64,000 nucleotides of DNA from a virus. The first letter of the stretch is position 1, and each line of letters begins with the position of its first letter. A program made the translations under genes and the position numbers. Below, piece after piece: positions 1 through 64,000 of the stretch. The stretch is from positions 7,834 to 71,833 of IMG/VR virus record IMGVR_UViG_3300046820_000297, one strand, 5' to 3'. The notes below the pieces were generated by a model. That model saw nothing but the letters and a program-made list of their open reading frames with translations. It made no database searches and was not told the origin of the DNA.

Positions 1-1970
1 CACCAACTGCTCAGTATGGTATGGAGTTACAAGAGTTTCAAGGTGATGAAGGTGAATCACAAGTTAATAGAGATGCTGCTTTAGCACAAGCTGCGTATCT
101 TAGAAGTTTACCCGCAAGAGGTAGTGGACCTCTTCCTAATCCATTTCAGATGTTCAACGTTCCTGGAGCGGCACCTGTAACTAGAGGTAATAATCAAAGT
201 GGTACAAAACGTACTATTGATCGTAATGCTCCTATACAAATGCCTGATTATTATGTAGGTGAGAATAGTTATGCAGGTTATGTTCCTCAACCTAAAGTAG
301 CTGGTGTTAGAACTACAGGTAGACCTGGAGATGGTAGTATACTTTACGATCCTAACAAAATGCACGGTACGTTTAATCCTAACTGGAGACCTTTTCAACC
401 TATTGGAGGAACTCAAACTACTACAACTAAAGAAGAAGAGAAAACTCCTGCACCTAGAGCAACATCTAAAAAAACTCAGACTGCTACTCAACCAACAGCA
501 CCAACTAATCCTGCTGCACCTGGAACACCTCCTGCTACACCAGAAACACCCGCTGCAGGTAAACCAGAAGAGAAACCAAAAGATGCACAAACTCCAGGAG
601 CAGGTACAGGACCTACTGAACCAACTGCACCAGCTGCAACAGAAAATAAAACACCTCAGCAAGTTCAGCAAGAAGCTGCACAATTAGGAATGTCACCACA
701 ACAGTATATGACATTCTTAACTCATGCTGATGTTAAGATGGGTCCATTAGGAAGACGTTTACGTAAAGCAAGTTTTGACTTTACTACATACGGTCCTGGT
801 ATGAATCCTATTACAGCATCTGCTAATCCGCAGAAACCTTTTTTCTATGATAATGCTACTGGTAAGATGGAAGGTGCTGCACCTAATCAACAAGAGAGTG
901 GTCCTGGAGATGGTTTTCTCGGAAGACTATTTAATAGAAAAAGAAATGCTCCAGCTAGTGAAAATGCTAGAGATATAAATTATACTGAGCGAGGACCTAG
1001 TATAACAGATGCTCGTAAAATGAGTCCTCAAGAATTTAAAAAAGCTCAACAATCACAATTTGATCCAAGAGGTTATAACAATGCATATTCTGAAGGAAGA
1101 AACCAAAACTTCCAAGATAGAAGAAGAAACCTAGGTCAAAGAATTGATGATTTGTATCAACAAGAGTATAACTTACAAACTGGTTCTGGTTTTGGTGTTC
1201 AAGATTTAACTAAGAGACAGGAAAACAAAAGAGACAGATTAATCAATAGGTATAACAGAATTGGAAATCGTAGAGATGCTCCAGGTGCTTCTGGAAGAGA
1301 TACCTTCTCTCCATATGAAAGACCCGTACTTAATGTTAATGATGAAGAAATGCGCTATGGTGGATATTTAAAACACTATCAAGATGCAGGTCCTGTTACA
1401 TTTGAAGATGAGTACATGCCAGAATCAGTAATAGATGCTGTAACTGGTAAATCAACATCTCTAAACACTCCAGTCAGTAATGGAATTCCTGATTATAGTT
1501 CTATGGGAGAAAAAGATTTAGCATCTACTTATGTTGGAGATATTGCTCCTGTAGATTTAGTTCCTAATACTACTCAGATGATGGGTGAAAAAGGAAAAGG
1601 TAAGTTGGATGTTAAGTTTGGTAAGAAACAAAATCCATATACTAAACAATTTATCAGTGCTGGATTAGATCTATTATCTACAGGTTTGCAGAATAGAGAA
1701 GCATCTAGAAACGAGAAAATGTTTAGAAACAAGATGGGAGCTGATCAAGTATTTACACCTATGCAAGATATGTCTAGAGGTGACTACACTGCAAACGAAG
1801 GTTACTTTAGACCTGATCAACAAGTACCTACTCAATTTACTGGATATAACTTTGAGTCACCATATGCTAGAATGGGTGGATCTTATAAGAAAGGTGGTGA
1901 ATACTATCTTACTCAAGATGAGATCGACGAGATCATTGCAATGGGAGGACAAATAGAATTCTTAGATTAA
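1..1970 (+). CDS. Low-complexity putative virion-internal (cargo) protein, 5'-truncated by the window edge
   Basis: The frame is open from position 3 (PTAQYG precedes the Met at 21). It is Pro/Thr/Gln/Gly-rich, has repeated xxxGG motifs (MRYGG, ARMGG, YKKGG, IAMGG) and lies upstream of the giant-protein block. Confidence 0.6.
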   Translation, partial: PTAQYGMELQEFQGDEGESQVNRDAALAQAAYLRSLPARGSGPLPNPFQMFNVPGAAPVTRGNNQSGTKRTIDRNAPIQMPDYYVGENSYAGYVPQPKVAGVRTTGRPGDGSILYDPNKMHGTFNPNWRPFQPIGGTQTTTTKEEEKTPAPRATSKKTQTATQPTAPTNPAAPGTPPATPETPAAGKPEEKPKDAQTPGAGTGPTEPTAPAATENKTPQQVQQEAAQLGMSPQQYMTFLTHADVKMGPLGRRLRKASFDFTTYGPGMNPITASANPQKPFFYDNATGKMEGAAPNQQESGPGDGFLGRLFNRKRNAPASENARDINYTERGPSITDARKMSPQEFKKAQQSQFDPRGYNNAYSEGRNQNFQDRRRNLGQRIDDLYQQEYNLQTGSGFGVQDLTKRQENKRDRLINRYNRIGNRRDAPGASGRDTFSPYERPVLNVNDEEMRYGGYLKHYQDAGPVTFEDEYMPESVIDAVTGKSTSLNTPVSNGIPDYSSMGEKDLASTYVGDIAPVDLVPNTTQMMGEKGKGKLDVKFGKKQNPYTKQFISAGLDLLSTGLQNREASRNEKMFRNKMGADQVFTPMQDMSRGDYTANEGYFRPDQQVPTQFTGYNFESPYARMGGSYKKGGEYYLTQDEIDEIIAMGGQIEFLD

Positions 1971-1976
1971 TAAATT

Positions 1977-4538
1977 ATGCTTAAGAGAGTTAAAATAAAA
2001 AATTTACCTCGAAAGAAAGACGGAGGAGTTAGTTATAATCAACTAGCTCCTATGTACATGCCTAACAATATGGGTCAGAAACCTATTCAAGTTAGAGATA
2101 CATTACAACCCGTACCTAGAGAGTCTGCAAATTTAGAAGCTGAGAAAGATGAAACAGCTTTAATCACTGATGCAAACGGATTACCTGCACACTACAAGAT
2201 TGGTGGTAAGCGTCATTCACAAGGTGGTACACCTTTGAACTTACCAGAGGATACATTTATCTTTAGTGATACACGTGGTATGATTATTCGTGATCCTGAA
2301 GTACTTGCTGACTTTGATGAAACTAAACCAAAGACTCCTGCACAGATTGCTAAGAAGTATGATATAAATAAGTATCGTGAAATTCTAGCTGATCCTGATA
2401 TGGATAAACGCAGTAAAGAAACTGCTGAGAAAATGATAGCTAACTATAATCTTAAGTTAGCTAAACTTGCTTTATATCAAGAGTCTACAAAAGGTTTCCC
2501 CGGTGGAATACCTACTGTAGCATTACCATACCTTGCAACAAATAATATTCAACCACAAGATGTCTTACCTCTCAAAGGTCAAGAGACACCTCAAGAAGAA
2601 ATGGACGAAGATGAAATGTATGCAGAGGAGAATCCGACTGAAGAGGAATTCGTAGATGAGGAAACTATGCCGGAAGCACAATTTGGTATGAATGTTAGAA
2701 GACAGAATCGTTTAGCAAGAAGACTTAATAGATTACGTTCTCAACAACAGTTTGATCCTACTACAGGTATCTATATGAAGACTGGTAGAAACGGAGAGAT
2801 CATCTATACAGATGGTCGTGGTACCGCGCTACCTCCTAATGTTCAACTTCCTCAAGAGTTTATCAGACCTGGTACTAGAACTACATCAACTAAAACAGGA
2901 ACTGCAGGAACTAAAACTATTAAGGTAGACAGAAAGATTCCAGAAGGCGCTACTGTAGTTAAGAGATCTGATTATAAAACAGATGACGAATACCGCAAAG
3001 CACGTGATAAAGCTTTCAAGGATGCAAAGAACAAAGGAAACGTTTATACAACAGATGCAAGTGGAAAGAGTTACCGAGTTGTAAGTAAAGCATTTACAGC
3101 ACCTGAATACAAAGGTAAAGATGCAGATAAAGCATTTAAGGGTAACAAAGATGTTGCTGGTAGATACCAGTATATTGAAGATCAATTGATGAGTAATTCT
3201 GGTCTTCAACAAAAACTTTATGACGCTACTATTAAAGAATTAAAAGATCCTAATAGTCAGAGAGCAAAAGCTTTGGAAGCACGTGGTGTAGATGTAAATA
3301 AAATGATTGAGGGATTAACACCTGAAACTGTAAGTAAGCAGTTCTTAGATATGCAAAAAAGAAATATTGCATTAGGTGTTCATCATGGTAAAGTAGCAAA
3401 AACAAAAAATGCACCTAAGTCTGGTAAAGATGTATCTAATGAAGAATTAGAAAAGGCTGCAACAGAAGCAGGTATTGCAATGCCTAACGCTGCAGATGCT
3501 GCACTACAACAAGCTGCATATCGTGCTATGAACAATCTTGCAGAAGCAGGTGAAGCAGAAGGTTTTATACCTGGTCAAGTAGGTGCTGCAGATGAACCCG
3601 GTAAGAACAAACAGATTTCTCCTATTGATGCTATTTATACAAATACAACAGCAGGTCAAATCATTGGAGTACCCGGAGAAGCAGTTGGAGAAGAAGATCT
3701 TGGTCAAGATGAAATAGCTGAAGATATACCTGCAGAAGAATTAGAAGTTGATCAAGAAGATCCAAACGCAGATTTCTGGTTGCAGGATATTATTGCTACA
3801 ACAGGAGCACTTGGTGACATGGCGCGTATTAAAAAATATCAACCTTGGGCACCTAAGTTAGCACCTTATATTCCTAATCCAACATTCTACGATCCTACTA
3901 GAGAACTTGCTACAATTGGTGAGCAAGCGAATATTGCTACACAAGGTGCGGCAGCATATGCTCCAGCACAAGCATTCAATGCACGTTCTTCTCAGATTCA
4001 AGGTCAAGCAGCAAAAGCTGCTGCTGATACACTAGGTAGATATAATAATCTAAATGTAGGTGCAGCAAATCAATTTGAGTTGACAAAAGCAAATGTGTTT
4101 AATCAAACTGCGATGGCAAATGCGGATATCGCTAAGAATTTGTATGACTCAAATGTTATTGCAAATCAACAGTATGATAACGCTAAAGCACAAGCAAGAG
4201 AACAACTACGTTCATCATTTATAAATGCTATCACTAATAGAGCGAAAGCACAGACACTCAACGCTGTATACGGTGATAATTATATGGTTGATCCTATAAG
4301 TGGTGGATTTACTACTTTCACAGGTGGTGATGAAATGGTTGCTAGTAATGTAGGATACGATCCACAAATCGATAGATTCAGAGAATTGCGTGGAATTATG
4401 CCTGATGAAGATAGTCAAACAATTTGGGAAATGGCGACCGGTGCACCAGCAAGATCTAAAAGAAATAACGCAGCTGCTGACGCATATATGAACGCATACG
4501 GATATAACGTAGGACCACAATATTCACAAAACGGATAA
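1977..4538 (+). CDS. Putative virion-internal protein (853 aa)
   Basis: Long ORF. The N-terminal segment NLEAEKDE...IGGKRHSQGGTP...FIFSD resembles a domain I recall from crAss-like structural modules. The C-terminus is Ala/Gln/Asn-rich and helical. Confidence 0.6.
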   Translation: MLKRVKIKNLPRKKDGGVSYNQLAPMYMPNNMGQKPIQVRDTLQPVPRESANLEAEKDETALITDANGLPAHYKIGGKRHSQGGTPLNLPEDTFIFSDTRGMIIRDPEVLADFDETKPKTPAQIAKKYDINKYREILADPDMDKRSKETAEKMIANYNLKLAKLALYQESTKGFPGGIPTVALPYLATNNIQPQDVLPLKGQETPQEEMDEDEMYAEENPTEEEFVDEETMPEAQFGMNVRRQNRLARRLNRLRSQQQFDPTTGIYMKTGRNGEIIYTDGRGTALPPNVQLPQEFIRPGTRTTSTKTGTAGTKTIKVDRKIPEGATVVKRSDYKTDDEYRKARDKAFKDAKNKGNVYTTDASGKSYRVVSKAFTAPEYKGKDADKAFKGNKDVAGRYQYIEDQLMSNSGLQQKLYDATIKELKDPNSQRAKALEARGVDVNKMIEGLTPETVSKQFLDMQKRNIALGVHHGKVAKTKNAPKSGKDVSNEELEKAATEAGIAMPNAADAALQQAAYRAMNNLAEAGEAEGFIPGQVGAADEPGKNKQISPIDAIYTNTTAGQIIGVPGEAVGEEDLGQDEIAEDIPAEELEVDQEDPNADFWLQDIIATTGALGDMARIKKYQPWAPKLAPYIPNPTFYDPTRELATIGEQANIATQGAAAYAPAQAFNARSSQIQGQAAKAAADTLGRYNNLNVGAANQFELTKANVFNQTAMANADIAKNLYDSNVIANQQYDNAKAQAREQLRSSFINAITNRAKAQTLNAVYGDNYMVDPISGGFTTFTGGDEMVASNVGYDPQIDRFRELRGIMPDEDSQTIWEMATGAPARSKRNNAAADAYMNAYGYNVGPQYSQNG

Positions 4539-4562
4539 AGATAATTATTACCTTTACAAACT

Positions 4563-7500
4563 ATGGCAACGTACTTACCCGGAGTAACAGATTATATACC
4601 AAGGATACAACCTTTTGTACCTGACTTTAACTTCTATTCGAATGCTTTACAAACAAAGCAAGCGCAGTATGATGCAGGTTATGAAAAGATTAGTAGTGTA
4701 TATGGAACTCTATTGAACTCTGAAATGTCTCGTACTGATAACATTAACAGACGAGATGAATTCTTTACAAAGATTGATAATGATATTAAAAAGATATCTG
4801 GTCTAGATTTATCTAAAGATCAGAATGTAAAAGCAGCTGGGAAAATATTCCAACCTCTTATTGACGATAAGTTTATTCAAAGAGATATCGCATTTACAAA
4901 GAATTATAGAAGAGAATTAGATAGAGCGGAAGGTTTTAAGAACTGTACTGATGAAAAGAAATGCGGTGGTAAATATTGGGACGGTGGTGTAAGAGCATTG
5001 AATTATAAATTAGATGAGTTTACAAAAGTAAATATTAATGATACATTAGGTTTCTCTAATCCTACTTATACACCTTATGTAAACGTATATGCGAAAGCAA
5101 TGGAGTTTGCAAAAGAAATGGGATTTGATGAAGCACAAAATATTAGTTGGACACCTGACGGAAGATATATTATTACAACTACAGGTGGACCACAACAGAT
5201 TCCTAGTCTTACAGATTCATTTGTAAACTACCTTAAAGGTGATAGTGCTGCTATGAGTATGTATCAAACATCAGCATATCTAGAACGTAAAGATTACGCT
5301 ACTCAATATGCTGAACAGTTTGGTGGAGAAGAAGGAGCTGAAAGAGATTATCTTAATACTAAGATTACTGAGATCAATCAGATCCAACAAGAGTTATTAA
5401 AACAAGCAGAGGAAGAACTTAAGACTACTAAGAATAAGAAAGTTGCAGGTCAAAAGTCAATAGAGAAAACTCCTATAGAAGAAAATCTAGATAAAGATTT
5501 CTTAGAAGCGTTTGATTCATTAAATACTCAAGAAGAACTTAACACATCAGCAGTTGACTTTTCTAAATCTACTCTTAGTAATGTAGAAGGTATTGAGAAC
5601 CTAGATATTAATTCTATGCGTGCTCGCGTAGATAGTGCTATGGCAAATCAACTATTCTATGGTGACATGCAAGGTGCTGCTACAGACTTCGCTATGAATA
5701 CTATGAAAGTAGATATCAAAGCGGATCAATACGCGCTTGCTGGATATGAGCATAGTTTACGTGTTTCAGAGATATTACTAAAGGATACCCTAGAAAGAAA
5801 ACAGAAAGCGGAAGAGAAAGCTGCTGCAGAAGCAGAAGCTGAAATGGTATTTGATGAAGAAGGTATGCCAGTTGATGGTGGTGCTGGTCAAGTAAATAAA
5901 GTAGATCCTATTAAGTTAGTTGAAGGTGAGATTACTAGTGCTAATGATGATTACGCTGGTGGTTTAGAAGCACAATCAAAATATGTACTTGATAAATTAA
6001 ATGCTGTTATTGGAGATCCTAATAGATCTAAACAAGAACGTGAATTAGCTGCTAAGAAGAGAGATGAAATCTTTGGTACCGCAAGTGTGTATGAAGATCC
6101 TAATGATCCTGAATATCAAAAAGCAATCAAAGATGCTGCGGAAAATGGAGAAGGTAGTTGGTTTAATGAAATACTAGGTGGTGTAGAATTTGCAGCAGGT
6201 GCTGATATGGGTATCATTGGTGCTGGAATACTTGCAGCAGGATTAAGTAACCCAATTGGTTGGGCTGCACTTGCTGTTGGTGGTATTGCAATGTTTAATG
6301 GTGTTGAAGACTTCATGGATAACTCTGATAAGACATCCAGTGTACCAGTACCAAAGAAAACAAAAGATGGTTACATGACATCTCCCGGTGAACTTGCTAG
6401 CTTTAGAAATAACGTAACCGGAACAGATTATAATAACCCTAATAACTTTGATGCATTAAAATCAAGACTTGATAGTTTTATATCAACACAGGGTGACGGA
6501 CTCTTTAGAGGTGATGAAGTATTCTTAAAAGATAACGCAGATCTTAAAGAAGTTATCGATCGTGCTCAAATGAAAAAGAACGCAGCTTTAAGTAATGTTA
6601 CTAATAATAACAAACTTGTTCGTGATAGAATGGTTGCTAAATATGGTAGTGACTTTGAACCCGGTGTGATTGATATGATGTTTACACCAAATGGTACAAA
6701 GAAAAACTTTGAGCAATTTGCAAAAGACTATGCAGCTAAATACAATCCTAGTTTATTAGAAGGTGAGTCATCAGGTTATGGTGAAATGGGAACTATTGCA
6801 GCACTTACTACAGCTGGTGCAGTAGGTGGAGGACCTATTGGTGCAGGTTTAGGATTTCTTGGTGGTTTGATTGCTAGCGGAATGATTGATGACGTTGACG
6901 ATATCTATCAAGAGTTAGATGACAACTATAGAAAGACATACAACAGTGATGAAATTCAAGGATTGAAATCAGGACGTGGTTCTTTAGATGATGGTATCAC
7001 AGGTATCTTTTCTCAAAATAGAATTTATAGTTTTGATCCCGCTGGAAAAAGTGCATTAAAAGATGCAGTAAGAGATTTGTATGCTAAAGATATTGCACCG
7101 GCATTAAAGAACCCATCTGCTAAAGGAGCAACATTCCTTGAGGGTAATCTAATGAACTTAGAAGCAGATGATGAAGTAGGTAACAATCCAAATGCATCAC
7201 GTGTACTATCTCAGATTCTAAGAAGTTCTTTCCAAACAAAATGGAAAGAGTCTAATGATGGTAGACCTCTATTTGATATTACAAGAAGCGGTATGGTTCA
7301 AGGTGACCCTGGTAAAGTAGGTTTGACCTTTACTCTATCAGAAGACTTTATAAAGAAGTATAAGGGTACTGAAAATAATAAAGGTATTACTTGGGGACTT
7401 GATGGAAATGATATCTCTGTAATTATGGATAGAGATAAAGTTAATTCTCAGTTCTTTAAGTCTACGGAAGTGTCTGATTTAGAATTCGTAATGAATTCCG

Positions 7501-7763
7501 TAGGTCAAGTAGATATTACATCTTATAGTCAATATGGTGGTACAGCAAGTATTAAAAAATCGCAAAACGGTCAGTATGTTGCAGACCTTAGTATGAAGTA
7601 TATAGATCCTGAAACAGGAGAGTTACTAAGTCAAAATAGACAATTCGTTAGAGCTGATCAAGATCTTAATTATCTTTATGCTCAGTTATCAGCAGCTCTT
7701 AGCGATAACTACGGTAGACTTACTAAAAATCTAAGAAAGAAAGAAAATAAAGATGGAGAATAG
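4563..7763 (+). CDS. Putative ejected/membrane-channel virion protein (1066 aa)
   Basis: Two Gly-rich hydrophobic segments (GIIGAGILAAGLSNPIGWAALAVGGIAMF; IAALTTAGAVGGGPIGAGLGFLGGLIASG) and coiled coils. It lies directly before the giant proteins. Confidence 0.6.
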   Translation: MATYLPGVTDYIPRIQPFVPDFNFYSNALQTKQAQYDAGYEKISSVYGTLLNSEMSRTDNINRRDEFFTKIDNDIKKISGLDLSKDQNVKAAGKIFQPLIDDKFIQRDIAFTKNYRRELDRAEGFKNCTDEKKCGGKYWDGGVRALNYKLDEFTKVNINDTLGFSNPTYTPYVNVYAKAMEFAKEMGFDEAQNISWTPDGRYIITTTGGPQQIPSLTDSFVNYLKGDSAAMSMYQTSAYLERKDYATQYAEQFGGEEGAERDYLNTKITEINQIQQELLKQAEEELKTTKNKKVAGQKSIEKTPIEENLDKDFLEAFDSLNTQEELNTSAVDFSKSTLSNVEGIENLDINSMRARVDSAMANQLFYGDMQGAATDFAMNTMKVDIKADQYALAGYEHSLRVSEILLKDTLERKQKAEEKAAAEAEAEMVFDEEGMPVDGGAGQVNKVDPIKLVEGEITSANDDYAGGLEAQSKYVLDKLNAVIGDPNRSKQERELAAKKRDEIFGTASVYEDPNDPEYQKAIKDAAENGEGSWFNEILGGVEFAAGADMGIIGAGILAAGLSNPIGWAALAVGGIAMFNGVEDFMDNSDKTSSVPVPKKTKDGYMTSPGELASFRNNVTGTDYNNPNNFDALKSRLDSFISTQGDGLFRGDEVFLKDNADLKEVIDRAQMKKNAALSNVTNNNKLVRDRMVAKYGSDFEPGVIDMMFTPNGTKKNFEQFAKDYAAKYNPSLLEGESSGYGEMGTIAALTTAGAVGGGPIGAGLGFLGGLIASGMIDDVDDIYQELDDNYRKTYNSDEIQGLKSGRGSLDDGITGIFSQNRIYSFDPAGKSALKDAVRDLYAKDIAPALKNPSAKGATFLEGNLMNLEADDEVGNNPNASRVLSQILRSSFQTKWKESNDGRPLFDITRSGMVQGDPGKVGLTFTLSEDFIKKYKGTENNKGITWGLDGNDISVIMDRDKVNSQFFKSTEVSDLEFVMNSVGQVDITSYSQYGGTASIKKSQNGQYVADLSMKYIDPETGELLSQNRQFVRADQDLNYLYAQLSAALSDNYGRLTKNLRKKENKDGE

Positions 7764-10700
7764 TATAAATATAACCCCTACACCTAGCGGAAAACCCGCA
7801 ACAGCAGACTTATATAAATACTCAGTAGGAAACGCAATAGAGGGTGTAGATCCGCTACCCACTCCAAGAACATCAGAAGAAGCTAAAAAAAAAGCGTTAG
7901 CTGATATTGATAAAGCTTTTTTAAATGCGTCTAGACCAGATGCGTTTAAGTTTGATAAACCTACAACTTTCAATGCAGGTAGCAAGGGTTATAACTTTGA
8001 TAGATATTATACACATCCTAAGTTCAAACAATTAGGATTTACTCCTTTGAGAGATAACGAAAGTTTCTACAATCAACACAGTAGCACATGGGATGATCTA
8101 GGACGTGCTGTTAAACAGATGCCCGCACTAGTAGGATTAGGTGCTAGCTCCACTTTTGGTAACTGGAGCAACTTCCTAAGTATGAAACCAGATACTGAAA
8201 ATGCTGAAGAGATGGAAAGACGTATGTCTATTGCATCTTCTTCAAGAGATACATTCGGTGGTAAAGCTGTAAACTTCTTATCTAACGTACCATATACATT
8301 AGGTGTTATCGGTGAGATCTATGCAGAAGAAGCTGCACTGATGCTTGCAAGTAGAATTCCAGGAATGCAAGGTTTAGCAGCAGCTAAAACTGGACAAAAT
8401 ATTCTAAGAGGTGGTTTAGCATTTGAAAGATTATTCAATACATTCCGTGCAGGAAACAAAATTGATAATGCTAAACAAGCATGGGATGCATCTAAAACAC
8501 TTGGTAACTTTGCAAAGAACTGGTTACCTTTTCAAAATACCGCAGACTTATTCAGAGACTCTGGTAGAGCTGCAGCTAACATGGATAAACTAACCGACTT
8601 AGCTGCAGGATATAAAACATTTGGTGCATTCTATAGAGACTTACGTGAGATTAACCTAGTTACAGCAGAAGCTAAACTTGAAGGTGGATTTGTACAGAAT
8701 GATGTTGCTAATACACTAATCGGAGACTTTAGAAAAAAGAATGGTAGAGATCCTAACGATATGGAGTCTGAAGCAATATATGCTCAAGCTCGTAAAGCAG
8801 GATACACTGCAGGTTTCTTAAACACCGGAGGAATATATATTTCTAATAAGGTAGTTCTAGAAAGAGCATTGAAAGGATTGCCTTTCATAGATGAAGTAGA
8901 ACATCTTGCAGGTAAAGGAATTAAGAATGGTAAACTTGTAAAGAACTTAGATTGGAAAACATCTGGTAAAAATCCTTGGGAAGTAATCTCAGGAGTTGGT
9001 TCAGGTGTAAAAGCACTAGGTAATAAGTACTATAGACAACAACTTGTTAAGAATGCTCCTAAGAATGGCATGCGTTTCTTGTCTGCAAACGTAATGGAAG
9101 GTATTCAAGAAATGTATCAGGAAGGTACCGCAAAAGGTGTTTCCGATTACTATACTCAGACATACTTAAATCCTTCTAAAGTAGGTAAAGCACAAGTTCT
9201 TTCATCTTTACAAACCGGTGTTAAGTCACAACTTTCTGGTGAAGGATTAGAAGTATTCCTATCAGGATTCTTGATGGCTGGACCAATACAAGCTGTACAG
9301 TCTAGTGTTCATGGTGTATATAACATGGGACAACTTGCAAGACTTAAGATGCAAGACAAAGCATTCAAAGCAGATCCTGCAAATGCTGGTAAGACAAGTC
9401 CGTATGAGAAGTATCTTAAAGATCAAAAAACTTATAATGAAAAAGTTGTAAGTGCTTTGAACTTCTTAACAAAAGATACAAAGAGTTATTTCTCTACTGT
9501 AGATGCTAACGTAAAAGCACAGAAAGATTTTGCTGATCTATTTGAAAGTGCTGTATTAGAAGGTGACGTTAAAGGTGCTGTTGATGCTAATGATGATGCA
9601 TTAGCAAATCACATCTTCACTTTAATAGAATCCGGTCACTTAGATTTATTTACCGAGCACTTAGAAGGACTGAAACAATTAGATGAGAAAGAATTAGCAG
9701 ATGCTCTATATGAGAATCCCGGTAATAAAACTTTTGATAAGAAAACAACTAGCGAAAGAATTGATGCTGTTATAGGAAGAATCAATCAGATTAAAGATAC
9801 TCATAATAAATATCAATCTCTTAGTAATCCTTTTGACTTTAGACAAGATCCTATTGGATACTTTTCATTTGAGTCCGCTAGAAAACTTGCAATATTCAAC
9901 GACTTCAGTTATCAAAGAACTGGAGAACGTATGACTAGTATATTAGAAAAACTTAAAACCAATACAGCTCTATCAAATGTGGATTACATGGACATTGCTA
10001 CAATGTTTAGTATTAATCCTAAGTTGATGGGTAACAACCTAGGTATTGGTGGTGCAACTAATATGCTCGCGTTACTCAAGCAAGAGATTGATAATCTTAA
10101 AGCAGGTACAGATGAGCAGAAAGATGAAGCCGTAAAACTTCAAAACAAGTATGATAAGCTTAAGAGTTTGTCAACACTTATTCAAGATTACGCAGCAAAC
10201 TTAGATACATTAGAATCAGCGCCTGCTGAACAACAAGAAGAACTAGCAAATTCTGTTGAGGAATCTGAGAAACTATTAGGACAAGCGTTTAATGATTACA
10301 TTAAACTTCTTGCTAAGAACAATGGTACAACTATCTTAGATAAAGATATTAATGATGCGTTCAGTGATTTCCGAGACTACTGGAGATTAGGTAGAGATAA
10401 GACACAGTTTGCAGAAGCTGTGAATGCTCTTAATAATCCAGGATACTTTAGTGAGGTTGCTCGTCGTATTAACGGTGCTTTAGAAGTTGCTTCTCAAGTT
10501 AGTGCTCAAAGAGCAAAAGAAGAAGTAGATGAGTACAGAAGACGTTATGCTACTAATGATTTCCTAAATGGATTGCTTAGTCAGTTTAATGTATATGTAC
10601 ATGAAGATGAAGCTGAAGCTTATCTAGCAAATAATATTGTTCCTGAAAAGTTTGTTGATGCAGATACAGGACAAGTTATTTCTCCATCTGATTCAAGATA

Positions 10701-13700
10701 TCAAAAGATTCTAGAATTCATTGATGCTACAGATGATAGCTTCTTTGATCTTACTGGTAAGCGTTTGTTTAAACCAGCTATTGAAGATATCGGTGAGAAG
10801 TTATATAGAGAAGGTACAGACATATTTGAAAATACAGAGTCAGGTACATTTGTTACTCAGGTTGTATCAGAAAGACAAGAGTCTGATAAAAGATCGTTTA
10901 CTGATATAGCGAAACAATTTGGATTTGATAGAAGTGCTCCTATAACAGAAGTCACTATCGGATCTATATTAACGTCTATCATAAATGGTCCCGGAACAGT
11001 ACAACAAAAAGAACTAGCACGACTATTAAAATCTTTGCTAGACGGAAACGAGAAGATATCCTTTGTAAGAAACCACTATACTAACTCTACATACGATCCT
11101 AAGAATGGTGTTATTGTAGATGCTCGTTATAGTTCTGAAGATTACAAAGTATTAGGAATGGATAAAGTATCAATTGAATACTCCATTCTTAGTGGATTGA
11201 TGCAGAAGCTTGTAGTTGATAAGAGTGCCGATAAAGAATTTACTGATAAGATAAAAGACATCCGTGAGTCTTTCATGAAGGAACTAAGCGACCAACAGAA
11301 GAATTCATACGCTTACGCATTAGCTAACAATACTACGTTCTTATCTGAGATGCTTACTAATCCAACCTTTGCTGCATTAGCTACTCAGTATGAGTATAAA
11401 GGTACTCAGGTAGAACTAACAGATAAAGCAAAGAATATATTCGGAGCGTTCTTCAAAACACTTACTGATTTCATCAAGAAGATCTTAAACATTAACAATG
11501 AAGAAAGATCTGTATACAAACAAGCACTTAATGTTCTAGCTAATAAGTTGACAGAAGGTCCTACTGAAGAAGCTGGTAAAAAAGAAGAAGGACCGGATAC
11601 ATCTGGTATCAAAGAGTTCTCTAGTTTAGATCCTAAGTTACAAGAAGAACTTAAGGAAGCATTTGAGAAGAAGAGAACTAAAGTTGCAGCAACAGATCCC
11701 GAGGTAGCAAAGAACATGGACTTTAACATGTGGTACCTAAATGATTTTGAAGCAACACGTATCGTATCTAATTATAATACTAAGAAGAAAGTAAAAGAGG
11801 AAGAGGAGAAAGGAAAAGCTACAGAAGGTAATACTGTTATTACTATGGCTAACATTCCTCAACTTGCAACTGCTTTAGGTTACACTGTTGCGGAGATTAA
11901 CTCTATGATTTTAGATGGTACTCCTACACAAGAGTTACTTGACATTATCAACAATAAAGTAGTATCTCCTAATGCAGCAGTACTTAGTGAAGAAGGTATG
12001 GAAGCCATCAACGCTGCTATAACAGATGCAAAAGATAAACTAACCGCAGCAAAATTAAGACTCACTGAAGATGCAAAGAATTATATAGATGATGATGGTA
12101 CAATTTATACACGTGTAACAAGTCTTGTAAAAGATCCATTTGAAGCTGATTCTCAGACGGCATCGTTTAGAGGAACTATTATAGATGATCTTACTAGAGA
12201 TTTCTTAGCTGGTCGTATTCAAAACATTGAAGAATTCAAAGATGCATATAAAATCTCTAGAGATAAGATATCTTCAAAAGAAGGATTCAGTGATAAGGAT
12301 GCAGCAGAGTTACCAATCTTTACAGCAAACTTCTTAAATGAACTATTTGACAATCTTAGAAATGTAAAGCGTGCTCTAGATAGAAATGGTATCAAGGTCA
12401 TTTCTGATATCCCAACACTCTATGGAAAGTTAGATGGTAAAGATGCTGCAGGATCTATTGACTTACTAGGATATAATAGTAAGGGTGAAGTATTCATTAT
12501 TGACTTAAAGACAGCATCAGGAGACAGAAATGTTCAGTATGCTTTAGAAGAAGCAATGCAAGATGCATTAGGTGAAGACTATGCTGAATTCAAATCAACT
12601 CTTAAGAAAAATAAAAATTATTTAGAAGCTACTCGCAGCATGCTTCCTTTAGAAATGCAAAACAAAATGACTATTGCATTTACTAAGTTTGGAAACAAAT
12701 ATCCCGAGCTAAAAGAAGAGATGCAGAAAGGTAGACTCTTTTTATATAAAGAAGGAGACCAAGCACAGTTAGCTGCATATCGCGAACTACTTAGACAATC
12801 TACAGGTATTGTTGCTGATAAGTTATACATCTTCCCGATGGTAGCATCTACTGAAAAAGGTTCGTCTATTAAGTTTGTTAGAAACACAATGGTGAAAGCA
12901 CCAGGTAGAACTGGTTATGTCATTGATCTAACTACTAACGATACTACATATAAGATATCTGATCTAAGACAAACAGTATTTGAATATCCTGAGAATCCTA
13001 TTCAGAAACCAGGTGCGCCAGTTACTGAAGAACCAGAAGTAATTGAAGTTAGTTTAAAACCTATTGAAGTTACTACTGAAGAACCTATTACTCAAACTGG
13101 TACAGATGCTAAAGTTGATGTAAAAAAAGATAGATACTACAACAGTCCTGTAAACAGGATGGTTAAAGTACAAAAGGATTCTGAAAATACACCAATAACA
13201 AAAGAAGAAGAAGAAGAAATAGAAGCTGTTATAGAAAAAGCTAAAGAACTTGGATGGGACAAAAATAGATTATTTAGACAACTTAGTTCAATGGGGTACG
13301 CTTATGCTTTTGGAGTTCAGCCTGAAGGATATAGAAATTATCTTGAAGATAGACTTTCTGGTAAGACAAATATAAAAGTAACATCTGAGTTTAACTTTTT
13401 TGAACAACTTGATAAAGAACTAGCAGCTTTAGAAGGTGCTCAAACTAATGAACAGACTGAAGAAGAAACTCCCAAACAAGTAACCAAAGTAGCTATAATA
13501 AACAATAGTGATATTTGGTCATACACTGATGGTACATATACTGTATTACATCGTGAAGACGGTGTGATTGGAGAATACATTAGTGATTTAGCATCTGCTA
13601 AAAAGATTGCTAGAGAGTACAAAGAAGAAAGCGATTACGATGCTACCAAGAAGAGAGCAAAAGCAATGGTCATTGGTAAGAGAGTAGTCGAAGCAATGTG

Positions 13701-15582
13701 GGATCCTGAGAAGATGATGTGGAGATATTTTAATAAGAACACTAAAGAAGAATACAGCTTTAAGAACTCATTAAAATTTGGAAAGCGTTTGTTCAGAGAT
13801 AACAGAGGTTGGTTTAGAACTTGGTGGAATCAAATCTTAGATGATACACAAAGATCTGAATTTGCTAATCTATACGGTAAGGTTAGAGACTTTATCTATC
13901 AAAATGAAGATGGTGGAGTAGATCCAATGACCTTAGAGTATGTTATGATGGTAAACTTACAAGGTGTTAAGTTTAGAAAATCTAAGGAGCTTACTTGGGC
14001 GACAGATGTTAGTGAGAAAGTATGGTTCTCTGATTCAGGAAGAAACTGGGATCAGTTTGTAATGGCGTTAAAGAATAGTGAAGATCTTACACAGTCTGGA
14101 ATCATTAATGAAACTACTGAAGAGTCAGAACTTCGTGATATGATTATCGACATCATGATGCGTAATCCTAATGGAGTTACTAAGAAAGCAGTAGAAGCAT
14201 TAGCTAAAGAGATTAGTTCTGAAGGAAGAATTCAAACTGAAAAAGACGACTTCTTTGACAAGACCGGTATTGACTTTGATGATTTTGAAGAGATATACGA
14301 ATCTTTGGGAGCTACTAAAGATATTATTTACATCGATCCTTATACTGGTGATAAAACTGAAGTAGAAGATAAGTTCGGTAGCAAAAGAAGTATGCCTGTT
14401 AAGTATGACTTACTAGCTAATCAGTACAGAGGAAAGGTTATATACATAACAACCGATTCATCTATCCAAGAAGATTTAGAAAAACTTGGAAGCTACGTTG
14501 AAAGCGGTAACTACTTTATAAACTTAGTAGTTGATAAATATAAGAAGCAACTTGAGGATCTTGCAAAAACATTAATAGATCAAGCTCGTAATTCAGATGA
14601 AGATAAAATAGCAAATGGTTTAGTTAAAGCTCTAAAAAATACAGAAGACGATAGTAAATATATAATGTATTGGTTAAGTGCTGCTGCTAAAGGTAATGAG
14701 AAAGCTAAGTCATTAATGGATACTATATACTTAGAAGCATTAACAGATGCTAGAAAGTATGTAGGGACTGACGCAAGAACTGTAGTATTTGATAACGCTA
14801 ATGCATTGTCATATTACCAAATGTTTGATACAATTATCGTAAATGAATTATCTGACATAAAGAGAGATGCTAAAACAGATAGTATTGATAAAGCTGAACA
14901 AGCTGTTCCGAAAGATAAGAAGGTACGATTAGCTGCAACAGATGGGCTTGATATTCTAAAAGGTGTTACTCAAAGAAGCTTTGTAATGAATATTAAAAAG
15001 CGTATTGGTGATATTACTACTAAACGAGATCATTTACTAATGCGTATGGAGTTAAATAATGCAACAACATTAGGTACTCTTGATATAGCGCTTAGAGAAG
15101 AAGGTCTTACTTTAGAAGAAGTTCAAAGTTTACTAGCACAAAAAGCACAAGAAGTTGTTAATCAGTTGAGTATCAAAGATATAAAGTTTGGTGGTAAGAC
15201 ACCTACATTATATGAGTACAATGATAATGGTACAACTCTAATATTAATGGCTCGTTCAAAATTAGCTAATGGAGTAGCATTTGATGATGTAACTGACATT
15301 TACAATAACATGGAAAATGCTACTGAGTTAGATTTGAAAAAGACCACGAAATTTCGTAATTTAGCAGAAGAGGAAATAAACTTAAATCTTCGTCCAATGG
15401 ATATCGAAAAAACAGCTACAACACCATCAGCATCTACACAAACTAAGTCAGATTCTGCACAAACAAAAATTAAAAATGATGCTGCAGATAGAGTTGCTGC
15501 CTTGAGAGCTAAGAAAGATACCATGGATGAACAATCTACGGACGATAGTTTAGATGATTTATTCAACTGTCCCATTAAATAA
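7753..15582 (+). CDS. Giant virion cargo protein (2609 aa) with an internal PD-(D/E)xK nuclease-like domain
   Basis: GSIDLLGYNSKGEVFIIDLKT...QLAAY motif at ~12450-12780 and a degenerate zincin-like segment at ~11090-11490. Its position before the vRNAP matches crAss-like gene order. Confidence 0.7.
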   Translation: MENSINITPTPSGKPATADLYKYSVGNAIEGVDPLPTPRTSEEAKKKALADIDKAFLNASRPDAFKFDKPTTFNAGSKGYNFDRYYTHPKFKQLGFTPLRDNESFYNQHSSTWDDLGRAVKQMPALVGLGASSTFGNWSNFLSMKPDTENAEEMERRMSIASSSRDTFGGKAVNFLSNVPYTLGVIGEIYAEEAALMLASRIPGMQGLAAAKTGQNILRGGLAFERLFNTFRAGNKIDNAKQAWDASKTLGNFAKNWLPFQNTADLFRDSGRAAANMDKLTDLAAGYKTFGAFYRDLREINLVTAEAKLEGGFVQNDVANTLIGDFRKKNGRDPNDMESEAIYAQARKAGYTAGFLNTGGIYISNKVVLERALKGLPFIDEVEHLAGKGIKNGKLVKNLDWKTSGKNPWEVISGVGSGVKALGNKYYRQQLVKNAPKNGMRFLSANVMEGIQEMYQEGTAKGVSDYYTQTYLNPSKVGKAQVLSSLQTGVKSQLSGEGLEVFLSGFLMAGPIQAVQSSVHGVYNMGQLARLKMQDKAFKADPANAGKTSPYEKYLKDQKTYNEKVVSALNFLTKDTKSYFSTVDANVKAQKDFADLFESAVLEGDVKGAVDANDDALANHIFTLIESGHLDLFTEHLEGLKQLDEKELADALYENPGNKTFDKKTTSERIDAVIGRINQIKDTHNKYQSLSNPFDFRQDPIGYFSFESARKLAIFNDFSYQRTGERMTSILEKLKTNTALSNVDYMDIATMFSINPKLMGNNLGIGGATNMLALLKQEIDNLKAGTDEQKDEAVKLQNKYDKLKSLSTLIQDYAANLDTLESAPAEQQEELANSVEESEKLLGQAFNDYIKLLAKNNGTTILDKDINDAFSDFRDYWRLGRDKTQFAEAVNALNNPGYFSEVARRINGALEVASQVSAQRAKEEVDEYRRRYATNDFLNGLLSQFNVYVHEDEAEAYLANNIVPEKFVDADTGQVISPSDSRYQKILEFIDATDDSFFDLTGKRLFKPAIEDIGEKLYREGTDIFENTESGTFVTQVVSERQESDKRSFTDIAKQFGFDRSAPITEVTIGSILTSIINGPGTVQQKELARLLKSLLDGNEKISFVRNHYTNSTYDPKNGVIVDARYSSEDYKVLGMDKVSIEYSILSGLMQKLVVDKSADKEFTDKIKDIRESFMKELSDQQKNSYAYALANNTTFLSEMLTNPTFAALATQYEYKGTQVELTDKAKNIFGAFFKTLTDFIKKILNINNEERSVYKQALNVLANKLTEGPTEEAGKKEEGPDTSGIKEFSSLDPKLQEELKEAFEKKRTKVAATDPEVAKNMDFNMWYLNDFEATRIVSNYNTKKKVKEEEEKGKATEGNTVITMANIPQLATALGYTVAEINSMILDGTPTQELLDIINNKVVSPNAAVLSEEGMEAINAAITDAKDKLTAAKLRLTEDAKNYIDDDGTIYTRVTSLVKDPFEADSQTASFRGTIIDDLTRDFLAGRIQNIEEFKDAYKISRDKISSKEGFSDKDAAELPIFTANFLNELFDNLRNVKRALDRNGIKVISDIPTLYGKLDGKDAAGSIDLLGYNSKGEVFIIDLKTASGDRNVQYALEEAMQDALGEDYAEFKSTLKKNKNYLEATRSMLPLEMQNKMTIAFTKFGNKYPELKEEMQKGRLFLYKEGDQAQLAAYRELLRQSTGIVADKLYIFPMVASTEKGSSIKFVRNTMVKAPGRTGYVIDLTTNDTTYKISDLRQTVFEYPENPIQKPGAPVTEEPEVIEVSLKPIEVTTEEPITQTGTDAKVDVKKDRYYNSPVNRMVKVQKDSENTPITKEEEEEIEAVIEKAKELGWDKNRLFRQLSSMGYAYAFGVQPEGYRNYLEDRLSGKTNIKVTSEFNFFEQLDKELAALEGAQTNEQTEEETPKQVTKVAIINNSDIWSYTDGTYTVLHREDGVIGEYISDLASAKKIAREYKEESDYDATKKRAKAMVIGKRVVEAMWDPEKMMWRYFNKNTKEEYSFKNSLKFGKRLFRDNRGWFRTWWNQILDDTQRSEFANLYGKVRDFIYQNEDGGVDPMTLEYVMMVNLQGVKFRKSKELTWATDVSEKVWFSDSGRNWDQFVMALKNSEDLTQSGIINETTEESELRDMIIDIMMRNPNGVTKKAVEALAKEISSEGRIQTEKDDFFDKTGIDFDDFEEIYESLGATKDIIYIDPYTGDKTEVEDKFGSKRSMPVKYDLLANQYRGKVIYITTDSSIQEDLEKLGSYVESGNYFINLVVDKYKKQLEDLAKTLIDQARNSDEDKIANGLVKALKNTEDDSKYIMYWLSAAAKGNEKAKSLMDTIYLEALTDARKYVGTDARTVVFDNANALSYYQMFDTIIVNELSDIKRDAKTDSIDKAEQAVPKDKKVRLAATDGLDILKGVTQRSFVMNIKKRIGDITTKRDHLLMRMELNNATTLGTLDIALREEGLTLEEVQSLLAQKAQEVVNQLSIKDIKFGGKTPTLYEYNDNGTTLILMARSKLANGVAFDDVTDIYNNMENATELDLKKTTKFRNLAEEEINLNLRPMDIEKTATTPSASTQTKSDSAQTKIKNDAADRVAALRAKKDTMDEQSTDDSLDDLFNCPIK

Positions 15583-15592
15583 TTAATAAGAG

Positions 15593-18500
15593 ATGATCTG
15601 CGATTCTTCAAGTAACTGGTCACTAGAGAAAAGTGATATTGATAAATTAGAAACTGCTATTTACAAACTCCTTTCTGACAAAGCTAACGCTCCTGAGAGC
15701 GACTTTGTCATGTCTAAATTTCTAGGATACCTATACAATAGAGCATTACAAGGATACGGAGATAACGATAAAGCATTGACTTTACTACGTGCTGTACCTG
15801 AGACTATGAAAATAGTTATTACAGCATTTGATGAGTTGAGTGATAAACTTATGTCTAAGAAAGTACCATTAGACATGAACACGTTGTTCAAACTATCTAA
15901 TAGTTTTAATGCCGATATCAATAACGTCAAAGAGTATGTAAATAAGAACTTAGCAAAAGCTACTATAGTTACATCTCAATCAGCAAACGAAGACGCAAAG
16001 AAAGCACAGACTCCTCCTCAATCTGATGGAACAGTACTTGGTGAATTCCAAGCATTACCGTCAAATCCATTCACGTCTACAGGAAATGAAACTGAAGAAA
16101 TGACATGGTATTATGACTTTCTAAAGACATTAGATAAGAGAATGATGGATCTAGGTGGTCCTGATAAAGATGGTGGTGTAGATTTTAATGGCAGAAAAGT
16201 ATACGTATCAATGGTATTAGGAAGTAATATTCCTGAGAACCAGTTGTATGAAAGCACTAGACAAGATGCTAACTTGATGAAAGCTAGCGGTAGTACAATG
16301 TATATCATGTTTACAGATGCGTCAGGTAATCCTTCATACTTCTCAGATACATACGGAAATGCTACAAGCGAAGATGGTAAACTTATCTATTTTCCACAAA
16401 GAGCTATTCCTACAAGTACAAAAGATAAACAAGGTAATCTAGTATTTGATCTTGAGAGTATTGGTGGAAGAACTTTACAATCAGTTGGTTACGCTGCTAG
16501 AGTAGAACGTAGTACTAATGAAGCCATAGCGTATAGATATAATAATGCTTTTGCTAAATTAAAGCAATTACAAGATTATCTAAGAAGTAATCCTACGGCT
16601 TCTGTTAGATTAGACATCGATAATATCAGCAGAGGTTTCATGAACTTACAAAGTCCTGAGACAACACGTGTTGTAGATGTAAAAAACATTACAGCATTTA
16701 CTCCAGTGATTTCTGGAAATAAGAAATTAATAAATGTACCCGGGGTGTTACAACCTATCGAGTTCTTTATGGCGCCTTACTCTGAAGAGATGGCAAGTAA
16801 AGTTGCTGACTTACTATTGAATGAGGTTATCTATAATAATAAAGTAATGACTCCTAAGAATAAGTTTAATCTTATTGCGGACTTTACTCAATTCGGTACA
16901 ACATCAGATAGCTTTAGATACGATACAGAAACCGGAACAATATTCTTAGGAACAGAAGCTTTAGATACTACAGATAAGAATACAGCAAAACAAAGAATTG
17001 TAGAATTCTTAACTAGAGAATTTGAAAACAAGAACGTAAAGAACGCTAAAGGAGAGTTTGTAAAGCAGAAGAATCAGTTCTTCTATAACAATAAAAAAGC
17101 TACTGGTAACTTTATTGACTTCACATTAGCTGCAAATACATCAGGAGCATTTGACATGTCTATCTCAACAAGACCTTACTTAGATTGGGTTAAAGAGAAT
17201 GCTATGGTAAGTGTTGAATTGAAGAGCGGTGAGATCCGTCAAGTAAATGGATACGTTGAGTTTAATATGGGTGTGGATGCTATGAGAATTCTAGCAACAC
17301 AACCATTTAATGAGATTGTTAAAACCACCGGTGAAGAAGGATATAGTAAATTAAATCCTACTAAAACTATTACAGGTAATGTAAAGAAAGTTGGTTGGAA
17401 AGCTGTGCTATCTAAAGCAACAGAAGTTTATCCTACTACAAAGGATGGAGACTTTCAAGTTGTTTCTACAAGAATACCAGGAACAAATCAACACTTCGGT
17501 AATCCTTTCTCATCTACTGAGTCTGTTATAAAGAAGAACAAAGATCTTATTAAAGTAGATGATACAGTAGCAGCTGTAAAATCATATATAGATTGGGTTA
17601 CTAATACAAACTTTGACTACAGTAATTCAGGAAAGACAGAAGCAGAAGTAGAATTATTAAAAGAGAGAGCACACTGGATTAGAAAAGAATTAATGTCTGG
17701 TAGACTCAAAGGTAAAGATATCCTTTACTATATAGAATTAAAAGAACCTGCTCACTCTAATGCATTAGATTACTTAATCAATGACTTTAATTGGGGTGCT
17801 TTTGAATTTGAACAAACTAAGAAAGCTCAAAAGAAAGCAGCGCCTGAGAATATAGTACCATCTAACTTACCTACTAACAGTGATGTTGTTGCTAATAAGT
17901 CTAAAGACTTTGACTTCGGTGCTTACAAAAGACGCGGTCAAGGAGAGATTGATGCAACACCATCTCAGATTATAAAAGCTGCAGCATGGTACGATAATCT
18001 TAAAATAAAATTTAAGGACGCTAGTGGTAATATCATAGAGAAGAACATGAAGGATGTAATTCCTTATCATGTTATGTTTAGAATTGCAAATAGCAATGGT
18101 GATGTAAGAGCTCGTTGGACTCGTTCTGGTATTAATCTATATGAAGGATCTGACTATTCAGATCTTTACCATGAAGCATGGCACGGATTTACACAGTGGT
18201 TCCTTACAACAGATGAGAAACTAAAACTTTATGACTCTGTAAAGAACTCCGGAGAAAGAATTAAGTATTATGATGATACTACTAACTCTTGGAAGTCTAT
18301 GTCAGCATCTGATTTAGATTTCTCTATAAAGAATCATAAGCTATATGCAGAAGAATTCTTAGCAGAGAAGTTTAGAGAGTTTGCTTTGAATAACGGTAAG
18401 TTCCCAAAAGAACAACCTGTTGCAGTAAAGAGTATCTTCAGAAGAATCTGGGACGCATTGAAAGCTCTATTTGGATTTGCATCTAAAGAGAGTATGCTTA

Positions 18501-21500
18501 CTCCTATATCTGAGAGTAATATTGCTGAAGTATTTGAGAAACTATATGTAGGAGATTTATCTGACTACACCATGGATTCAGCAAACATTGACTTTGATGT
18601 TCTTAATAGTGGTATCACAGCAACTTCAGATCAGTATCAAGACCTAAATATCACAGACTCTATTCTATTAGCGGATTCACTAAATAGTATTATATCTGAA
18701 TTAGTAGACAGTAGTGGTACAGCAAAAGCTACAGCTGCATTGTTTAATAACACAGCGTATAAGAAAGCTTTGTTAGAAGATGCTAGAGAAGCATTACTTA
18801 ATAGATTGAAAGCTGTCATAAAAGAGTATGACGAGACTGAAGATAGTTTCTTAAAAGAACAGCTTGATAAGAACATGCAGTTATTAAACTACGCGTATAA
18901 TAACTTCGGTAATATTGAAAATCTATCAGGCGGATTAATTGACTACTTTAACAAACGCTACGGATTGTTTGATATGACTATGCAGTCTAAAGCAATTGAT
19001 AGAGAGTTTAATATAGGTAATCAAACCGACGCTGTAAATACACAAGACGGTGTATCCGATAGAGAAGGATTGATGGCTGGTTCTGGTGTAGAATACGGAA
19101 CTATTGAGAGAATGGATGATGGTGTAATGTTCTTGTTAAGTACATTATTTGAAAAAGAAAATGGTCAGTTTACATATAACAAATTAGGATTTAAGAAAAC
19201 AACACCTTTTAGAAGAGCTTATAGTGCAGTATCTACTGCTACAGAAAACGCATATACTCGTATCAAGATGATAGAGAATATGGATCTTGCTTCTAAGATG
19301 TTATTAGACAGTGGTAAAGTTGATGATAGATATACTGTTATTCAACAACTACTTGCTAAGTTAGGTCCTTTAGATAGTACTGATATTAGTAATCAATCTT
19401 TGTGGAATAGTTTCTTCCACAGCTTCCGTTTCGATAAGTTATCCGGTAACCAAGTTACTGTAGAGTATAACGAGAATGGTGGAGGAGTTAGCATCAAAGT
19501 TGGTAAATCAGATGGTGCTGATAAACTAACTGGTAGAAATCTAGAGACTGGATTTGAAGTAAATAAAACTAAATCCACCTTCTTAAAAAAGAATAAGGAT
19601 GGTATATATACTCTTGATCTAGAAGGAGTACTTAGAAAGTATCCAACTTCTGTAATGGCATTGAATAAACCTATTGAATTCTTAAGAGACTTAGGTTTAG
19701 ATATTACAGAGAACTTAAAGATCAAGAGACAGTTGGCTGACAGAAATGTTGTGTCTAACATTTATAAGATTATAGTTTCATCTGGTGACAAGAATAGAAT
19801 TATCACAGGATTAAAAAACAAAGGTGCTGCTAGTTTATTTGATGATCAAGGTACCTTGTGGAATAGTCTTTTGCAAATACAATCTAGATACTCAGGTACT
19901 GTAAACGATTACATGATTAAGAATGCTAAAGGGGATTCTCAATCAGAGATGTCTAATCCAAGTACAGCGGGTAACTTACTTAATAGAATTAATGATGCGG
20001 TTGATAGTATAGACGGCAAGCACGCTGCATTTGATCGTATGATTAATTCTCCTGAGATGTCTCACTACAATCCTGAAAGAAATCCATTTGTTAAGTCATC
20101 TGTGATTTTTAAGAGAATGTTTGGTCCAGACTTATCTAAGCGTCAAGTAAGAAATGGTATTCCTTTTATGCTAGAGTATAGATCTCAATTAGGTACTCAG
20201 GTTCTTGAAAAAGAAATCGATCAACTTGTTGAGTCTACAACTCTTTTGTCTGGATTGAAGTCATCTGACTCAGATTTTCAAACTGCATTCTTACGTGACT
20301 TCTTTACAATTAACTTGCAAGGATTTGCGGAGGCATACAAACACGCTGATAAAACACAAGCATTTATTGTAGCTCTTACAAATAACGGTAACCCATCGTT
20401 CTATGTACATCCTAAAGAGTTTGCAAACGTTAATGGTTCAATCCTAGCTAATGATATTATCATTGATTATATCGGATCCGAGTTAGAGAGAATTAAGAAA
20501 GTAATAAACTTTAGCGGAACTGGTACCAGACCTGAAGATATTATTCTATGGTATGATAAGAAAGGTAACCCTGTAACATATAAAAACACAGGTAGCACCT
20601 TTACAATCTTTGATGATATACTCTTAGAGGATACTAAGAACATGTTGATTGGTGAAGAGTCTATAACAGACTTAGAGTCTTTTAAGAACTTCTTAGCATC
20701 TAATGCTATGGTGAAAGATCAGATCCTTCAGCAGTTAAATGACTACTTCGCAGATCAAGTTACAAAGCATAAAGAAATTCTATCAGCGTTTCCTGTGTTA
20801 CAAAGACCGAGTGTTTATTCATCCTTTTTAAGCAACGTAGCTCAGAACTTAAAAAACCAACCTTCATCAGTAGTATTCGAAACAGCAGTCAAGTCAATGG
20901 TGTATAACAGTTTCATTCACAAGTTTGAAATGAATACACTTGTATATGGTGATGCTGCTCAGAATAATCACGATAAGGAAGAACACATGAAGCGTATTCC
21001 TGGATTCTTTGCATCAGGTAGAATACCTGTAGCAGATGTATTCATGGATAGAATGTTTGCTCAAAAAGGTGGACGTTATCATTTGTCACCTTGGTTTACA
21101 AACTCAGGACTAGAAGCACCTAAAGATCCTTTATCAAGTCAAACTTCTATTCTTAAGACAGCTGTGTTCAAAGATGTGTTTACAGATTCTGTATACTATG
21201 AAGAAATGATGAATGTCTTAGATGAATATAATAAGACAGCTGCTGTACCTATTCCAAAAGAAGCATATGATGCGTATAAGAACATGAAGGTAGCGGATGC
21301 GCAAGCATGGATGACCTTTGATGCATATAGAGCTTTGGAAATCAGATTAGATAACTGGAGTCCTCAGAAAGAAGAGTTGTATAATAAAATCATAAATGGA
21401 GAGAACGTAGATATTGCAGAGACACTGCAGTTCTTCCCAGTTAAAAAATTACAATACTCAGGTCCATTACAAATTTCAAACTTTACAGCAAATGCTTTCC

Positions 21501-24500
21501 ATAAGTATTCTGTAATGCCATTGATACCAAATGTCATAAAAGGTAGAAGACTTGAGTCGCTACATAATCAATTAGTATCTCAAGGATATGCTTACGGTGT
21601 AATGCATTCTGGTTCTAAGATTGCTAGTATTGGTAAGGATGGTGATCTTATTCCATTCTATAAGAACGATGAGTTTGATCCTGCATTTACAGAAGAAGGT
21701 TATGAGTTTGTATCAAATACAATTTTCTTAGATTATCTTAAAGAACAGTTGGTTACAAAGGATAAGTTTAAGAAGAATGTAAAGTTCCCAACTCAGTTAA
21801 GAAAGTTAGTTACATCTGGATTAAAAGAGTTCGGTGTACCTACAGACTTTGAACCAAAACTAACTGAGTCTGAAAGAATCAAAAAATGGGGAGAGCTTTC
21901 CGAAAAACAAAAGATTGCTCAATCAGGATTCTATGAATTAGAAAAAGCATATCTTAATCACATAGCTAAGATCACTACTATAGCGGAGAATAAACTCAAG
22001 AGAGAGTTAGGTTTCCATAATGGTAAGATCAATATGAAGCGCCTTATTGAGTATGTAAAAGAAAGTTTGACTGCTCAAGATTTACCAGAACAAACAATTG
22101 AATCCATTAAAGTAGATGCTAATGGTAAGTTGAATGTTCCTTTAGACATATCTACAGATCCTGCTAAGATTGAATCTTTAATTACTGCATTGGTTAATAA
22201 GAGAATTATTGACCAGATGAGTAAGGGTGAACAATACATCCAAGGTTCTGGTGTCGGATTTGAGAAATTCTCTAAACCAACTGAAGATGATTTAAAGAAG
22301 TATGGTTCTGATGGATTACCTTTCTATAAGTATAATCCTAACAAACCTACTTCAGCAATGAAGGTTAAGATTGCTTTACACGGAGACTTTAAGAAATTAC
22401 TAGATGTAAAACATAATGACGGTAAACCTATAAAGACTTTAGATCGTTTGAATGAAATGATCCAGAACGATCAATGGTTAGATACTGGAGAGAACAGAAA
22501 GATGATCACCTTATTTGGTGTTCGTATTCCTACCCAAGGAGCAAACTCTTTGGACTTTATGGAAGTATACGAGTTCTTACCAGAAGCTGCCGGTAACATT
22601 ATGATCTTACCATTAGAAGTTGTAGCTAAGTCAGGTGGTGACTTTGATATCGACAAGCTTGTTACAATTGTACCAAGTCTTAGTTATAACGAACGCTCTG
22701 TAGAATTAACTAAAGCGGTTAAGACTAAAAAGTCTGAAGCTACATTAGAAACAGAGAAAGAAAAACTTAAAGAAGAGTTTGATGTTATTGATGAAAAGTA
22801 CGATGATCTTCTAGCAGAACTTCCTCAAAAAGAAGAGATTAAAAATCTAATTGCTGAGAAGAAAGAACTTGTAGCTCAGAGAAAAGTATTAGCTGGTAAA
22901 CTTAGAAAAGCTTTAGAAGAACAAGAGCAGAGAGTTAAAGAAGGAAAGAGCATCAAGGGTAATCAGAAATACATTGATAAAAAGAGACAGGAGTTAGAAG
23001 AGATCAATAATAAAATCGAACCTATCCAAAATACAATCAATACTGAATATAACAGAAGAGATGAGGATAGAGGACTAAATGAAGCTAGAGAATCTGAGAT
23101 CAAAGATGTTATTGAAAAGATCAGAGATATCAATAGACAAATTGAATCTTACAATACCAATGCTGAAACAAATCTTTTGTTGAGCACAATGGTAAGTATT
23201 GTAAGTAGACCTGATAACTACATCAATCTTACAAGACCCAACGGAACTACAATCTTTACTGAAGATGAAGAAGACCGTGGTGTTAGCATTAAAGATGAGT
23301 TTGGTAAGTACAATAGAAAGTCATTTAAGACTAGTACTAATAGCTCTCGTAAATTTTCTCCAACAAGGATTATGGAGAACGGATACAACATATCAAAAGC
23401 AATTTCATTGAGCGCTGGTAAAGATGGTATTGGAATGATTGCTACAGGTAATACCTTCTCTAACTTATACAGATCAGTTGGTATGTATTTATCAAGTGAG
23501 TATACTGGTAAGAAAGGAGAAGCACTTTACCAGAAGTTATTCTTAGAGCACAACAAAATCGGAGATAGTATTTCTTTGTCACATTTGATGACGGCAGATA
23601 AGAAGAGATATATTTCCGATGTTATATCTGAGTTGATGAACGGATACCTAGACGTTGCTAAAGACGACTGGGTTTATGACATCAATGCTATTAAAGAGTT
23701 TGAACCTGAGTTTGAATTAATGATTCTAGCAGGTGTTCCTGTTAGACAAATTGTATTGTTCTTATCTCAACCTAAAGTAAGACAATACCTAGAAAGAGTA
23801 AGACAGTATGGAAGTCCATACGCTGGTTTGACTGGCGGTGAATACGTTAATCCAAACTTTGCAAAGTACACAGCTCTTTTAGATACACTTGATCCTGCTG
23901 TTGTTTCTGGAACTGGAAAGAAGCGTCCTTCAGTAGAAGCTCTTGTAGCATCAATTCAGAAAAGAAGAGGTGAGCGACAAGTTAGTTTTGATACAGATGC
24001 TTTATATAAGAACCTATCTGGTAAGGGTAATACTGCATTAGATAATGATATCTTCGAACACTTCGTTGAGATTCAGTTAATGAGTAAAGCTAACTCTGAA
24101 GTCAAGCGTAGTTTGAACTTTGATACAGACAAAGCAAGAACTTACTTTGAAGCTGTAGCTAAACAACAAGGTAGTCATGGTGTATCAGCTAAGGTACCTA
24201 AAGAAATGGTTACTAAATTGTTGGATGCTAATCAAAGTGTTTTGGGTTCGTTTATGAAACAAGACTTGATTCGTCAAGCACTCTCTGCAGTATTACCATT
24301 AAGATCAGCTAAGTATCTAAACGATTACTTACTTGAGCACTTGGATGCTCTTGATATAGATATGGATCAAGAAGAGAAATACGTTAGCGGATTTGTATCA
24401 GACTTGAACCAATACATCTTCGAGAACTTCCTATATAGATTTAATACTAATGATACTGAATATAGATCGAATGATATTAAAGTAGAATTAGAACAACAAG

Positions 24501-26185
24501 ACTTATTGAAGTTTGGTGCTGTATTAATGCCTAGTGAAGTAGTTGATGAAGAGACCGGAGAAGTACGTTTAGCAATCACAGACACTGACAAGTTACTAGT
24601 AGATAAGAAATCTATAAAAGAACAATACGATCTTAGATTATTTACAGGTAATGAGAACAAGTCTAGTAAGAAAGCTGAAATTCTTTCTGCTAGATCTCCT
24701 TACAATCCTAAGAATCAATTACTTGCACCGCTACCTGAAACAACATTCAGCTCGTATGGTGAGAGAGGATTTGAGTTGTTCTATAAGTTTGTCTTAGAAA
24801 GAGAGACTCTAAGAGCATTGATGCCTTATCAAGAGGTGGTTCAGTCTAAGGAGTTCATAGAATTCCTAAAGATGATCAATAACAATACTAATTTACCAAT
24901 GCGTTACGAAGAATTCTTGCGTAACAAAGCATTGGATAACTTGTATATTGATAGCAGCATCTTTGCAGGTGAGAACAAACAGAATCTTGTAGGTTCTCAT
25001 GCTAAGTTCGAACACTTTGTTACAGAGTATCCAGAACTTATAACTAACTATCCAGTTCTTGAAATGCTTGTTCGTAAGGTACAAGGAAACAAAACATTCT
25101 TTAAGCTACTTACACAAGAGAAAGACGGACAAGTTCTTACTTCTTACAAGGATCAAATGCTACAGTTAGCAGATCCAGGTGTTAGCAAAGTAAAGGATAA
25201 AGAACTTAATAGAGTAATTAGTGCGTTCTTTGAAAAATTACCAACCGTTGGATTTATTCAAGGAGGTAACAATACTCGTTCAGGTTTGTATGTGATGAGT
25301 CTATTTACTATGGATAACATTGCACCATTTATTGCAAACAATATTCAGCAGTATGTAGATGTATTTAACAAAGATGCGGTGAAAACAGAATCTATTCTTA
25401 AGAAGTTTTCTAAGAAATACGATGTTAAGTTTTCAACCGGTCGCGATACCTATAGTGCATACTTAGCAGATAGTCCTCAGAGTGTTTTCAATATAGAGCA
25501 AGTAAGCAAAGATGTTGTAAAGGAACAGCAATTTGACTATGTCAATATGGAGACTGGTGAATTGGAACCGGTTAAAGTATACGATGAGAACTTGATGACA
25601 ATGACATCCGTAGAGTTTGATACTATAGCTGCTGAGAATCCAGACAGCATATTTGTATTTGACGATCAGTATCCTATTGGAGGTAAACCAAACAAGACAC
25701 CGACAAACGGTTCTAGAAAAGTAATGAGAAAAGGTCTTGATACAAACAAGAGCTTTGGAATATACTTACAACAACCAAGTGGTCAGAATCCAAATGTTGA
25801 TGAATTTGAGAAATACAAAGAGATCTTAGATCAACAATTAGATGAGCTATTAAGAAGAAAGAACTCTGGAAGTACTATCGTGTTCCCATCAAAAGGAGTG
25901 GGTATAGAACTATTAGGATTTGTACCTAGCGGAACTACCTACTTAGAGAACAAACAGTTAAAAAGAAACAGCAATCTGTACGTATATTTGTCTAAGAGAC
26001 TTCTCAAAGATTTTGGTTATGTCAATCCTATGTTCGATCTTGTAAGTAAAGGTTTCTCAACCGAACTACTAGAAGGAGCTGAAACAGGTTTGGATTATAT
26101 CCAGAATAGATTGATGGAAGCAGGTGTAAAGCAGAAAGTTTCTGACAGTACGGTATTAGAATATATTAAAAATTGTAAAGGTTAA
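15593..26185 (+). CDS. Virion-packaged DNA-dependent RNA polymerase (crAss-like, double-psi beta-barrel type; 3530 aa)
   Basis: Catalytic DxDxD motif GGDFDIDKL at 22640-22654, preceded by RIPTQG. Also has TQLRKL, NGYLDVAKD and an N-terminal zincin motif HEAWH (18170-18184). Confidence 0.9.
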   Translation: MICDSSSNWSLEKSDIDKLETAIYKLLSDKANAPESDFVMSKFLGYLYNRALQGYGDNDKALTLLRAVPETMKIVITAFDELSDKLMSKKVPLDMNTLFKLSNSFNADINNVKEYVNKNLAKATIVTSQSANEDAKKAQTPPQSDGTVLGEFQALPSNPFTSTGNETEEMTWYYDFLKTLDKRMMDLGGPDKDGGVDFNGRKVYVSMVLGSNIPENQLYESTRQDANLMKASGSTMYIMFTDASGNPSYFSDTYGNATSEDGKLIYFPQRAIPTSTKDKQGNLVFDLESIGGRTLQSVGYAARVERSTNEAIAYRYNNAFAKLKQLQDYLRSNPTASVRLDIDNISRGFMNLQSPETTRVVDVKNITAFTPVISGNKKLINVPGVLQPIEFFMAPYSEEMASKVADLLLNEVIYNNKVMTPKNKFNLIADFTQFGTTSDSFRYDTETGTIFLGTEALDTTDKNTAKQRIVEFLTREFENKNVKNAKGEFVKQKNQFFYNNKKATGNFIDFTLAANTSGAFDMSISTRPYLDWVKENAMVSVELKSGEIRQVNGYVEFNMGVDAMRILATQPFNEIVKTTGEEGYSKLNPTKTITGNVKKVGWKAVLSKATEVYPTTKDGDFQVVSTRIPGTNQHFGNPFSSTESVIKKNKDLIKVDDTVAAVKSYIDWVTNTNFDYSNSGKTEAEVELLKERAHWIRKELMSGRLKGKDILYYIELKEPAHSNALDYLINDFNWGAFEFEQTKKAQKKAAPENIVPSNLPTNSDVVANKSKDFDFGAYKRRGQGEIDATPSQIIKAAAWYDNLKIKFKDASGNIIEKNMKDVIPYHVMFRIANSNGDVRARWTRSGINLYEGSDYSDLYHEAWHGFTQWFLTTDEKLKLYDSVKNSGERIKYYDDTTNSWKSMSASDLDFSIKNHKLYAEEFLAEKFREFALNNGKFPKEQPVAVKSIFRRIWDALKALFGFASKESMLTPISESNIAEVFEKLYVGDLSDYTMDSANIDFDVLNSGITATSDQYQDLNITDSILLADSLNSIISELVDSSGTAKATAALFNNTAYKKALLEDAREALLNRLKAVIKEYDETEDSFLKEQLDKNMQLLNYAYNNFGNIENLSGGLIDYFNKRYGLFDMTMQSKAIDREFNIGNQTDAVNTQDGVSDREGLMAGSGVEYGTIERMDDGVMFLLSTLFEKENGQFTYNKLGFKKTTPFRRAYSAVSTATENAYTRIKMIENMDLASKMLLDSGKVDDRYTVIQQLLAKLGPLDSTDISNQSLWNSFFHSFRFDKLSGNQVTVEYNENGGGVSIKVGKSDGADKLTGRNLETGFEVNKTKSTFLKKNKDGIYTLDLEGVLRKYPTSVMALNKPIEFLRDLGLDITENLKIKRQLADRNVVSNIYKIIVSSGDKNRIITGLKNKGAASLFDDQGTLWNSLLQIQSRYSGTVNDYMIKNAKGDSQSEMSNPSTAGNLLNRINDAVDSIDGKHAAFDRMINSPEMSHYNPERNPFVKSSVIFKRMFGPDLSKRQVRNGIPFMLEYRSQLGTQVLEKEIDQLVESTTLLSGLKSSDSDFQTAFLRDFFTINLQGFAEAYKHADKTQAFIVALTNNGNPSFYVHPKEFANVNGSILANDIIIDYIGSELERIKKVINFSGTGTRPEDIILWYDKKGNPVTYKNTGSTFTIFDDILLEDTKNMLIGEESITDLESFKNFLASNAMVKDQILQQLNDYFADQVTKHKEILSAFPVLQRPSVYSSFLSNVAQNLKNQPSSVVFETAVKSMVYNSFIHKFEMNTLVYGDAAQNNHDKEEHMKRIPGFFASGRIPVADVFMDRMFAQKGGRYHLSPWFTNSGLEAPKDPLSSQTSILKTAVFKDVFTDSVYYEEMMNVLDEYNKTAAVPIPKEAYDAYKNMKVADAQAWMTFDAYRALEIRLDNWSPQKEELYNKIINGENVDIAETLQFFPVKKLQYSGPLQISNFTANAFHKYSVMPLIPNVIKGRRLESLHNQLVSQGYAYGVMHSGSKIASIGKDGDLIPFYKNDEFDPAFTEEGYEFVSNTIFLDYLKEQLVTKDKFKKNVKFPTQLRKLVTSGLKEFGVPTDFEPKLTESERIKKWGELSEKQKIAQSGFYELEKAYLNHIAKITTIAENKLKRELGFHNGKINMKRLIEYVKESLTAQDLPEQTIESIKVDANGKLNVPLDISTDPAKIESLITALVNKRIIDQMSKGEQYIQGSGVGFEKFSKPTEDDLKKYGSDGLPFYKYNPNKPTSAMKVKIALHGDFKKLLDVKHNDGKPIKTLDRLNEMIQNDQWLDTGENRKMITLFGVRIPTQGANSLDFMEVYEFLPEAAGNIMILPLEVVAKSGGDFDIDKLVTIVPSLSYNERSVELTKAVKTKKSEATLETEKEKLKEEFDVIDEKYDDLLAELPQKEEIKNLIAEKKELVAQRKVLAGKLRKALEEQEQRVKEGKSIKGNQKYIDKKRQELEEINNKIEPIQNTINTEYNRRDEDRGLNEARESEIKDVIEKIRDINRQIESYNTNAETNLLLSTMVSIVSRPDNYINLTRPNGTTIFTEDEEDRGVSIKDEFGKYNRKSFKTSTNSSRKFSPTRIMENGYNISKAISLSAGKDGIGMIATGNTFSNLYRSVGMYLSSEYTGKKGEALYQKLFLEHNKIGDSISLSHLMTADKKRYISDVISELMNGYLDVAKDDWVYDINAIKEFEPEFELMILAGVPVRQIVLFLSQPKVRQYLERVRQYGSPYAGLTGGEYVNPNFAKYTALLDTLDPAVVSGTGKKRPSVEALVASIQKRRGERQVSFDTDALYKNLSGKGNTALDNDIFEHFVEIQLMSKANSEVKRSLNFDTDKARTYFEAVAKQQGSHGVSAKVPKEMVTKLLDANQSVLGSFMKQDLIRQALSAVLPLRSAKYLNDYLLEHLDALDIDMDQEEKYVSGFVSDLNQYIFENFLYRFNTNDTEYRSNDIKVELEQQDLLKFGAVLMPSEVVDEETGEVRLAITDTDKLLVDKKSIKEQYDLRLFTGNENKSSKKAEILSARSPYNPKNQLLAPLPETTFSSYGERGFELFYKFVLERETLRALMPYQEVVQSKEFIEFLKMINNNTNLPMRYEEFLRNKALDNLYIDSSIFAGENKQNLVGSHAKFEHFVTEYPELITNYPVLEMLVRKVQGNKTFFKLLTQEKDGQVLTSYKDQMLQLADPGVSKVKDKELNRVISAFFEKLPTVGFIQGGNNTRSGLYVMSLFTMDNIAPFIANNIQQYVDVFNKDAVKTESILKKFSKKYDVKFSTGRDTYSAYLADSPQSVFNIEQVSKDVVKEQQFDYVNMETGELEPVKVYDENLMTMTSVEFDTIAAENPDSIFVFDDQYPIGGKPNKTPTNGSRKVMRKGLDTNKSFGIYLQQPSGQNPNVDEFEKYKEILDQQLDELLRRKNSGSTIVFPSKGVGIELLGFVPSGTTYLENKQLKRNSNLYVYLSKRLLKDFGYVNPMFDLVSKGFSTELLEGAETGLDYIQNRLMEAGVKQKVSDSTVLEYIKNCKG

Positions 26186-26189
26186 TAGA

Positions 26190-29100
26190 ATGAACGCATG
26201 CGCTTTTGGTCCTGAGAAGGATGCACTAAACGAATCGATAAAGATATTTGGAGAATTCATAGCTAACAAAGATTATCTAGAATATGGACGTGTTCGTTCT
26301 GCAGAAGAAATCCAAGCGTCTCTCAAACTAGAAGGTAAGATCTTAGAACAAGATCCTAATTTCATAAGAGTTTCTGAGACAGTAGAAGACAATCTTAAAG
26401 ATCTTACTGTGTTTCCAGGATTTGATGCAATGCTTACAGGTATTGAAGTTGACACAGCAGGTATTAGTGTAAACAGATCTAATGCTATTGTAGACTTTAT
26501 GGTCAGAAGTTTCTCTGATCGTCTTGGTATTCCTTATGAGTTTGTATCAAGAGGTGAAGCATTTGAGATCTTAAAGCAAGCAGGTAAAGCGTATACACAA
26601 GAATCAGGATTCTTTATTGGTGGTAAGGTATATCTCATTAGAGAAGACCTTAGTTTAGATACAGCAATGCATGAATTTGCACATCCGTTTGTGAGAGCGA
26701 TTCAAAAAGAGAATCCAGAATTATTTGAGAAGTTATATAATGATCTAATCAATACAGATACCGGTCGTAAGATGGTATCATTAGTATCTATCTTAGAAGA
26801 TAAACTTACTCCTGATCAAGATTTATTCAAGGAAGAAGTGATGGTTCGTGCGTTGTCTAAACACGCGTATGATAAAGTAAATCAGAAACCAGAAGACACT
26901 TCATTCTTTAACGCAATTAAGAATTTCTTATATCATCTAAAGCAGTTATTAAGAAAGTATCTAGGTAAAACATTTGATGTATCTAAGCTTGATAGCACTA
27001 CAACACTTGACGAGTTATCAGAGATATTCTTAGCTGCTAAAATAGATTTCCAAACAGAGTCTGTAAATCAAGCAGACATTGTAGCGTTTAAAAAGGACAT
27101 TAACAATCTTGTTGATGAGCTTACTAATATAATGGAGAATGACTCCGGTGCAAAAGCTGTAAGCAAAGCTATCAACGATGTCTACAGAGTTGCAATGAAT
27201 CATAAAGAGCGTCTTGAGGTAAACAAAAACCTTAGAGATATGGCGGAACTTCTCAAAGGAGAGTTCGATGATTCTACATATAAGCTTATCATTAATAACC
27301 TAAGAGACTACGAGAGTCTTATCACAGATAAGTTTGCAGAACTCGTAGAGAAATATCAGTATAATCATGATAAAGCTACTGCATATATTGAGAGCTTGTA
27401 TCAGATTAAACACATGGCTAGGTTGATGGTAGCTCATATGAATGAGATACGTAATCAACCACAGACACCGGATATCACAAAACAATTCTTTTACTATAGA
27501 CAATTAGCGACTGATTGGTCAAACACTATTGCTACAGCAAGAGAATTACTTTCTGAAGAAGGATTAGAGAGCGGAGAACTAGTAGACTTGATTGCTAGTA
27601 TTGAAGGTTATGTAAAAACCGCAATCAGTATTGATGATAAATTCAGTGTACGTTCTGCAACAGAACTCCTTACTGATGTCTTAGAACCATTAGCTCAAGA
27701 AGTAGAGAGGTATTACAATGATATCATCGATGAACTTGTTGCAAAAGGTGCGTCCGAACAAAAAATCGAGCGCTATAGAAAAGAATTTAAAGACACAATT
27801 CTAGATAAGGATGCTCTAAAGGAGTGGTTAACCGGACAAAGAACAGATACAAATGTGCTTAGTGCATGGATGGAATCTTATATGAATATTCAAGACCCGG
27901 TTGTATTCGGTCTTGCTCAATTCATCAACAATAATATTTCTGATGTACTTACTATTAGTCAACAAAGACATAATAAGTTTGCTACAGAGTTTGAACCGTT
28001 GCTGAAAGCTGCAGGTATTGATATTAAAAATCTAAAAGCATTACGTGATGCAGTTACTTATATAGAAGCTGACGGTATCTATAATGAGAAGGGTGAGTAT
28101 GTAAGAAGAGAAAGATATGCATTCAAGAACCACTTGAAAGAATACAGATACGAGATTGGTAAACTAAACGATGAGATTAGAAAAGCTGAGATTACTGCAC
28201 AGGAGACTGGTGATAGCACTGAGCTTGATAAACTTAAAGTTGAAAGAGAGAAATTATTAAATGAACACTTCTATGATTCTAAAGCTGATATCGTAAAGCA
28301 AGCTGAAAGAAGATTAATTCGTGATGAGATTGGTGAGAAAGCATACAATGCAAGAGATCTTGTGCTTAGAAAGATTAAGAGTTTGGATTTGGGAATAACC
28401 GATCCAGATGAACTAGTAGATAAAGATAGACTTGCTATTCTAGATTCTCTATGGAGAGAGTATAATTTGCTGTTCTCTTTAAGTTATGCTGACGGTACCA
28501 AAAAGGATCCGTCTTCTGACGATTATAAAATCGCTGTTAGATTACGTGAGTATAGAGAAGAGACAAAAGAATTCTATGAGTGGGTTCCTGTAAAGAACAT
28601 GTTCTCTAGAGCACTAGCTTCTTACGAACAACAGTTGAGAGACAATGGTATTAGCGGTGGTGAGTTTATTAAAATGCGCGCTGATTGGATTAAAAACAAT
28701 ACTCGTGTAAAAATTAAACCTGAATTCTGGCAAGAAGTAAATAATATCTTAGAAGAGATTAGATCTTTAAAACCAGACATCCCCGAGAATCTTAGAAACA
28801 AATTAGATCTTGATGAACTCTATGCTGAGATTAGTGATCAGATAAGCGCTTTCCGAGATGACGACGGTCAACCAGATGGTTTGATCATGTCTGAAGAAAA
28901 GAAGAAAGCAATCAAAGAGTTAGATAAGAAGATCGAGAAGTCTAGAAAGACAATCACCGGTCTAATGGGATTGAGTGAAGAGGAACAAAATGAATATGAA
29001 TACATCTCAGGATTATTACTATTAAACGGAGATAACTTAAGACAATGGGCGGATGAGAATCCTGATTTAATAAATAGATATGAGTACTTACAAAATCTAA

Positions 29101-31742
29101 TTGATGAGTATGCTCTAAACGATACCACTGTAGGAAGAATCAATGTACTTTATAAAAAACTGAATGCTTTAAGGAGTCGTTCTGCTACAAGTCAGTACAT
29201 AGATGCTGTCAATGAGTTACTAAAACCAGGTGAGAACGAGGATGACAATGTAGATACAGAACAGTTATTCAGCATATTTGGTATTAGAGAGTTTGATGCA
29301 TCTAACATTGATAGATTACTTGAGCCTGAAGTATCTAATCTATTAAGAACTAGTGGTAAATTCAATAAGTGGTTTATGGATAACCACTTTACTTCTGAAT
29401 ATACTATTAAGAAAGGTAAAAAGAAAGGTACTAAAGTAAAGACTCACAAAAGAATCAGCGCTTGGAACGTAACAAGACCGAACGATGATATGTATTATGA
29501 GACTACTGAAGTAACTGATAAAGATGGAAATGTAGTTGATACTGTACAAGGTATCCCTACACTGAAGTATTACAGACGTTCTTTAAAATCTGAATACAGA
29601 ACTGAAAAGATTACTATGGGAGAAGCAATGCGTCGAGGTGACTTGACACTAGCTACTGTAGATGAAGTCGGAAGATGGTTACCAAGACCTGATAGTAAGT
29701 ATAGAAACGAAGAGTACTACAGGATGAAGAATACTAATCCTGCTCAGTTTAACTTAGCAAACAAGATGCTCCAGTTCCATTTAGAGAACCAAGAGAGTTT
29801 GTCTAAGAACTCTAGACTAGGAGTATTTGCACCACGCTTTAGAAAGGATGGTTACGAAACAATAACTGAAGGTACATTAAAAGATAAGTGGGATGCTGCA
29901 GTAAGTAATACTAAAGCGTCATTTGCAAAAGCAAAAGATGATTTAGATTTAGGATACAATCCTCAAACAGAAGTCAACTACGTTACTCTAGACATGTTCG
30001 ACTCTGAAGTTAGCGGTATTCCTATTGCAGGTAAAGCAGACTTAGAGCTTAGTGAAACATCGGAAGATATGTTCTTAGGTGTAATGCGTTATATGCAGAG
30101 TGCTGAGAGACACAAGAAGCTTGTAGAGATTAATCCTCAAGTACGTGCTATTCAGAAAGTTGTGAATGGTAAAGAAGGTGCTATAAAAGACATGAATAAA
30201 CGTAGTAAGAGCGACATGCTTGCGTTTAATCAAGTTAGATTTGCAATAAAGAAAGAGAGATCTGTAAGATCCCAGGTTATTAACTCACTTATAGAAAGAG
30301 AGTTTGAAGGTAAGACACAAGCTGGTGTAACTGCTGACATGGCAGGATTGAATAAGTTTGGTAGTTTTGCGATGGGTCTTGCATCAACTGCGTTCTTTGC
30401 ATTAGATATTACATCTGCATTAAAGAACTCATTTGGTCAGGCGTTTCAGTCTATCATTGAAAGTGCCGGTGGTCAGTATTTATCCCCTAGTAGTTTAGCA
30501 AAAGGTGCTATATGGGCACAGTATGCAACTGCAGAGATTTCATTTGAGATATACAAGTACGGACCAAAAGGTTTGAATGTTCAGATCTATGAGATATTCG
30601 ATCCTGAAATGAAGTTCAGACCTGAAGTAAAAGGTTATGGTGATAAGTTCGGAACTAGTTCTACTAGAACATTAACTCGAGACATTCTTAAAGACAGAAG
30701 CTGGTTGACAAACTTCCGTGTATGGACTCAGCTTAATGCTACAATGCAGTTGTTTGGAGGAGTAATGCACCATCAGATGGTTGATCAAACTATCAATGGC
30801 GTCACTAAACAGATACCTTATATGGAAGCATTCGAAGTTAAAGACGGACAACTTACTGTTAAAGAAGGAGTTAGTCAAGAATGGGCACCCGGTGGTAGTA
30901 AGTTCAAGATGATGCAGAACCGTATCCAAGCTATGAACAGAAATCTTAATGGTGCTTTCACACAGTTTGATACCCCTATGGGTGGTAGATACTTGCTATG
31001 GAGAATGGTTACATTCTTGAAGAAGTGGTTTGCTAACATGTTCTTGAATCGTTTTGGATACCGTGGTAACTTCTTGAATCCACAAGCTAGATGGGATGTT
31101 CAAGGTAATCAGATGCGTATTGGTTATTATATACAGTCTCTAAACACACTAGTAAGAGCTATTACAACATTAGGAAAAGATACCAAAGTATTATCTAAAC
31201 CCGAAAAAGCAGCACTTAAGAAAACTGCTACTGAGTTGTTAGTTATTGTAGGGGGTCTGAATCTAATTCTCTTATTATTTGATTATGATCCAGATGATGA
31301 GGAGCGTTATGAGAAACTCCGTCGTAAGTCGGGACCACTTCCGGGTATCTTTACTGCAGACAGTGAGTACGAATACAACACTGTAGGATTTATGGAGAAC
31401 CATGCATTGTTCTTACTTACTAGTACATTGAACGAACAAGAAGCTATGGTACCAGTACCCGGTTTAGGATTTGATGACTATGCTAAATTGTTTACTCTAG
31501 ATTCAATTGCTCTTACACATACTGTAGAGAATACATCTAAGACGATTGCAGCTATTGTAAACTTGATAACTCAGGATCCATCAGCGTATTATAAGCGTGA
31601 TGCGGGTCCGTTTGAGTGGCAACAACAAGAAGATGCCAAGGTGTTTAACTATCTACTAAAATCTTTTGGATTATCTGGTAAAGCAGTAGATCCGGTAAAT
31701 GCATTGAAAAACTTTGAAAGTGCACAAAGTCGTTTCAAATAA
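26190..31742 (+). CDS. Giant virion cargo protein (1850 aa) with an N-terminal zincin-like HExxH domain
   Basis: HEFAH at 26670-26684 with a downstream KEEVMV glutamate, a largely helical body and hydrophobic stretches near the C-terminus. It is the third gene of the giant-protein triad. Confidence 0.7.
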   Translation: MNACAFGPEKDALNESIKIFGEFIANKDYLEYGRVRSAEEIQASLKLEGKILEQDPNFIRVSETVEDNLKDLTVFPGFDAMLTGIEVDTAGISVNRSNAIVDFMVRSFSDRLGIPYEFVSRGEAFEILKQAGKAYTQESGFFIGGKVYLIREDLSLDTAMHEFAHPFVRAIQKENPELFEKLYNDLINTDTGRKMVSLVSILEDKLTPDQDLFKEEVMVRALSKHAYDKVNQKPEDTSFFNAIKNFLYHLKQLLRKYLGKTFDVSKLDSTTTLDELSEIFLAAKIDFQTESVNQADIVAFKKDINNLVDELTNIMENDSGAKAVSKAINDVYRVAMNHKERLEVNKNLRDMAELLKGEFDDSTYKLIINNLRDYESLITDKFAELVEKYQYNHDKATAYIESLYQIKHMARLMVAHMNEIRNQPQTPDITKQFFYYRQLATDWSNTIATARELLSEEGLESGELVDLIASIEGYVKTAISIDDKFSVRSATELLTDVLEPLAQEVERYYNDIIDELVAKGASEQKIERYRKEFKDTILDKDALKEWLTGQRTDTNVLSAWMESYMNIQDPVVFGLAQFINNNISDVLTISQQRHNKFATEFEPLLKAAGIDIKNLKALRDAVTYIEADGIYNEKGEYVRRERYAFKNHLKEYRYEIGKLNDEIRKAEITAQETGDSTELDKLKVEREKLLNEHFYDSKADIVKQAERRLIRDEIGEKAYNARDLVLRKIKSLDLGITDPDELVDKDRLAILDSLWREYNLLFSLSYADGTKKDPSSDDYKIAVRLREYREETKEFYEWVPVKNMFSRALASYEQQLRDNGISGGEFIKMRADWIKNNTRVKIKPEFWQEVNNILEEIRSLKPDIPENLRNKLDLDELYAEISDQISAFRDDDGQPDGLIMSEEKKKAIKELDKKIEKSRKTITGLMGLSEEEQNEYEYISGLLLLNGDNLRQWADENPDLINRYEYLQNLIDEYALNDTTVGRINVLYKKLNALRSRSATSQYIDAVNELLKPGENEDDNVDTEQLFSIFGIREFDASNIDRLLEPEVSNLLRTSGKFNKWFMDNHFTSEYTIKKGKKKGTKVKTHKRISAWNVTRPNDDMYYETTEVTDKDGNVVDTVQGIPTLKYYRRSLKSEYRTEKITMGEAMRRGDLTLATVDEVGRWLPRPDSKYRNEEYYRMKNTNPAQFNLANKMLQFHLENQESLSKNSRLGVFAPRFRKDGYETITEGTLKDKWDAAVSNTKASFAKAKDDLDLGYNPQTEVNYVTLDMFDSEVSGIPIAGKADLELSETSEDMFLGVMRYMQSAERHKKLVEINPQVRAIQKVVNGKEGAIKDMNKRSKSDMLAFNQVRFAIKKERSVRSQVINSLIEREFEGKTQAGVTADMAGLNKFGSFAMGLASTAFFALDITSALKNSFGQAFQSIIESAGGQYLSPSSLAKGAIWAQYATAEISFEIYKYGPKGLNVQIYEIFDPEMKFRPEVKGYGDKFGTSSTRTLTRDILKDRSWLTNFRVWTQLNATMQLFGGVMHHQMVDQTINGVTKQIPYMEAFEVKDGQLTVKEGVSQEWAPGGSKFKMMQNRIQAMNRNLNGAFTQFDTPMGGRYLLWRMVTFLKKWFANMFLNRFGYRGNFLNPQARWDVQGNQMRIGYYIQSLNTLVRAITTLGKDTKVLSKPEKAALKKTATELLVIVGGLNLILLLFDYDPDDEERYEKLRRKSGPLPGIFTADSEYEYNTVGFMENHALFLLTSTLNEQEAMVPVPGLGFDDYAKLFTLDSIALTHTVENTSKTIAAIVNLITQDPSAYYKRDAGPFEWQQQEDAKVFNYLLKSFGLSGKAVDPVNALKNFESAQSRFK

Positions 31743-31787
31743 TGAAATTCTTTTGTATATTATATATGTAAAGTAAAAACAAGAATC

Positions 31788-32204
31788 ATGGCATTTGTAG
31801 ACATCTTTAATTTTAAAAAGTATATCACTAAACCTAGTGATGCAACAACAGCACGTATCGGACACGTAAACGCTTTATACGATGCTTTAGCAAATTCTGA
31901 TTCAGCAATAACAAAAAACACTTATCTCTTAGCAACTGGAGAAACTGATGTTACTATAAACACTAAGTCAGGAGTAATAGATATTGAAGATGATGTTCCT
32001 GGATTAGACACAGTTACTTTTAATATTATATCTGATGATATAACAGGAGACAATCCTTGTGTAATATTAATTACACCAATTTGTGATGAGGGATTTAATT
32101 TTGGTTTACGTTATGTATTAAGCGAAGGAGAAGCTAATATAACAATTTATAATAGAAACGCTCCTAACGCAACACTTGTAAAATTACATTTTTTAATTAT
32201 CTAA
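31788..32204 (+). CDS. Small putative structural protein, paralog A
   Basis: Shares its first ~31 aa with the next ORF, has a beta-rich C-terminus and ends LHFLII. Confidence 0.6.
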   Translation: MAFVDIFNFKKYITKPSDATTARIGHVNALYDALANSDSAITKNTYLLATGETDVTINTKSGVIDIEDDVPGLDTVTFNIISDDITGDNPCVILITPICDEGFNFGLRYVLSEGEANITIYNRNAPNATLVKLHFLII

Positions 32205-32208
32205 TAAT

Positions 32209-32655
32209 ATGGCATTCATAGACATTTTCAACTTTAAAAAGTACTTCGCTAATCCTAGCGACTCGCAAGTAGCACGTTACGGACATATTAATGCTTTGTA
32301 TACTGACTTGTCTGAAACAATTTTTCAAAATCAGATTACAACAGGTACAGTAACTCAATCAGCAATAGATGAGAACGTTACTATAAATGCTAGAGCTGGT
32401 AAAATAACTTTAAATGGTATCCCAAGTAATTCGGATCCAAATTCATTTACTATTAATAATTCTGAGGTTACTGTAAATAGCATAATATTGGTAACATTTC
32501 AAGCTAACCTTACATCTAATGCACCAACTAGAGCTGTAACTGCAACAATTAATAGTATTACAGACGGATCTTTTGCTGTTTGTGTAAAACCAGCTGCGGT
32601 TCTTGAAAACAGTGGAACACTAACCGGATTTCTTCATTTTTTCATTATTAACTAA
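32209..32655 (+). CDS. Small putative structural protein, paralog B
   Basis: N-terminus MAFIDIFNFKKYFANPSDSQVARYGHINALY; ends LHFFIIN. Confidence 0.6.
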   Translation: MAFIDIFNFKKYFANPSDSQVARYGHINALYTDLSETIFQNQITTGTVTQSAIDENVTINARAGKITLNGIPSNSDPNSFTINNSEVTVNSIILVTFQANLTSNAPTRAVTATINSITDGSFAVCVKPAAVLENSGTLTGFLHFFIIN

Positions 32656-32662
32656 GATTAAT

Positions 32663-33208
32663 ATGAAGAAGTATACAGTAAAAGAACTTAAAGCAGAGTT
32701 TGAAAGACTAGGTTATTCATGGCCTGTGTTTCACTTAGTGGGTGTTAGATCTAATGCTAATCTTAAGAATCAGTTTGATGATCTTATTGGTGTAGTTGAG
32801 AAAGATAACATCACTTGGTATACTTGTACTACTAACCCTGGTACTCACTGGTTGCAGAATTTGTTGAATCCAAAAGGTGCAGCATTACTTAAACCAGGTC
32901 AATGGGATGACTGTTGGCAGATTGGTATGCACCAAGGTAAGTACGAAGCACTAACACAGTATGCTCCTGTTACTGTATACAGAGATGGTAACAAAAATGA
33001 TGTAGCAGAAGAATCTTCAGTAACAGAGACTGGTATCTTTGGTATCAACATTCACCGTGCTAATCCTAGTATAGTATCTAAACTTATTGATAAGTGGTCT
33101 GCTGGATGTCAAGTACTTAATGACCCAAAACAGTTTGCAGAGTTACTAGCTAAGTGTAAGAAGTCAGGATTTAAGAAGTTTACGTATACACTTTTGAAAG
33201 AGTTCTAA
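32663..33208 (+). CDS. Putative endolysin with a YkuD/L,D-transpeptidase-like His...SxGC motif
   Basis: GINIHRA...KWSAGCQV motif; directly followed by holin-like and spanin-like membrane ORFs. Confidence 0.6.
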   Translation: MKKYTVKELKAEFERLGYSWPVFHLVGVRSNANLKNQFDDLIGVVEKDNITWYTCTTNPGTHWLQNLLNPKGAALLKPGQWDDCWQIGMHQGKYEALTQYAPVTVYRDGNKNDVAEESSVTETGIFGINIHRANPSIVSKLIDKWSAGCQVLNDPKQFAELLAKCKKSGFKKFTYTLLKEF

Positions 33209-33459
33209 TGAAAGACATGATGAAAAGTATATTCTCTTCTAAAGGAGAATTGTCTTTTAAAAGAATTAGTTCCGGATTAACTCTTATTGTATTGTTGTCT
33301 TTGGCGTATGTAAATACATATACAGAGCATAAGACTCCAGACTATGTATTTGATTGGTTAGTACTAATAGTAGTAGCTGGTTATGGAGGTACCGTAGCAG
33401 AAGAAATCTTTAAAAAGAAAACCAATGACACAACGGGAGAAACAGGAACAACTAATTAA
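33208..33459 (+). CDS. Putative holin
   Basis: 83 aa with two hydrophobic segments and a charged C-terminus; translationally coupled to the upstream ORF (TAATG). Confidence 0.6.
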   Translation: MKDMMKSIFSSKGELSFKRISSGLTLIVLLSLAYVNTYTEHKTPDYVFDWLVLIVVAGYGGTVAEEIFKKKTNDTTGETGTTN

Positions 33460-33787
33460 AGATGTTCTAGCTGTATTCATTATATGTATAGTAGCTACTC
33501 TATTTGTCTATGAGATGTCTAGAGTTAGAACTTTAGAGATACACACTAACCAACTGAAAGAAAAGATCTCACTAGATAGTCTAACACAAGATTCTCTCGA
33601 GATGAAAATCCTACACGATAGTCTAGCACATGTAGATAGTCTACGTGTAATTCATATTAAACACTTAAAAGATCTAGATAATGCAAACAAAGATGAGCGT
33701 GACCAAGACATTAATATTATTAAGCGTGCTTCTAATGAGCAACTTGATAGTCTGTGGTCAATTTACTCCCCAAAGATTAGTAATTAA
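33425..33787 (+). CDS. Spanin-like membrane protein (N-terminal TM plus coiled coil)
   Basis: VLAVFIICIVATLFVY transmembrane segment followed by a coiled coil; sits in the lysis cassette. Confidence 0.45.
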   Translation: MTQREKQEQLIKDVLAVFIICIVATLFVYEMSRVRTLEIHTNQLKEKISLDSLTQDSLEMKILHDSLAHVDSLRVIHIKHLKDLDNANKDERDQDINIIKRASNEQLDSLWSIYSPKISN

Positions 33788-34142
33788 CGGACAGTCAGGG
33801 GTGTTTCTTACTCCTGTTGAGGAACGTGCTGTGCTTACTGCACTAGTAGACTTACGTTATTATTCTAAAGGTATATCTCTAAGAGATAGTATAATCCTAG
33901 ATTTTGAAAAAAGGATTGTTGATAAGAATTTAGAGATTAAGTTATTAACATCAAAGTATAATGATTGTATAAGTGGTCAAAAAGAACTAGGTAAAAAGTA
34001 TAATGGTCTCATAGAAGACTATAATAAGCTTGTTATTGACAATGAAGTGTTAAAAACTAAAAATAACATACGCAAGAATTGGATCGTAGGGTTAGCTTGT
34101 AGTACTTTAATAATGAGTACACTGTTAATATTAACGAATTAA
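33681..34142 (+). CDS. Spanin-like protein (signal/lipoprotein-like N-terminus, coiled coil, C-terminal TM)
   Basis: Hydrophobic leader ending LIVC-GQ, a coiled coil and C-terminal WIVGLACSTLIMSTLLIL. Overlaps the previous ORF in another frame, as spanin pairs often do. Confidence 0.45.
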   Translation: MQTKMSVTKTLILLSVLLMSNLIVCGQFTPQRLVINGQSGVFLTPVEERAVLTALVDLRYYSKGISLRDSIILDFEKRIVDKNLEIKLLTSKYNDCISGQKELGKKYNGLIEDYNKLVIDNEVLKTKNNIRKNWIVGLACSTLIMSTLLILTN

Positions 34143-34297
34143 TGGACAGTAATTATTATTTTTTAAGAGCACAGATACGTGCTATGAATCCTGATTGGAC
34201 TCAAGAACAAATCAACGAAGAAGTTAAGCGAATCATGGAAGAACATGGTGACTCGCCTGATAATGAAGAAGATGGTTGTTTATATTGCGGATCTTAA
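34142..34297 (+). CDS. 51-aa acidic protein with C-terminal CxxCGS (not in ORF track)
   Basis: Read by hand: MDSNYYFLRAQIRAMNPDWTQEQINEEVKRIMEEHGDSPDNEEDGCLYCGS*. The ATG overlaps the previous TAA (TAATG coupling). Confidence 0.7.
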   Translation: MDSNYYFLRAQIRAMNPDWTQEQINEEVKRIMEEHGDSPDNEEDGCLYCGS

Positions 34298-34309
34298 TTA
34301 TATTAGTAT

Positions 34310-34546
34310 ATGAATAAATATCAAAAAGGTGGTGGACCAAAGAAGGATACCACTAAAAAAATCGACACTAGTAAAGTAAAACCTGTTCCACTTACTAAAC
34401 CTGGTGGAACTCCTCCTAAAGTCAATGATCCTGGGTTCAGTAAAGCAGCACCTAAGATTCCTAAGATTAGTGATCCTGGTTTTAAAAAGAAAGACACTAC
34501 TAGTATAAAACCATATAAGAAAGGCGGATCTATTAAGAAAAAATAA
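34310..34546 (+). CDS. Small Lys/Pro-rich basic protein
   Basis: 78 aa bracketed by YQKGG and YKKGG, with an internal repeat PKVNDPGFSK/PKISDPGFKK. Confidence 0.6.
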   Translation: MNKYQKGGGPKKDTTKKIDTSKVKPVPLTKPGGTPPKVNDPGFSKAAPKIPKISDPGFKKKDTTSIKPYKKGGSIKKK

Positions 34547-34659
34547 TGGAAAAGAAACCATCTTTCAAACCCGAGAATAATAAACTTGATGTTATTATCA
34601 AGGAAGCTCGTACACAAAAACCTAAACAACCTAAGAATCCAAACCTATGGCGAAAGTAA
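34546..34659 (+). CDS. 37-aa basic protein (not in ORF track)
   Basis: MEKKPSFKPENNKLDVIIKEARTQKPKQPKNPNLWRK*; TAATG coupling to the previous ORF. Confidence 0.5.
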   Translation: MEKKPSFKPENNKLDVIIKEARTQKPKQPKNPNLWRK

Positions 34660-34787
34660 ATACCGCGAAGAATAACTACGCACCCGCAGGCACTCGTAAG
34701 AAGCGCCCGGGGATTGTAGCTAAAAAGAAAACAAGTAAACTAAAAACAAGTAAGAACTACGTTAAGCGTTACCGAGGTCAAGGGTAA
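34647..34787 (+). CDS. 46-aa very basic protein ending KRYRGQG (not in ORF track)
   Basis: MAKVNTAKNNYAPAGTRKKRPGIVAKKKTSKLKTSKNYVKRYRGQG*. I recall the YRGQG ending from other small phage proteins. It is the last + strand gene before the strand switch. Confidence 0.6.
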   Translation: MAKVNTAKNNYAPAGTRKKRPGIVAKKKTSKLKTSKNYVKRYRGQG

Positions 34788-34830
34788 ACTAATAGTCTTA
34801 CTATATCATCTGAAAAGTAAACTTAACGGT

Positions 34831-35250
34831 TTACTTTTTTTGTTCTAGGATAGATTTGATGTCTGGTTTAGAATATTGAGGTCCTTTCAAAATTTTACCA
34901 TCCTCTCTCAGGATAGGTAATCCGTCTTCACCTAACTTACTCATGTTTGATCTCTGTATCTCTTCGAATACTTCCACGATCTTGTCTTGCATACCATGTT
35001 TAAGAATGGTGCCCACCAGTATATATAACTGATCACCGAGAGCATCAGCAATACCCACCAAATCATTATCACGACATGCCATAAGGTATTCAAATAGTTC
35101 TTCAGCTTGTAGGTCATGTCTTAGTTGGAATTCTTTCTCTTTGATTAAACTTGGTTCTGATGCATAGTGTTGTCCAAATACATCATGAAAGTGCTTTACA
35201 GCATTAATTATATCTTGCATATTAGTAACTAGAATAATACCACTCATCAT
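34831..35250 (-). CDS. MazG-like/PRA-PH all-alpha NTP pyrophosphohydrolase
   Basis: EELFEY...DALGDQLYI...SNMSKLG..G.P..REDGKILKGP motifs. The true start is probably MQDII at 35220. Confidence 0.8.
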   Translation of the reverse strand: MMSGIILVTNMQDIINAVKHFHDVFGQHYASEPSLIKEKEFQLRHDLQAEELFEYLMACRDNDLVGIADALGDQLYILVGTILKHGMQDKIVEVFEEIQRSNMSKLGEDGLPILREDGKILKGPQYSKPDIKSILEQKK

Positions 35251-35752
35251 AATTGGGTGGTAGTTGTTGAAACTTTAATTTATTTAATGGATCATTTGCT
35301 TTAGTCAGAGGATTGTCAGCAGTTATTCTAGGTAAACCTAGTTGATCCATTCCTCTATGATGTCCAGGAGTACGGAGTTCTTCCATCTTTTTTTCTGCTT
35401 TTGCTTTAGTTTCTTTAACAGCATCACAAAATCTATTGTGTAAACCATTAGAATCTAACATCATAGCTTCTATCAAGATAAGATAGTTGATAGCATCACC
35501 AAACTTCTCACGAATCATGTGTTCTGAATACGGCTTGTTACTACTAATCATATCTTTAATAGACTGCAGGTGCTTAATCATGTATTCCCACGCTACCATT
35601 TCACGGTTACTGTGGAAAGACATTTTAGAACCTTCTTCAAAGTTGTGAAAAACATTTGCTTCATTGGCATACTCGCCACCTTTCTTTTTTAATACAGATT
35701 CAATAAGTTCTTTACGCTTATCTATTAGCTGATTGAATTCTATTCTGTTCAT
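35222..35752 (-). CDS. DUF1599/Nmad1-like all-alpha nucleotide pyrophosphatase-type protein
   Basis: KKGGEYA...VFHNFE...KH...EKFGDAINYLILI pattern. Confidence 0.55.
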   Translation of the reverse strand: MNRIEFNQLIDKRKELIESVLKKKGGEYANEANVFHNFEEGSKMSFHSNREMVAWEYMIKHLQSIKDMISSNKPYSEHMIREKFGDAINYLILIEAMMLDSNGLHNRFCDAVKETKAKAEKKMEELRTPGHHRGMDQLGLPRITADNPLTKANDPLNKLKFQQLPPNYDEWYYSSY

Positions 35753-35764
35753 AACATTAAGTTA

Positions 35765-35805
35765 GAACCCAGAGGGGGCATGCAAGAGTCATACCCCCCG
35801 GGTTC
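35765..35805. terminator. GC-rich intergenic hairpin (terminator or RNA-stabilising stem)
   Basis: GAACCC-AGAGGGGGCATG...CATACCCCCC-GGGTTC inverted repeat in an AT-rich background; no clear U-tract. Confidence 0.5.
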
Positions 35806-35810
35806 GTATT

Positions 35811-36884
35811 TTATAGTTCTGGTAAATCTAAGATATCACCATCAAAGTTAAAGAATTCTTCAGCTTTAGACAAGGAATTTTCTTCTTTTTCTTGATCTTC
35901 GTAGAACGCATCAGGTACTGGTGTAGTATCTATAGGTTCTTCTTCAGGTTCAAAGTCAAAAATTACAGGTTCATTTACAGGTTCTTTATCAATGTCAAAA
36001 TCTGAACCTGTATTTTCTACATTATCAAATCCTGGAATCAACAAATCATTAGTCATGTTTACAAACAACTCCTCTTCTTCAGCAATAACATCAAAGATGT
36101 TTATCTGATTAGGATCCGTCTCCGGGATATTTACAGGAAATGCTTCTTGTAGAGTTACTGGAGTACTAAGAATAGTATGTTTCAATTCATCATACACTGT
36201 ATCAAAACATCCGATATGAGACCTAGTATAAAACTTAGGGTGACTGTTCTGAATAGAGAATGCAAGTCCGGCATATACACTCCATAAAGATATCTCTTCG
36301 TTATCTTTAAACCACTTATCATAGTAGTGCTTACTTGTAGTCAACTGATCTGCTTTAAGATAATCATTGATAAATGTCTTACCCATGATCTCTCCACACT
36401 GATTCTTATTTACAAGTAAAGCTTCCATAGATGTCTTACGTCTAAGTAGTTCATTATAGAAACTATCTGTATGACCAATCTGCTTCTTTACATTATCTAC
36501 CATCTCCACATCTGCAGTACCTGTATGTTTACGCATAAAGAACGCCATGTCTGAAGTCATCATAACTCCGTCATTGTCTTTAAAGTGCAAACCTACACTA
36601 CAGTGAAACTTAGTACTCTTATCATATGAGTTAACCCAGGTAAATACTATACCTATATTTGGATCTGTACCATATGACATATAGTGGTTACCAACTGTAA
36701 CCTTTCCATTTGAAGAGAATAACTCTCTATCTACAATTAAACCAGCTGCTGCTAGTTCTGCACGAACCGTGTCAAGTACTGACGCGTTCGTAATAACTTT
36801 ATATCTTCCTCCATGTTGGGGAATGTGGACGGAGTCACGGAGATAACTCTCCGTGCTCCCACCCATTGCTAATTTGAATGGCAT
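35811..36884 (-). CDS. DUF932/DUF945-like protein with an acidic C-terminal tail
   Basis: RYKVITN...NSYDKS...G...RKHTG pattern typical of DUF932 proteins. Confidence 0.6.
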   Translation of the reverse strand: MPFKLAMGGSTESYLRDSVHIPQHGGRYKVITNASVLDTVRAELAAAGLIVDRELFSSNGKVTVGNHYMSYGTDPNIGIVFTWVNSYDKSTKFHCSVGLHFKDNDGVMMTSDMAFFMRKHTGTADVEMVDNVKKQIGHTDSFYNELLRRKTSMEALLVNKNQCGEIMGKTFINDYLKADQLTTSKHYYDKWFKDNEEISLWSVYAGLAFSIQNSHPKFYTRSHIGCFDTVYDELKHTILSTPVTLQEAFPVNIPETDPNQINIFDVIAEEEELFVNMTNDLLIPGFDNVENTGSDFDIDKEPVNEPVIFDFEPEEEPIDTTPVPDAFYEDQEKEENSLSKAEEFFNFDGDILDLPEL

Positions 36885-36885
36885 A

Positions 36886-38877
36886 TTAAAATAAACTTAA
36901 TTGTGATTGTTCTTTTAACTTGCTGATGTTCTCGATCTCTTTGTAGACTCTTTCTAGATAATACTCGTCATCAATATCATAGTCACCCCAAGGTTTAATC
37001 TCGTGAAGATTAAACTCTGTCTGTAACCACTTACCTGCTTCTAAACGAGTTTCTCTACCATCAGCTTTGTTAACCTTAATTAATTTGCAACCTTTATTAG
37101 ATACATAATACCGTACTACACCTTGTAGTTCACGATCATGTCTAACTCCTTTTATGAAACAGGTTTCCATAAAAATCCAGTCACCTTTGCGCTTTACACC
37201 TATACAGTAATCAAAGATGTTTCTATTCTGCTGTATGAATATCTCCGGTGCTACATTATGTATAAAGAAATAATAGATTGCTTTTGGCACTATCAAAGCA
37301 GATTTATTCTTGTGTAGCGGTAAGTCCGAGAACTCGAATCTACCTTTACACTTAGTTGTCTTTACATAATATTTACCATTATCTTCACGATAGACAAAGT
37401 GCGGAGTCTTCTTTTTCATAGACTCATACGTTTCTTTATCTACTTCCTTCTCTTTGAATACAGCAATATAGTTGTTTACATCACCAATGATCATCTTATC
37501 GTACTGATCATGTTCTAGTTGTAACTGAGTCATGTCCTCCCACTTCTTGCAGATCTCTAGATAGCGATCTTTTGCAGTCTCCGGGATAATCATTTCTAAA
37601 CCATCGGTATTCTGCATTAGCGGAACACTCTCAGGAATACCATCAGATAACATCTCATACAACATAACCAGACTAAGCTGACCATTGATTGTAATCCTCA
37701 TAGTAAACTCAGGATCATACAAGAAACTATTCTCGTCATTACTAAGACCATAAGTACTATTCAGGATAATCTTGTAAACATAGTTCTTTGGATCCTTCTT
37801 AGGTATCTTCTTTCTCTCTTCAAAGAACCATTCGTACTGTTCACAGAATTCTTCTTTAGGTAAATGTGCAGGAGACCATCCATTTCTAATAGCTAGATTA
37901 GGATAAAAACTAGTAACGTCTGAAGTCATGATGATCATTCCATCTTTTGCTTCATACACACCAGCTTTGGTAGCACCATGTACACCACCTAAACCAAAAT
38001 CTGTTTTGACAGACTTATGGGTGACTGAATATTTAAACCCACCCTTAGTATCATTAGGATTAATCTTTAAAGTTTTAAACTTCTCATGGATGTTTTTAAA
38101 CTCTTTGCGATTAAAACTAATATAATCTAAGAGAATGTCTCCTACTACAATAGAATCTCGTTTAGTTCTCATCTGCTTTAGATCATACTTTCGTATGTTG
38201 AGTTTGCTGCTCAAGAAATGCAAGAAGAGTTCTTTAGATATCTTTGGTTCAGAAGCACTGTACAGATTGATACCATACTCGTTAGTCAACGCTTTCCTCA
38301 GCATGATTTGATCTTTGCTGAGCATCATTACCTGCTTAGTTGCAAGTACATCGTTAATACAGTAACTTATTATAGTATCTAGCTGTTCTTTTGTGCGGAT
38401 TACAGTACTGTGTTTGATAGGCATATCGCGAACGTTGTGCCAATCCATAGAGTACTCGATCCACTTTAGACTAGATCTTTTTGCAGGATTATCCCAGTGA
38501 TTCAACCGGAATACATCTAGCTGCTTAATACTTAGTATTCGCTCACCATACTCCGGGAATTCACCTTTGTTAGAACGGTCTATAGTATCTTGAGCTTTCA
38601 GATACAGTACATGTGCTATAGTCTCAGCAGGTTCATCGAGATAGTAATCACCTTCTCTAATAATGAACTCAGTAATCTGAGAGTCAAAGTTTATACCGTT
38701 AAATGAGATATGCCAAACTTCTTCACTCTTACAGTCTTGTAAGAACGAGTACAATTCAGCATAATCATTCCGGGATTCATGTACTACAAATATCTTCTTC
38801 TCATCAGACTTGTAGTCTATAAATACTGCAACGAAGCAATTAATCAGGGTCTCATAGTCATGTACCCAGTTAGTCAT
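36886..38877 (-). CDS. polB: Family B DNA polymerase
   Basis: Exonuclease motifs HDYET, FNGINFD and YCINDV; polymerase motifs SDVTSFYPN, YKIILNSTYG and QNTDG. Confidence 0.92.
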   Translation of the reverse strand: MTNWVHDYETLINCFVAVFIDYKSDEKKIFVVHESRNDYAELYSFLQDCKSEEVWHISFNGINFDSQITEFIIREGDYYLDEPAETIAHVLYLKAQDTIDRSNKGEFPEYGERILSIKQLDVFRLNHWDNPAKRSSLKWIEYSMDWHNVRDMPIKHSTVIRTKEQLDTIISYCINDVLATKQVMMLSKDQIMLRKALTNEYGINLYSASEPKISKELFLHFLSSKLNIRKYDLKQMRTKRDSIVVGDILLDYISFNRKEFKNIHEKFKTLKINPNDTKGGFKYSVTHKSVKTDFGLGGVHGATKAGVYEAKDGMIIMTSDVTSFYPNLAIRNGWSPAHLPKEEFCEQYEWFFEERKKIPKKDPKNYVYKIILNSTYGLSNDENSFLYDPEFTMRITINGQLSLVMLYEMLSDGIPESVPLMQNTDGLEMIIPETAKDRYLEICKKWEDMTQLQLEHDQYDKMIIGDVNNYIAVFKEKEVDKETYESMKKKTPHFVYREDNGKYYVKTTKCKGRFEFSDLPLHKNKSALIVPKAIYYFFIHNVAPEIFIQQNRNIFDYCIGVKRKGDWIFMETCFIKGVRHDRELQGVVRYYVSNKGCKLIKVNKADGRETRLEAGKWLQTEFNLHEIKPWGDYDIDDEYYLERVYKEIENISKLKEQSQLSLF

Positions 38878-39260
38878 TACTCAGCAGATTCTGTTGTTGG
38901 AGTAGCAAGTAAATATTGCTCAAAATCAAATGTATCAGCATTAAAAGCAAAACGCTTTACAAATGAACGGATCTCATCCAACTGCTCAATATAATACTCT
39001 TGAAATGTTTCAATAGTACGACGCTCTTCCTTGTATGGTTTACCTTCACGACTTGGTGTCTTTCTCATTTCGATATCACCATTAGGATCAATCTTAGGCA
39101 TCATGTGGAAAATATCTTTTTGGATAGCACCAATGACAGCTAACACTTTCATATCTGCATCAAAGATACATTCTACATAAGGACACTCTGCATCTGTTGG
39201 GATCATTTTAAATGTCTTCCCGTTCTTCCATGTGGAAGTAATTAACATCATATTACTCAT
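38877..39260 (-). CDS. Hypothetical protein (127 aa)
   Basis: ORF coupled to polB (TAATG) and preceded by a TATATTTG element. Confidence 0.65.
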   Translation of the reverse strand: MSNMMLITSTWKNGKTFKMIPTDAECPYVECIFDADMKVLAVIGAIQKDIFHMMPKIDPNGDIEMRKTPSREGKPYKEERRTIETFQEYYIEQLDEIRSFVKRFAFNADTFDFEQYLLATPTTESAE

Positions 39261-39274
39261 AAAAATTATTGGTT

Positions 39275-39841
39275 TTAAAGTTCAAATATAGACAGAAACT
39301 TATCTTGTTTTACATCAACCTTGAGTGTTTCTTTCTCAAGATCGGGGATCGAACATAGTTCACCAACCTCTAACATTAGTTCTACAGGTACATTTAGATA
39401 CTCTGCATACGATTTAAAATAGTTCTCAGGATTTAGATAACTGTTTATAAGATTACGGTTACTAGGGTTATTAGCAAAGAATCCTAATATCTCATTCTTA
39501 GTATTGTTATCTATGTGAGAATATTTACCAGCAAGAAAAAGAGACCACATTTCTGACTTATGACTAAAGTCAAAAACATAAATACCTTTATCATCTTCTA
39601 CTTCATAAAACGTATCGAATCTTGAATTACCAGAGAGCTTAGACTTTTCAAACATTCTAAACTCTAGATCTTGTCTTAGATGGTACAAACAAATGAGTTT
39701 CATATCTTCAGGTTTATACATATTCGTAATAGACACATATGTCTCATTAGGAACAACTGCTGAACCTCTTTTGATACCTAGAAGCGGATATAAGAACATC
39801 CTAGACTTCTGAGTATATTTAGTATACAAGTTTTTGACCAT
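39275..39841 (-). CDS. Hypothetical protein (188 aa)
   Basis: Intact ORF in the replication block; no recognisable catalytic motif. Confidence 0.65.
   Translation of the reverse strand: MVKNLYTKYTQKSRMFLYPLLGIKRGSAVVPNETYVSITNMYKPEDMKLICLYHLRQDLEFRMFEKSKLSGNSRFDTFYEVEDDKGIYVFDFSHKSEMWSLFLAGKYSHIDNNTKNEILGFFANNPSNRNLINSYLNPENYFKSYAEYLNVPVELMLEVGELCSIPDLEKETLKVDVKQDKFLSIFEL
39283..39290 (-). promoter_or_regulatory. Bacteroidota-type -7 promoter element (TAnnTTTG)
   Basis: Minus-strand TATATTTG about 23 nt upstream of the ATG at 39260. Confidence 0.45.
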
Positions 39842-39852
39842 TTGTTTTTAAT

Positions 39853-40821
39853 TTACAGTGATATCTTATTTACAAGATAATCATAAGGAAGACTATAATT
39901 CCTACTAGTATAATGATACTCTGCTTTCATTAGCATCTCATCAAGATTCCAGATCCAGCTATGCAATGTAGCAGCACAAACAGGAAACGCGAAGACCTGC
40001 TGGTACTTATCAATAACTATGAAATTAAATCTGATCTCTGAGAGACCTTTGAAGTTTGCTTCTATTAACTTGTAATACATGGCAGCTTGCATCCAATACT
40101 TATAGTAGTCTACAGTTTCTTTAAACTCAGAAATACTTTTCCCGGTAGTTTTAAAGTCATTGATTGTAACAACTTTAGTTTCAGGATCATAAACATAGTT
40201 GTCTATTATACCTCTTAAACCGAATGAATACTTAGTCTCAGCTTCTAGTGGCACCTCACTCCAACTGTTAGGAGAACCTAACTCTAGCAAGCTAGTAACT
40301 GAGTTGTTACTTAGTATTAATTCAACATACCCTTTGAGTCTATCATAAGTTTCCTGGTCTATAACAGTCTTGGAACCTTTTGATTTGAGAAACTCATAAT
40401 AGTTAATATTCTCTGCAGTGAGCATTTTCTCTACACGCTGTTGATCAGTCTTAAGACTTTGGTGTAGATTGACCTCTCTTAGAATATCAATTATAGTTAC
40501 CTCATGAGATGACAAAGGTAGCTGTTCAAAACCGCTTTGGCAAGATAGTCCATACACTTTGTCAATAACTTTACGTGCGTTGTCCCCAGGTAATGTAGCT
40601 AATGATACTACAAACTGGTCATTAAACTTTTCATTCTCAAGTAGTAAACAGTGAAGAGCTCGACCCTCAATTAAATGAGAGTCAAGTCTATCTTCACGTT
40701 CACCAAGAATGTAGTGTTTATAAAAAGTGTTCGGTACGAACATCAGTTTGTTCAAGCTCGTGTAACTGAACTTGAACTTCTTGTTGTAGAACTTCTCCTC
40801 TGCTTGGAAATCCGTTATCAT
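39853..40821 (-). CDS. PD-(D/E)xK exonuclease (RecB/ExoVIII/Cas4-like superfamily)
   Basis: FSYTSL, GRALHCLLLE, SEVPL, LRGIID, NDFKTT and YWMQAAMY motifs. Confidence 0.85.
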   Translation of the reverse strand: MITDFQAEEKFYNKKFKFSYTSLNKLMFVPNTFYKHYILGEREDRLDSHLIEGRALHCLLLENEKFNDQFVVSLATLPGDNARKVIDKVYGLSCQSGFEQLPLSSHEVTIIDILREVNLHQSLKTDQQRVEKMLTAENINYYEFLKSKGSKTVIDQETYDRLKGYVELILSNNSVTSLLELGSPNSWSEVPLEAETKYSFGLRGIIDNYVYDPETKVVTINDFKTTGKSISEFKETVDYYKYWMQAAMYYKLIEANFKGLSEIRFNFIVIDKYQQVFAFPVCAATLHSWIWNLDEMLMKAEYHYTSRNYSLPYDYLVNKISL

Positions 40822-41893
40822 TTAGTTTATTATTTATTTTGGTTAATGTTTCCTCAGAGAACTTGTATCCATTAGGTTCAATCATATTAGTTGATGATGA
40901 GAATTCATCAGCACCTAACTCATATAAGAAATCTACAACTTCAGGTGTGACTTCACCTTGTTCCATGGCAATATTGAATACGTCTTCGTAGTCAAATCTA
41001 AACTGGTATCTCATACGACCACCTAAGAAACTAATAAGACCTTTGAATGCTACAGTTTTTCTAGTAGGATGGTCCCATATTTTATTACCATATAATCTAC
41101 AGATCTGTGTTAAATATACAGCACTCTTCTTATAGTTACAGTTAGCCATAATAGTCATAGCAACAGTATGATTACTAGTATCAGCACTCTGAAACATTTG
41201 CAAAATTGCTTCAAAAGTATCTTTGTCAATTACGGCTTCACCCATCTTATCTAATAGAGCTGACTCATCATATACTTTAATACCACCATCATTAAAGAGA
41301 TTGTTTAGTATATGATTAGACTCAATAGATTCCATAGTTATATAAGTACCTACAAAGTTAAAGTCTGCAAAACTAGCACTCATCCAACTATTGCGTACTG
41401 ACTTATACTTATTACTAATAGATTCTATAGATCGTCTAAGATCTGTGTTATCTTCTTTTTTGAAGAAAGAGTTCTTAAACAACTTTAGATCATCAGGGCT
41501 CATAAAAGCTTGCTCACCATTAGTATGATAAAACTCATCAAATCTTTTATAGAGTTCAATATCAGCTATATCATAACAGTATTTTGCATTTGTAAAAATC
41601 AAGTCTGCTTTCTCAGGATCTCTGATAACACGAGCACCAATAGATTCTAGTAATGACTTTAGTTTCTCTCTAGATACCTCACACTTAGGAGATATATAGA
41701 TTGTTTTGGCACCGGTTAAATCTACAGTTTTATTTACATGCTCATCATAGAACTCTTTAAAGTATCTAATGTTTTGCCAAGCGCTATCTGTGAACTTTAC
41801 TACTTCTTTCTGAGTACAGTTTAGACTTTCAATAAGACCCATTGAATTTACATTCAGTGACTCTACTATGTTAATTTGAATTTTGTTGACCAT
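40718..41893 (-). CDS. BRCT-like plus helical-domain protein (paralog 1 of the MoxR-flanking family)
   Basis: VSREKLKSLLESIGARVIRDPEKADLIFT is BRCT-like; C-terminal motif IDKDTFEAILQMFQSADTSNHTVAMTIMANCN. Confidence 0.6.
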   Translation of the reverse strand: MVNKIQINIVESLNVNSMGLIESLNCTQKEVVKFTDSAWQNIRYFKEFYDEHVNKTVDLTGAKTIYISPKCEVSREKLKSLLESIGARVIRDPEKADLIFTNAKYCYDIADIELYKRFDEFYHTNGEQAFMSPDDLKLFKNSFFKKEDNTDLRRSIESISNKYKSVRNSWMSASFADFNFVGTYITMESIESNHILNNLFNDGGIKVYDESALLDKMGEAVIDKDTFEAILQMFQSADTSNHTVAMTIMANCNYKKSAVYLTQICRLYGNKIWDHPTRKTVAFKGLISFLGGRMRYQFRFDYEDVFNIAMEQGEVTPEVVDFLYELGADEFSSSTNMIEPNGYKFSEETLTKINNKLNDNGFPSRGEVLQQEVQVQLHELEQTDVRTEHFL

Positions 41894-43022
41894 ATGGTTT
41901 AATGAATTCTTCGTAATTATACTTTGGTGTAATCTCTACAGTAACATGAGTTAGATCTAGTTTTCTGCTAGCACGACCTGCTTCCTCATCAACTATATCA
42001 TTCATGAGTTTGTAAAAGATATCATGTGTTAGCTGTCCACGTTTTGCAAGATGTGTTAGTATTCCACTATCGTCTAGATCTTCTAGATAATTCCAGCTTA
42101 CTAGTGACTTAAATAGTTTAGCTTCTTTAAGTCTGTTGTTGTCAGAATTATCTATGCGGTAACCATGTTTCTTAGCTAGTCTCCACACATGATAGATAGA
42201 ATCTTTAGTGTTACAGTTGAATAGAATCTTAGATGCTGTAAAGTGATCCTCTTTAGAAGGACTACTAAGCATCATATCTAAACTATTATACATATCATCA
42301 TCTAGTACTACTTGATTACCACAAGTCTCAATAAAATGTTCTTGTGATATTACTGGTACTTTCTTAGATAGAATATTATATACAAGAGTAAGACTTTCTG
42401 CATTGAGTGCCCACTGTGTAATAGGATCTTCTATGTTATCAGTATAAGCTGATCTACCGTAGTTAGAAGCTAATGCTCTCGTAACTAAAATAGTATCATC
42501 CTGTTTTAACATGTCATGATAATCTACACCAGTAGCAGGTAATACTCTAAAAGTATTCTTATTCTTTATAAAATCTACAAGGGTTTGGTTATATACTACC
42601 TTACTAGAATAGTGTTCACCTACAATACATCCATTAGGATACTGATTTCTATTGATGTCATAGTTTGATGCCTCTAAAATATTATGTTCAGTACCTAGAA
42701 TAACAGTAGCTTTTTCTATATTACTAGTTACGGTCATACCAGATGTTTTACAATACTCTTTGATCTTATAACTAGGTATCTTAGAGTCTGGTAATAAATA
42801 AATCTTATCTCCAGAAACAGGAGTATAAGCATCACCCCCTTTCAGGAGTGATGCTATTTTATTCCTACTTTCCATAGAGATCTTATACAACTCTGTTACA
42901 CCAATACCACTAGAGAAATCATCAGGACTAAACATGTAAACATATTTAAACGATCCTTCTACAAATCTTAGTTTGCTTGGTAAAGTAGAGTCTTCTAAAA
43001 TACTACTAATGTTGTTTTGCAT
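41871..43022 (-). CDS. BRCT-like plus helical-domain protein (paralog 2 of the MoxR-flanking family)
   Basis: IPSYKIKEYCKTSGMTVTSNIEKATVILG is BRCT-like; C-terminal motif LDDDMYNSLDMMLSSPSKEDHFTASKILFNCN. Confidence 0.6.
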   Translation of the reverse strand: MQNNISSILEDSTLPSKLRFVEGSFKYVYMFSPDDFSSGIGVTELYKISMESRNKIASLLKGGDAYTPVSGDKIYLLPDSKIPSYKIKEYCKTSGMTVTSNIEKATVILGTEHNILEASNYDINRNQYPNGCIVGEHYSSKVVYNQTLVDFIKNKNTFRVLPATGVDYHDMLKQDDTILVTRALASNYGRSAYTDNIEDPITQWALNAESLTLVYNILSKKVPVISQEHFIETCGNQVVLDDDMYNSLDMMLSSPSKEDHFTASKILFNCNTKDSIYHVWRLAKKHGYRIDNSDNNRLKEAKLFKSLVSWNYLEDLDDSGILTHLAKRGQLTHDIFYKLMNDIVDEEAGRASRKLDLTHVTVEITPKYNYEEFIKPYGQQNSN

Positions 43023-43771
43023 TATTTTACAGTCATTTTGATCACCTCTGGGTTCAACATTAACTTAGACCACTTCTGCTTGTTACCATTAAGGATACCC
43101 TTAACGATATAATACTTAAGGTCATTGCTGAAGATATCATCAGTAATCAAGTTAGTAACACGATCAATTAATGGTTGAGCTACTGTATTATTATTACTAT
43201 AGTGCACTGCATAGTTGATAATACGAGTAGTCATCAAGCTAGCGATATCTGCACGGTAGTTGTTACCTTCACCAATACAAGACTTAAGTTGTCCTTTGAT
43301 ATATTCCCAACTGTTGTTAGTCAATACATCTTTAGGAGTTACCAACTTATCAAGCTTGTTGTTGATGAACATAGTAAACATAGTAGCAAACTCACCACCT
43401 ACAGAACCTTCACCAATCATCTGAATAATAGGAAGGCTTTCTTCAAAACTATCTAGACTAGAGATAGAGTTAAAGAATGTAGTGAAGCTACGAGCATTAG
43501 CACGCTTCTCTGTCAACTCTGGGTGCAACAACATAAAGTTAATACAACGAGTGTCGATCTCATTCTCTTCTGCCCATCGCGCCCAACAGTCGATATCAAA
43601 CTTCAAGTAACTTGTGATGAAACGAGTCTTTTGCGCTTCGTCAAGAGATGTTACCTGATAGTCACCATTATCTGGATTACTAGTTAAGATAACAGTCCAA
43701 CCTTTTGGTAGCTTCCATGAGATATATTCTTGACGATCAATGATTTCCATAGTAGCTTGCATAAAACGTGA
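43022..43771 (-). CDS. MoxR-like AAA+ ATPase, exon 2
   Basis: Continues exon 1 in frame (DDYTRAD|SRFMQATMEIID). Contains sensor-1 ILTSNP, arginine finger LDEAQKTRF and sensor-2 ANARS. Confidence 0.88.
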   Translation of the reverse strand, partial: SRFMQATMEIIDRQEYISWKLPKGWTVILTSNPDNGDYQVTSLDEAQKTRFITSYLKFDIDCWARWAEENEIDTRCINFMLLHPELTEKRANARSFTTFFNSISSLDSFEESLPIIQMIGEGSVGGEFATMFTMFINNKLDKLVTPKDVLTNNSWEYIKGQLKSCIGEGNNYRADIASLMTTRIINYAVHYSNNNTVAQPLIDRVTNLITDDIFSNDLKYYIVKGILNGNKQKWSKLMLNPEVIKMTVK

Positions 43772-44013
43772 CATTATGTTAACCTATAGGCTCTTTATCC
43801 TATAGTTCTGTACTTTTATTATTAGATTATATGTACAGTTCAGACTATATCATCACACATTTCTGTGTGTTCCGCGCTCTTGGTACTTTACTGACCGTTC
43901 TGGTCTCCATGTACTAGTCGTTGCACTTTACTTATATCCCTATAAGTCTTAGCTCAGGATTGTCTATCTCTAGATTTTCCCTGAATTCACGGAATTTATT
44001 GCGGACTCAACGT

Positions 44014-44763
44014 TTATGCTTTTTTCCATCTATAACCCCCAGCAGTTAAGTCTTTAGATATTGCTCTATTGATATTAGAGATACCTAGTTCTGTACTAGC
44101 TTCTGTTATAGACTTCCATTTTTTGATAAAGATATTATCAGTAGTATATTGTAATATAGGTTCTAACTTATATTTTCTATCTCTAGTAAAAACTAGATCA
44201 ACTTTATTATAAGACCATGCATAACCTCCTGCAGAAGTTTGTTTGCTATTACATACAGCTTTAATACTATTAATACTTTTAGCATTAATAGATTTAGCGG
44301 CAGCTGTAAGAGATTCAAAACTTTCTAAATACTCACCTTTATCAAGTGAATATTTGTGTACTGCTTTAAGATTATGAGGTTTTAAACCATTTGTGTAAGC
44401 TTTCTTTTTAGCTACACTTATCCTTTGTTTATATATAGAATCTCTAACTAATGTTTGAGGATCTAGTATATGATTTATATAAGGATTAAGTGCATTAATA
44501 TAATAAGCTTCTCTTTCAATTAAAATATCATCAGAGCATTCTTCTATAATAGTAAAGTAAATTTGATTTTTACCATACTTATTATATAAGTTTTGCATTG
44601 TTCTATTATGATGTTTTGAATTGTCAAGAGACCACAAATGATGTTTTAATCTATGACCGATATTACAAGAACTACCAATGTATTCTTTATCATTAATTTT
44701 AATTTTGTAGATTCCTACACACTTTAATGCAGTCTTTAATGTTTCTGTTGTTAAATTAACCAT
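44014..44763 (-). CDS. Intron-encoded GIY-YIG homing endonuclease with NUMOD1-like repeats
   Basis: VGIYKI...EYIGSS...RLKHH...E..YI catalytic domain; two C-terminal repeats (FESLTAAA...SAGGYAW; WKSITEAS...TAGGYRW). Confidence 0.9.
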   Translation of the reverse strand: MVNLTTETLKTALKCVGIYKIKINDKEYIGSSCNIGHRLKHHLWSLDNSKHHNRTMQNLYNKYGKNQIYFTIIEECSDDILIEREAYYINALNPYINHILDPQTLVRDSIYKQRISVAKKKAYTNGLKPHNLKAVHKYSLDKGEYLESFESLTAAAKSINAKSINSIKAVCNSKQTSAGGYAWSYNKVDLVFTRDRKYKLEPILQYTTDNIFIKKWKSITEASTELGISNINRAISKDLTAGGYRWKKA

Positions 44764-44767
44764 ATTA

Positions 44768-44775
44768 CAAAGATA
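44768..44775 (-). promoter_or_regulatory. Bacteroidota-type -7 element upstream of the intronic endonuclease
   Basis: Minus-strand TATCTTTG ends 4 nt before the ATG at 44763, implying a near-leaderless internal transcript. Confidence 0.45.
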
Positions 44776-44818
44776 GTTAATTTATGCACATTAAACAAGT
44801 AGACTGCATATTTTATTA

Positions 44819-45256
44819 ATCCGCACGTGTGTAATCATCTAAGATAAGAAGACCATTCTCACCTTTACCTTGAATCCACTCTGGTTGTGCATGCGTCATA
44901 CGCTTCTCACCAGTAGGAACATACTTCTGCTGAATATACAATGGCATGATGTTCTCAGGAATCCATTTAGCTACACGCTTACCATCGTCAGTAGTCTTTG
45001 CTACTTCAAATTCCTTAATAGGAAAACCTACTAAGTCACCCAACTCCTCGAGCTGACTCAAGGATAATTTTACAAAGTGAAGGTTGTTCTCATTAGCATA
45101 CTGTAAGATAGTACTTGTCTTACCGATACCTGCTTCACCTTCGATGTTTACAGCTACAGGAATCTTTCCATTCTCCTGTAAGTACTTGTTATTATTTACA
45201 ACGTGTGTTACGAATTGCTTTAACTCATCTGTGTTTAACTGAACTTGCTTTGCCAT
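44819..45256 (-). CDS. MoxR-like AAA+ ATPase, exon 1
   Basis: Walker A GEAGIGKT, DLVGFP and Walker B LILDD; the spliced product is about 395 aa. Confidence 0.88.
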
Positions 45257-45269
45257 TTTCTTAATTTTT

Positions 45270-46463
45270 TTAATTCAACTTGATTTGTGGTCCAGGAAGA
45301 CCTTTGTTAATTTCACCACGGGTAGAGATTACCCACAACATTTTACCTTTTGGTTTTACATCAGTGCTACACTCACCATCTGTGAGATAGAATAAGCACG
45401 TATACTTTCTTTGATTCTCATTGTAATACTCTAACACAGGGTCAAAGTCAGTACCACCTCTACCATGAAGAGTAATATCTTCATTGGGTTTGTACTTCTC
45501 AATACTGCGAATGTTAGTATCACATTGTAAGATAGTTACCTCACTACCAGTTTTATGTATGTGATGTATCTCGTTAAGGAACTCCTTAACTTCTTTATCA
45601 CTTACAGAACCACTGGTATCGATAGCAACCAACAAGTGTCTCTTGTTTTTAATCTTGAGACCGGGATTCTCTTCGAATCTCTTGTTGTCTTTACGTCTTA
45701 GTTTCTTAGTGAATACTTCTTTAGCACCACCTGCAAATCTTCTGACATAACTACGCCAGTCAAACTTCGGTGGTTCTATATGACGTAGTCTTTCTAAGAT
45801 ACCTTTAAACTCTCCGGGAATAGTACCCCTAGATTTTTCTACAGAATCTGCAATTTCTTTTAAGATGTGTGCGGTCTGAGACTCAAGTAGTTTCTTCTCT
45901 GCTTCAGATAGATCTTCAAAGTCTTTCCAAGTACCATGATCAGGAACCATAGTACCACTACCATGTTGTTCACCGTCATCCATACCTGTCATATCAGAGA
46001 TCTTTCCACCAGAACCAGATTGCTCTTCTTGTTCTTTAGCTTCCATCAAGAGTTTGTAATACTCTCTACAACCTGCTTTAGGTGGTAGATTATATTCAGC
46101 AAATGACTCTAGAGTACAACCACCTTCAGGTAAATCTTCTGCATCAATGTACTGATTAATCTCAATGTCCATAGCAATGTTTGCTACTTTCTTATTTGGG
46201 AATTCATCTTGACACTGGATGTGAAAGAAACCTATATGCAATAACTCATGCTTCAATAGACCTCTCTTGTGATTATCACTAAGAGAGTTCCAGAAGTCTT
46301 CGTTAATAGTAAGTTGGAAGTTAACACCATTCTTACTTACACCAGCAGTAGGAACACGTTTGTCCCATTGCTTATTCAAACTTAGTAGAAGGAGACCATA
46401 GAATGGTTCCTTCAACATAAGTTCTTTGCTAGCTCTAGCTAGACTGTCATGATTGTTTAGCAT
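45270..46463 (-). CDS. DUF2201-type metallopeptidase-like plus VWA domain protein (MoxR partner)
   Basis: HELLH zincin motif, NIAMDIEIN, MIDAS motif DTSGS, GRGGTDF and LTDG. Confidence 0.88.
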   Translation of the reverse strand: MLNNHDSLARASKELMLKEPFYGLLLLSLNKQWDKRVPTAGVSKNGVNFQLTINEDFWNSLSDNHKRGLLKHELLHIGFFHIQCQDEFPNKKVANIAMDIEINQYIDAEDLPEGGCTLESFAEYNLPPKAGCREYYKLLMEAKEQEEQSGSGGKISDMTGMDDGEQHGSGTMVPDHGTWKDFEDLSEAEKKLLESQTAHILKEIADSVEKSRGTIPGEFKGILERLRHIEPPKFDWRSYVRRFAGGAKEVFTKKLRRKDNKRFEENPGLKIKNKRHLLVAIDTSGSVSDKEVKEFLNEIHHIHKTGSEVTILQCDTNIRSIEKYKPNEDITLHGRGGTDFDPVLEYYNENQRKYTCLFYLTDGECSTDVKPKGKMLWVISTRGEINKGLPGPQIKLN

Positions 46464-46932
46464 ACTTTGGAATTAGTTTGAGGTCCATCTCTTCTACAAA
46501 GTCAAAACCCCAGGTTAATAAATGTTCTTGTAACGATGCAGAAAACTTATCTAGAAAGAACTGCATTGCTGCAGGACTAGTCTTAGTGTTCTTCTTAATA
46601 ACATTATACATACTATTGAAGTTGAGATGTCCTTTATCATTAGCACAGTCATTTACATAGTTCATGATAGATGGACTAAAAGAATTATGTCTTATAACAT
46701 CCGAATCATCAGGCGTTAAAACATCATTCTTAAAAGGATCATGATTACAGTTACTTTTACTACAATCTTTTGCAAGCAATAAGATATACGGAAGGTTCTC
46801 TTCCAAGTCTACTGCTTCTATAATACTTACACCTACATATACACTTTCTTTGTCAGGACTTGTTAGCATCCCTAATACTCTTTCATAAGTACTATCTGAT
46901 AGGATAATACTCTCTTGAATGTTCTTTGTCAT
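46447..46932 (-). CDS. Helical protein (paralog 3 of the MoxR-flanking family)
   Basis: N-terminal LSDSTYERVLGMLTSPDKESVYVGVSII matches the motif in 40718-41893 and 41871-43022. Confidence 0.55.
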   Translation of the reverse strand: MTKNIQESIILSDSTYERVLGMLTSPDKESVYVGVSIIEAVDLEENLPYILLLAKDCSKSNCNHDPFKNDVLTPDDSDVIRHNSFSPSIMNYVNDCANDKGHLNFNSMYNVIKKNTKTSPAAMQFFLDKFSASLQEHLLTWGFDFVEEMDLKLIPKYAKQS

Positions 46933-47300
46933 TAGTCTTCTATTTTTAAAGTTTTAATTCTCCACAGAGGGTGTTCATTACCACTAACTGCTTTGACCCA
47001 TTCTTTTGCACTAGGTATATAACCATTGCAATCTTCTTTTACATGTTGTTCACCTACATATCTGGTGTATACAGTTTTACCTGCTGAGTTTACAAAGCTT
47101 ACTCCGAAGATCTTTTCAGCTTCAAATATACCTTCACTATGATGACGGAACATACGGTGGTCACTGTGACCTACCCATGATTTAGTAGCATCAAACCACT
47201 CGTGAATATGTGTATAATCTGATAGTTCACCACCCCACCTTCTAGCGGATGATTTAGCATGTTCATTTGGATGTGCCATAGTCACCTGATGCATCAGCAT
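46932..47300 (-). CDS. DUF6915-like His-rich protein
   Basis: HPNEHAKSSARRWGG...IHEWFDATK...HRMFRHHSEGIF...EQHVKED; the true start is probably MAHP. Confidence 0.65.
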   Translation of the reverse strand: MLMHQVTMAHPNEHAKSSARRWGGELSDYTHIHEWFDATKSWVGHSDHRMFRHHSEGIFEAEKIFGVSFVNSAGKTVYTRYVGEQHVKEDCNGYIPSAKEWVKAVSGNEHPLWRIKTLKIED

Positions 47301-47619
47301 CTTGTATGTTTCTTACATAACCATGTACTTTCCAGGTTTTATCTTCAAGATTTATGGTTACTCTGCCATAACCACCATCATTGTTATACCAATCATAGTC
47401 ATAGTTATTACTAAGAACTTCATAAAGCATTTCCTCTACCTTAGATTCAACCTCACTTTCTATACTTATAATACTACCATCTTCATCTTCACAGTATATA
47501 GTTTCTATTGAACCACTGTCTCCACTACCATCATACTCACCAACAAGTTCAGTTATACCCATGTTCTTAAGGGAGGATACAAATGCTGCTTCCTCTAATT
47601 CATCATTAAATGCACTCAT
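47263..47619 (-). CDS. DUF6878-like acidic protein
   Basis: YDGSGDSGSIE...DWYNNDGGYG motifs. Confidence 0.6.
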   Translation of the reverse strand: MSAFNDELEEAAFVSSLKNMGITELVGEYDGSGDSGSIETIYCEDEDGSIISIESEVESKVEEMLYEVLSNNYDYDWYNNDGGYGRVTINLEDKTWKVHGYVRNIQDADASGDYGTSK

Positions 47620-47630
47620 AATTTTATTTT

Positions 47631-48518
47631 TTAAGTTTTAAGTTCCAAGTATTTTTTATACTTTCTATCTATATACATATGATCTACAGGATTTCCATAT
47701 AATGCTTCTATTACAGGCATATACATTTTACCTACAAAGTTTATTGAATAAACATCTATAGATGATTTAATCTTATAAGGTTTAACTTTAATAGATTTGT
47801 GTAAAACAAACTCACCAAACTCCTTAAAAGAATCAATTGTATTTTTTGTACCAACTAAAGATACTCCGTATACAGGATACTTTCTATTGTATTTGAATAT
47901 ACACCCATCTCCATCTAAAAATCCTCTCCAAAAGTGAGAATTTTTTAAATAGATTTCAGGAACTACGTAATCTTTAGTTTTATTCTTTATTACACCTCTT
48001 TCTTCAAAAAATTTTCTAAAACTAGGATCAGATATAGTTAACCTAACTTGATTCTGCTCTGTAGATTTAGATCTTACTATACTATAAATAGTACCTGTGT
48101 AATCAAAGTAACTACTTATTTTAAGAAGTATGTTTTGGTCAATACTTTTTAAGCTAATAGATATTCCGGACTTTTCATTTGAACCATCTGCTGCATATAA
48201 TCCAGCTATATAAGCTGTTACATCATTATCTACAAGTTTATCCGGGTTAATCGTATATCTTCTGTTAGTTAAACCTGTATTCTTTACACTTTCTTTTTGT
48301 AAACAACCACAGGATCTAGTTTTTGTCTTGTTTAAAGAAGAAAAGTCTGTAGATATAACTTTGCCACAATCACATTTACATTTAATATAATAAGCACCCC
48401 ATTTATTTTTATGGGACAGTTCTATTACCTGTAGTCTACCGATTTTAGGTAGTGCTCTTAACATATCTTTGTATGTTTTATACATTCCCGTTTGTGTTCT
48501 CATATATACAATATACAA
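47631..48518 (-). CDS. Free-standing LAGLIDADG homing endonuclease with an N-terminal Cys-rich domain
   Basis: Two LAGLIDADG helices (AYIAGLYAADG, HFWRGFLDGDG) and N-terminal CKCDCG...RSCGC. Confidence 0.85.
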   Translation of the reverse strand: MYIVYMRTQTGMYKTYKDMLRALPKIGRLQVIELSHKNKWGAYYIKCKCDCGKVISTDFSSLNKTKTRSCGCLQKESVKNTGLTNRRYTINPDKLVDNDVTAYIAGLYAADGSNEKSGISISLKSIDQNILLKISSYFDYTGTIYSIVRSKSTEQNQVRLTISDPSFRKFFEERGVIKNKTKDYVVPEIYLKNSHFWRGFLDGDGCIFKYNRKYPVYGVSLVGTKNTIDSFKEFGEFVLHKSIKVKPYKIKSSIDVYSINFVGKMYMPVIEALYGNPVDHMYIDRKYKKYLELKT

Positions 48519-48546
48519 TATATTATACTACATACCTAATATATTT

Positions 48547-48966
48547 TCATTTAAGACGGAAGAAACGTCCTAGGATATTACCATTCAGATACAAATCTGA
48601 TTCTAGTACACCCTTGACAAATTGATACTTTGTTTCCATATAAGTTAACTCTGTCTTAGAGTAACATATCTGCAGGATATCCCTCTTGATAGGAACCTTA
48701 TCCTTGTGTGCTTCTTTTAACGTAGCATTACTACTAAAGTAATCCTCATACGCAAGTTTAGCAACACGTTCATAATTCTTTTTACGTCTGTCTGCCGGTG
48801 TATTCTTCTTGGTAAGTTTCTTCTTAGTAACTCTATGAAAGTTCTTCTTACCAATATACGCGTAAGACTTTCCATCTATGATAGCTGTCATTTCATATAC
48901 AAAACCGACAGCACCTTCAGGAATCATTTCAGGTGTAAATACCTGATTCTTGTAGATCCAACTCAT
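48547..48966 (-). CDS. GIY-YIG-like (Seg-type) nuclease-domain protein
   Basis: GFVYEM...YIGKK...YFSS...E..YQ...YLNGNI motifs. Confidence 0.7.
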   Translation of the reverse strand: MSWIYKNQVFTPEMIPEGAVGFVYEMTAIIDGKSYAYIGKKNFHRVTKKKLTKKNTPADRRKKNYERVAKLAYEDYFSSNATLKEAHKDKVPIKRDILQICYSKTELTYMETKYQFVKGVLESDLYLNGNILGRFFRLK

Positions 48967-49937
48967 TTGTTTATTGCTTCTTTTAGTAAAGGATATAAAA
49001 CCTCTCGTGTTTTTTCTAGACCGTGATCTCTTACAGAATCCGATAGATCCTTGCTTAGTGGTAATGTAACATATGGTATACTATACTGTGCTTCATATTT
49101 AGCAGCAGCTTTCTTACCAGCAGTATCATTATCAAATAGAATCACAATCTTTTCATACTTAGCTCTATACATTGCAATAGCACCCGGAGAGATAACAGTG
49201 TTCTCACTATCTGGTGCAACAAACTCAGCATTAAATCCAAACTTACTAAGTGACATAATATCTTTCAGTGAACTGCAGATAATAAGATTAGGTTGTTCGA
49301 ACTTTAACTGGTCTGTACCTTGAATGTAATTCTTTGTTTTTAGAAACTTATGATCAGCATTAAACGGTTGGTACATCTTATATACACTACCATCAAGTCT
49401 TGTGTACGCATAGATATTAGATCCAGTTATAGAAAGACTTCTGATAACATCATCTTGTTCTTTATGCATAGTATAATCACCAACGGGAACAACACCATAC
49501 TTAACAAGTGTTTCAGAATCAATACCAAACTGAGTCCAGAACTTAGCATCACCTTTATTCCAAGAACGTTTTGCAAAATCAACAATCTTATATCTTGCTA
49601 ATCTTTTAAATGTTCTTATGTCATCAGTTGTACCAAGCATCAAAAACTCTTTGTAGTCTTTTATAACCTTATTCGCAGCTGCACCAAACTCAAGATCATA
49701 GAGTTCCATTACTAACTTTATAGCTGAACCACCATTACCAGATGAGAAATCTTTGTAATAGTATTTGCTATCAGCATAGAATATTGAGAAGCTAGCGGTT
49801 CTTTCTGTAGGATTAAACAATGATTTAATCTTTACATCTTGACCTACAAGTTTTTCATTTAGGTTACAATAATGCTCAAAGATCCAGTGATCAGGAACAT
49901 CTATAATACTAGACACTAGATTTTTAGTACTTATCAT
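48963..49937 (-). CDS. DNA primase (TOPRIM)
   Basis: N-terminal ERTASFSI...YKDFSSG region resembling a zinc-finger domain that has lost its cysteines; TOPRIM SSLKD...FDNDTAG...KDLSD. Confidence 0.8.
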   Translation of the reverse strand: MISTKNLVSSIIDVPDHWIFEHYCNLNEKLVGQDVKIKSLFNPTERTASFSIFYADSKYYYKDFSSGNGGSAIKLVMELYDLEFGAAANKVIKDYKEFLMLGTTDDIRTFKRLARYKIVDFAKRSWNKGDAKFWTQFGIDSETLVKYGVVPVGDYTMHKEQDDVIRSLSITGSNIYAYTRLDGSVYKMYQPFNADHKFLKTKNYIQGTDQLKFEQPNLIICSSLKDIMSLSKFGFNAEFVAPDSENTVISPGAIAMYRAKYEKIVILFDNDTAGKKAAAKYEAQYSIPYVTLPLSKDLSDSVRDHGLEKTREVLYPLLKEAINK

Positions 49938-49955
49938 ATGCTAAAGTTTAAAGAT

Positions 49956-49983
49956 AAAAAAGGGGATGTTTCCACCCCCTTTT
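49956..49983. terminator. Bidirectional intrinsic terminator
   Basis: AAAAAAGGGG-ATGTTTCCA-CCCCCTTTT hairpin flanked by A/T tracts. Confidence 0.7.
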
Positions 49984-50000
49984 AGTATCAGTTAATTAAA

Positions 50001-50681
50001 TTAGAGTTCAAAGTCACCACTCACAGAAGAGGATGTCGCGACATTACCAGATCCGAATGAATCTAGATTCTCAACTTTCTTCTTCTTAATGTGTAGGTCT
50101 TTGTCAAATGCAATAACATTAGCTGCATTCTCAACAGGTGCCATATTGTAAACACCACGTTGGTTACGAACTAAGAACAAATCGTGGTTAGTATAACCCT
50201 CTTTGTTAGTGTACTCTTTACCACCAACGCACATCATTACAAACTTATCTTTGAATGGAGCATCTTCGTTGAACTTCTCTACGTATTCTTCAATAGTTTC
50301 AAAGACACCGTCGTTCTCTTCCATCCACTTGTAAGAATTAGTATTTCTAGCAAGAGACTCGAGTGCTTTCAAGATGTCGTTCTGACGATATACTTCGATA
50401 CCAGTCTTAGTAGTACCATCTTTGTATGCATACTCGTTAGTCTTAACTTTACCAACTTGACCAAGATGTCTTCCTGCACCAGGATTGTTCTTGTCAATAT
50501 AGAAACCTTCGAAATTCTCAAGAGGTTCTGTCTCTACGTTCATTACTAAGAAAGATGCATTCATATCATAGCTTGGTGTTTCCAATTTGATACTGTTGAT
50601 CTTACATACTACATTACCAGGAGCGATAACTTTCGGCAATCCTGAACCTTCTGAGGATTTTAAATTTTTGATACTAATCAT
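50001..50681 (-). CDS. Putative single-stranded DNA-binding protein
   Basis: Beta-rich with an acidic/aromatic C-terminal tip (SGDFEL), directly downstream of the Sak4-like ATPase. The call rests on context only. Confidence 0.4.
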   Translation of the reverse strand: MISIKNLKSSEGSGLPKVIAPGNVVCKINSIKLETPSYDMNASFLVMNVETEPLENFEGFYIDKNNPGAGRHLGQVGKVKTNEYAYKDGTTKTGIEVYRQNDILKALESLARNTNSYKWMEENDGVFETIEEYVEKFNEDAPFKDKFVMMCVGGKEYTNKEGYTNHDLFLVRNQRGVYNMAPVENAANVIAFDKDLHIKKKKVENLDSFGSGNVATSSSVSGDFEL

Positions 50682-50692
50682 TTTTTCTCTTT

Positions 50693-51436
50693 TTAATCAA
50701 TGTAAATTTCTGTCCAATTAACTTTTACAGTTCCGTCTTCTAACATTTCAGACAAAACTATCTCTTTATTACTTAAGTGCGCAGGTCTAGCTCCGCAAGC
50801 TACTTCATCTGAGGTCTTAAAACTAATAATGTTCTTCTTACCTTTACGATACAAGTAACCAATAGAATCAGAGTTTGATGCGGTAATACGTTTAAGTTTA
50901 CCTGTCAAATCTAAATCTAGAGAGTTAAACTCTGAACCATTCTTTTCAAGCATTGTGTCCTTCACGTGACCTACTAAGATTGTACGGTCCGCCCAAGACT
51001 GGATGTAGTTTACAACTTTAGTAAATGCTTCTCTTAAGTATGGGTAACCAGCACCATTGGGTAGACTCAATATGTTTCCATACTTAGGTTTACCTTCTGT
51101 CAACCAGTTTTTACCCATCGGAGTTTTCATATATAACTCCTCAGCATAAGGTATACACATCTCTTCTAATGCAGTGATTGTGTCAATAGCTACGTATTTA
51201 TAAGGATTACCTGCGTCCTTAATAGCTTTACCGATATGCTTGATTTCTTCAACAGACTTTGCTTCAATCTTTAGAGCATCTAGATACTTAGAACCTCCTT
51301 CGAGATCTAGTATTAAACAGTTGTCTAACTGTGATAACAAAGTTGTTTTACCCGTTTTGGGTTTAGCAAAAATAATCAGGTTCTTCGGACTTGTATTCTC
51401 CGCAGGAACCTTTGCTGTAGGTAATGTGATCTCCAT
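50693..51436 (-). CDS. AAA_24/Sak4-like ATPase (single-strand annealing recombinase)
   Basis: AKPKTGKTT Walker A, ILDLEGG, AIDTIT and LVGH motifs. Confidence 0.8.
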   Translation of the reverse strand: MEITLPTAKVPAENTSPKNLIIFAKPKTGKTTLLSQLDNCLILDLEGGSKYLDALKIEAKSVEEIKHIGKAIKDAGNPYKYVAIDTITALEEMCIPYAEELYMKTPMGKNWLTEGKPKYGNILSLPNGAGYPYLREAFTKVVNYIQSWADRTILVGHVKDTMLEKNGSEFNSLDLDLTGKLKRITASNSDSIGYLYRKGKKNIISFKTSDEVACGARPAHLSNKEIVLSEMLEDGTVKVNWTEIYID

Positions 51437-51450
51437 GTTTTTTATAATAA

Positions 51451-51984
51451 TTACTTAACTAAATCGTTTAACCAAGACTTGCTGCTTACAGGTTTCTTCA
51501 ATAGAATCGCTGCAAGATCTCTGATAGTCATATCAGAAATAGGAGCATCATCCATCAAAGATGAAAACTCTTCGAACTCTGTAATCTCAACACCTGAACG
51601 AGTAGCAATAGTTTTAGCTGGTGCTTTAACTTTTACTAACTCACTAACAGGAATCAAATATCTCAAAGCAGAATCAGTTGTAGGTGTGGTATCATACTCG
51701 TCTTCCCAGTGGGGATTAAAGTGCAACTTCCACAATGTACGTTCTGAATCTTGTGGTACAAACTCACCAGAGACAAACTCTGTATAGAAGTCAGTACCTT
51801 TACGTAACTCACTAGGAAAAAGACTAATGTGTAATTCGTCTTTACCTTTTGGTCTGTACGCTAACTTTGGATAAAAATACGCATCAGGAATATTCAATGC
51901 ATCGAATACAGGTTGATGTTTCTCTCTTAACTCAGCAACTTTTGTCTTGTAATCTACTTTTTCTGTTTTTAAACTTACACTCAT
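51451..51984 (-). CDS. Hypothetical protein (177 aa)
   Basis: Intact ORF overlapping the helicase stop; C-terminal MTIRDLAAILLKKPVS..WLN motif. Confidence 0.65.
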   Translation of the reverse strand: MSVSLKTEKVDYKTKVAELREKHQPVFDALNIPDAYFYPKLAYRPKGKDELHISLFPSELRKGTDFYTEFVSGEFVPQDSERTLWKLHFNPHWEDEYDTTPTTDSALRYLIPVSELVKVKAPAKTIATRSGVEITEFEEFSSLMDDAPISDMTIRDLAAILLKKPVSSKSWLNDLVK

Positions 51985-52970
51985 ATTTTAATTCTTTTTT
52001 CTTGTTGAGGTGGTGTAGGCATTTCTGAAATACGCATGCGTTCAAACTCTGCTTTGAAGAAACTCATACGAGCGTCACCATTACGACATTTCAAGAAGTG
52101 CAATACAAGCACCCGGTCATTTTCTATGATATACTTATCAGGACCATAGAACCTAATCTTTTGTTTAGCAGGTCTATTAATACCAATAAGTGTATCAGCG
52201 TGTTGAAGCAACGCATCTGAACCGAAGATATCAGACTCTAGTATGTAATTACCATACTTACCGTCTTCATTCCTCTCAGGATTATCAATACCACGATTTA
52301 ACTGAGTAAGGACTATGAACGCAATAGGATATCTCCTCTTGAGTTCTGTAATCATCTCACCAAGATTATACAAGGTATCAAACTTATCCTTCTCAAATGG
52401 TGCTTTCTTTAACAGCAAAGAGTGATCTAAGGTAACTACTGTCTTTGTGAAGTCTACTGTACCGTCCTCGTTCTTAACAGCATGATGATTCATATAAGCT
52501 GTTATAGTTTCTCTTAGTTCATTAACGGTTAGTGGTTCTTCTACAATGTCAATAGGAATCTTAACTCTCTCTTTGGCATGTTCGTAACATACTGCTAGAT
52601 CTTCATTCGACAACTTTCCATCCGCACTACATAAGTACTTATATGATTTACCAAGTACACTGGAAAATTCTCTAATTGCAGAAGTACGAGCAAGCATTTC
52701 GAACTGAAATTCTAGTACTCTGAACTTCTCATCAGGATTAAGTCTGAACGATTCACGTACAATCTGATCCTTAATTAGAGTTTTTCCACTACCTGGACGA
52801 CCACCTATTACAGTCATTGAGTGCCATTCAAGACCGTCAGTAGTCGCATCATTAAACTTTTCCCACGGAGTTTTCAAGCTGCGAATGTGACCATCCATTC
52901 TACCTTTGAGGTAAACTAAGGAGTCGACGAATCCTTGCTTCTGGTCTTTCCAAAGCTTTTTATTCTCCAT
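51981..52970 (-). CDS. dnaB: DnaB-like replicative helicase
   Basis: GGRPGSGKT, FQFEM, TLDH, LTQLNR, SDIFGSD and KCRNG motifs. Confidence 0.9.
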   Translation of the reverse strand: MENKKLWKDQKQGFVDSLVYLKGRMDGHIRSLKTPWEKFNDATTDGLEWHSMTVIGGRPGSGKTLIKDQIVRESFRLNPDEKFRVLEFQFEMLARTSAIREFSSVLGKSYKYLCSADGKLSNEDLAVCYEHAKERVKIPIDIVEEPLTVNELRETITAYMNHHAVKNEDGTVDFTKTVVTLDHSLLLKKAPFEKDKFDTLYNLGEMITELKRRYPIAFIVLTQLNRGIDNPERNEDGKYGNYILESDIFGSDALLQHADTLIGINRPAKQKIRFYGPDKYIIENDRVLVLHFLKCRNGDARMSFFKAEFERMRISEMPTPPQQEKRIKI

Positions 52971-52982
52971 ATGTTGTGTGGT

Positions 52983-53177
52983 TTAGCGTTGCTGAACAGT
53001 GATCCAACGATGTACAAATCTATAAAATGTATGTGATAAAACCAAGAGAAATTCAATAATTAAATACTGAAAAATACTAACATTTACCACAAAATTTATG
53101 ATCACTAAGTAGCATATAATCGATAAGATAATCGATGTTAGTATCTTAGCTATGATCTTTTCTATTTTTAAACTCAT
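52983..53177 (-). CDS. Small membrane protein
   Basis: 64 aa with two hydrophobic segments. Confidence 0.55.
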   Translation of the reverse strand: MSLKIEKIIAKILTSIILSIICYLVIINFVVNVSIFQYLIIEFLLVLSHTFYRFVHRWITVQQR

Positions 53178-53743
53178 ACTACTCTTTCTGAAAAATGTGG
53201 AGAGTCATCTTGGTCATCTCCGCTTAATACAATGTCACAACAATTTGCTAATTCAGAATCCCAAGACTTATCTGAATTTTGTTTACGTATAAAATACTGT
53301 GAGTTACGCATAAACTTGAAATTGTCTTTTTCAAAACTGTCTACATAGTACACTGTAGCTGCTATAACAGTAGACCACTCGTACTTGTAGTTCTTAAAGA
53401 ACCATTTGAAAGCTTCTTCAATATTTCTTTTGTTCACTCTAGCTGGTTTACCAGATGGTAACTTACCTTTTGGAAATATACTTAGATACTTATCAATATC
53501 ATCTACCACAACATTTGTAGTAGTAATCTGATCAGTTACTAGCATATTTGCGATCTCTGTAAGTTTACCATCTTTTATAAAACCATCAGCTATCAATCCC
53601 CTTAACTCTAAATCACCATTAATACCTTTAGGTTTACGTTTATTCTTTATAGACCATAGTAAGTAGTATTGATTTGGAGTAAGAGAATTATCTTCAATCT
53701 TCTCAAAAAGTTCAAGTAAATTCATAGTTGCTAAATTAATCAA
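53174..53743 (-). CDS. Hypothetical protein, possible replication initiator/helicase loader
   Basis: Winged-helix-like N-terminus; lies upstream of dnaB. Function is inferred from context only. Confidence 0.45.
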   Translation of the reverse strand: MINLATMNLLELFEKIEDNSLTPNQYYLLWSIKNKRKPKGINGDLELRGLIADGFIKDGKLTEIANMLVTDQITTTNVVVDDIDKYLSIFPKGKLPSGKPARVNKRNIEEAFKWFFKNYKYEWSTVIAATVYYVDSFEKDNFKFMRNSQYFIRKQNSDKSWDSELANCCDIVLSGDDQDDSPHFSERVV

Positions 53744-54215
53744 GGTGGTCTAAATAATCACTATTTGGATGCTTTTTCATCTGTTTGATAAATTCTTTAT
53801 AGATTTTACGATACTCTAAGTTGTTGTAAGTTAGAGCATCTTCAACCACTTGTTTAGAATAACCAACAGTGCATCGATCTCTATAGATAGCTTTAGCAAT
53901 TTGTTCATCACTGTAACCCATTTGACTAGCAAAATAGCATAACATCTGACGAGGCACAACTTCTTCGCGTCGTCTTGAGTTTTTTCTAGCTAACAAACAA
54001 TTTGGTTCTACAGTTACGGCAACATCGACAAGTTGGGATAAAGACAGATTAAAGTTCTGAAACACCTCATAGTAAGATAGCTTCTTTCCGTCTAGTGCGT
54101 GACTTAGTGCTTTTTCCACGTTTGCTTGAAAGGTTATCAACGCTGTGTTCAGGTGCTGGTTCAGTATCAATACTGCTTTCTCCAGTTGTTGTTTCTGTTT
54201 CTGCTGCTTGGTCAT
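53736..54215 (-). CDS. DnaA C-terminal (domain IV)-like HTH protein
   Basis: SRRREEVVPRQMLCYF...SDEQIAKAIYRDRCTVGY resembles the DnaA domain IV pattern R....V.ARQIAMYL...S...IG..F.RDHTTV. Confidence 0.7.
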   Translation of the reverse strand: MTKQQKQKQQLEKAVLILNQHLNTALITFQANVEKALSHALDGKKLSYYEVFQNFNLSLSQLVDVAVTVEPNCLLARKNSRRREEVVPRQMLCYFASQMGYSDEQIAKAIYRDRCTVGYSKQVVEDALTYNNLEYRKIYKEFIKQMKKHPNSDYLDHLD

Positions 54216-54441
54216 ATAATCTTGTGTGTTTAGATTCTATTGCAAAATGTTCTACTTGATTAAGTTTTCTCCTAAAAGAGTTAACTATATCTTCTATACC
54301 GGTCATTTTAATATCGGCATCAGACAACGCATCATGTAAACACTTTCTTTTAAACATTCCTCGATGACTGTTTACAGAGAATTCTATCTCACCATACTTG
54401 GTAAGTTGTGCATATACAGTCACTGTTACTTTTTCTACCAT
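54067..54441 (-). CDS. Hypothetical protein (124 aa) with a long 3' overlap
   Basis: Fills the gap between ung and the DnaA_C-like gene; its last ~50 codons overlap the latter. Confidence 0.5.
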   Translation of the reverse strand: MVEKVTVTVYAQLTKYGEIEFSVNSHRGMFKRKCLHDALSDADIKMTGIEDIVNSFRRKLNQVEHFAIESKHTRLYDQAAETETTTGESSIDTEPAPEHSVDNLSSKRGKSTKSRTRRKEAILL

Positions 54442-55139
54442 TGGATTGTAGGTTTATTTTGTTTTTCTAAAGTACTATTTATCTTATTCCATATATCATC
54501 ACAATTCCATTCGGATTGTTTCATATATGCAGCACTAGCAGGATGACTTCTGAAATACTTATAGTTATTACTAGGTATCAAGTCACCATAAGTTTGAGCT
54601 TGTTTACCTAAAAATACATATATAAGATTCGGTTTATTCCAAACTAAAGCATCTAATACAGCTACAGTAAAAGGTTTCCATAATAACTGATGAGAACCTG
54701 GTTTACCAATAGTCGTAGTAAATGCTGAGTTTAGGAGTAATACACCTTGCTTGCTCCAACGAGCAAGATCTGCATCAGATGTTTCAATACCTGTCGTAGT
54801 TTTAATAGAGTCGAAGATATAACGTAATGACGCTTCGGGTTTACCTGTATTACTACAAGAAAACGCTATACCATCAGCTACACCTTCTTGTGGATAAGGA
54901 TCTTGTCCTATAAATACCACATTTACATCATCAAATGGACACATCTCAAATGCTCTAAACAAATCTTTTACTTTAGGAGTAAACCTTTTGTTATCCATAG
55001 CATCACTAAGAAGTGTCTCGAGTATTGTATCCATCTCAGAACTCAGAACGAATGTCTTAATATATTCAGACCATCCTGATTCTTTTAGTTTAATGTACAA
55101 TTTTTCTTTCACCTCTTGCAGGTTTACATTTTGTAGCAT
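54435..55139 (-). CDS. ung: Uracil-DNA glycosylase, family 1
   Basis: GQDPYP, GIAFS, ASLRYI, WSKQGVLLLN and HPAS motifs. Confidence 0.92.
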   Translation of the reverse strand: MLQNVNLQEVKEKLYIKLKESGWSEYIKTFVLSSEMDTILETLLSDAMDNKRFTPKVKDLFRAFEMCPFDDVNVVFIGQDPYPQEGVADGIAFSCSNTGKPEASLRYIFDSIKTTTGIETSDADLARWSKQGVLLLNSAFTTTIGKPGSHQLLWKPFTVAVLDALVWNKPNLIYVFLGKQAQTYGDLIPSNNYKYFRSHPASAAYMKQSEWNCDDIWNKINSTLEKQNKPTIQW

Positions 55140-55162
55140 AAGTTTGTATAAATTAATTAGTT

Positions 55163-55516
55163 ATGTCAGAAGAAGAAAAACCAGATCCTATTTTAAGAGA
55201 TGTTGAAGTTCTCAAAAGAGACGCTGTAGTAAAAATAGATATGCCTGTGGCTGTTCATACTCGTTTAAATCAATTTATTCTTGAGGAATTTGCAGGAACT
55301 AATAAAGAAGAATTTGCAAAACTACTAGATAAAATTGTTAAGAACGATATTGAACAAGATAGAAGAGCATATCACTTATCTACTTTAATCACTATTGCTA
55401 CTTTAATAGAAAACAGTGCTCGTGAGCAAGGTTTTACTGAAAAAGTAGATTACAATATGGAAACTGGTGAATACATTACACCTAGTAAAGGGGAAAACCA
55501 ATCTTCTCCCCAATAG
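55163..55516 (+). CDS. Hypothetical protein (117 aa), lone + strand gene in the - strand block
   Basis: Occupies a region with no competing - strand ORF and has a protein-like composition. Confidence 0.7.
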   Translation: MSEEEKPDPILRDVEVLKRDAVVKIDMPVAVHTRLNQFILEEFAGTNKEEFAKLLDKIVKNDIEQDRRAYHLSTLITIATLIENSAREQGFTEKVDYNMETGEYITPSKGENQSSPQ

Positions 55517-55856
55517 ATATACAGGTTTCGATAGCTCGGGAGAGTTCTTCTTTGCTGCAATTAGCAAAAGACTTATGATCATCTCCCTCTATCAAACCAC
55601 ACTCTTCTTTTACATACATCTTCATTTCATCTAGAGTATTACCACTATACTCAGCTAGTTCTCTGATACATTTATGAAGCTTGCTCAACTGTGCATAACT
55701 TCCGTTATCATGAACTATCTCATAGGTAATTGTAACTTTAGATCCTTCAGGTACTTGTTGAAGAAACAAGTCTAACTTAGTCTGTGATATTTTATCAAAA
55801 CTAAGAGACTTATTCTCCTTTGTCGCTTTTACGCTTACGGGTAACAGGTTTGCCAT
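55482..55856 (-). CDS. Hypothetical protein (NinB/DUF1367-like features)
   Basis: SYAQLSKLHKCIRELAEYSG...KSFANCSKEELS; weak resemblance only. Confidence 0.45.
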   Translation of the reverse strand: MANLLPVSVKATKENKSLSFDKISQTKLDLFLQQVPEGSKVTITYEIVHDNGSYAQLSKLHKCIRELAEYSGNTLDEMKMYVKEECGLIEGDDHKSFANCSKEELSRAIETCISIGEKIGFPLY

Positions 55857-56088
55857 TGTACGATGTTCTAGGTTGACCTTTATCTTTTCTTGGTTTTCTC
55901 TTAAGTTTAGCTAACGCTTGTCTCAAATGATTTGCTTCAAGAAAAACATTAGTATACTTATGCATAAGTGCATCATAATCTTGTTCTAGTTCATCAAACT
56001 GATCTTGATAACGATTAGCTCTAATACCAAGAGTAATTGCTGCTGCAGCAGATACTACCACCATAGCTCCTAAAATAATCTCTGTCAT
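55810..56088 (-). CDS. Membrane-anchored coiled-coil protein with a basic tail
   Basis: N-terminal TM, coiled coil and RKPRKDKG tail. Confidence 0.55.
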   Translation of the reverse strand: MTEIILGAMVVVSAAAAITLGIRANRYQDQFDELEQDYDALMHKYTNVFLEANHLRQALAKLKRKPRKDKGQPRTSYNGKPVTRKRKSDKGE

Positions 56089-56408
56089 TTTTTACTGTAT
56101 TTATTTTGTTTAAAATCTTTTATGATTGCTGTAATCTCAGGTAAGTCCATTAAAGGAAGTGTACTTACCTCTTCACCAAACTCTGTGATTGCTCTAACAA
56201 AGTCAGTCATATCTAGACCAGGGGTCTCCCAAAAAGCATTGAATAAATGACCATGTTCTTTGAGGATTGTATCCACAAAGTTCTTCATGGTCATCTTAGT
56301 CTTATGTCTATTAAACCACTTAATACTCTCAGTATTATCACATGCATGAATGCATACCTCTAAATGCATCATAAGATGCACTACTCTCAGCTTTTCTTCT
56401 TCAGTCAT
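56085..56408 (-). CDS. Hypothetical protein (107 aa)
   Basis: Intact ORF in a tightly packed - strand array. Confidence 0.6.
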   Translation of the reverse strand: MTEEEKLRVVHLMMHLEVCIHACDNTESIKWFNRHKTKMTMKNFVDTILKEHGHLFNAFWETPGLDMTDFVRAITEFGEEVSTLPLMDLPEITAIIKDFKQNKYSKK

Positions 56409-56409
56409 A

Positions 56410-56613
56410 TTAGTCTTGTTCTCTTATTTTATCACCCAATTGTGCAAATAGTAGTACAATGAGTGCAAATATAATAACAATTATTAGGAATGGGAATATC
56501 CACCATAAAGGTAAAGTTATCCACCACCATGACCAATCAATAACACCTGAAAGTTTCAGTGTTAATAGTACTATAAATACTATAGCACTTAAAGACAAAC
56601 CATTATTTTCCAT
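56410..56613 (-). CDS. Small membrane protein with LKL.G.I.WSWWW..PLW motif
   Basis: Highly hydrophobic; the motif recurs in small phage membrane proteins. Confidence 0.65.
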   Translation of the reverse strand: MENNGLSLSAIVFIVLLTLKLSGVIDWSWWWITLPLWWIFPFLIIVIIFALIVLLFAQLGDKIREQD

Positions 56614-56848
56614 ATTTTCTTGCGAATTTATTCATTTGATACCATTGATGAAAGTTTTTTTCTGGATGACCACGCTCACTATTAACACCTTCTACAAAAC
56701 CATTGTTCCATGCATTTTGTAAATCAGTTTTGTCATAACAGATATGTTCTTTAAGTATATCTATCTCAGCGTTTTTTAATAGCATTTGGTAATAGAAGTA
56801 AGTGAACAATGCTAGTCCACTAACTATTAATAAAATGATTATCAACAT
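56603..56848 (-). CDS. Small membrane-anchored protein
   Basis: N-terminal TM segment. Confidence 0.55.
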   Translation of the reverse strand: MLIIILLIVSGLALFTYFYYQMLLKNAEIDILKEHICYDKTDLQNAWNNGFVEGVNSERGHPEKNFHQWYQMNKFARKYGK

Positions 56849-57480
56849 AATTTAAAAGCTTTAATTGTGTGTTCAAAAGGGTTACCTTCTATGTTCTTTA
56901 CAAGATCTAACATCTGTTGTGCTAACTCTCGGACTTCAACTTGAGCATGCTCACTGTTGCGTAGTCCTTGGAAGTGTGCAAAACTTCTCCAGTTAAACAT
57001 AACATCCATAGTAATTTGAGAATTAAAAGTCTTAAAGAATCTTGCTGATTCCTTAGCACGCTTACGTCCTAGTTTAGGAGTAAGTATTTCTAAGAACTTA
57101 TGATAATACTCATTAGCTTCATTAGTAAAATCAATCAGGTCTTGTTGTAAGGTATCTTCCCAGTCTTTAGGAATATACATCTTATCTTCTTTCAGTTCCT
57201 TATATCTAGCAGACTCACCATTAATACTTACACCTATACGGTGTTTCAGTAAATGAATATGTGTTGCTTGATCTACAGTAACCAAGAAGTGCAGACTACT
57301 CTTCTCAAATGGTGTATGATGTCCTTCTGATGCTAACATATCTAGCAACTTAGGGATTCTATTAACCTTTTCTTCTGTTAAATCTCTACTTGTACTAGTC
57401 CATGCAGAACTTGCATGTACGGTATCATCTCCGTAGAATCCGAGGAGCTCAACTTTATTCTTATGCATATTGACAAACAT
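56842..57480 (-). CDS. thyX: Flavin-dependent thymidylate synthase
   Basis: GHHTPFE, HLLKHR...S...SARY (RHRx7S variant), NWRS and HAQVEVRELA motifs. Confidence 0.88.
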   Translation of the reverse strand: MFVNMHKNKVELLGFYGDDTVHASSAWTSTSRDLTEEKVNRIPKLLDMLASEGHHTPFEKSSLHFLVTVDQATHIHLLKHRIGVSINGESARYKELKEDKMYIPKDWEDTLQQDLIDFTNEANEYYHKFLEILTPKLGRKRAKESARFFKTFNSQITMDVMFNWRSFAHFQGLRNSEHAQVEVRELAQQMLDLVKNIEGNPFEHTIKAFKLC

Positions 57481-57805
57481 TATAAATAGATCTTAAATTA
57501 TCTTTCTTACGTACAAAATCTATGAGTAAGTATAACCACTCAATCTCATCATAATCTATACGCTTCTTTTCACGAGGTTTAAACTTATACTTAAATCCAT
57601 TACCGTCATTCTCAAGACTGACTAGTAGTTCACCTTTAGCTTCCTCAGACCATGTAGAACCCATACTTCTCCATAGTTGGTATAATATTCCATTGTCTGT
57701 ATCAGCTTCTGTGATTACATATTCTATATCTTGTTGTAGAGCATCAATTACATAATAGTTTTTCATTTTCCTTTTCCGTTTAATATGTCTTTTAGTTCTT
57801 TCCAT
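57461..57805 (-). CDS. Hypothetical protein
   Basis: Intact ORF; the true start is probably MKNYY. Confidence 0.55.
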   Translation of the reverse strand: MERTKRHIKRKRKMKNYYVIDALQQDIEYVITEADTDNGILYQLWRSMGSTWSEEAKGELLVSLENDGNGFKYKFKPREKKRIDYDEIEWLYLLIDFVRKKDNLRSIYNVCQYA

Positions 57806-58014
57806 ATACCATTAACTTTCTCACCCCAGAAATACTCACAGGTGAACTCACCATCTTCTGTTTTACCGGGTACATCTAAAAAATATGATTGCATCATACC
57901 ATCTTTAGCAGTGTATCTATAACACGATTCTTTTACAGGACAGTTAGTCCCCTTACATTTACTTATATCAGCCATAGTTTTTAATTTTAAAATATATAAC
58001 GTATTGTGCACCAA
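57763..58014 (-). CDS. Small Cys-rich protein (DISKC.G..CP...CYR)
   Basis: Four cysteines; the true start is probably MADISKC at 57975. Confidence 0.6.
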   Translation of the reverse strand: MVHNTLYILKLKTMADISKCKGTNCPVKESCYRYTAKDGMMQSYFLDVPGKTEDGEFTCEYFWGEKVNGIWKELKDILNGKGK

Positions 58015-58871
58015 GGAATTAACACACTGTGTAGTGACTTGAACTCATGTATATACTGTGCTTTTAGTTCACGTTTATACCGGATATTCTCACCACCATA
58101 CTGTGATATCTTAGCTTCTTGTAACTCAGGAACCCATAGCAGGTCCTCACCGGGAAGATCATTCTCTACATTAAAGAGATGTTTCTTCTCATTATGTGTA
58201 AGGAATATAACTTCACACTTCATCTGTTCTTTTACCAATGGAGAAACCCTCTCATCTATCATCATAAATAGATCCCGGTACTCTTCTAACCAACCGTCAG
58301 TCACTATAACAGGACTGAAGTTTAGATGTACTTCATAACCATCTAGTATTAAATTAGAAATCTGATCAAGTCTACCTTCTATAATAGGAGTATTAGGTTC
58401 TAGTATAGCAGCATATTTCTGCGGCATCAGACTAACACGAAGTCTAATCTTATTATTAAGAAAAGCTAATTTATTAGGAAATAAATCCGGCATCAGATGT
58501 TTAGTAGCAAAAGATGCTTTAGCACGGGGATGTAACTTAAAGAAGTCAAAGATTTCTACTAGAGGTAACTGTCTAGCATGCAGTCCTATATCTACATTAC
58601 AACCAATATCATAAGTAATATACTTATCATCTGTTTGATTAGGTTTCTCGTCAGTAGCAAACCATGCATGATGGTCTATAGCTGTGAGAATGTCATTTAC
58701 ATTTTTATAAAATACTACACCTTCTGTTACGTGTCTCTTACAATAACAGTAACTACAGTTATATCCGCACCCAAATGCAAAACTCGGGGTAATATAATCA
58801 GTACTACGTCCAGAAGGTTTAATCTCCATACTCTGTAAAGAAGCATGCTTGATTAGTTTTTCTGTACTCAA
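57987..58871 (-). CDS. splB: Spore photoproduct lyase-like radical SAM protein
   Basis: GCGYNCSYCY (CxxxCxxC), YDIGCNVD, FATK, RLRVSL, LEPNT and NFSPVI motifs. Confidence 0.8.
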   Translation of the reverse strand: MSTEKLIKHASLQSMEIKPSGRSTDYITPSFAFGCGYNCSYCYCKRHVTEGVVFYKNVNDILTAIDHHAWFATDEKPNQTDDKYITYDIGCNVDIGLHARQLPLVEIFDFFKLHPRAKASFATKHLMPDLFPNKLAFLNNKIRLRVSLMPQKYAAILEPNTPIIEGRLDQISNLILDGYEVHLNFSPVIVTDGWLEEYRDLFMMIDERVSPLVKEQMKCEVIFLTHNEKKHLFNVENDLPGEDLLWVPELQEAKISQYGGENIRYKRELKAQYIHEFKSLHSVLIPWCTIRYIF

Positions 58872-58883
58872 CTAAGTAATGTT

Positions 58884-59093
58884 TTAGTCTTCTGAATTTG
58901 TTTTCAAATCCATTATTCTGTCAAAAAGAATATCAGCATATACTTTCATTGCATTATACTGTTCTTCAAGTAGCTCTTGTTGCTTTGCAGATATAGTAAG
59001 AAACTCATCTGATAGGATAAAGTTATCTAGTTTATAGATCTTCTCATCAAGATCTGCATGCTCTTCATAGAGCTTGTCAATTAAATCATTCAT
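58884..59093 (-). CDS. crAss001_48-like small coiled-coil protein
   Basis: E..DLDEKIYKL.NFI...LL..Q..AM..Y..IL..RI pattern. Confidence 0.65.
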   Translation of the reverse strand: MNDLIDKLYEEHADLDEKIYKLDNFILSDEFLTISAKQQELLEEQYNAMKVYADILFDRIMDLKTNSED

Positions 59094-59113
59094 ATTTTTT
59101 GTTTTTAAGTTTG

Positions 59114-59205
59114 CAGCACAGACAGGATTCGAACCTGTAGTGTGGTTTTAGAACTTTGCACGGGTCTTCCCACATTAGTAACGGATACCATTCCGCCACT
59201 GTGCT
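59114..59205 (-). ncRNA. tRNA-like element 1 (non-canonical anticodon region)
   Basis: Acceptor stem AGCACAG/CTGTGCT, D-arm GCGGA-ATGGTA-TCCGT and a perfect T-arm ACAGG-TTCGAAT-CCTGT. The middle is an offset TGTGG/CCACA stem rather than a 5-bp/7-nt anticodon arm. Confidence 0.65.
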
Positions 59206-59210
59206 ATGTT

Positions 59211-59312
59211 TTAGTTTAACTGTCCTAAGATATATCCCAATAACGTCCACCATAATATGCACGCAATTGTAAATCCTAATAGAAACCCGTCTATAAATTT
59301 TTTATCTTTCAT
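59211..59312 (-). CDS. 33-aa single-TM peptide (not in ORF track)
   Basis: MKDKKFIDGFLLGFTIACILWWTLLGYILGQLN* lies between the two tRNA-like elements and has an A-rich leader. Confidence 0.55.
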   Translation of the reverse strand: MKDKKFIDGFLLGFTIACILWWTLLGYILGQLN

Positions 59313-59326
59313 AACTTTAATTTTAG

Positions 59327-59393
59327 TAGTCAGGACAGGATATGATTCTGTAACTTAGCCTATCGACTCTGCTTTACATTAAGCTACCTGACT
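59327..59393 (-). ncRNA. tRNA-like element 2 (short, degenerate)
   Basis: Acceptor AGTCAGG/CCTGACT, D-arm GCTT-AATGTA-AAGC, a mini-arm AGTC-GATA-GGCT and a degenerate T-arm ACAGA-ATCATAT-CCTGT. Confidence 0.55.
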
Positions 59394-59399
59394 ATGTTT

Positions 59400-59487
59400 G
59401 AGGATGAGAAGTCCTCTGTGTTGTGTAGATTGTATTTGGTGTATCTACATTTCATGGAACAATTTCCTTTCTCAAGGGAACAACACA
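59400..59487 (-). ncRNA. Structured RNA with putative kissing loops
   Basis: Stem TGTGTTG/CAACACA encloses hairpins TTCC-CTTGAGAAA-GGAA and TGTAGAT/ATCTACA, followed by GAGGA-CTTCTCA-TCCTC. The loops TGAGAA and TTCTCA are complementary. Confidence 0.55.
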
Positions 59488-59612
59488 TTTTGCCTTTTTA
59501 AACGACGTCGAGAAAGCTAACTCTATCTCCTATACGATGAGAACAGTAATTTGAGCTTGTGTCAGAGGCTTCCTGTGTTTTACGATCCACTCGCGAGCGT
59601 GGCTAATAAGTT

Positions 59613-59717
59613 GCAATACAGAACCCGGTACTATACGTCACTCCGGTTATGTACACTGACGGAGAGTATTTCTCAACCGGGGATGTTAGGAGCTACCTAA
59701 CAGTCTATCTGTATTGC
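59613..59717 (-). ncRNA. Multi-stem structured RNA downstream of groES
   Basis: A 10-bp closing stem GCAATACAGA/TCTGTATTGC encloses TGTTAGG/CCTAACA, CCCGGT/ACCGGG and CTCCG/CGGAG stems. Confidence 0.5.
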
Positions 59718-59723
59718 GGATTA

Positions 59724-60029
59724 TTACCAAACAATAATTACCATCTGCTCAGGTACTACGAAATAGAGTTTACCTTCTATTTCAATAACCTCACAGTTAG
59801 TAATACCCATACCAGTATAAACCATATCACCAACTTTAATGCTGGTAACATCAGTTCCTACTGCTGCAACAGGTAACTTGTTTAATGTTTTTACAAACTC
59901 GATAGCTGCTTCTTGTTCAGCTTCAGGAGTTAATTCGATTAAAGACTTTGGTCTTTCTGGTCTCTCGACTAAGATGCGTTTACCGCGTAGTTCTTTGAAC
60001 ATAATTATTGGTTTTGCACAAATATACAA
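59724..60029 (-). CDS. groES: GroES-like co-chaperonin
   Basis: LRGKRILVE...VAAVG...IKVGDMVY...IEGKLYFVV; the true start is probably MFKELRG at 60002. Confidence 0.75.
   Translation of the reverse strand: MYICAKPIIMFKELRGKRILVERPERPKSLIELTPEAEQEAAIEFVKTLNKLPVAAVGTDVTSIKVGDMVYTGMGITNCEVIEIEGKLYFVVPEQMVIIVW
60019..60026 (-). promoter_or_regulatory. Bacteroidota-type -7 promoter element upstream of groES
   Basis: Minus-strand TATATTTG(TGC) about 17 nt before the ATG at 60002. Confidence 0.5.
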
Positions 60030-60038
60030 ACTAATGTA

Positions 60039-60344
60039 CTATAGAACAAGTGCTATTTCTTCTGATACTACAGTTTCTTCTGTGGATTCTGACTCTTCTA
60101 TCTCCCGGAATCTCCACGCAGCAAATCTAGGTTCTATATACCTATTCCATTTAGTAAGATAAACCATAGGGTTCCTTACTTCTTCTAATAACACACCGTC
60201 TACAAGACCATCATTATCATCAAACTCACGAATAGTGTACTTAGCATCTAGTTTTACCCAGTTAGGACAATACTTAGGTTGCCATTCAGCAACTTCAGGT
60301 CTCATAGAATCATCTACACATACTACTCTAGTACCAGGTTTCAT
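60039..60344 (-). CDS. Hypothetical protein (101 aa)
   Basis: MKPGTRVVCVDD...YTIRE...GVLLEEV.N...F...RFR; intact and coupled ORF. Confidence 0.6.
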   Translation of the reverse strand: MKPGTRVVCVDDSMRPEVAEWQPKYCPNWVKLDAKYTIREFDDNDGLVDGVLLEEVRNPMVYLTKWNRYIEPRFAAWRFREIEESESTEETVVSEEIALVL

Positions 60345-60556
60345 AGGTTATTTATTTCTTGTTTTACTTCCTCCCAATATGAAACTTTACTTAGCTCATC
60401 AGCTTGTGATGAATACTCTATGGTGTTTAGTATCTCATCAACCGCTAGCAATGCACATTGTTTAGCATTCATTTTTTTCATATTGTCAGTTAAAAATGAC
60501 ATTATTGTATCAAAGTATTTACTTACTAACTCTTCTGCTTTTTCTTTTGGTGTCAT
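60341..60556 (-). CDS. Hypothetical phage protein (MTPKEKA.EL family)
   Basis: MTPKEKAEELV...AKQCALLAVDEI...YWEEVKQEI. Confidence 0.65.
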   Translation of the reverse strand: MTPKEKAEELVSKYFDTIMSFLTDNMKKMNAKQCALLAVDEILNTIEYSSQADELSKVSYWEEVKQEINNL

Positions 60557-60873
60557 AGATGATCATTTAATTTTCTATACTTTCTGATTAGTTTAAATGT
60601 AACATCCATACTATTCCAGTTAAGATGTGGTTCTTCACCTGCTTTTACTCCGTGGTATGCTATACAATAACCATGATTAGCATTATACCAGTCTTCACGT
60701 TTAATCCGGATACCATTAACTTTATCTAGATATATCCAAGGAACATTACTGGCAAGTTCTATTTGTATACCTATCTTCTTAAGACGTTCTACAAACACGG
60801 TAATCTCATTCATCTTGACCTCCGTATGTTTTGTTGTACCATTTATGAAAATTAAAATACCCTCGATTATCAA
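60553..60873 (-). CDS. Hypothetical protein
   Basis: RLKKIGIQIEL..NVPWIYLDKVNG; the true start is probably MNEITV. Confidence 0.6.
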   Translation of the reverse strand: MIIEGILIFINGTTKHTEVKMNEITVFVERLKKIGIQIELASNVPWIYLDKVNGIRIKREDWYNANHGYCIAYHGVKAGEEPHLNWNSMDVTFKLIRKYRKLNDHL

Positions 60874-61054
60874 TCATATCTGCTTTTGATATAGCATTTG
60901 AAATTGCCTTCTCCATCTGCTCTCGTTCCATTTTTAGTGCCTCTTGTTTAATTTCATCAAAGATTCTTTGCTCTGACTTATTAAAATTATTACCTAATTG
61001 CATTTCAGTTTCTAATTCTTGAAGAAACCATTTTAATGCTGTTTGTTTACTCAT
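60806..61054 (-). CDS. Hypothetical phage protein (KQTA..W family)
   Basis: MSKQTALKW...ALKMEREQM...YNKTYG. Confidence 0.6.
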   Translation of the reverse strand: MSKQTALKWFLQELETEMQLGNNFNKSEQRIFDEIKQEALKMEREQMEKAISNAISKADMIDNRGYFNFHKWYNKTYGGQDE

Positions 61055-61719
61055 AAGTTTAAGTATTTCCCCACAAGTTCTATATGACCTTGCGAGTTGG
61101 TTATTGTTTTAGGTAAAACACATCCGCAATTATGTCCAGATGAATCCATAAAACATCCATTGTTGTTATTTCCATTACAATCAACTTCTATCTCACACTC
61201 AAAATGATTAGGTCTTGATGGTTGTTGGAGAGATTGCACCATTTTTATTAGTTCACGTCTAACCCCATGTAATGGGTCTCCTGCAATAGCCATGTGACCT
61301 TTATACACTCTACCTTCTTGAAAGTATTTAGCAGCAGTTTTATGCAGCAAGTGAACAACATCCTCCTCAGTATACTTGTACTTCTCCTTTGCTTTGTTGT
61401 AGCCTTTTTTGAAGGCAAGTTTTCTAATCAAAGATTCTATATCATCCCAATCATCACCTATTGGGTATTCTTCTTTAGCCAACTCCTCAACATCATCTTC
61501 TTTTGGCAAAGGTGGAAGCAATGGCACTCCTTCAAGGATAGGCGCATCATCAGTCAATGGTAAATGTCCAATAACTGTTTTAGCAATAGAACTTTCTCCA
61601 TACTCTGCACCTCCCGTATGTTTTAGTTGATGTATGTAAGTATCATAGTAAACCTTAGTAGGTATCTCATCACTTAGGATAAGAGCATATTTGTCTGTGT
61701 AAACGATTTCTTTTTTCAT
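61051..61719 (-). CDS. Hypothetical protein (222 aa)
   Basis: Intact ORF with 4-nt overlaps at both ends and a Cys cluster near the C-terminus. Confidence 0.6.
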   Translation of the reverse strand: MKKEIVYTDKYALILSDEIPTKVYYDTYIHQLKHTGGAEYGESSIAKTVIGHLPLTDDAPILEGVPLLPPLPKEDDVEELAKEEYPIGDDWDDIESLIRKLAFKKGYNKAKEKYKYTEEDVVHLLHKTAAKYFQEGRVYKGHMAIAGDPLHGVRRELIKMVQSLQQPSRPNHFECEIEVDCNGNNNNGCFMDSSGHNCGCVLPKTITNSQGHIELVGKYLNL

Positions 61720-62123
61720 AGGTCGTAAAGATTAATTGTTGCTATTAGTTTGCCTTCAATAAAATTAGAAGCGTTTATTGCTTTTTCTTTAGTATGATAA
61801 TGTGCATTTACAACTCTTCTTGTTCCATCTTCTGTTTGGATTATCATAATCCAAACTTCTCTAACCTCTTCTTCGTATTGGAGCTGAAGGTCGTATTGAC
61901 TTATTCCTCCTGAGTAAAAATGAATACCATATACATTGTACGATGCTATGGAACCTCTAATTATACAACGTAAGCACATATCTTCAGTAGTATCAAATTT
62001 AGTAAGTTGAGTTACTTCATCACCATCACGAGTTACAACCTTGTACTTATCTCGGTTGTTGTTGTACTCTTCCCAATCAAATGGGATAGTTTTTGTCTGT
62101 TTCATTTTGCTGTTGTTTTTCAA
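61716..62123 (-). CDS. Hypothetical protein (PFD...KVVTRDG)
   Basis: Intact ORF in the small-gene array. Confidence 0.6.
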   Translation of the reverse strand: MKNNSKMKQTKTIPFDWEEYNNNRDKYKVVTRDGDEVTQLTKFDTTEDMCLRCIIRGSIASYNVYGIHFYSGGISQYDLQLQYEEEVREVWIMIIQTEDGTRRVVNAHYHTKEKAINASNFIEGKLIATINLYDL

Positions 62124-62322
62124 GTTCTTTTAATAGTGCATCTGCCATTTTTACTGCAGCATTAGCAATAAGATCTAACTGATAATTCCATGATTGCGCT
62201 TGAGTAACCATTCCTTGCATTGCTAACCCTGCAAAGTATTCACGTTTAGTTAGACCTTTAAAGTTACCTTCACTATATTCATCATTGTTAAAACTGTGAA
62301 TTAAGTTGTTTCCGTTTTCCAT
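62077..62322 (-). CDS. Hypothetical phage protein (GLTKREYFA..AMQG family)
   Basis: GLTKREYFAGLAMQG...AVKMADALL. Confidence 0.65.
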   Translation of the reverse strand: MENGNNLIHSFNNDEYSEGNFKGLTKREYFAGLAMQGMVTQAQSWNYQLDLIANAAVKMADALLKELEKQQQNETDKNYPI

Positions 62323-62324
62323 AG

Positions 62325-62693
62325 TTATTTAGTTTTAACAATCTCTATAAGCTTTTTCAAGCAAGCTAATTCTGCTTCTTCGTAGGTTTCACTAAAAACT
62401 GTAGCTTTAGGTTTATGTACTCCTAATAACCATAAATCTGTTCCCCAATTACTGTCATGAGTTCTAAAAACAGAAATATAATACCCATACTTCTCTCTAA
62501 CCCATCTGAATGCTTGGGAGTAGGTTGGTGCTGAACAATTCCAAGTATCTTCTTTACTATTAGTATAATATTGTTTAATACTCATAACTGTAAGTCCAAA
62601 CACTCTTTTTTCATCATAGCAACCAAAACAAGGTTCATCAAACCCAAGTTGCTTTAACTCTAAAGCTAACTCGTAGGGGATAAAGTCTTTCAT
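62325..62693 (-). CDS. Hypothetical phage protein
   Basis: FIPYELALELKQLGFDEPC...APTYSQAFRW...TYEEAELACL. Confidence 0.65.
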   Translation of the reverse strand: MKDFIPYELALELKQLGFDEPCFGCYDEKRVFGLTVMSIKQYYTNSKEDTWNCSAPTYSQAFRWVREKYGYYISVFRTHDSNWGTDLWLLGVHKPKATVFSETYEEAELACLKKLIEIVKTK

Positions 62694-62695
62694 AG

Positions 62696-62989
62696 TTATT
62701 CTTCTAATTCTTGTTGAGGTTTAAGTACACGGAGACCCCACATAAGGTCTATCCATTGCATCTTTCTATGTGCATTGACAGCAGTAAGTTTAAGTTCTTT
62801 CTTTAGATAGTCAGAACCCCAGTTGAACCAGTCATCACGTTGTTTCTCAGACATGGTGTATCTAGACCACCATCCGTCTCCTTCTTTAAGGATAGCTTCA
62901 AAGGTTATATCAGGATAACCAGCAATAAGGAACATAGTCTCTATTAGTGTGCGGACTACTTCATCTTCAGATTTCTTTTTATTTTTCAT
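62696..62989 (-). CDS. Hypothetical Trp-rich protein (97 aa)
   Basis: Intact ORF downstream of a hairpin. Confidence 0.6.
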   Translation of the reverse strand: MKNKKKSEDEVVRTLIETMFLIAGYPDITFEAILKEGDGWWSRYTMSEKQRDDWFNWGSDYLKKELKLTAVNAHRKMQWIDLMWGLRVLKPQQELEE

Positions 62990-63008
62990 AAAATTAGGTA
63001 TTAAACCA

Positions 63009-63034
63009 CAAAAGGGAGATCACTCTCCCCTTTG
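63009..63034. terminator. Intrinsic terminator-like hairpin
   Basis: CAAAAGGGAGA-TCAC-TCTCCCCTTTG, downstream of clpS. Confidence 0.6.
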
Positions 63035-63083
63035 CAGTAACAAAACAAATAACAATCAAAAAACAAGTAACAGACAAATATAA

Positions 63084-63365
63084 TCATAATACTTCAACTG
63101 TCAAATGTTCTTCGGATAATTTTTTAGCACGCTCGATCATGTCTTCTTTGCTACCATGTTTAACAGCACACTTACCTTTGTAGTGTACAATAGTAGCGCA
63201 TTGTTCTGCTTGTTGAAATCCATGATCACAAAATGCTATTAAGCACATTATCACATGCTCAAATGAATTTACATGATCATTATACAAGATGATCTTACTT
63301 TCTTCATCTTGATTGATTTGTACTTCCTCCGATACTTCTGTTTCAGTAGTCGTCATCATAATCAT
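63084..63365 (-). CDS. clpS: ClpS-like N-end-rule adaptor
   Basis: IILYNDHVNSFEHVI.CL..FC.H...QAEQCA.IVHYKGKC.VK.GS matches the ClpS core. Confidence 0.85.
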   Translation of the reverse strand: MIMMTTTETEVSEEVQINQDEESKIILYNDHVNSFEHVIMCLIAFCDHGFQQAEQCATIVHYKGKCAVKHGSKEDMIERAKKLSEEHLTVEVL

Positions 63366-63582
63366 AATACTCTTCTTTAGCGCAGTCTTTGCATAAAGGT
63401 TGTACAGAGAGTAATTCTTCTACTCTTTCATCTATACAATCTTCAGCACAATCTTCATCCATGAGTACTTGTTCATACAAGATATCTCTTAGATCTTCAG
63501 CGTCGCAATATCTGCATAGTTTATCAGATTTATTCCATGGTGCTAATGGATCATCACTGGACCCAGGAGGTAAATTACTCAT
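63343..63582 (-). CDS. Small acidic protein with two CxxC motifs
   Basis: NLPPG...DPLAPWN...CRYC...CKDC. Confidence 0.6.
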   Translation of the reverse strand: MSNLPPGSSDDPLAPWNKSDKLCRYCDAEDLRDILYEQVLMDEDCAEDCIDERVEELLSVQPLCKDCAKEEYYDYDDDY

Positions 63583-64000
63583 ACTTTCTTTACGTATTTA
63601 ATTTTTGATTCATCGAAACCATCTAACGCAGTGGTTACCCACGTGTAATCGACAGTATCCTCATAGCACAACACGTGTACTATTGCTTTCTCTTTAGGAT
63701 TCAAACGTAACAATCTTCCAATACGCTGTGTACTCTTACGCTCATTACCATACGCATGCATGATAATACCTTGCTTGAGATCAGGTATATTAACACCTTC
63801 ATTCAATTGTAGTACACAGGATAGTTTATTAATGTTACCATCTTTAAAGTCCTGAAGATTAGTTTCAGAGTCTGGATTCTTACTATGATAACTGTGTGTA
63901 CACATCCGATCCGCTTGAACTTGTGTATTAGCAAATAGTATGCACTTATCAGATATAGAATTAAACAGATTCTTAGCGTATTGCTCTTTACTAGGATATG
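63579..64000 (-). CDS. SF2 helicase, C-terminal part (truncated by the window edge)
   Basis: The frame is open to the window end (YPSKEQYAK...CILFAN). Motif V LNEGVNIPDL and motif VI QRIGRLLR are present. Confidence 0.8.
   Translation of the reverse strand, partial: YPSKEQYAKNLFNSISDKCILFANTQVQADRMCTHSYHSKNPDSETNLQDFKDGNINKLSCVLQLNEGVNIPDLKQGIIMHAYGNERKSTQRIGRLLRLNPKEKAIVHVLCYEDTVDYTWVTTALDGFDESKIKYVKKV

Follow-up and report, generated by a model that had tools for sequence, protein, structure and literature searches.

Lone cysteines at the facing termini of three giant crassvirus proteins suggest a head-to-tail disulfide chain with the virion RNA polymerase in the middle

No phages are more abundant in the human gut than the Crassvirales. 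How a giant RNA polymerase and its partner proteins are stored, ordered and passed through the tail is treated as an open question in the available text of the crAss001 and N4 structural papers. The phi14:2 and crAss001 counterparts of the module considered here were found in virions by mass spectrometry, according to the available parts of two reports (bioRxiv 10.1101/2020.03.07.982082 and PMC10172136), in which no cysteine or disulfide of these cargo proteins is mentioned and the word "cysteine" has no match. A covalent link between consecutive virion proteins is documented in the pre-ejectosome of cyanopodophage A4 (Anabaena phage A-4L, Saffermanviridae), where cryo-EM of the virion revealed a disulfide between Cys1715 of gp27 and Cys5 of gp26 (PNAS 2025, PMC12002296). 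In the available text of that paper the link staples a folded five-fold ring; no thread or order-wide rule is described, and neither cysteine depletion nor gene fusions and splits are discussed. In the A4 sequences, Cys1715 is the single cysteine of gp27 (1717 aa) and Cys5 that of gp26 (1114 aa), the remainder of both proteins being cysteine-free.

Two other systems invite comparison. Polyvalent proteins of phages and conjugative elements resemble crassvirus cargo in that their many effector domains (including zincin-like peptidase and ART-PolyVal) enter with the invading DNA; those domains, however, are linked by peptide bonds, and proteolysis is the proposed means of their release, whereas a crassvirus chain would be post-translational and freed by reduction (Iyer et al. 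2017, PMC5512222, whose available text gives no match for cysteine or disulfide). Phage N4 (Schitoviridae) resembles the crassviruses in ejecting a giant virion RNA polymerase, gp50, together with gp51 and gp52 through a narrow tail, the proteins being thought to be unfolded (available text of PMC13434306). The three N4 proteins contain no cysteine in 3500, 644 and 150 aa, respectively, and so lack the terminal residues needed for covalent coupling; one N4 polypeptide bears what the crassviruses distribute over three. The N4 polymerase has a single-subunit type fold unrelated to that of the crassvirus enzyme.

The window, the whole 64,000-nucleotide stretch of viral DNA that was analyzed, contains three consecutive giant genes, designated A, B and C (Table 1), with protein starts assigned from sequence to the ATG that first follows the preceding stop (1–10 codons beyond it). 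Their products are most likely proteins packed into the particle of a crAss-like phage, with the RNA polymerase in the middle. An earlier note on this DNA had identified B as the virion RNA polymerase, an assignment supported by the polymerase motif and by homology to gp66 of phi14:2 (tblastn to g066, E 8e-16; blastp, E 9e-19). The sequence GGDFDIDK at B residues 2348–2355 was invariant in four orthologues, and a DFDID-type motif is described for gp66 in the available part of the Drobysheva preprint. A hidden Markov model (HMM) of C orthologues matched crAss001 gp49 (1e-34) and phi14:2 g065 (4.8e-22). For A, Pfam and PHROG searches gave no match, an HMM of A orthologues found nothing, and the sole blastp match was a weak one to crAss001 gp47 (E 0.001); A resembles gp67 of phi14:2 and gp47 of crAss001 in position and size. 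The three ORFs upstream of A, which are cysteine-free or contain only a close pair (C128/C134), probably encode further cargo proteins.

Table 1. Positions in the window of the giant genes, their cysteines and associated motifs
Feature	Coordinates	Strand	Remarks
Three Cys-poor ORFs upstream of A	3..7763 (3-1970, 5'-open; 1977-4538; 4563-7763)	+	
Gene A, putative giant cargo protein	7753..15582	+	2609 aa; 293 kDa; single Cys
Cys2606 of A	15568..15570	+	TGT; 4th residue from C-terminus (...FNCPIK*)
Gene B, virion RNA polymerase homologue	15593..26185	+	3530 aa; 400 kDa; Cys at residues 3 and 3528 only
Cys3 of B	15599..15601	+	TGC (MICD...); invariant column C3, alignment A1
HEAWH zincin-like motif of B	18170..18184	+	residues 860-864
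DFDID metal-binding motif of two-barrel RNA polymerase in B	22640..22654	+	residues 2350-2354
Cys3528 of B	26174..26176	+	TGT; 3rd residue from C-terminus (...KNCKG*)
Gene C, putative giant cargo protein	26190..31742	+	1850 aa; 212 kDa; HEFAH motif at residue 161; single Cys
Cys4 of C	26199..26201	+	TGC (MNAC...)

Together A, B and C have a mass of 905 kDa and contain four cysteines in 7,989 residues, at A−4, B+3, B−3 and C+4, all of them at facing termini. This recount found none scattered and confirmed every coordinate listed in the earlier note, which had called the arrangement hard to explain by chance. Cysteine made up mostly 0.5–2.4% of the other ORFs in the window and 1.33% (308 of 23,210 residues) of minus-strand ORFs adjoining the chain in related loci. 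Against the latter background ~106 cysteines would be expected, giving a Poisson probability of ~5e-40 for four or fewer, and the probability that all four lie within four residues of those termini is ~9e-12. The pattern is not due to chance. At the outer end, a terminal cysteine facing A was absent in all three upstream ORFs of the window, and the last 30 residues of A's upstream neighbour contained no cysteine in any of 27 loci.

Conservation of the terminal cysteines in orthologues, on which the earlier note had made its proposal depend, was then assessed. A first set comprised 52 loci, one of them the window, which fell into 35 clusters at 90% identity; cysteines stood on both sides of 71 of 71 protein junctions. 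The N-side cysteine was at positions 3–6 and the C-side cysteine 1–10 residues from the end in 68 junctions; in the other three the offset was 18, 19 or 27, and the three lineages in which the cysteine of A lies 18–27 residues before the end count against the proposal. All 33 A C-termini in this set carried the residue, and internal cysteines numbered 18 in 253,574 residues, compared with 1.33% in neighbouring genes. A second, non-redundant set of uncultivated relatives, retrieved with a different query (52 clusters), gave both cysteines at 97 of 98 junctions and 13 internal cysteines in 344,514 residues; the sole exception (L115) results from a frameshift within an A10 run, and the true start reads MVNC. 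Across both sets, C-side and N-side cysteines matched at 168 of 169 junctions. Among 13 named crAss-like phages the rule was obeyed at 16 of 16 junctions, as in phi14:2 (gp67[-1]/gp66[3,-2]/gp65[3]) and crAss001 (gp47[-3]/gp50[5,-9]/gp49[5]), whose proteins are homologous to B and C, and it persisted down to 23% identity. Cys3528 of B and Cys4 of C were each the sole invariant column of a 25-sequence alignment (A2 and A3, respectively), and an Asp 10 residues upstream of the C-terminal cysteine of B was nearly invariant.

Among the best 150 of 2,566 B homologues, 122 had both terminal cysteines (123 with P0103, whose cysteine is at residue 9), 23 had only the C-terminal one, four only the N-terminal one and one had neither. 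When 17 homologues lacking a terminal cysteine were checked, most aligned to internal positions of full-length homologues and therefore look like fragments; three were long and fusion-like. Gut lineages tolerated internal cysteines (90 in 69,257 residues, with up to 32 in cr130_1).

The earlier note had also predicted that junction cysteines should vanish where genes are fused and appear where they are split, and every clear case behaved accordingly. None of seven A+B fusions had an N-terminal cysteine and none of three B+C fusions had a C-terminal one, with the other junction retaining its pair in both classes. A+B fusion removed exactly the C-terminal cysteine of A and the N-terminal cysteine of B, and B+C fusion removed the C-terminal cysteine of B. 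The B+C fusion of jaberico has no cysteine near the junction, and that of p-crAssphage retains an internal Cys2220 in an NCP context, which may be a relic of the junction. Extra inserted cargo proteins (89 to 1146 aa) had exactly two cysteines each, one per end, and ART-PolyVal was present in two inserted chain members; the only nonconforming insert was a GIY-YIG homing endonuclease. The A|B break itself falls at non-homologous positions. The HExxH motif is in B here, but in crAss001 (gp47 residue 2157) and p-crAssphage (gp45 residue 1743) its homologue belongs to the C-terminal end of A, and phi14:2 and crAss001 have the break on the opposite side of the zincin domain from the window; the cysteines flank the break on whichever side of the domain it falls. 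In crAss001 and DAC15, gene A is inverted relative to B and C and the rule is still obeyed, which excludes an artefact of the DNA junction. Conversely, where the B gene of cr108_1 is interrupted by a group I intron (RF00028, 80 bits), the protein remains continuous and no cysteine is found at that break. In one locus (L096), a break without cysteines divides A into pieces of 1613 and 789 aa; because a 94%-identical relative has an intact A and ~70 residues are missing at the break, this appears to be a recent lesion or an assembly error. Orphan terminal cysteines with no evident partner were seen in p-crAssphage gp47 (−2), jaberico gene 49 (−11), FpV4 gp30 (+5) and, in one locus (L103), the protein upstream of A (−13).

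We propose that A, B and C are cargo proteins and that, in the crAss-like particle, two inter-protein disulfides probably connect them head to tail. The C-terminal cysteine of A would bond to the N-terminal cysteine of B, and the C-terminal cysteine of B to the N-terminal cysteine of C, producing one linear thread of ~905 kDa with uniform N-to-C polarity. Purging all other cysteines would avoid wrong disulfides and leave the proteins capable of unfolding for passage through the tail and, with the cysteines 1–10 residues from the chain end, each join would form only a short side stub. The links would be cut after delivery by the reducing cytoplasm of the host. AB-type translocated toxins offer an analogy: while the cargo chain crosses a narrow channel, one inter-chain disulfide keeps it attached to its partner, and reduction in the target cytosol then breaks the bond. 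These toxins are unrelated proteins in a different setting and do not form a head-to-tail multi-protein chain. The phage record (59% complete) yielded no thioredoxin, glutaredoxin or Erv-type oxidase, although the Erv model matched no control genome either, and the cytoplasm of the host is a reducing environment; bond formation must therefore be assumed to occur in the particle, most likely by oxidation once it is finished. In vitro, recombinant gp66 without its partners is active in the presence of DTT, according to the available part of the preprint, so the links would not be needed for catalysis. Their inferred role is in co-delivery or in setting the order of ejection, beyond simply stapling a folded cargo assembly. 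The earlier note had put forward such a disulfide chain, with fixed ejection order and stoichiometry and release by reduction in the host cytoplasm, and its proposal is partly supported: the C-to-N pairing is well supported by inference from the behaviour of fusions and splits and from the A4 signature, and the links may have the suggested roles in ejection order and stoichiometry and may be released by reduction. The disulfides described between subunits of the crAss001 tail and portal vertex also count in its favour.

Several other explanations for the terminal cysteines were weighed. They might bond elsewhere, as homodimers (A-A, C-C or B-B), in a cyclised B, or as tethers to the portal, inner capsid or other cargo. 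The available descriptions of crAss001 virions report such bonds between subunits, with many among tail, ring and portal-vertex proteins, and the orphan cysteines occur in other cargo-like proteins; but other partners would not explain why C-side and N-side cysteines match junction by junction, why fusions lose the facing residues, why each inserted protein adds one C-side and one N-side cysteine, or why the free outer ends have none. The A4 pairing seen also runs from an upstream C-terminus to a downstream N-terminus (available text of the A4 paper), and bonding to other partners is considered unlikely. It is very unlikely that the cysteines belong to short terminal tags recognized during packaging, processing or ejection by the machinery involved (a sorting signal, or a protease or chaperone site) and form no covalent link. 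Recurrent motifs (C-P-N-x-N-x-P-E-W at N-termini, S/T-D-x-x-V-x-D-F-M-x-x-C at B C-termini) and the zincin-like protease motifs within these proteins are consistent with tags, as is the proposal, in the available text of PMC5512222, that polyvalent proteins are processed by such domains. A signal, however, need not vanish pairwise at fusions or be missing from the outermost N- and C-termini, the neighbouring residues vary while the cysteine alone is invariant, and the ~100-fold or greater purge of other cysteines is left unexplained.

The facing cysteines might instead share a metal site, as the earlier note had suggested, or be connected in some way other than a disulfide, such as by a bridging ion with further ligands. 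Two thiolates of two chains can share a metal, and the nearly invariant Asp before the C-terminal cysteine of B is compatible with such a site; each terminus nevertheless has one conserved cysteine, the sole invariant column, and no conserved His or Cys co-ligand, its distance from the end ranges between 1 and 10, and the sole solved case of this signature, in the available A4 description, is a disulfide, making a metal site very unlikely. It is scarcely credible that chance, composition or a DNA-level junction signal (e.g., translational coupling) happens to encode these cysteines. The genes do abut (gaps of 10 nt at A|B and 4 nt at B|C) in an AT-rich genome (35% GC), but the depletion and placement probabilities, the persistence of the rule at low identity and with A on the other strand away from B, and the lack of a cysteine at the intron break all speak against it, and this explanation is taken as refuted. 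Two further classes were rejected. In a split intein, the catalytic cysteine is separated from the chain end by an intein half tens of residues long, and cysteines 1–10 residues from the C-terminus and at positions 3–6 of the N-terminus leave no room for intein halves. A lipoprotein signal peptide places ~15–25 residues before the lipobox cysteine; here, no hydrophobic leader precedes the cysteine at position 3–6.

The proposed disulfide chain has its nearest counterpart in A4 gp27 and gp26, which are likewise encoded by consecutive genes with a lone cysteine near each facing terminus; the bond was seen in the A4 virion, and the crassvirus chain is proposed from sequence. A4 has one link rather than a chain of two to five, and no RNA polymerase. 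Its gp27 and gp26 have no detectable similarity to A, B and C (best blastp E 0.55) and are regarded as an analogue of the crassvirus cargo. The earlier note's author was aware of no description of such a mechanism. No such cargo links were found in print for Crassvirales, but the A4 precedent (PMC12002296, available text) means that this claim was not quite right.

A two-residue sequence rule that spans the order offers a concrete and cheap hypothesis, testable in cultured phages. If true, it would account for the free fusion and splitting of the three genes and for the near-total absence of cysteine in the ejected proteins, provide a sequence-only means of recognizing ejected cargo, including new effectors, and suggest a natural design for redox-released protein delivery. 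More tentatively, the disulfides might constitute a modular redox coupling, in which short cysteine tags at both termini would suffice to couple any protein into a covalent train. This single polymer, nearing a megadalton, would pass through the tail in the N-to-C direction and be uncoupled by host thiol systems. Gene order would then encode delivery order, and breakpoints would move freely in evolution because a peptide bond and a terminal disulfide would be interchangeable. In the loci seen, two to six polypeptides made up the putative train, among them the RNA polymerase, ADP-ribosyltransferase effectors and an 89-aa mini-protein.

Cysteines were counted by script over 31 ORFs of the window, which spans bases 7834-71833 of a 71.8-kb viral record estimated to be 59% complete. 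In the giant-protein ORFs A, B, and C, cysteines occur only next to the ends at which these proteins abut one another, and the codon coordinates that an earlier note had assigned to them at the A/B and B/C junctions were matched exactly (see the table). At the 1.33% rate of the neighboring minus-strand ORFs in related loci, ~106 cysteines would be expected in the three proteins together; the probabilities are ~5e-40 for the depletion and ~9e-12 for the terminal placement. The remaining ORFs of the window mostly contain 0.5 to 2.4% cysteine, and the three ORFs upstream of A either are cysteine-free or carry just C128/C134.

Coordinates and cysteines of the cargo proteins and associated features
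Feature	Source	Coordinates	Strand	Length	Cysteines or remark
A	window	7753-15582	+	2609 aa	abuts B; single Cys, residue 2606
B	window	15593-26185	+	3530 aa	between A and C; Cys only at residues 3 and 3528
C	window	26190-31742	+	1850 aa	abuts B; single Cys, residue 4
Upstream neighbor of A, cargo-like	window	4563-7763			C128/C134 only
ORF directly 3' of C	window	31788-32204		138 aa	start MAFVDIFNFK
Extra ORF between B and C	L006			754 aa	
Extra ORF between B and C	L013			574 aa	
Extra ORF between B and C	L029			328 aa	
Extra ORFs between B and C	L049			1146 + 89 aa	
Extra ORF between B and C	six loci			~250 aa	
Extra ORF between B and C	L100			655 aa	
Extra ORF between B and C	L146			950 aa	
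Chain member with ART-PolyVal	L029	17992-18978			
Chain member with ART-PolyVal	L049	17565-21005			
Homing endonuclease ORF	L049	20999-21646		215 aa	nonconforming
Group I intron in vRNAP gene	cr108_1 (L056)	17790-18108			no flanking Cys
Single miss of second set	L115	6554-6760			
Break in A	L096	5289-5298			no Cys at break
Orphan terminal Cys, gp47	p-crAssphage (L054)	3546-6119			position -2, its only Cys
Orphan terminal Cys, gene 49	jaberico (L061)	2719-4992			position -11
Orphan terminal Cys, gp30	FpV4 (L058)	4123-5919			position +5
Orphan terminal Cys, protein upstream of A	L103	1-1716			position -13
Upstream protein	L067	G000:C1:4139-7237		1032 aa	C331/C341 only
Thioredoxin-like proteins	p-crAssphage (L054)	28936-29214, 29934-30203			
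Thioredoxin-like protein	cr108_1 (L056)	29067-29336			
Thioredoxin-like protein	jaberico (L061)	28009-28284			

No family in Pfam or PHROGs matched A, B, or C. In the phage collection, neither the region by megablast nor the first 1469 residues of B by tblastn found a match, and phmmer of B found none among PDB sequences. The core of B, searched by tblastn, recovered phi14:2 g066 at E 8e-16 and 120 phage records in all, mostly Crassvirales; this match to the crAss-like virion RNA polymerase (vRNAP) supports the earlier identification of the middle protein as a vRNAP. B contains the motifs GGDFDIDK, which is invariant, and HEAWH. The HMM of B misses FpV4 and p-crAssphage, both of which are recovered by blastp and tblastn. 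A profile of C orthologues matched crAss001 gp49 and phi14:2 gp65, an HMM of A orthologues found no match among reference proteins, and the homology of A to gp47/gp67 is marginal. The phi14:2 and crAss001 counterparts of A, B, and C are present in virions, and the phi14:2 counterpart of B, gp66, reaches the host, where it transcribes early genes, according to bioRxiv 10.1101/2020.03.07.982082 (the Drobysheva preprint) and PMC10172136. Because the counterparts occur in virions and gp66 enters the host, the most likely role of A, B, and C is that of cargo that is packaged and then ejected.

The arrangement is conserved. Two IMG/VR searches, the first with B as query and the second with four aligned B orthologues, gave 51 loci (23 to 74% identity) that form 35 clusters at 90% identity when the window is included; a piece of the window's own record (L004), a 215-aa ORF of L049, and the ORF upstream in L051, which is not A, were left out of the counts. 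In this first set, cysteines were found on both sides in 71/71 protein-protein junctions. The N-side cysteine lies at positions 3 to 6; on the C side, 68 junctions have it 1 to 10 residues from the end, and the other three have it at a distance of 18, 19, or 27 residues. The outer ends of the chain lack this feature: no cysteine was found in the first 30 residues of A (0/28 complete N-termini), in the last 30 residues of its upstream neighbor (0/27), or at the C-terminus of C (0/31, a figure partly built into the scripted definition of the end of the chain). As an independent check, the plus-strand ORF after C has a cysteine in its first 8 residues in 1 of 19 cases, an 80-aa ORF 1 kb downstream in L025. 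Chain proteins of the first set contain 142 terminal and 18 internal cysteines per 253,574 residues, and cysteine is the sole invariant column in alignments of 25 B C-termini and of 25 C N-termini. Directly 3' of C, the window carries a 138-aa ORF that occupies the same place in L001, L002, L003, and L024.

Searching 1.84 billion representatives with the core of B, without a profile, returned 2,566 homologues. Both terminal cysteines are present in 122 of the best 150 of these, or 123 with the protein P0103, which was rejected as a counterexample because it has its cysteine at residue 9; the nonconforming members of the best 150 have only the C-terminal cysteine (23), only the N-terminal one (4), or neither (1). 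Internal cysteines number 55 per 524,215 residues in the best 150. When 17 nonconforming homologues were aligned to full-length homologues, most were found to begin or end at internal positions of the latter and therefore look like fragments; two start ~22 residues late, and three long ones look like A+B fusions. A locus search with the homologue P0145 found no relative. With one of these B homologues as query, 80 further IMG/VR loci were obtained as a second set, from which 9 loci on contigs of the first set and L133 (a truncated ORF without the RNAP motif) were left out. The second set comprises 52 new clusters and 98 junctions, and both cysteines are present in 97/98; this tally excludes stretches past C in L089 and L144 and a fusion in L146 (97/104 with these). 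Internal cysteines occur here at 13 per 344,514 residues. The single miss, L115, does not count against the rule: the reading frame of B shifts in an A10 run close to its start, possibly through an assembly error, and the ORF in front starts MVNC.

The earlier note had expected junction cysteines to disappear where genes are fused and to be present where they are split, and both were seen, in phages with fused proteins and at inserted proteins. A and B form one protein of 4,287 to 5,801 aa in cr1_1, cr6_1, cr118_1, cr130_1, cr4_1, and FpV4, and one of ~3,765 aa in cr108_1 once the two sides of its intron are joined; the fusion was established by blastp or HMM for cr1_1 and cr108_1 and from size and motif positions for the other five. 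None of the 7 A+B fusions has an N-terminal cysteine, and all keep the cysteines at the C-terminus of B and the N-terminus of C. Conversely, p-crAssphage, jaberico, and cr11_1 have a fused B+C protein (shown by blastp for p-crAssphage); the cysteines at the C-terminus of A and the N-terminus of B stay, and the fused protein lacks a C-terminal cysteine. Extra ORFs stand between B and C in several loci, and every inserted chain protein has exactly two cysteines, one per end. Two inserted members, in L029 and L049, contain an ART-PolyVal domain (PF18760; E 1e-10 and 5e-7), so effector modules can be added to the chain. The sole nonconforming ORF between cargo genes, in L049, was rejected as a counterexample because it encodes a GIY-YIG/NUMOD3 homing endonuclease.

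The position of the gene boundary also varies. In the window, B has a zincin HExxH motif at residue 860, whereas in crAss001 and p-crAssphage the motif is near the C-terminus of A, with homology between the two arrangements linked through cr1_1 gp076; cysteines flank the A/B break in all three despite the moved motif. The vRNAP gene of cr108_1 (NC_055878) is interrupted inside its catalytic motif, GSD|FDIDK, by a group I intron (RF00028, 80 bits). The profile match continues across this intron, no cysteine flanks it, and each exon is annotated in the record as a hypothetical protein of its own. An artefact of DNA junctions was rejected because gene A is inverted in crAss001 and DAC15, on the strand opposite to B and C, with the rule kept. 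A split intein and a lipoprotein signal were both rejected because the cysteines lie too near the chain ends. Taken together, the fusions, insertions, moved break, inversion, and intron show, at the level of sequence, that paired cysteines mark where polypeptides end, irrespective of DNA junctions or of homologous position.

The most economical reading of this pattern is that the C-terminal cysteine of each chain protein would be disulfide-bonded to the N-terminal cysteine of the next. The chemistry of such a link is supported by three observations from other phages. In the cryo-EM structure of the cyanophage A4 pre-ejectosome, as described in PMC12002296, a disulfide joins gp27 Cys1715 to gp26 Cys5; in the A-4L record, gp27 (1717 aa) and gp26 (1114 aa) are products of adjacent genes, each with that one cysteine only, although neither is similar in sequence to A, B, or C. 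Inter-subunit disulfides are reported in the tail and portal vertex of crAss001 virions. In the crystal of recombinant gp66, prepared with DTT and TCEP, only the termini, which bear its two cysteines, are untraced (Drobysheva preprint). Complex prediction with the C-terminal 150 aa of B and the N-terminal 150 aa of C gave a score of 0.12 (mark 0.32), which counts neither way for binding.

The purge of other cysteines would avoid wrong cross-links and let the proteins unfold to pass the tail. The ejected proteins gp50, gp51, and gp52 of N4 (L059, NC_008720) have 0 cysteines in 4,294 residues; unlike the crassvirus chain proteins, they lack terminal cysteines too, and the available text of the N4 paper (PMC13434306) was not found to mention this absence. 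A link a few residues from the chain ends would leave only a short stub and give the whole thread N-to-C polarity, which agrees with a proposal that crAss001 gp45 is ejected N-to-C. Such bonds, at whatever stage they would form, could serve ordered co-ejection, stoichiometric co-packaging, or simply stapling of folded cargo as in A4.

The earlier note knew of no description of such a mechanism. This holds for Crassvirales, for which full-text searches of the main text of papers found no account of a terminal-cysteine chain, but not for phages at large, given the solved A4 gp27-gp26 disulfide. The rule is not mentioned in the available text of PMC10172136, the Drobysheva preprint, PMC13434306, or PMC5512222; the disulfide list and the comparison of reduced with untreated samples by mass spectrometry, both in extended tables of PMC10172136, may bear on it. 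Since one link of this type has already been solved in a phage of another family, in the A4 paper, what appears new for Crassvirales is an order-wide, multi-link rule and not a new category of link.

Several points fit less well. Recombinant gp66 is active alone in vitro (Drobysheva preprint). Internal cysteines make up 0.004 to 0.01% of residues in the uncultivated sets and are absent from the 5,398 residues of marine phi14:2, whereas gut lineages tolerate more (0.13% overall, 0.41% in cr130_1); close to its B+C fusion point, p-crAssphage retains one internal cysteine, Cys2220, whose context is NCP. Four cargo-like proteins have an orphan terminal cysteine without an evident partner on the neighboring protein. 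In L096, A is in two pieces; because a 94%-identical relative is intact and ~70 residues are missing, with the frame changed, the break either arose recently or was introduced by assembly. No thioredoxin or glutaredoxin match was found in the window's record (59% complete), and an Erv1/Alr model matched neither that record nor any control genome and is thus uninformative. Thioredoxin-like proteins are encoded near the cargo block in p-crAssphage, cr108_1, and jaberico; any tie between them and the redox chemistry of the cargo is speculative.

Close cysteine pairs were observed in upstream cargo-like proteins. The pair in the upstream neighbor of A is at 128/134, 128/133, or 128/131 in many relatives and missing in others; a single pair is also present in a protein further upstream in L067 and in crAss001 gp45 (C390/C398, its only cysteines). 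These pairs may close small loops within one chain or link subunits to each other. The annotated giant cargo genes of cr6_1 (L062), cr130_1 (L065), and cr4_1 (L066) contain 18 to 74 in-frame stops under table 11, consistent with stop-codon recoding, a known trait of certain gut crAss-like phages; the terminal cysteine rule is kept in all three despite these stops.
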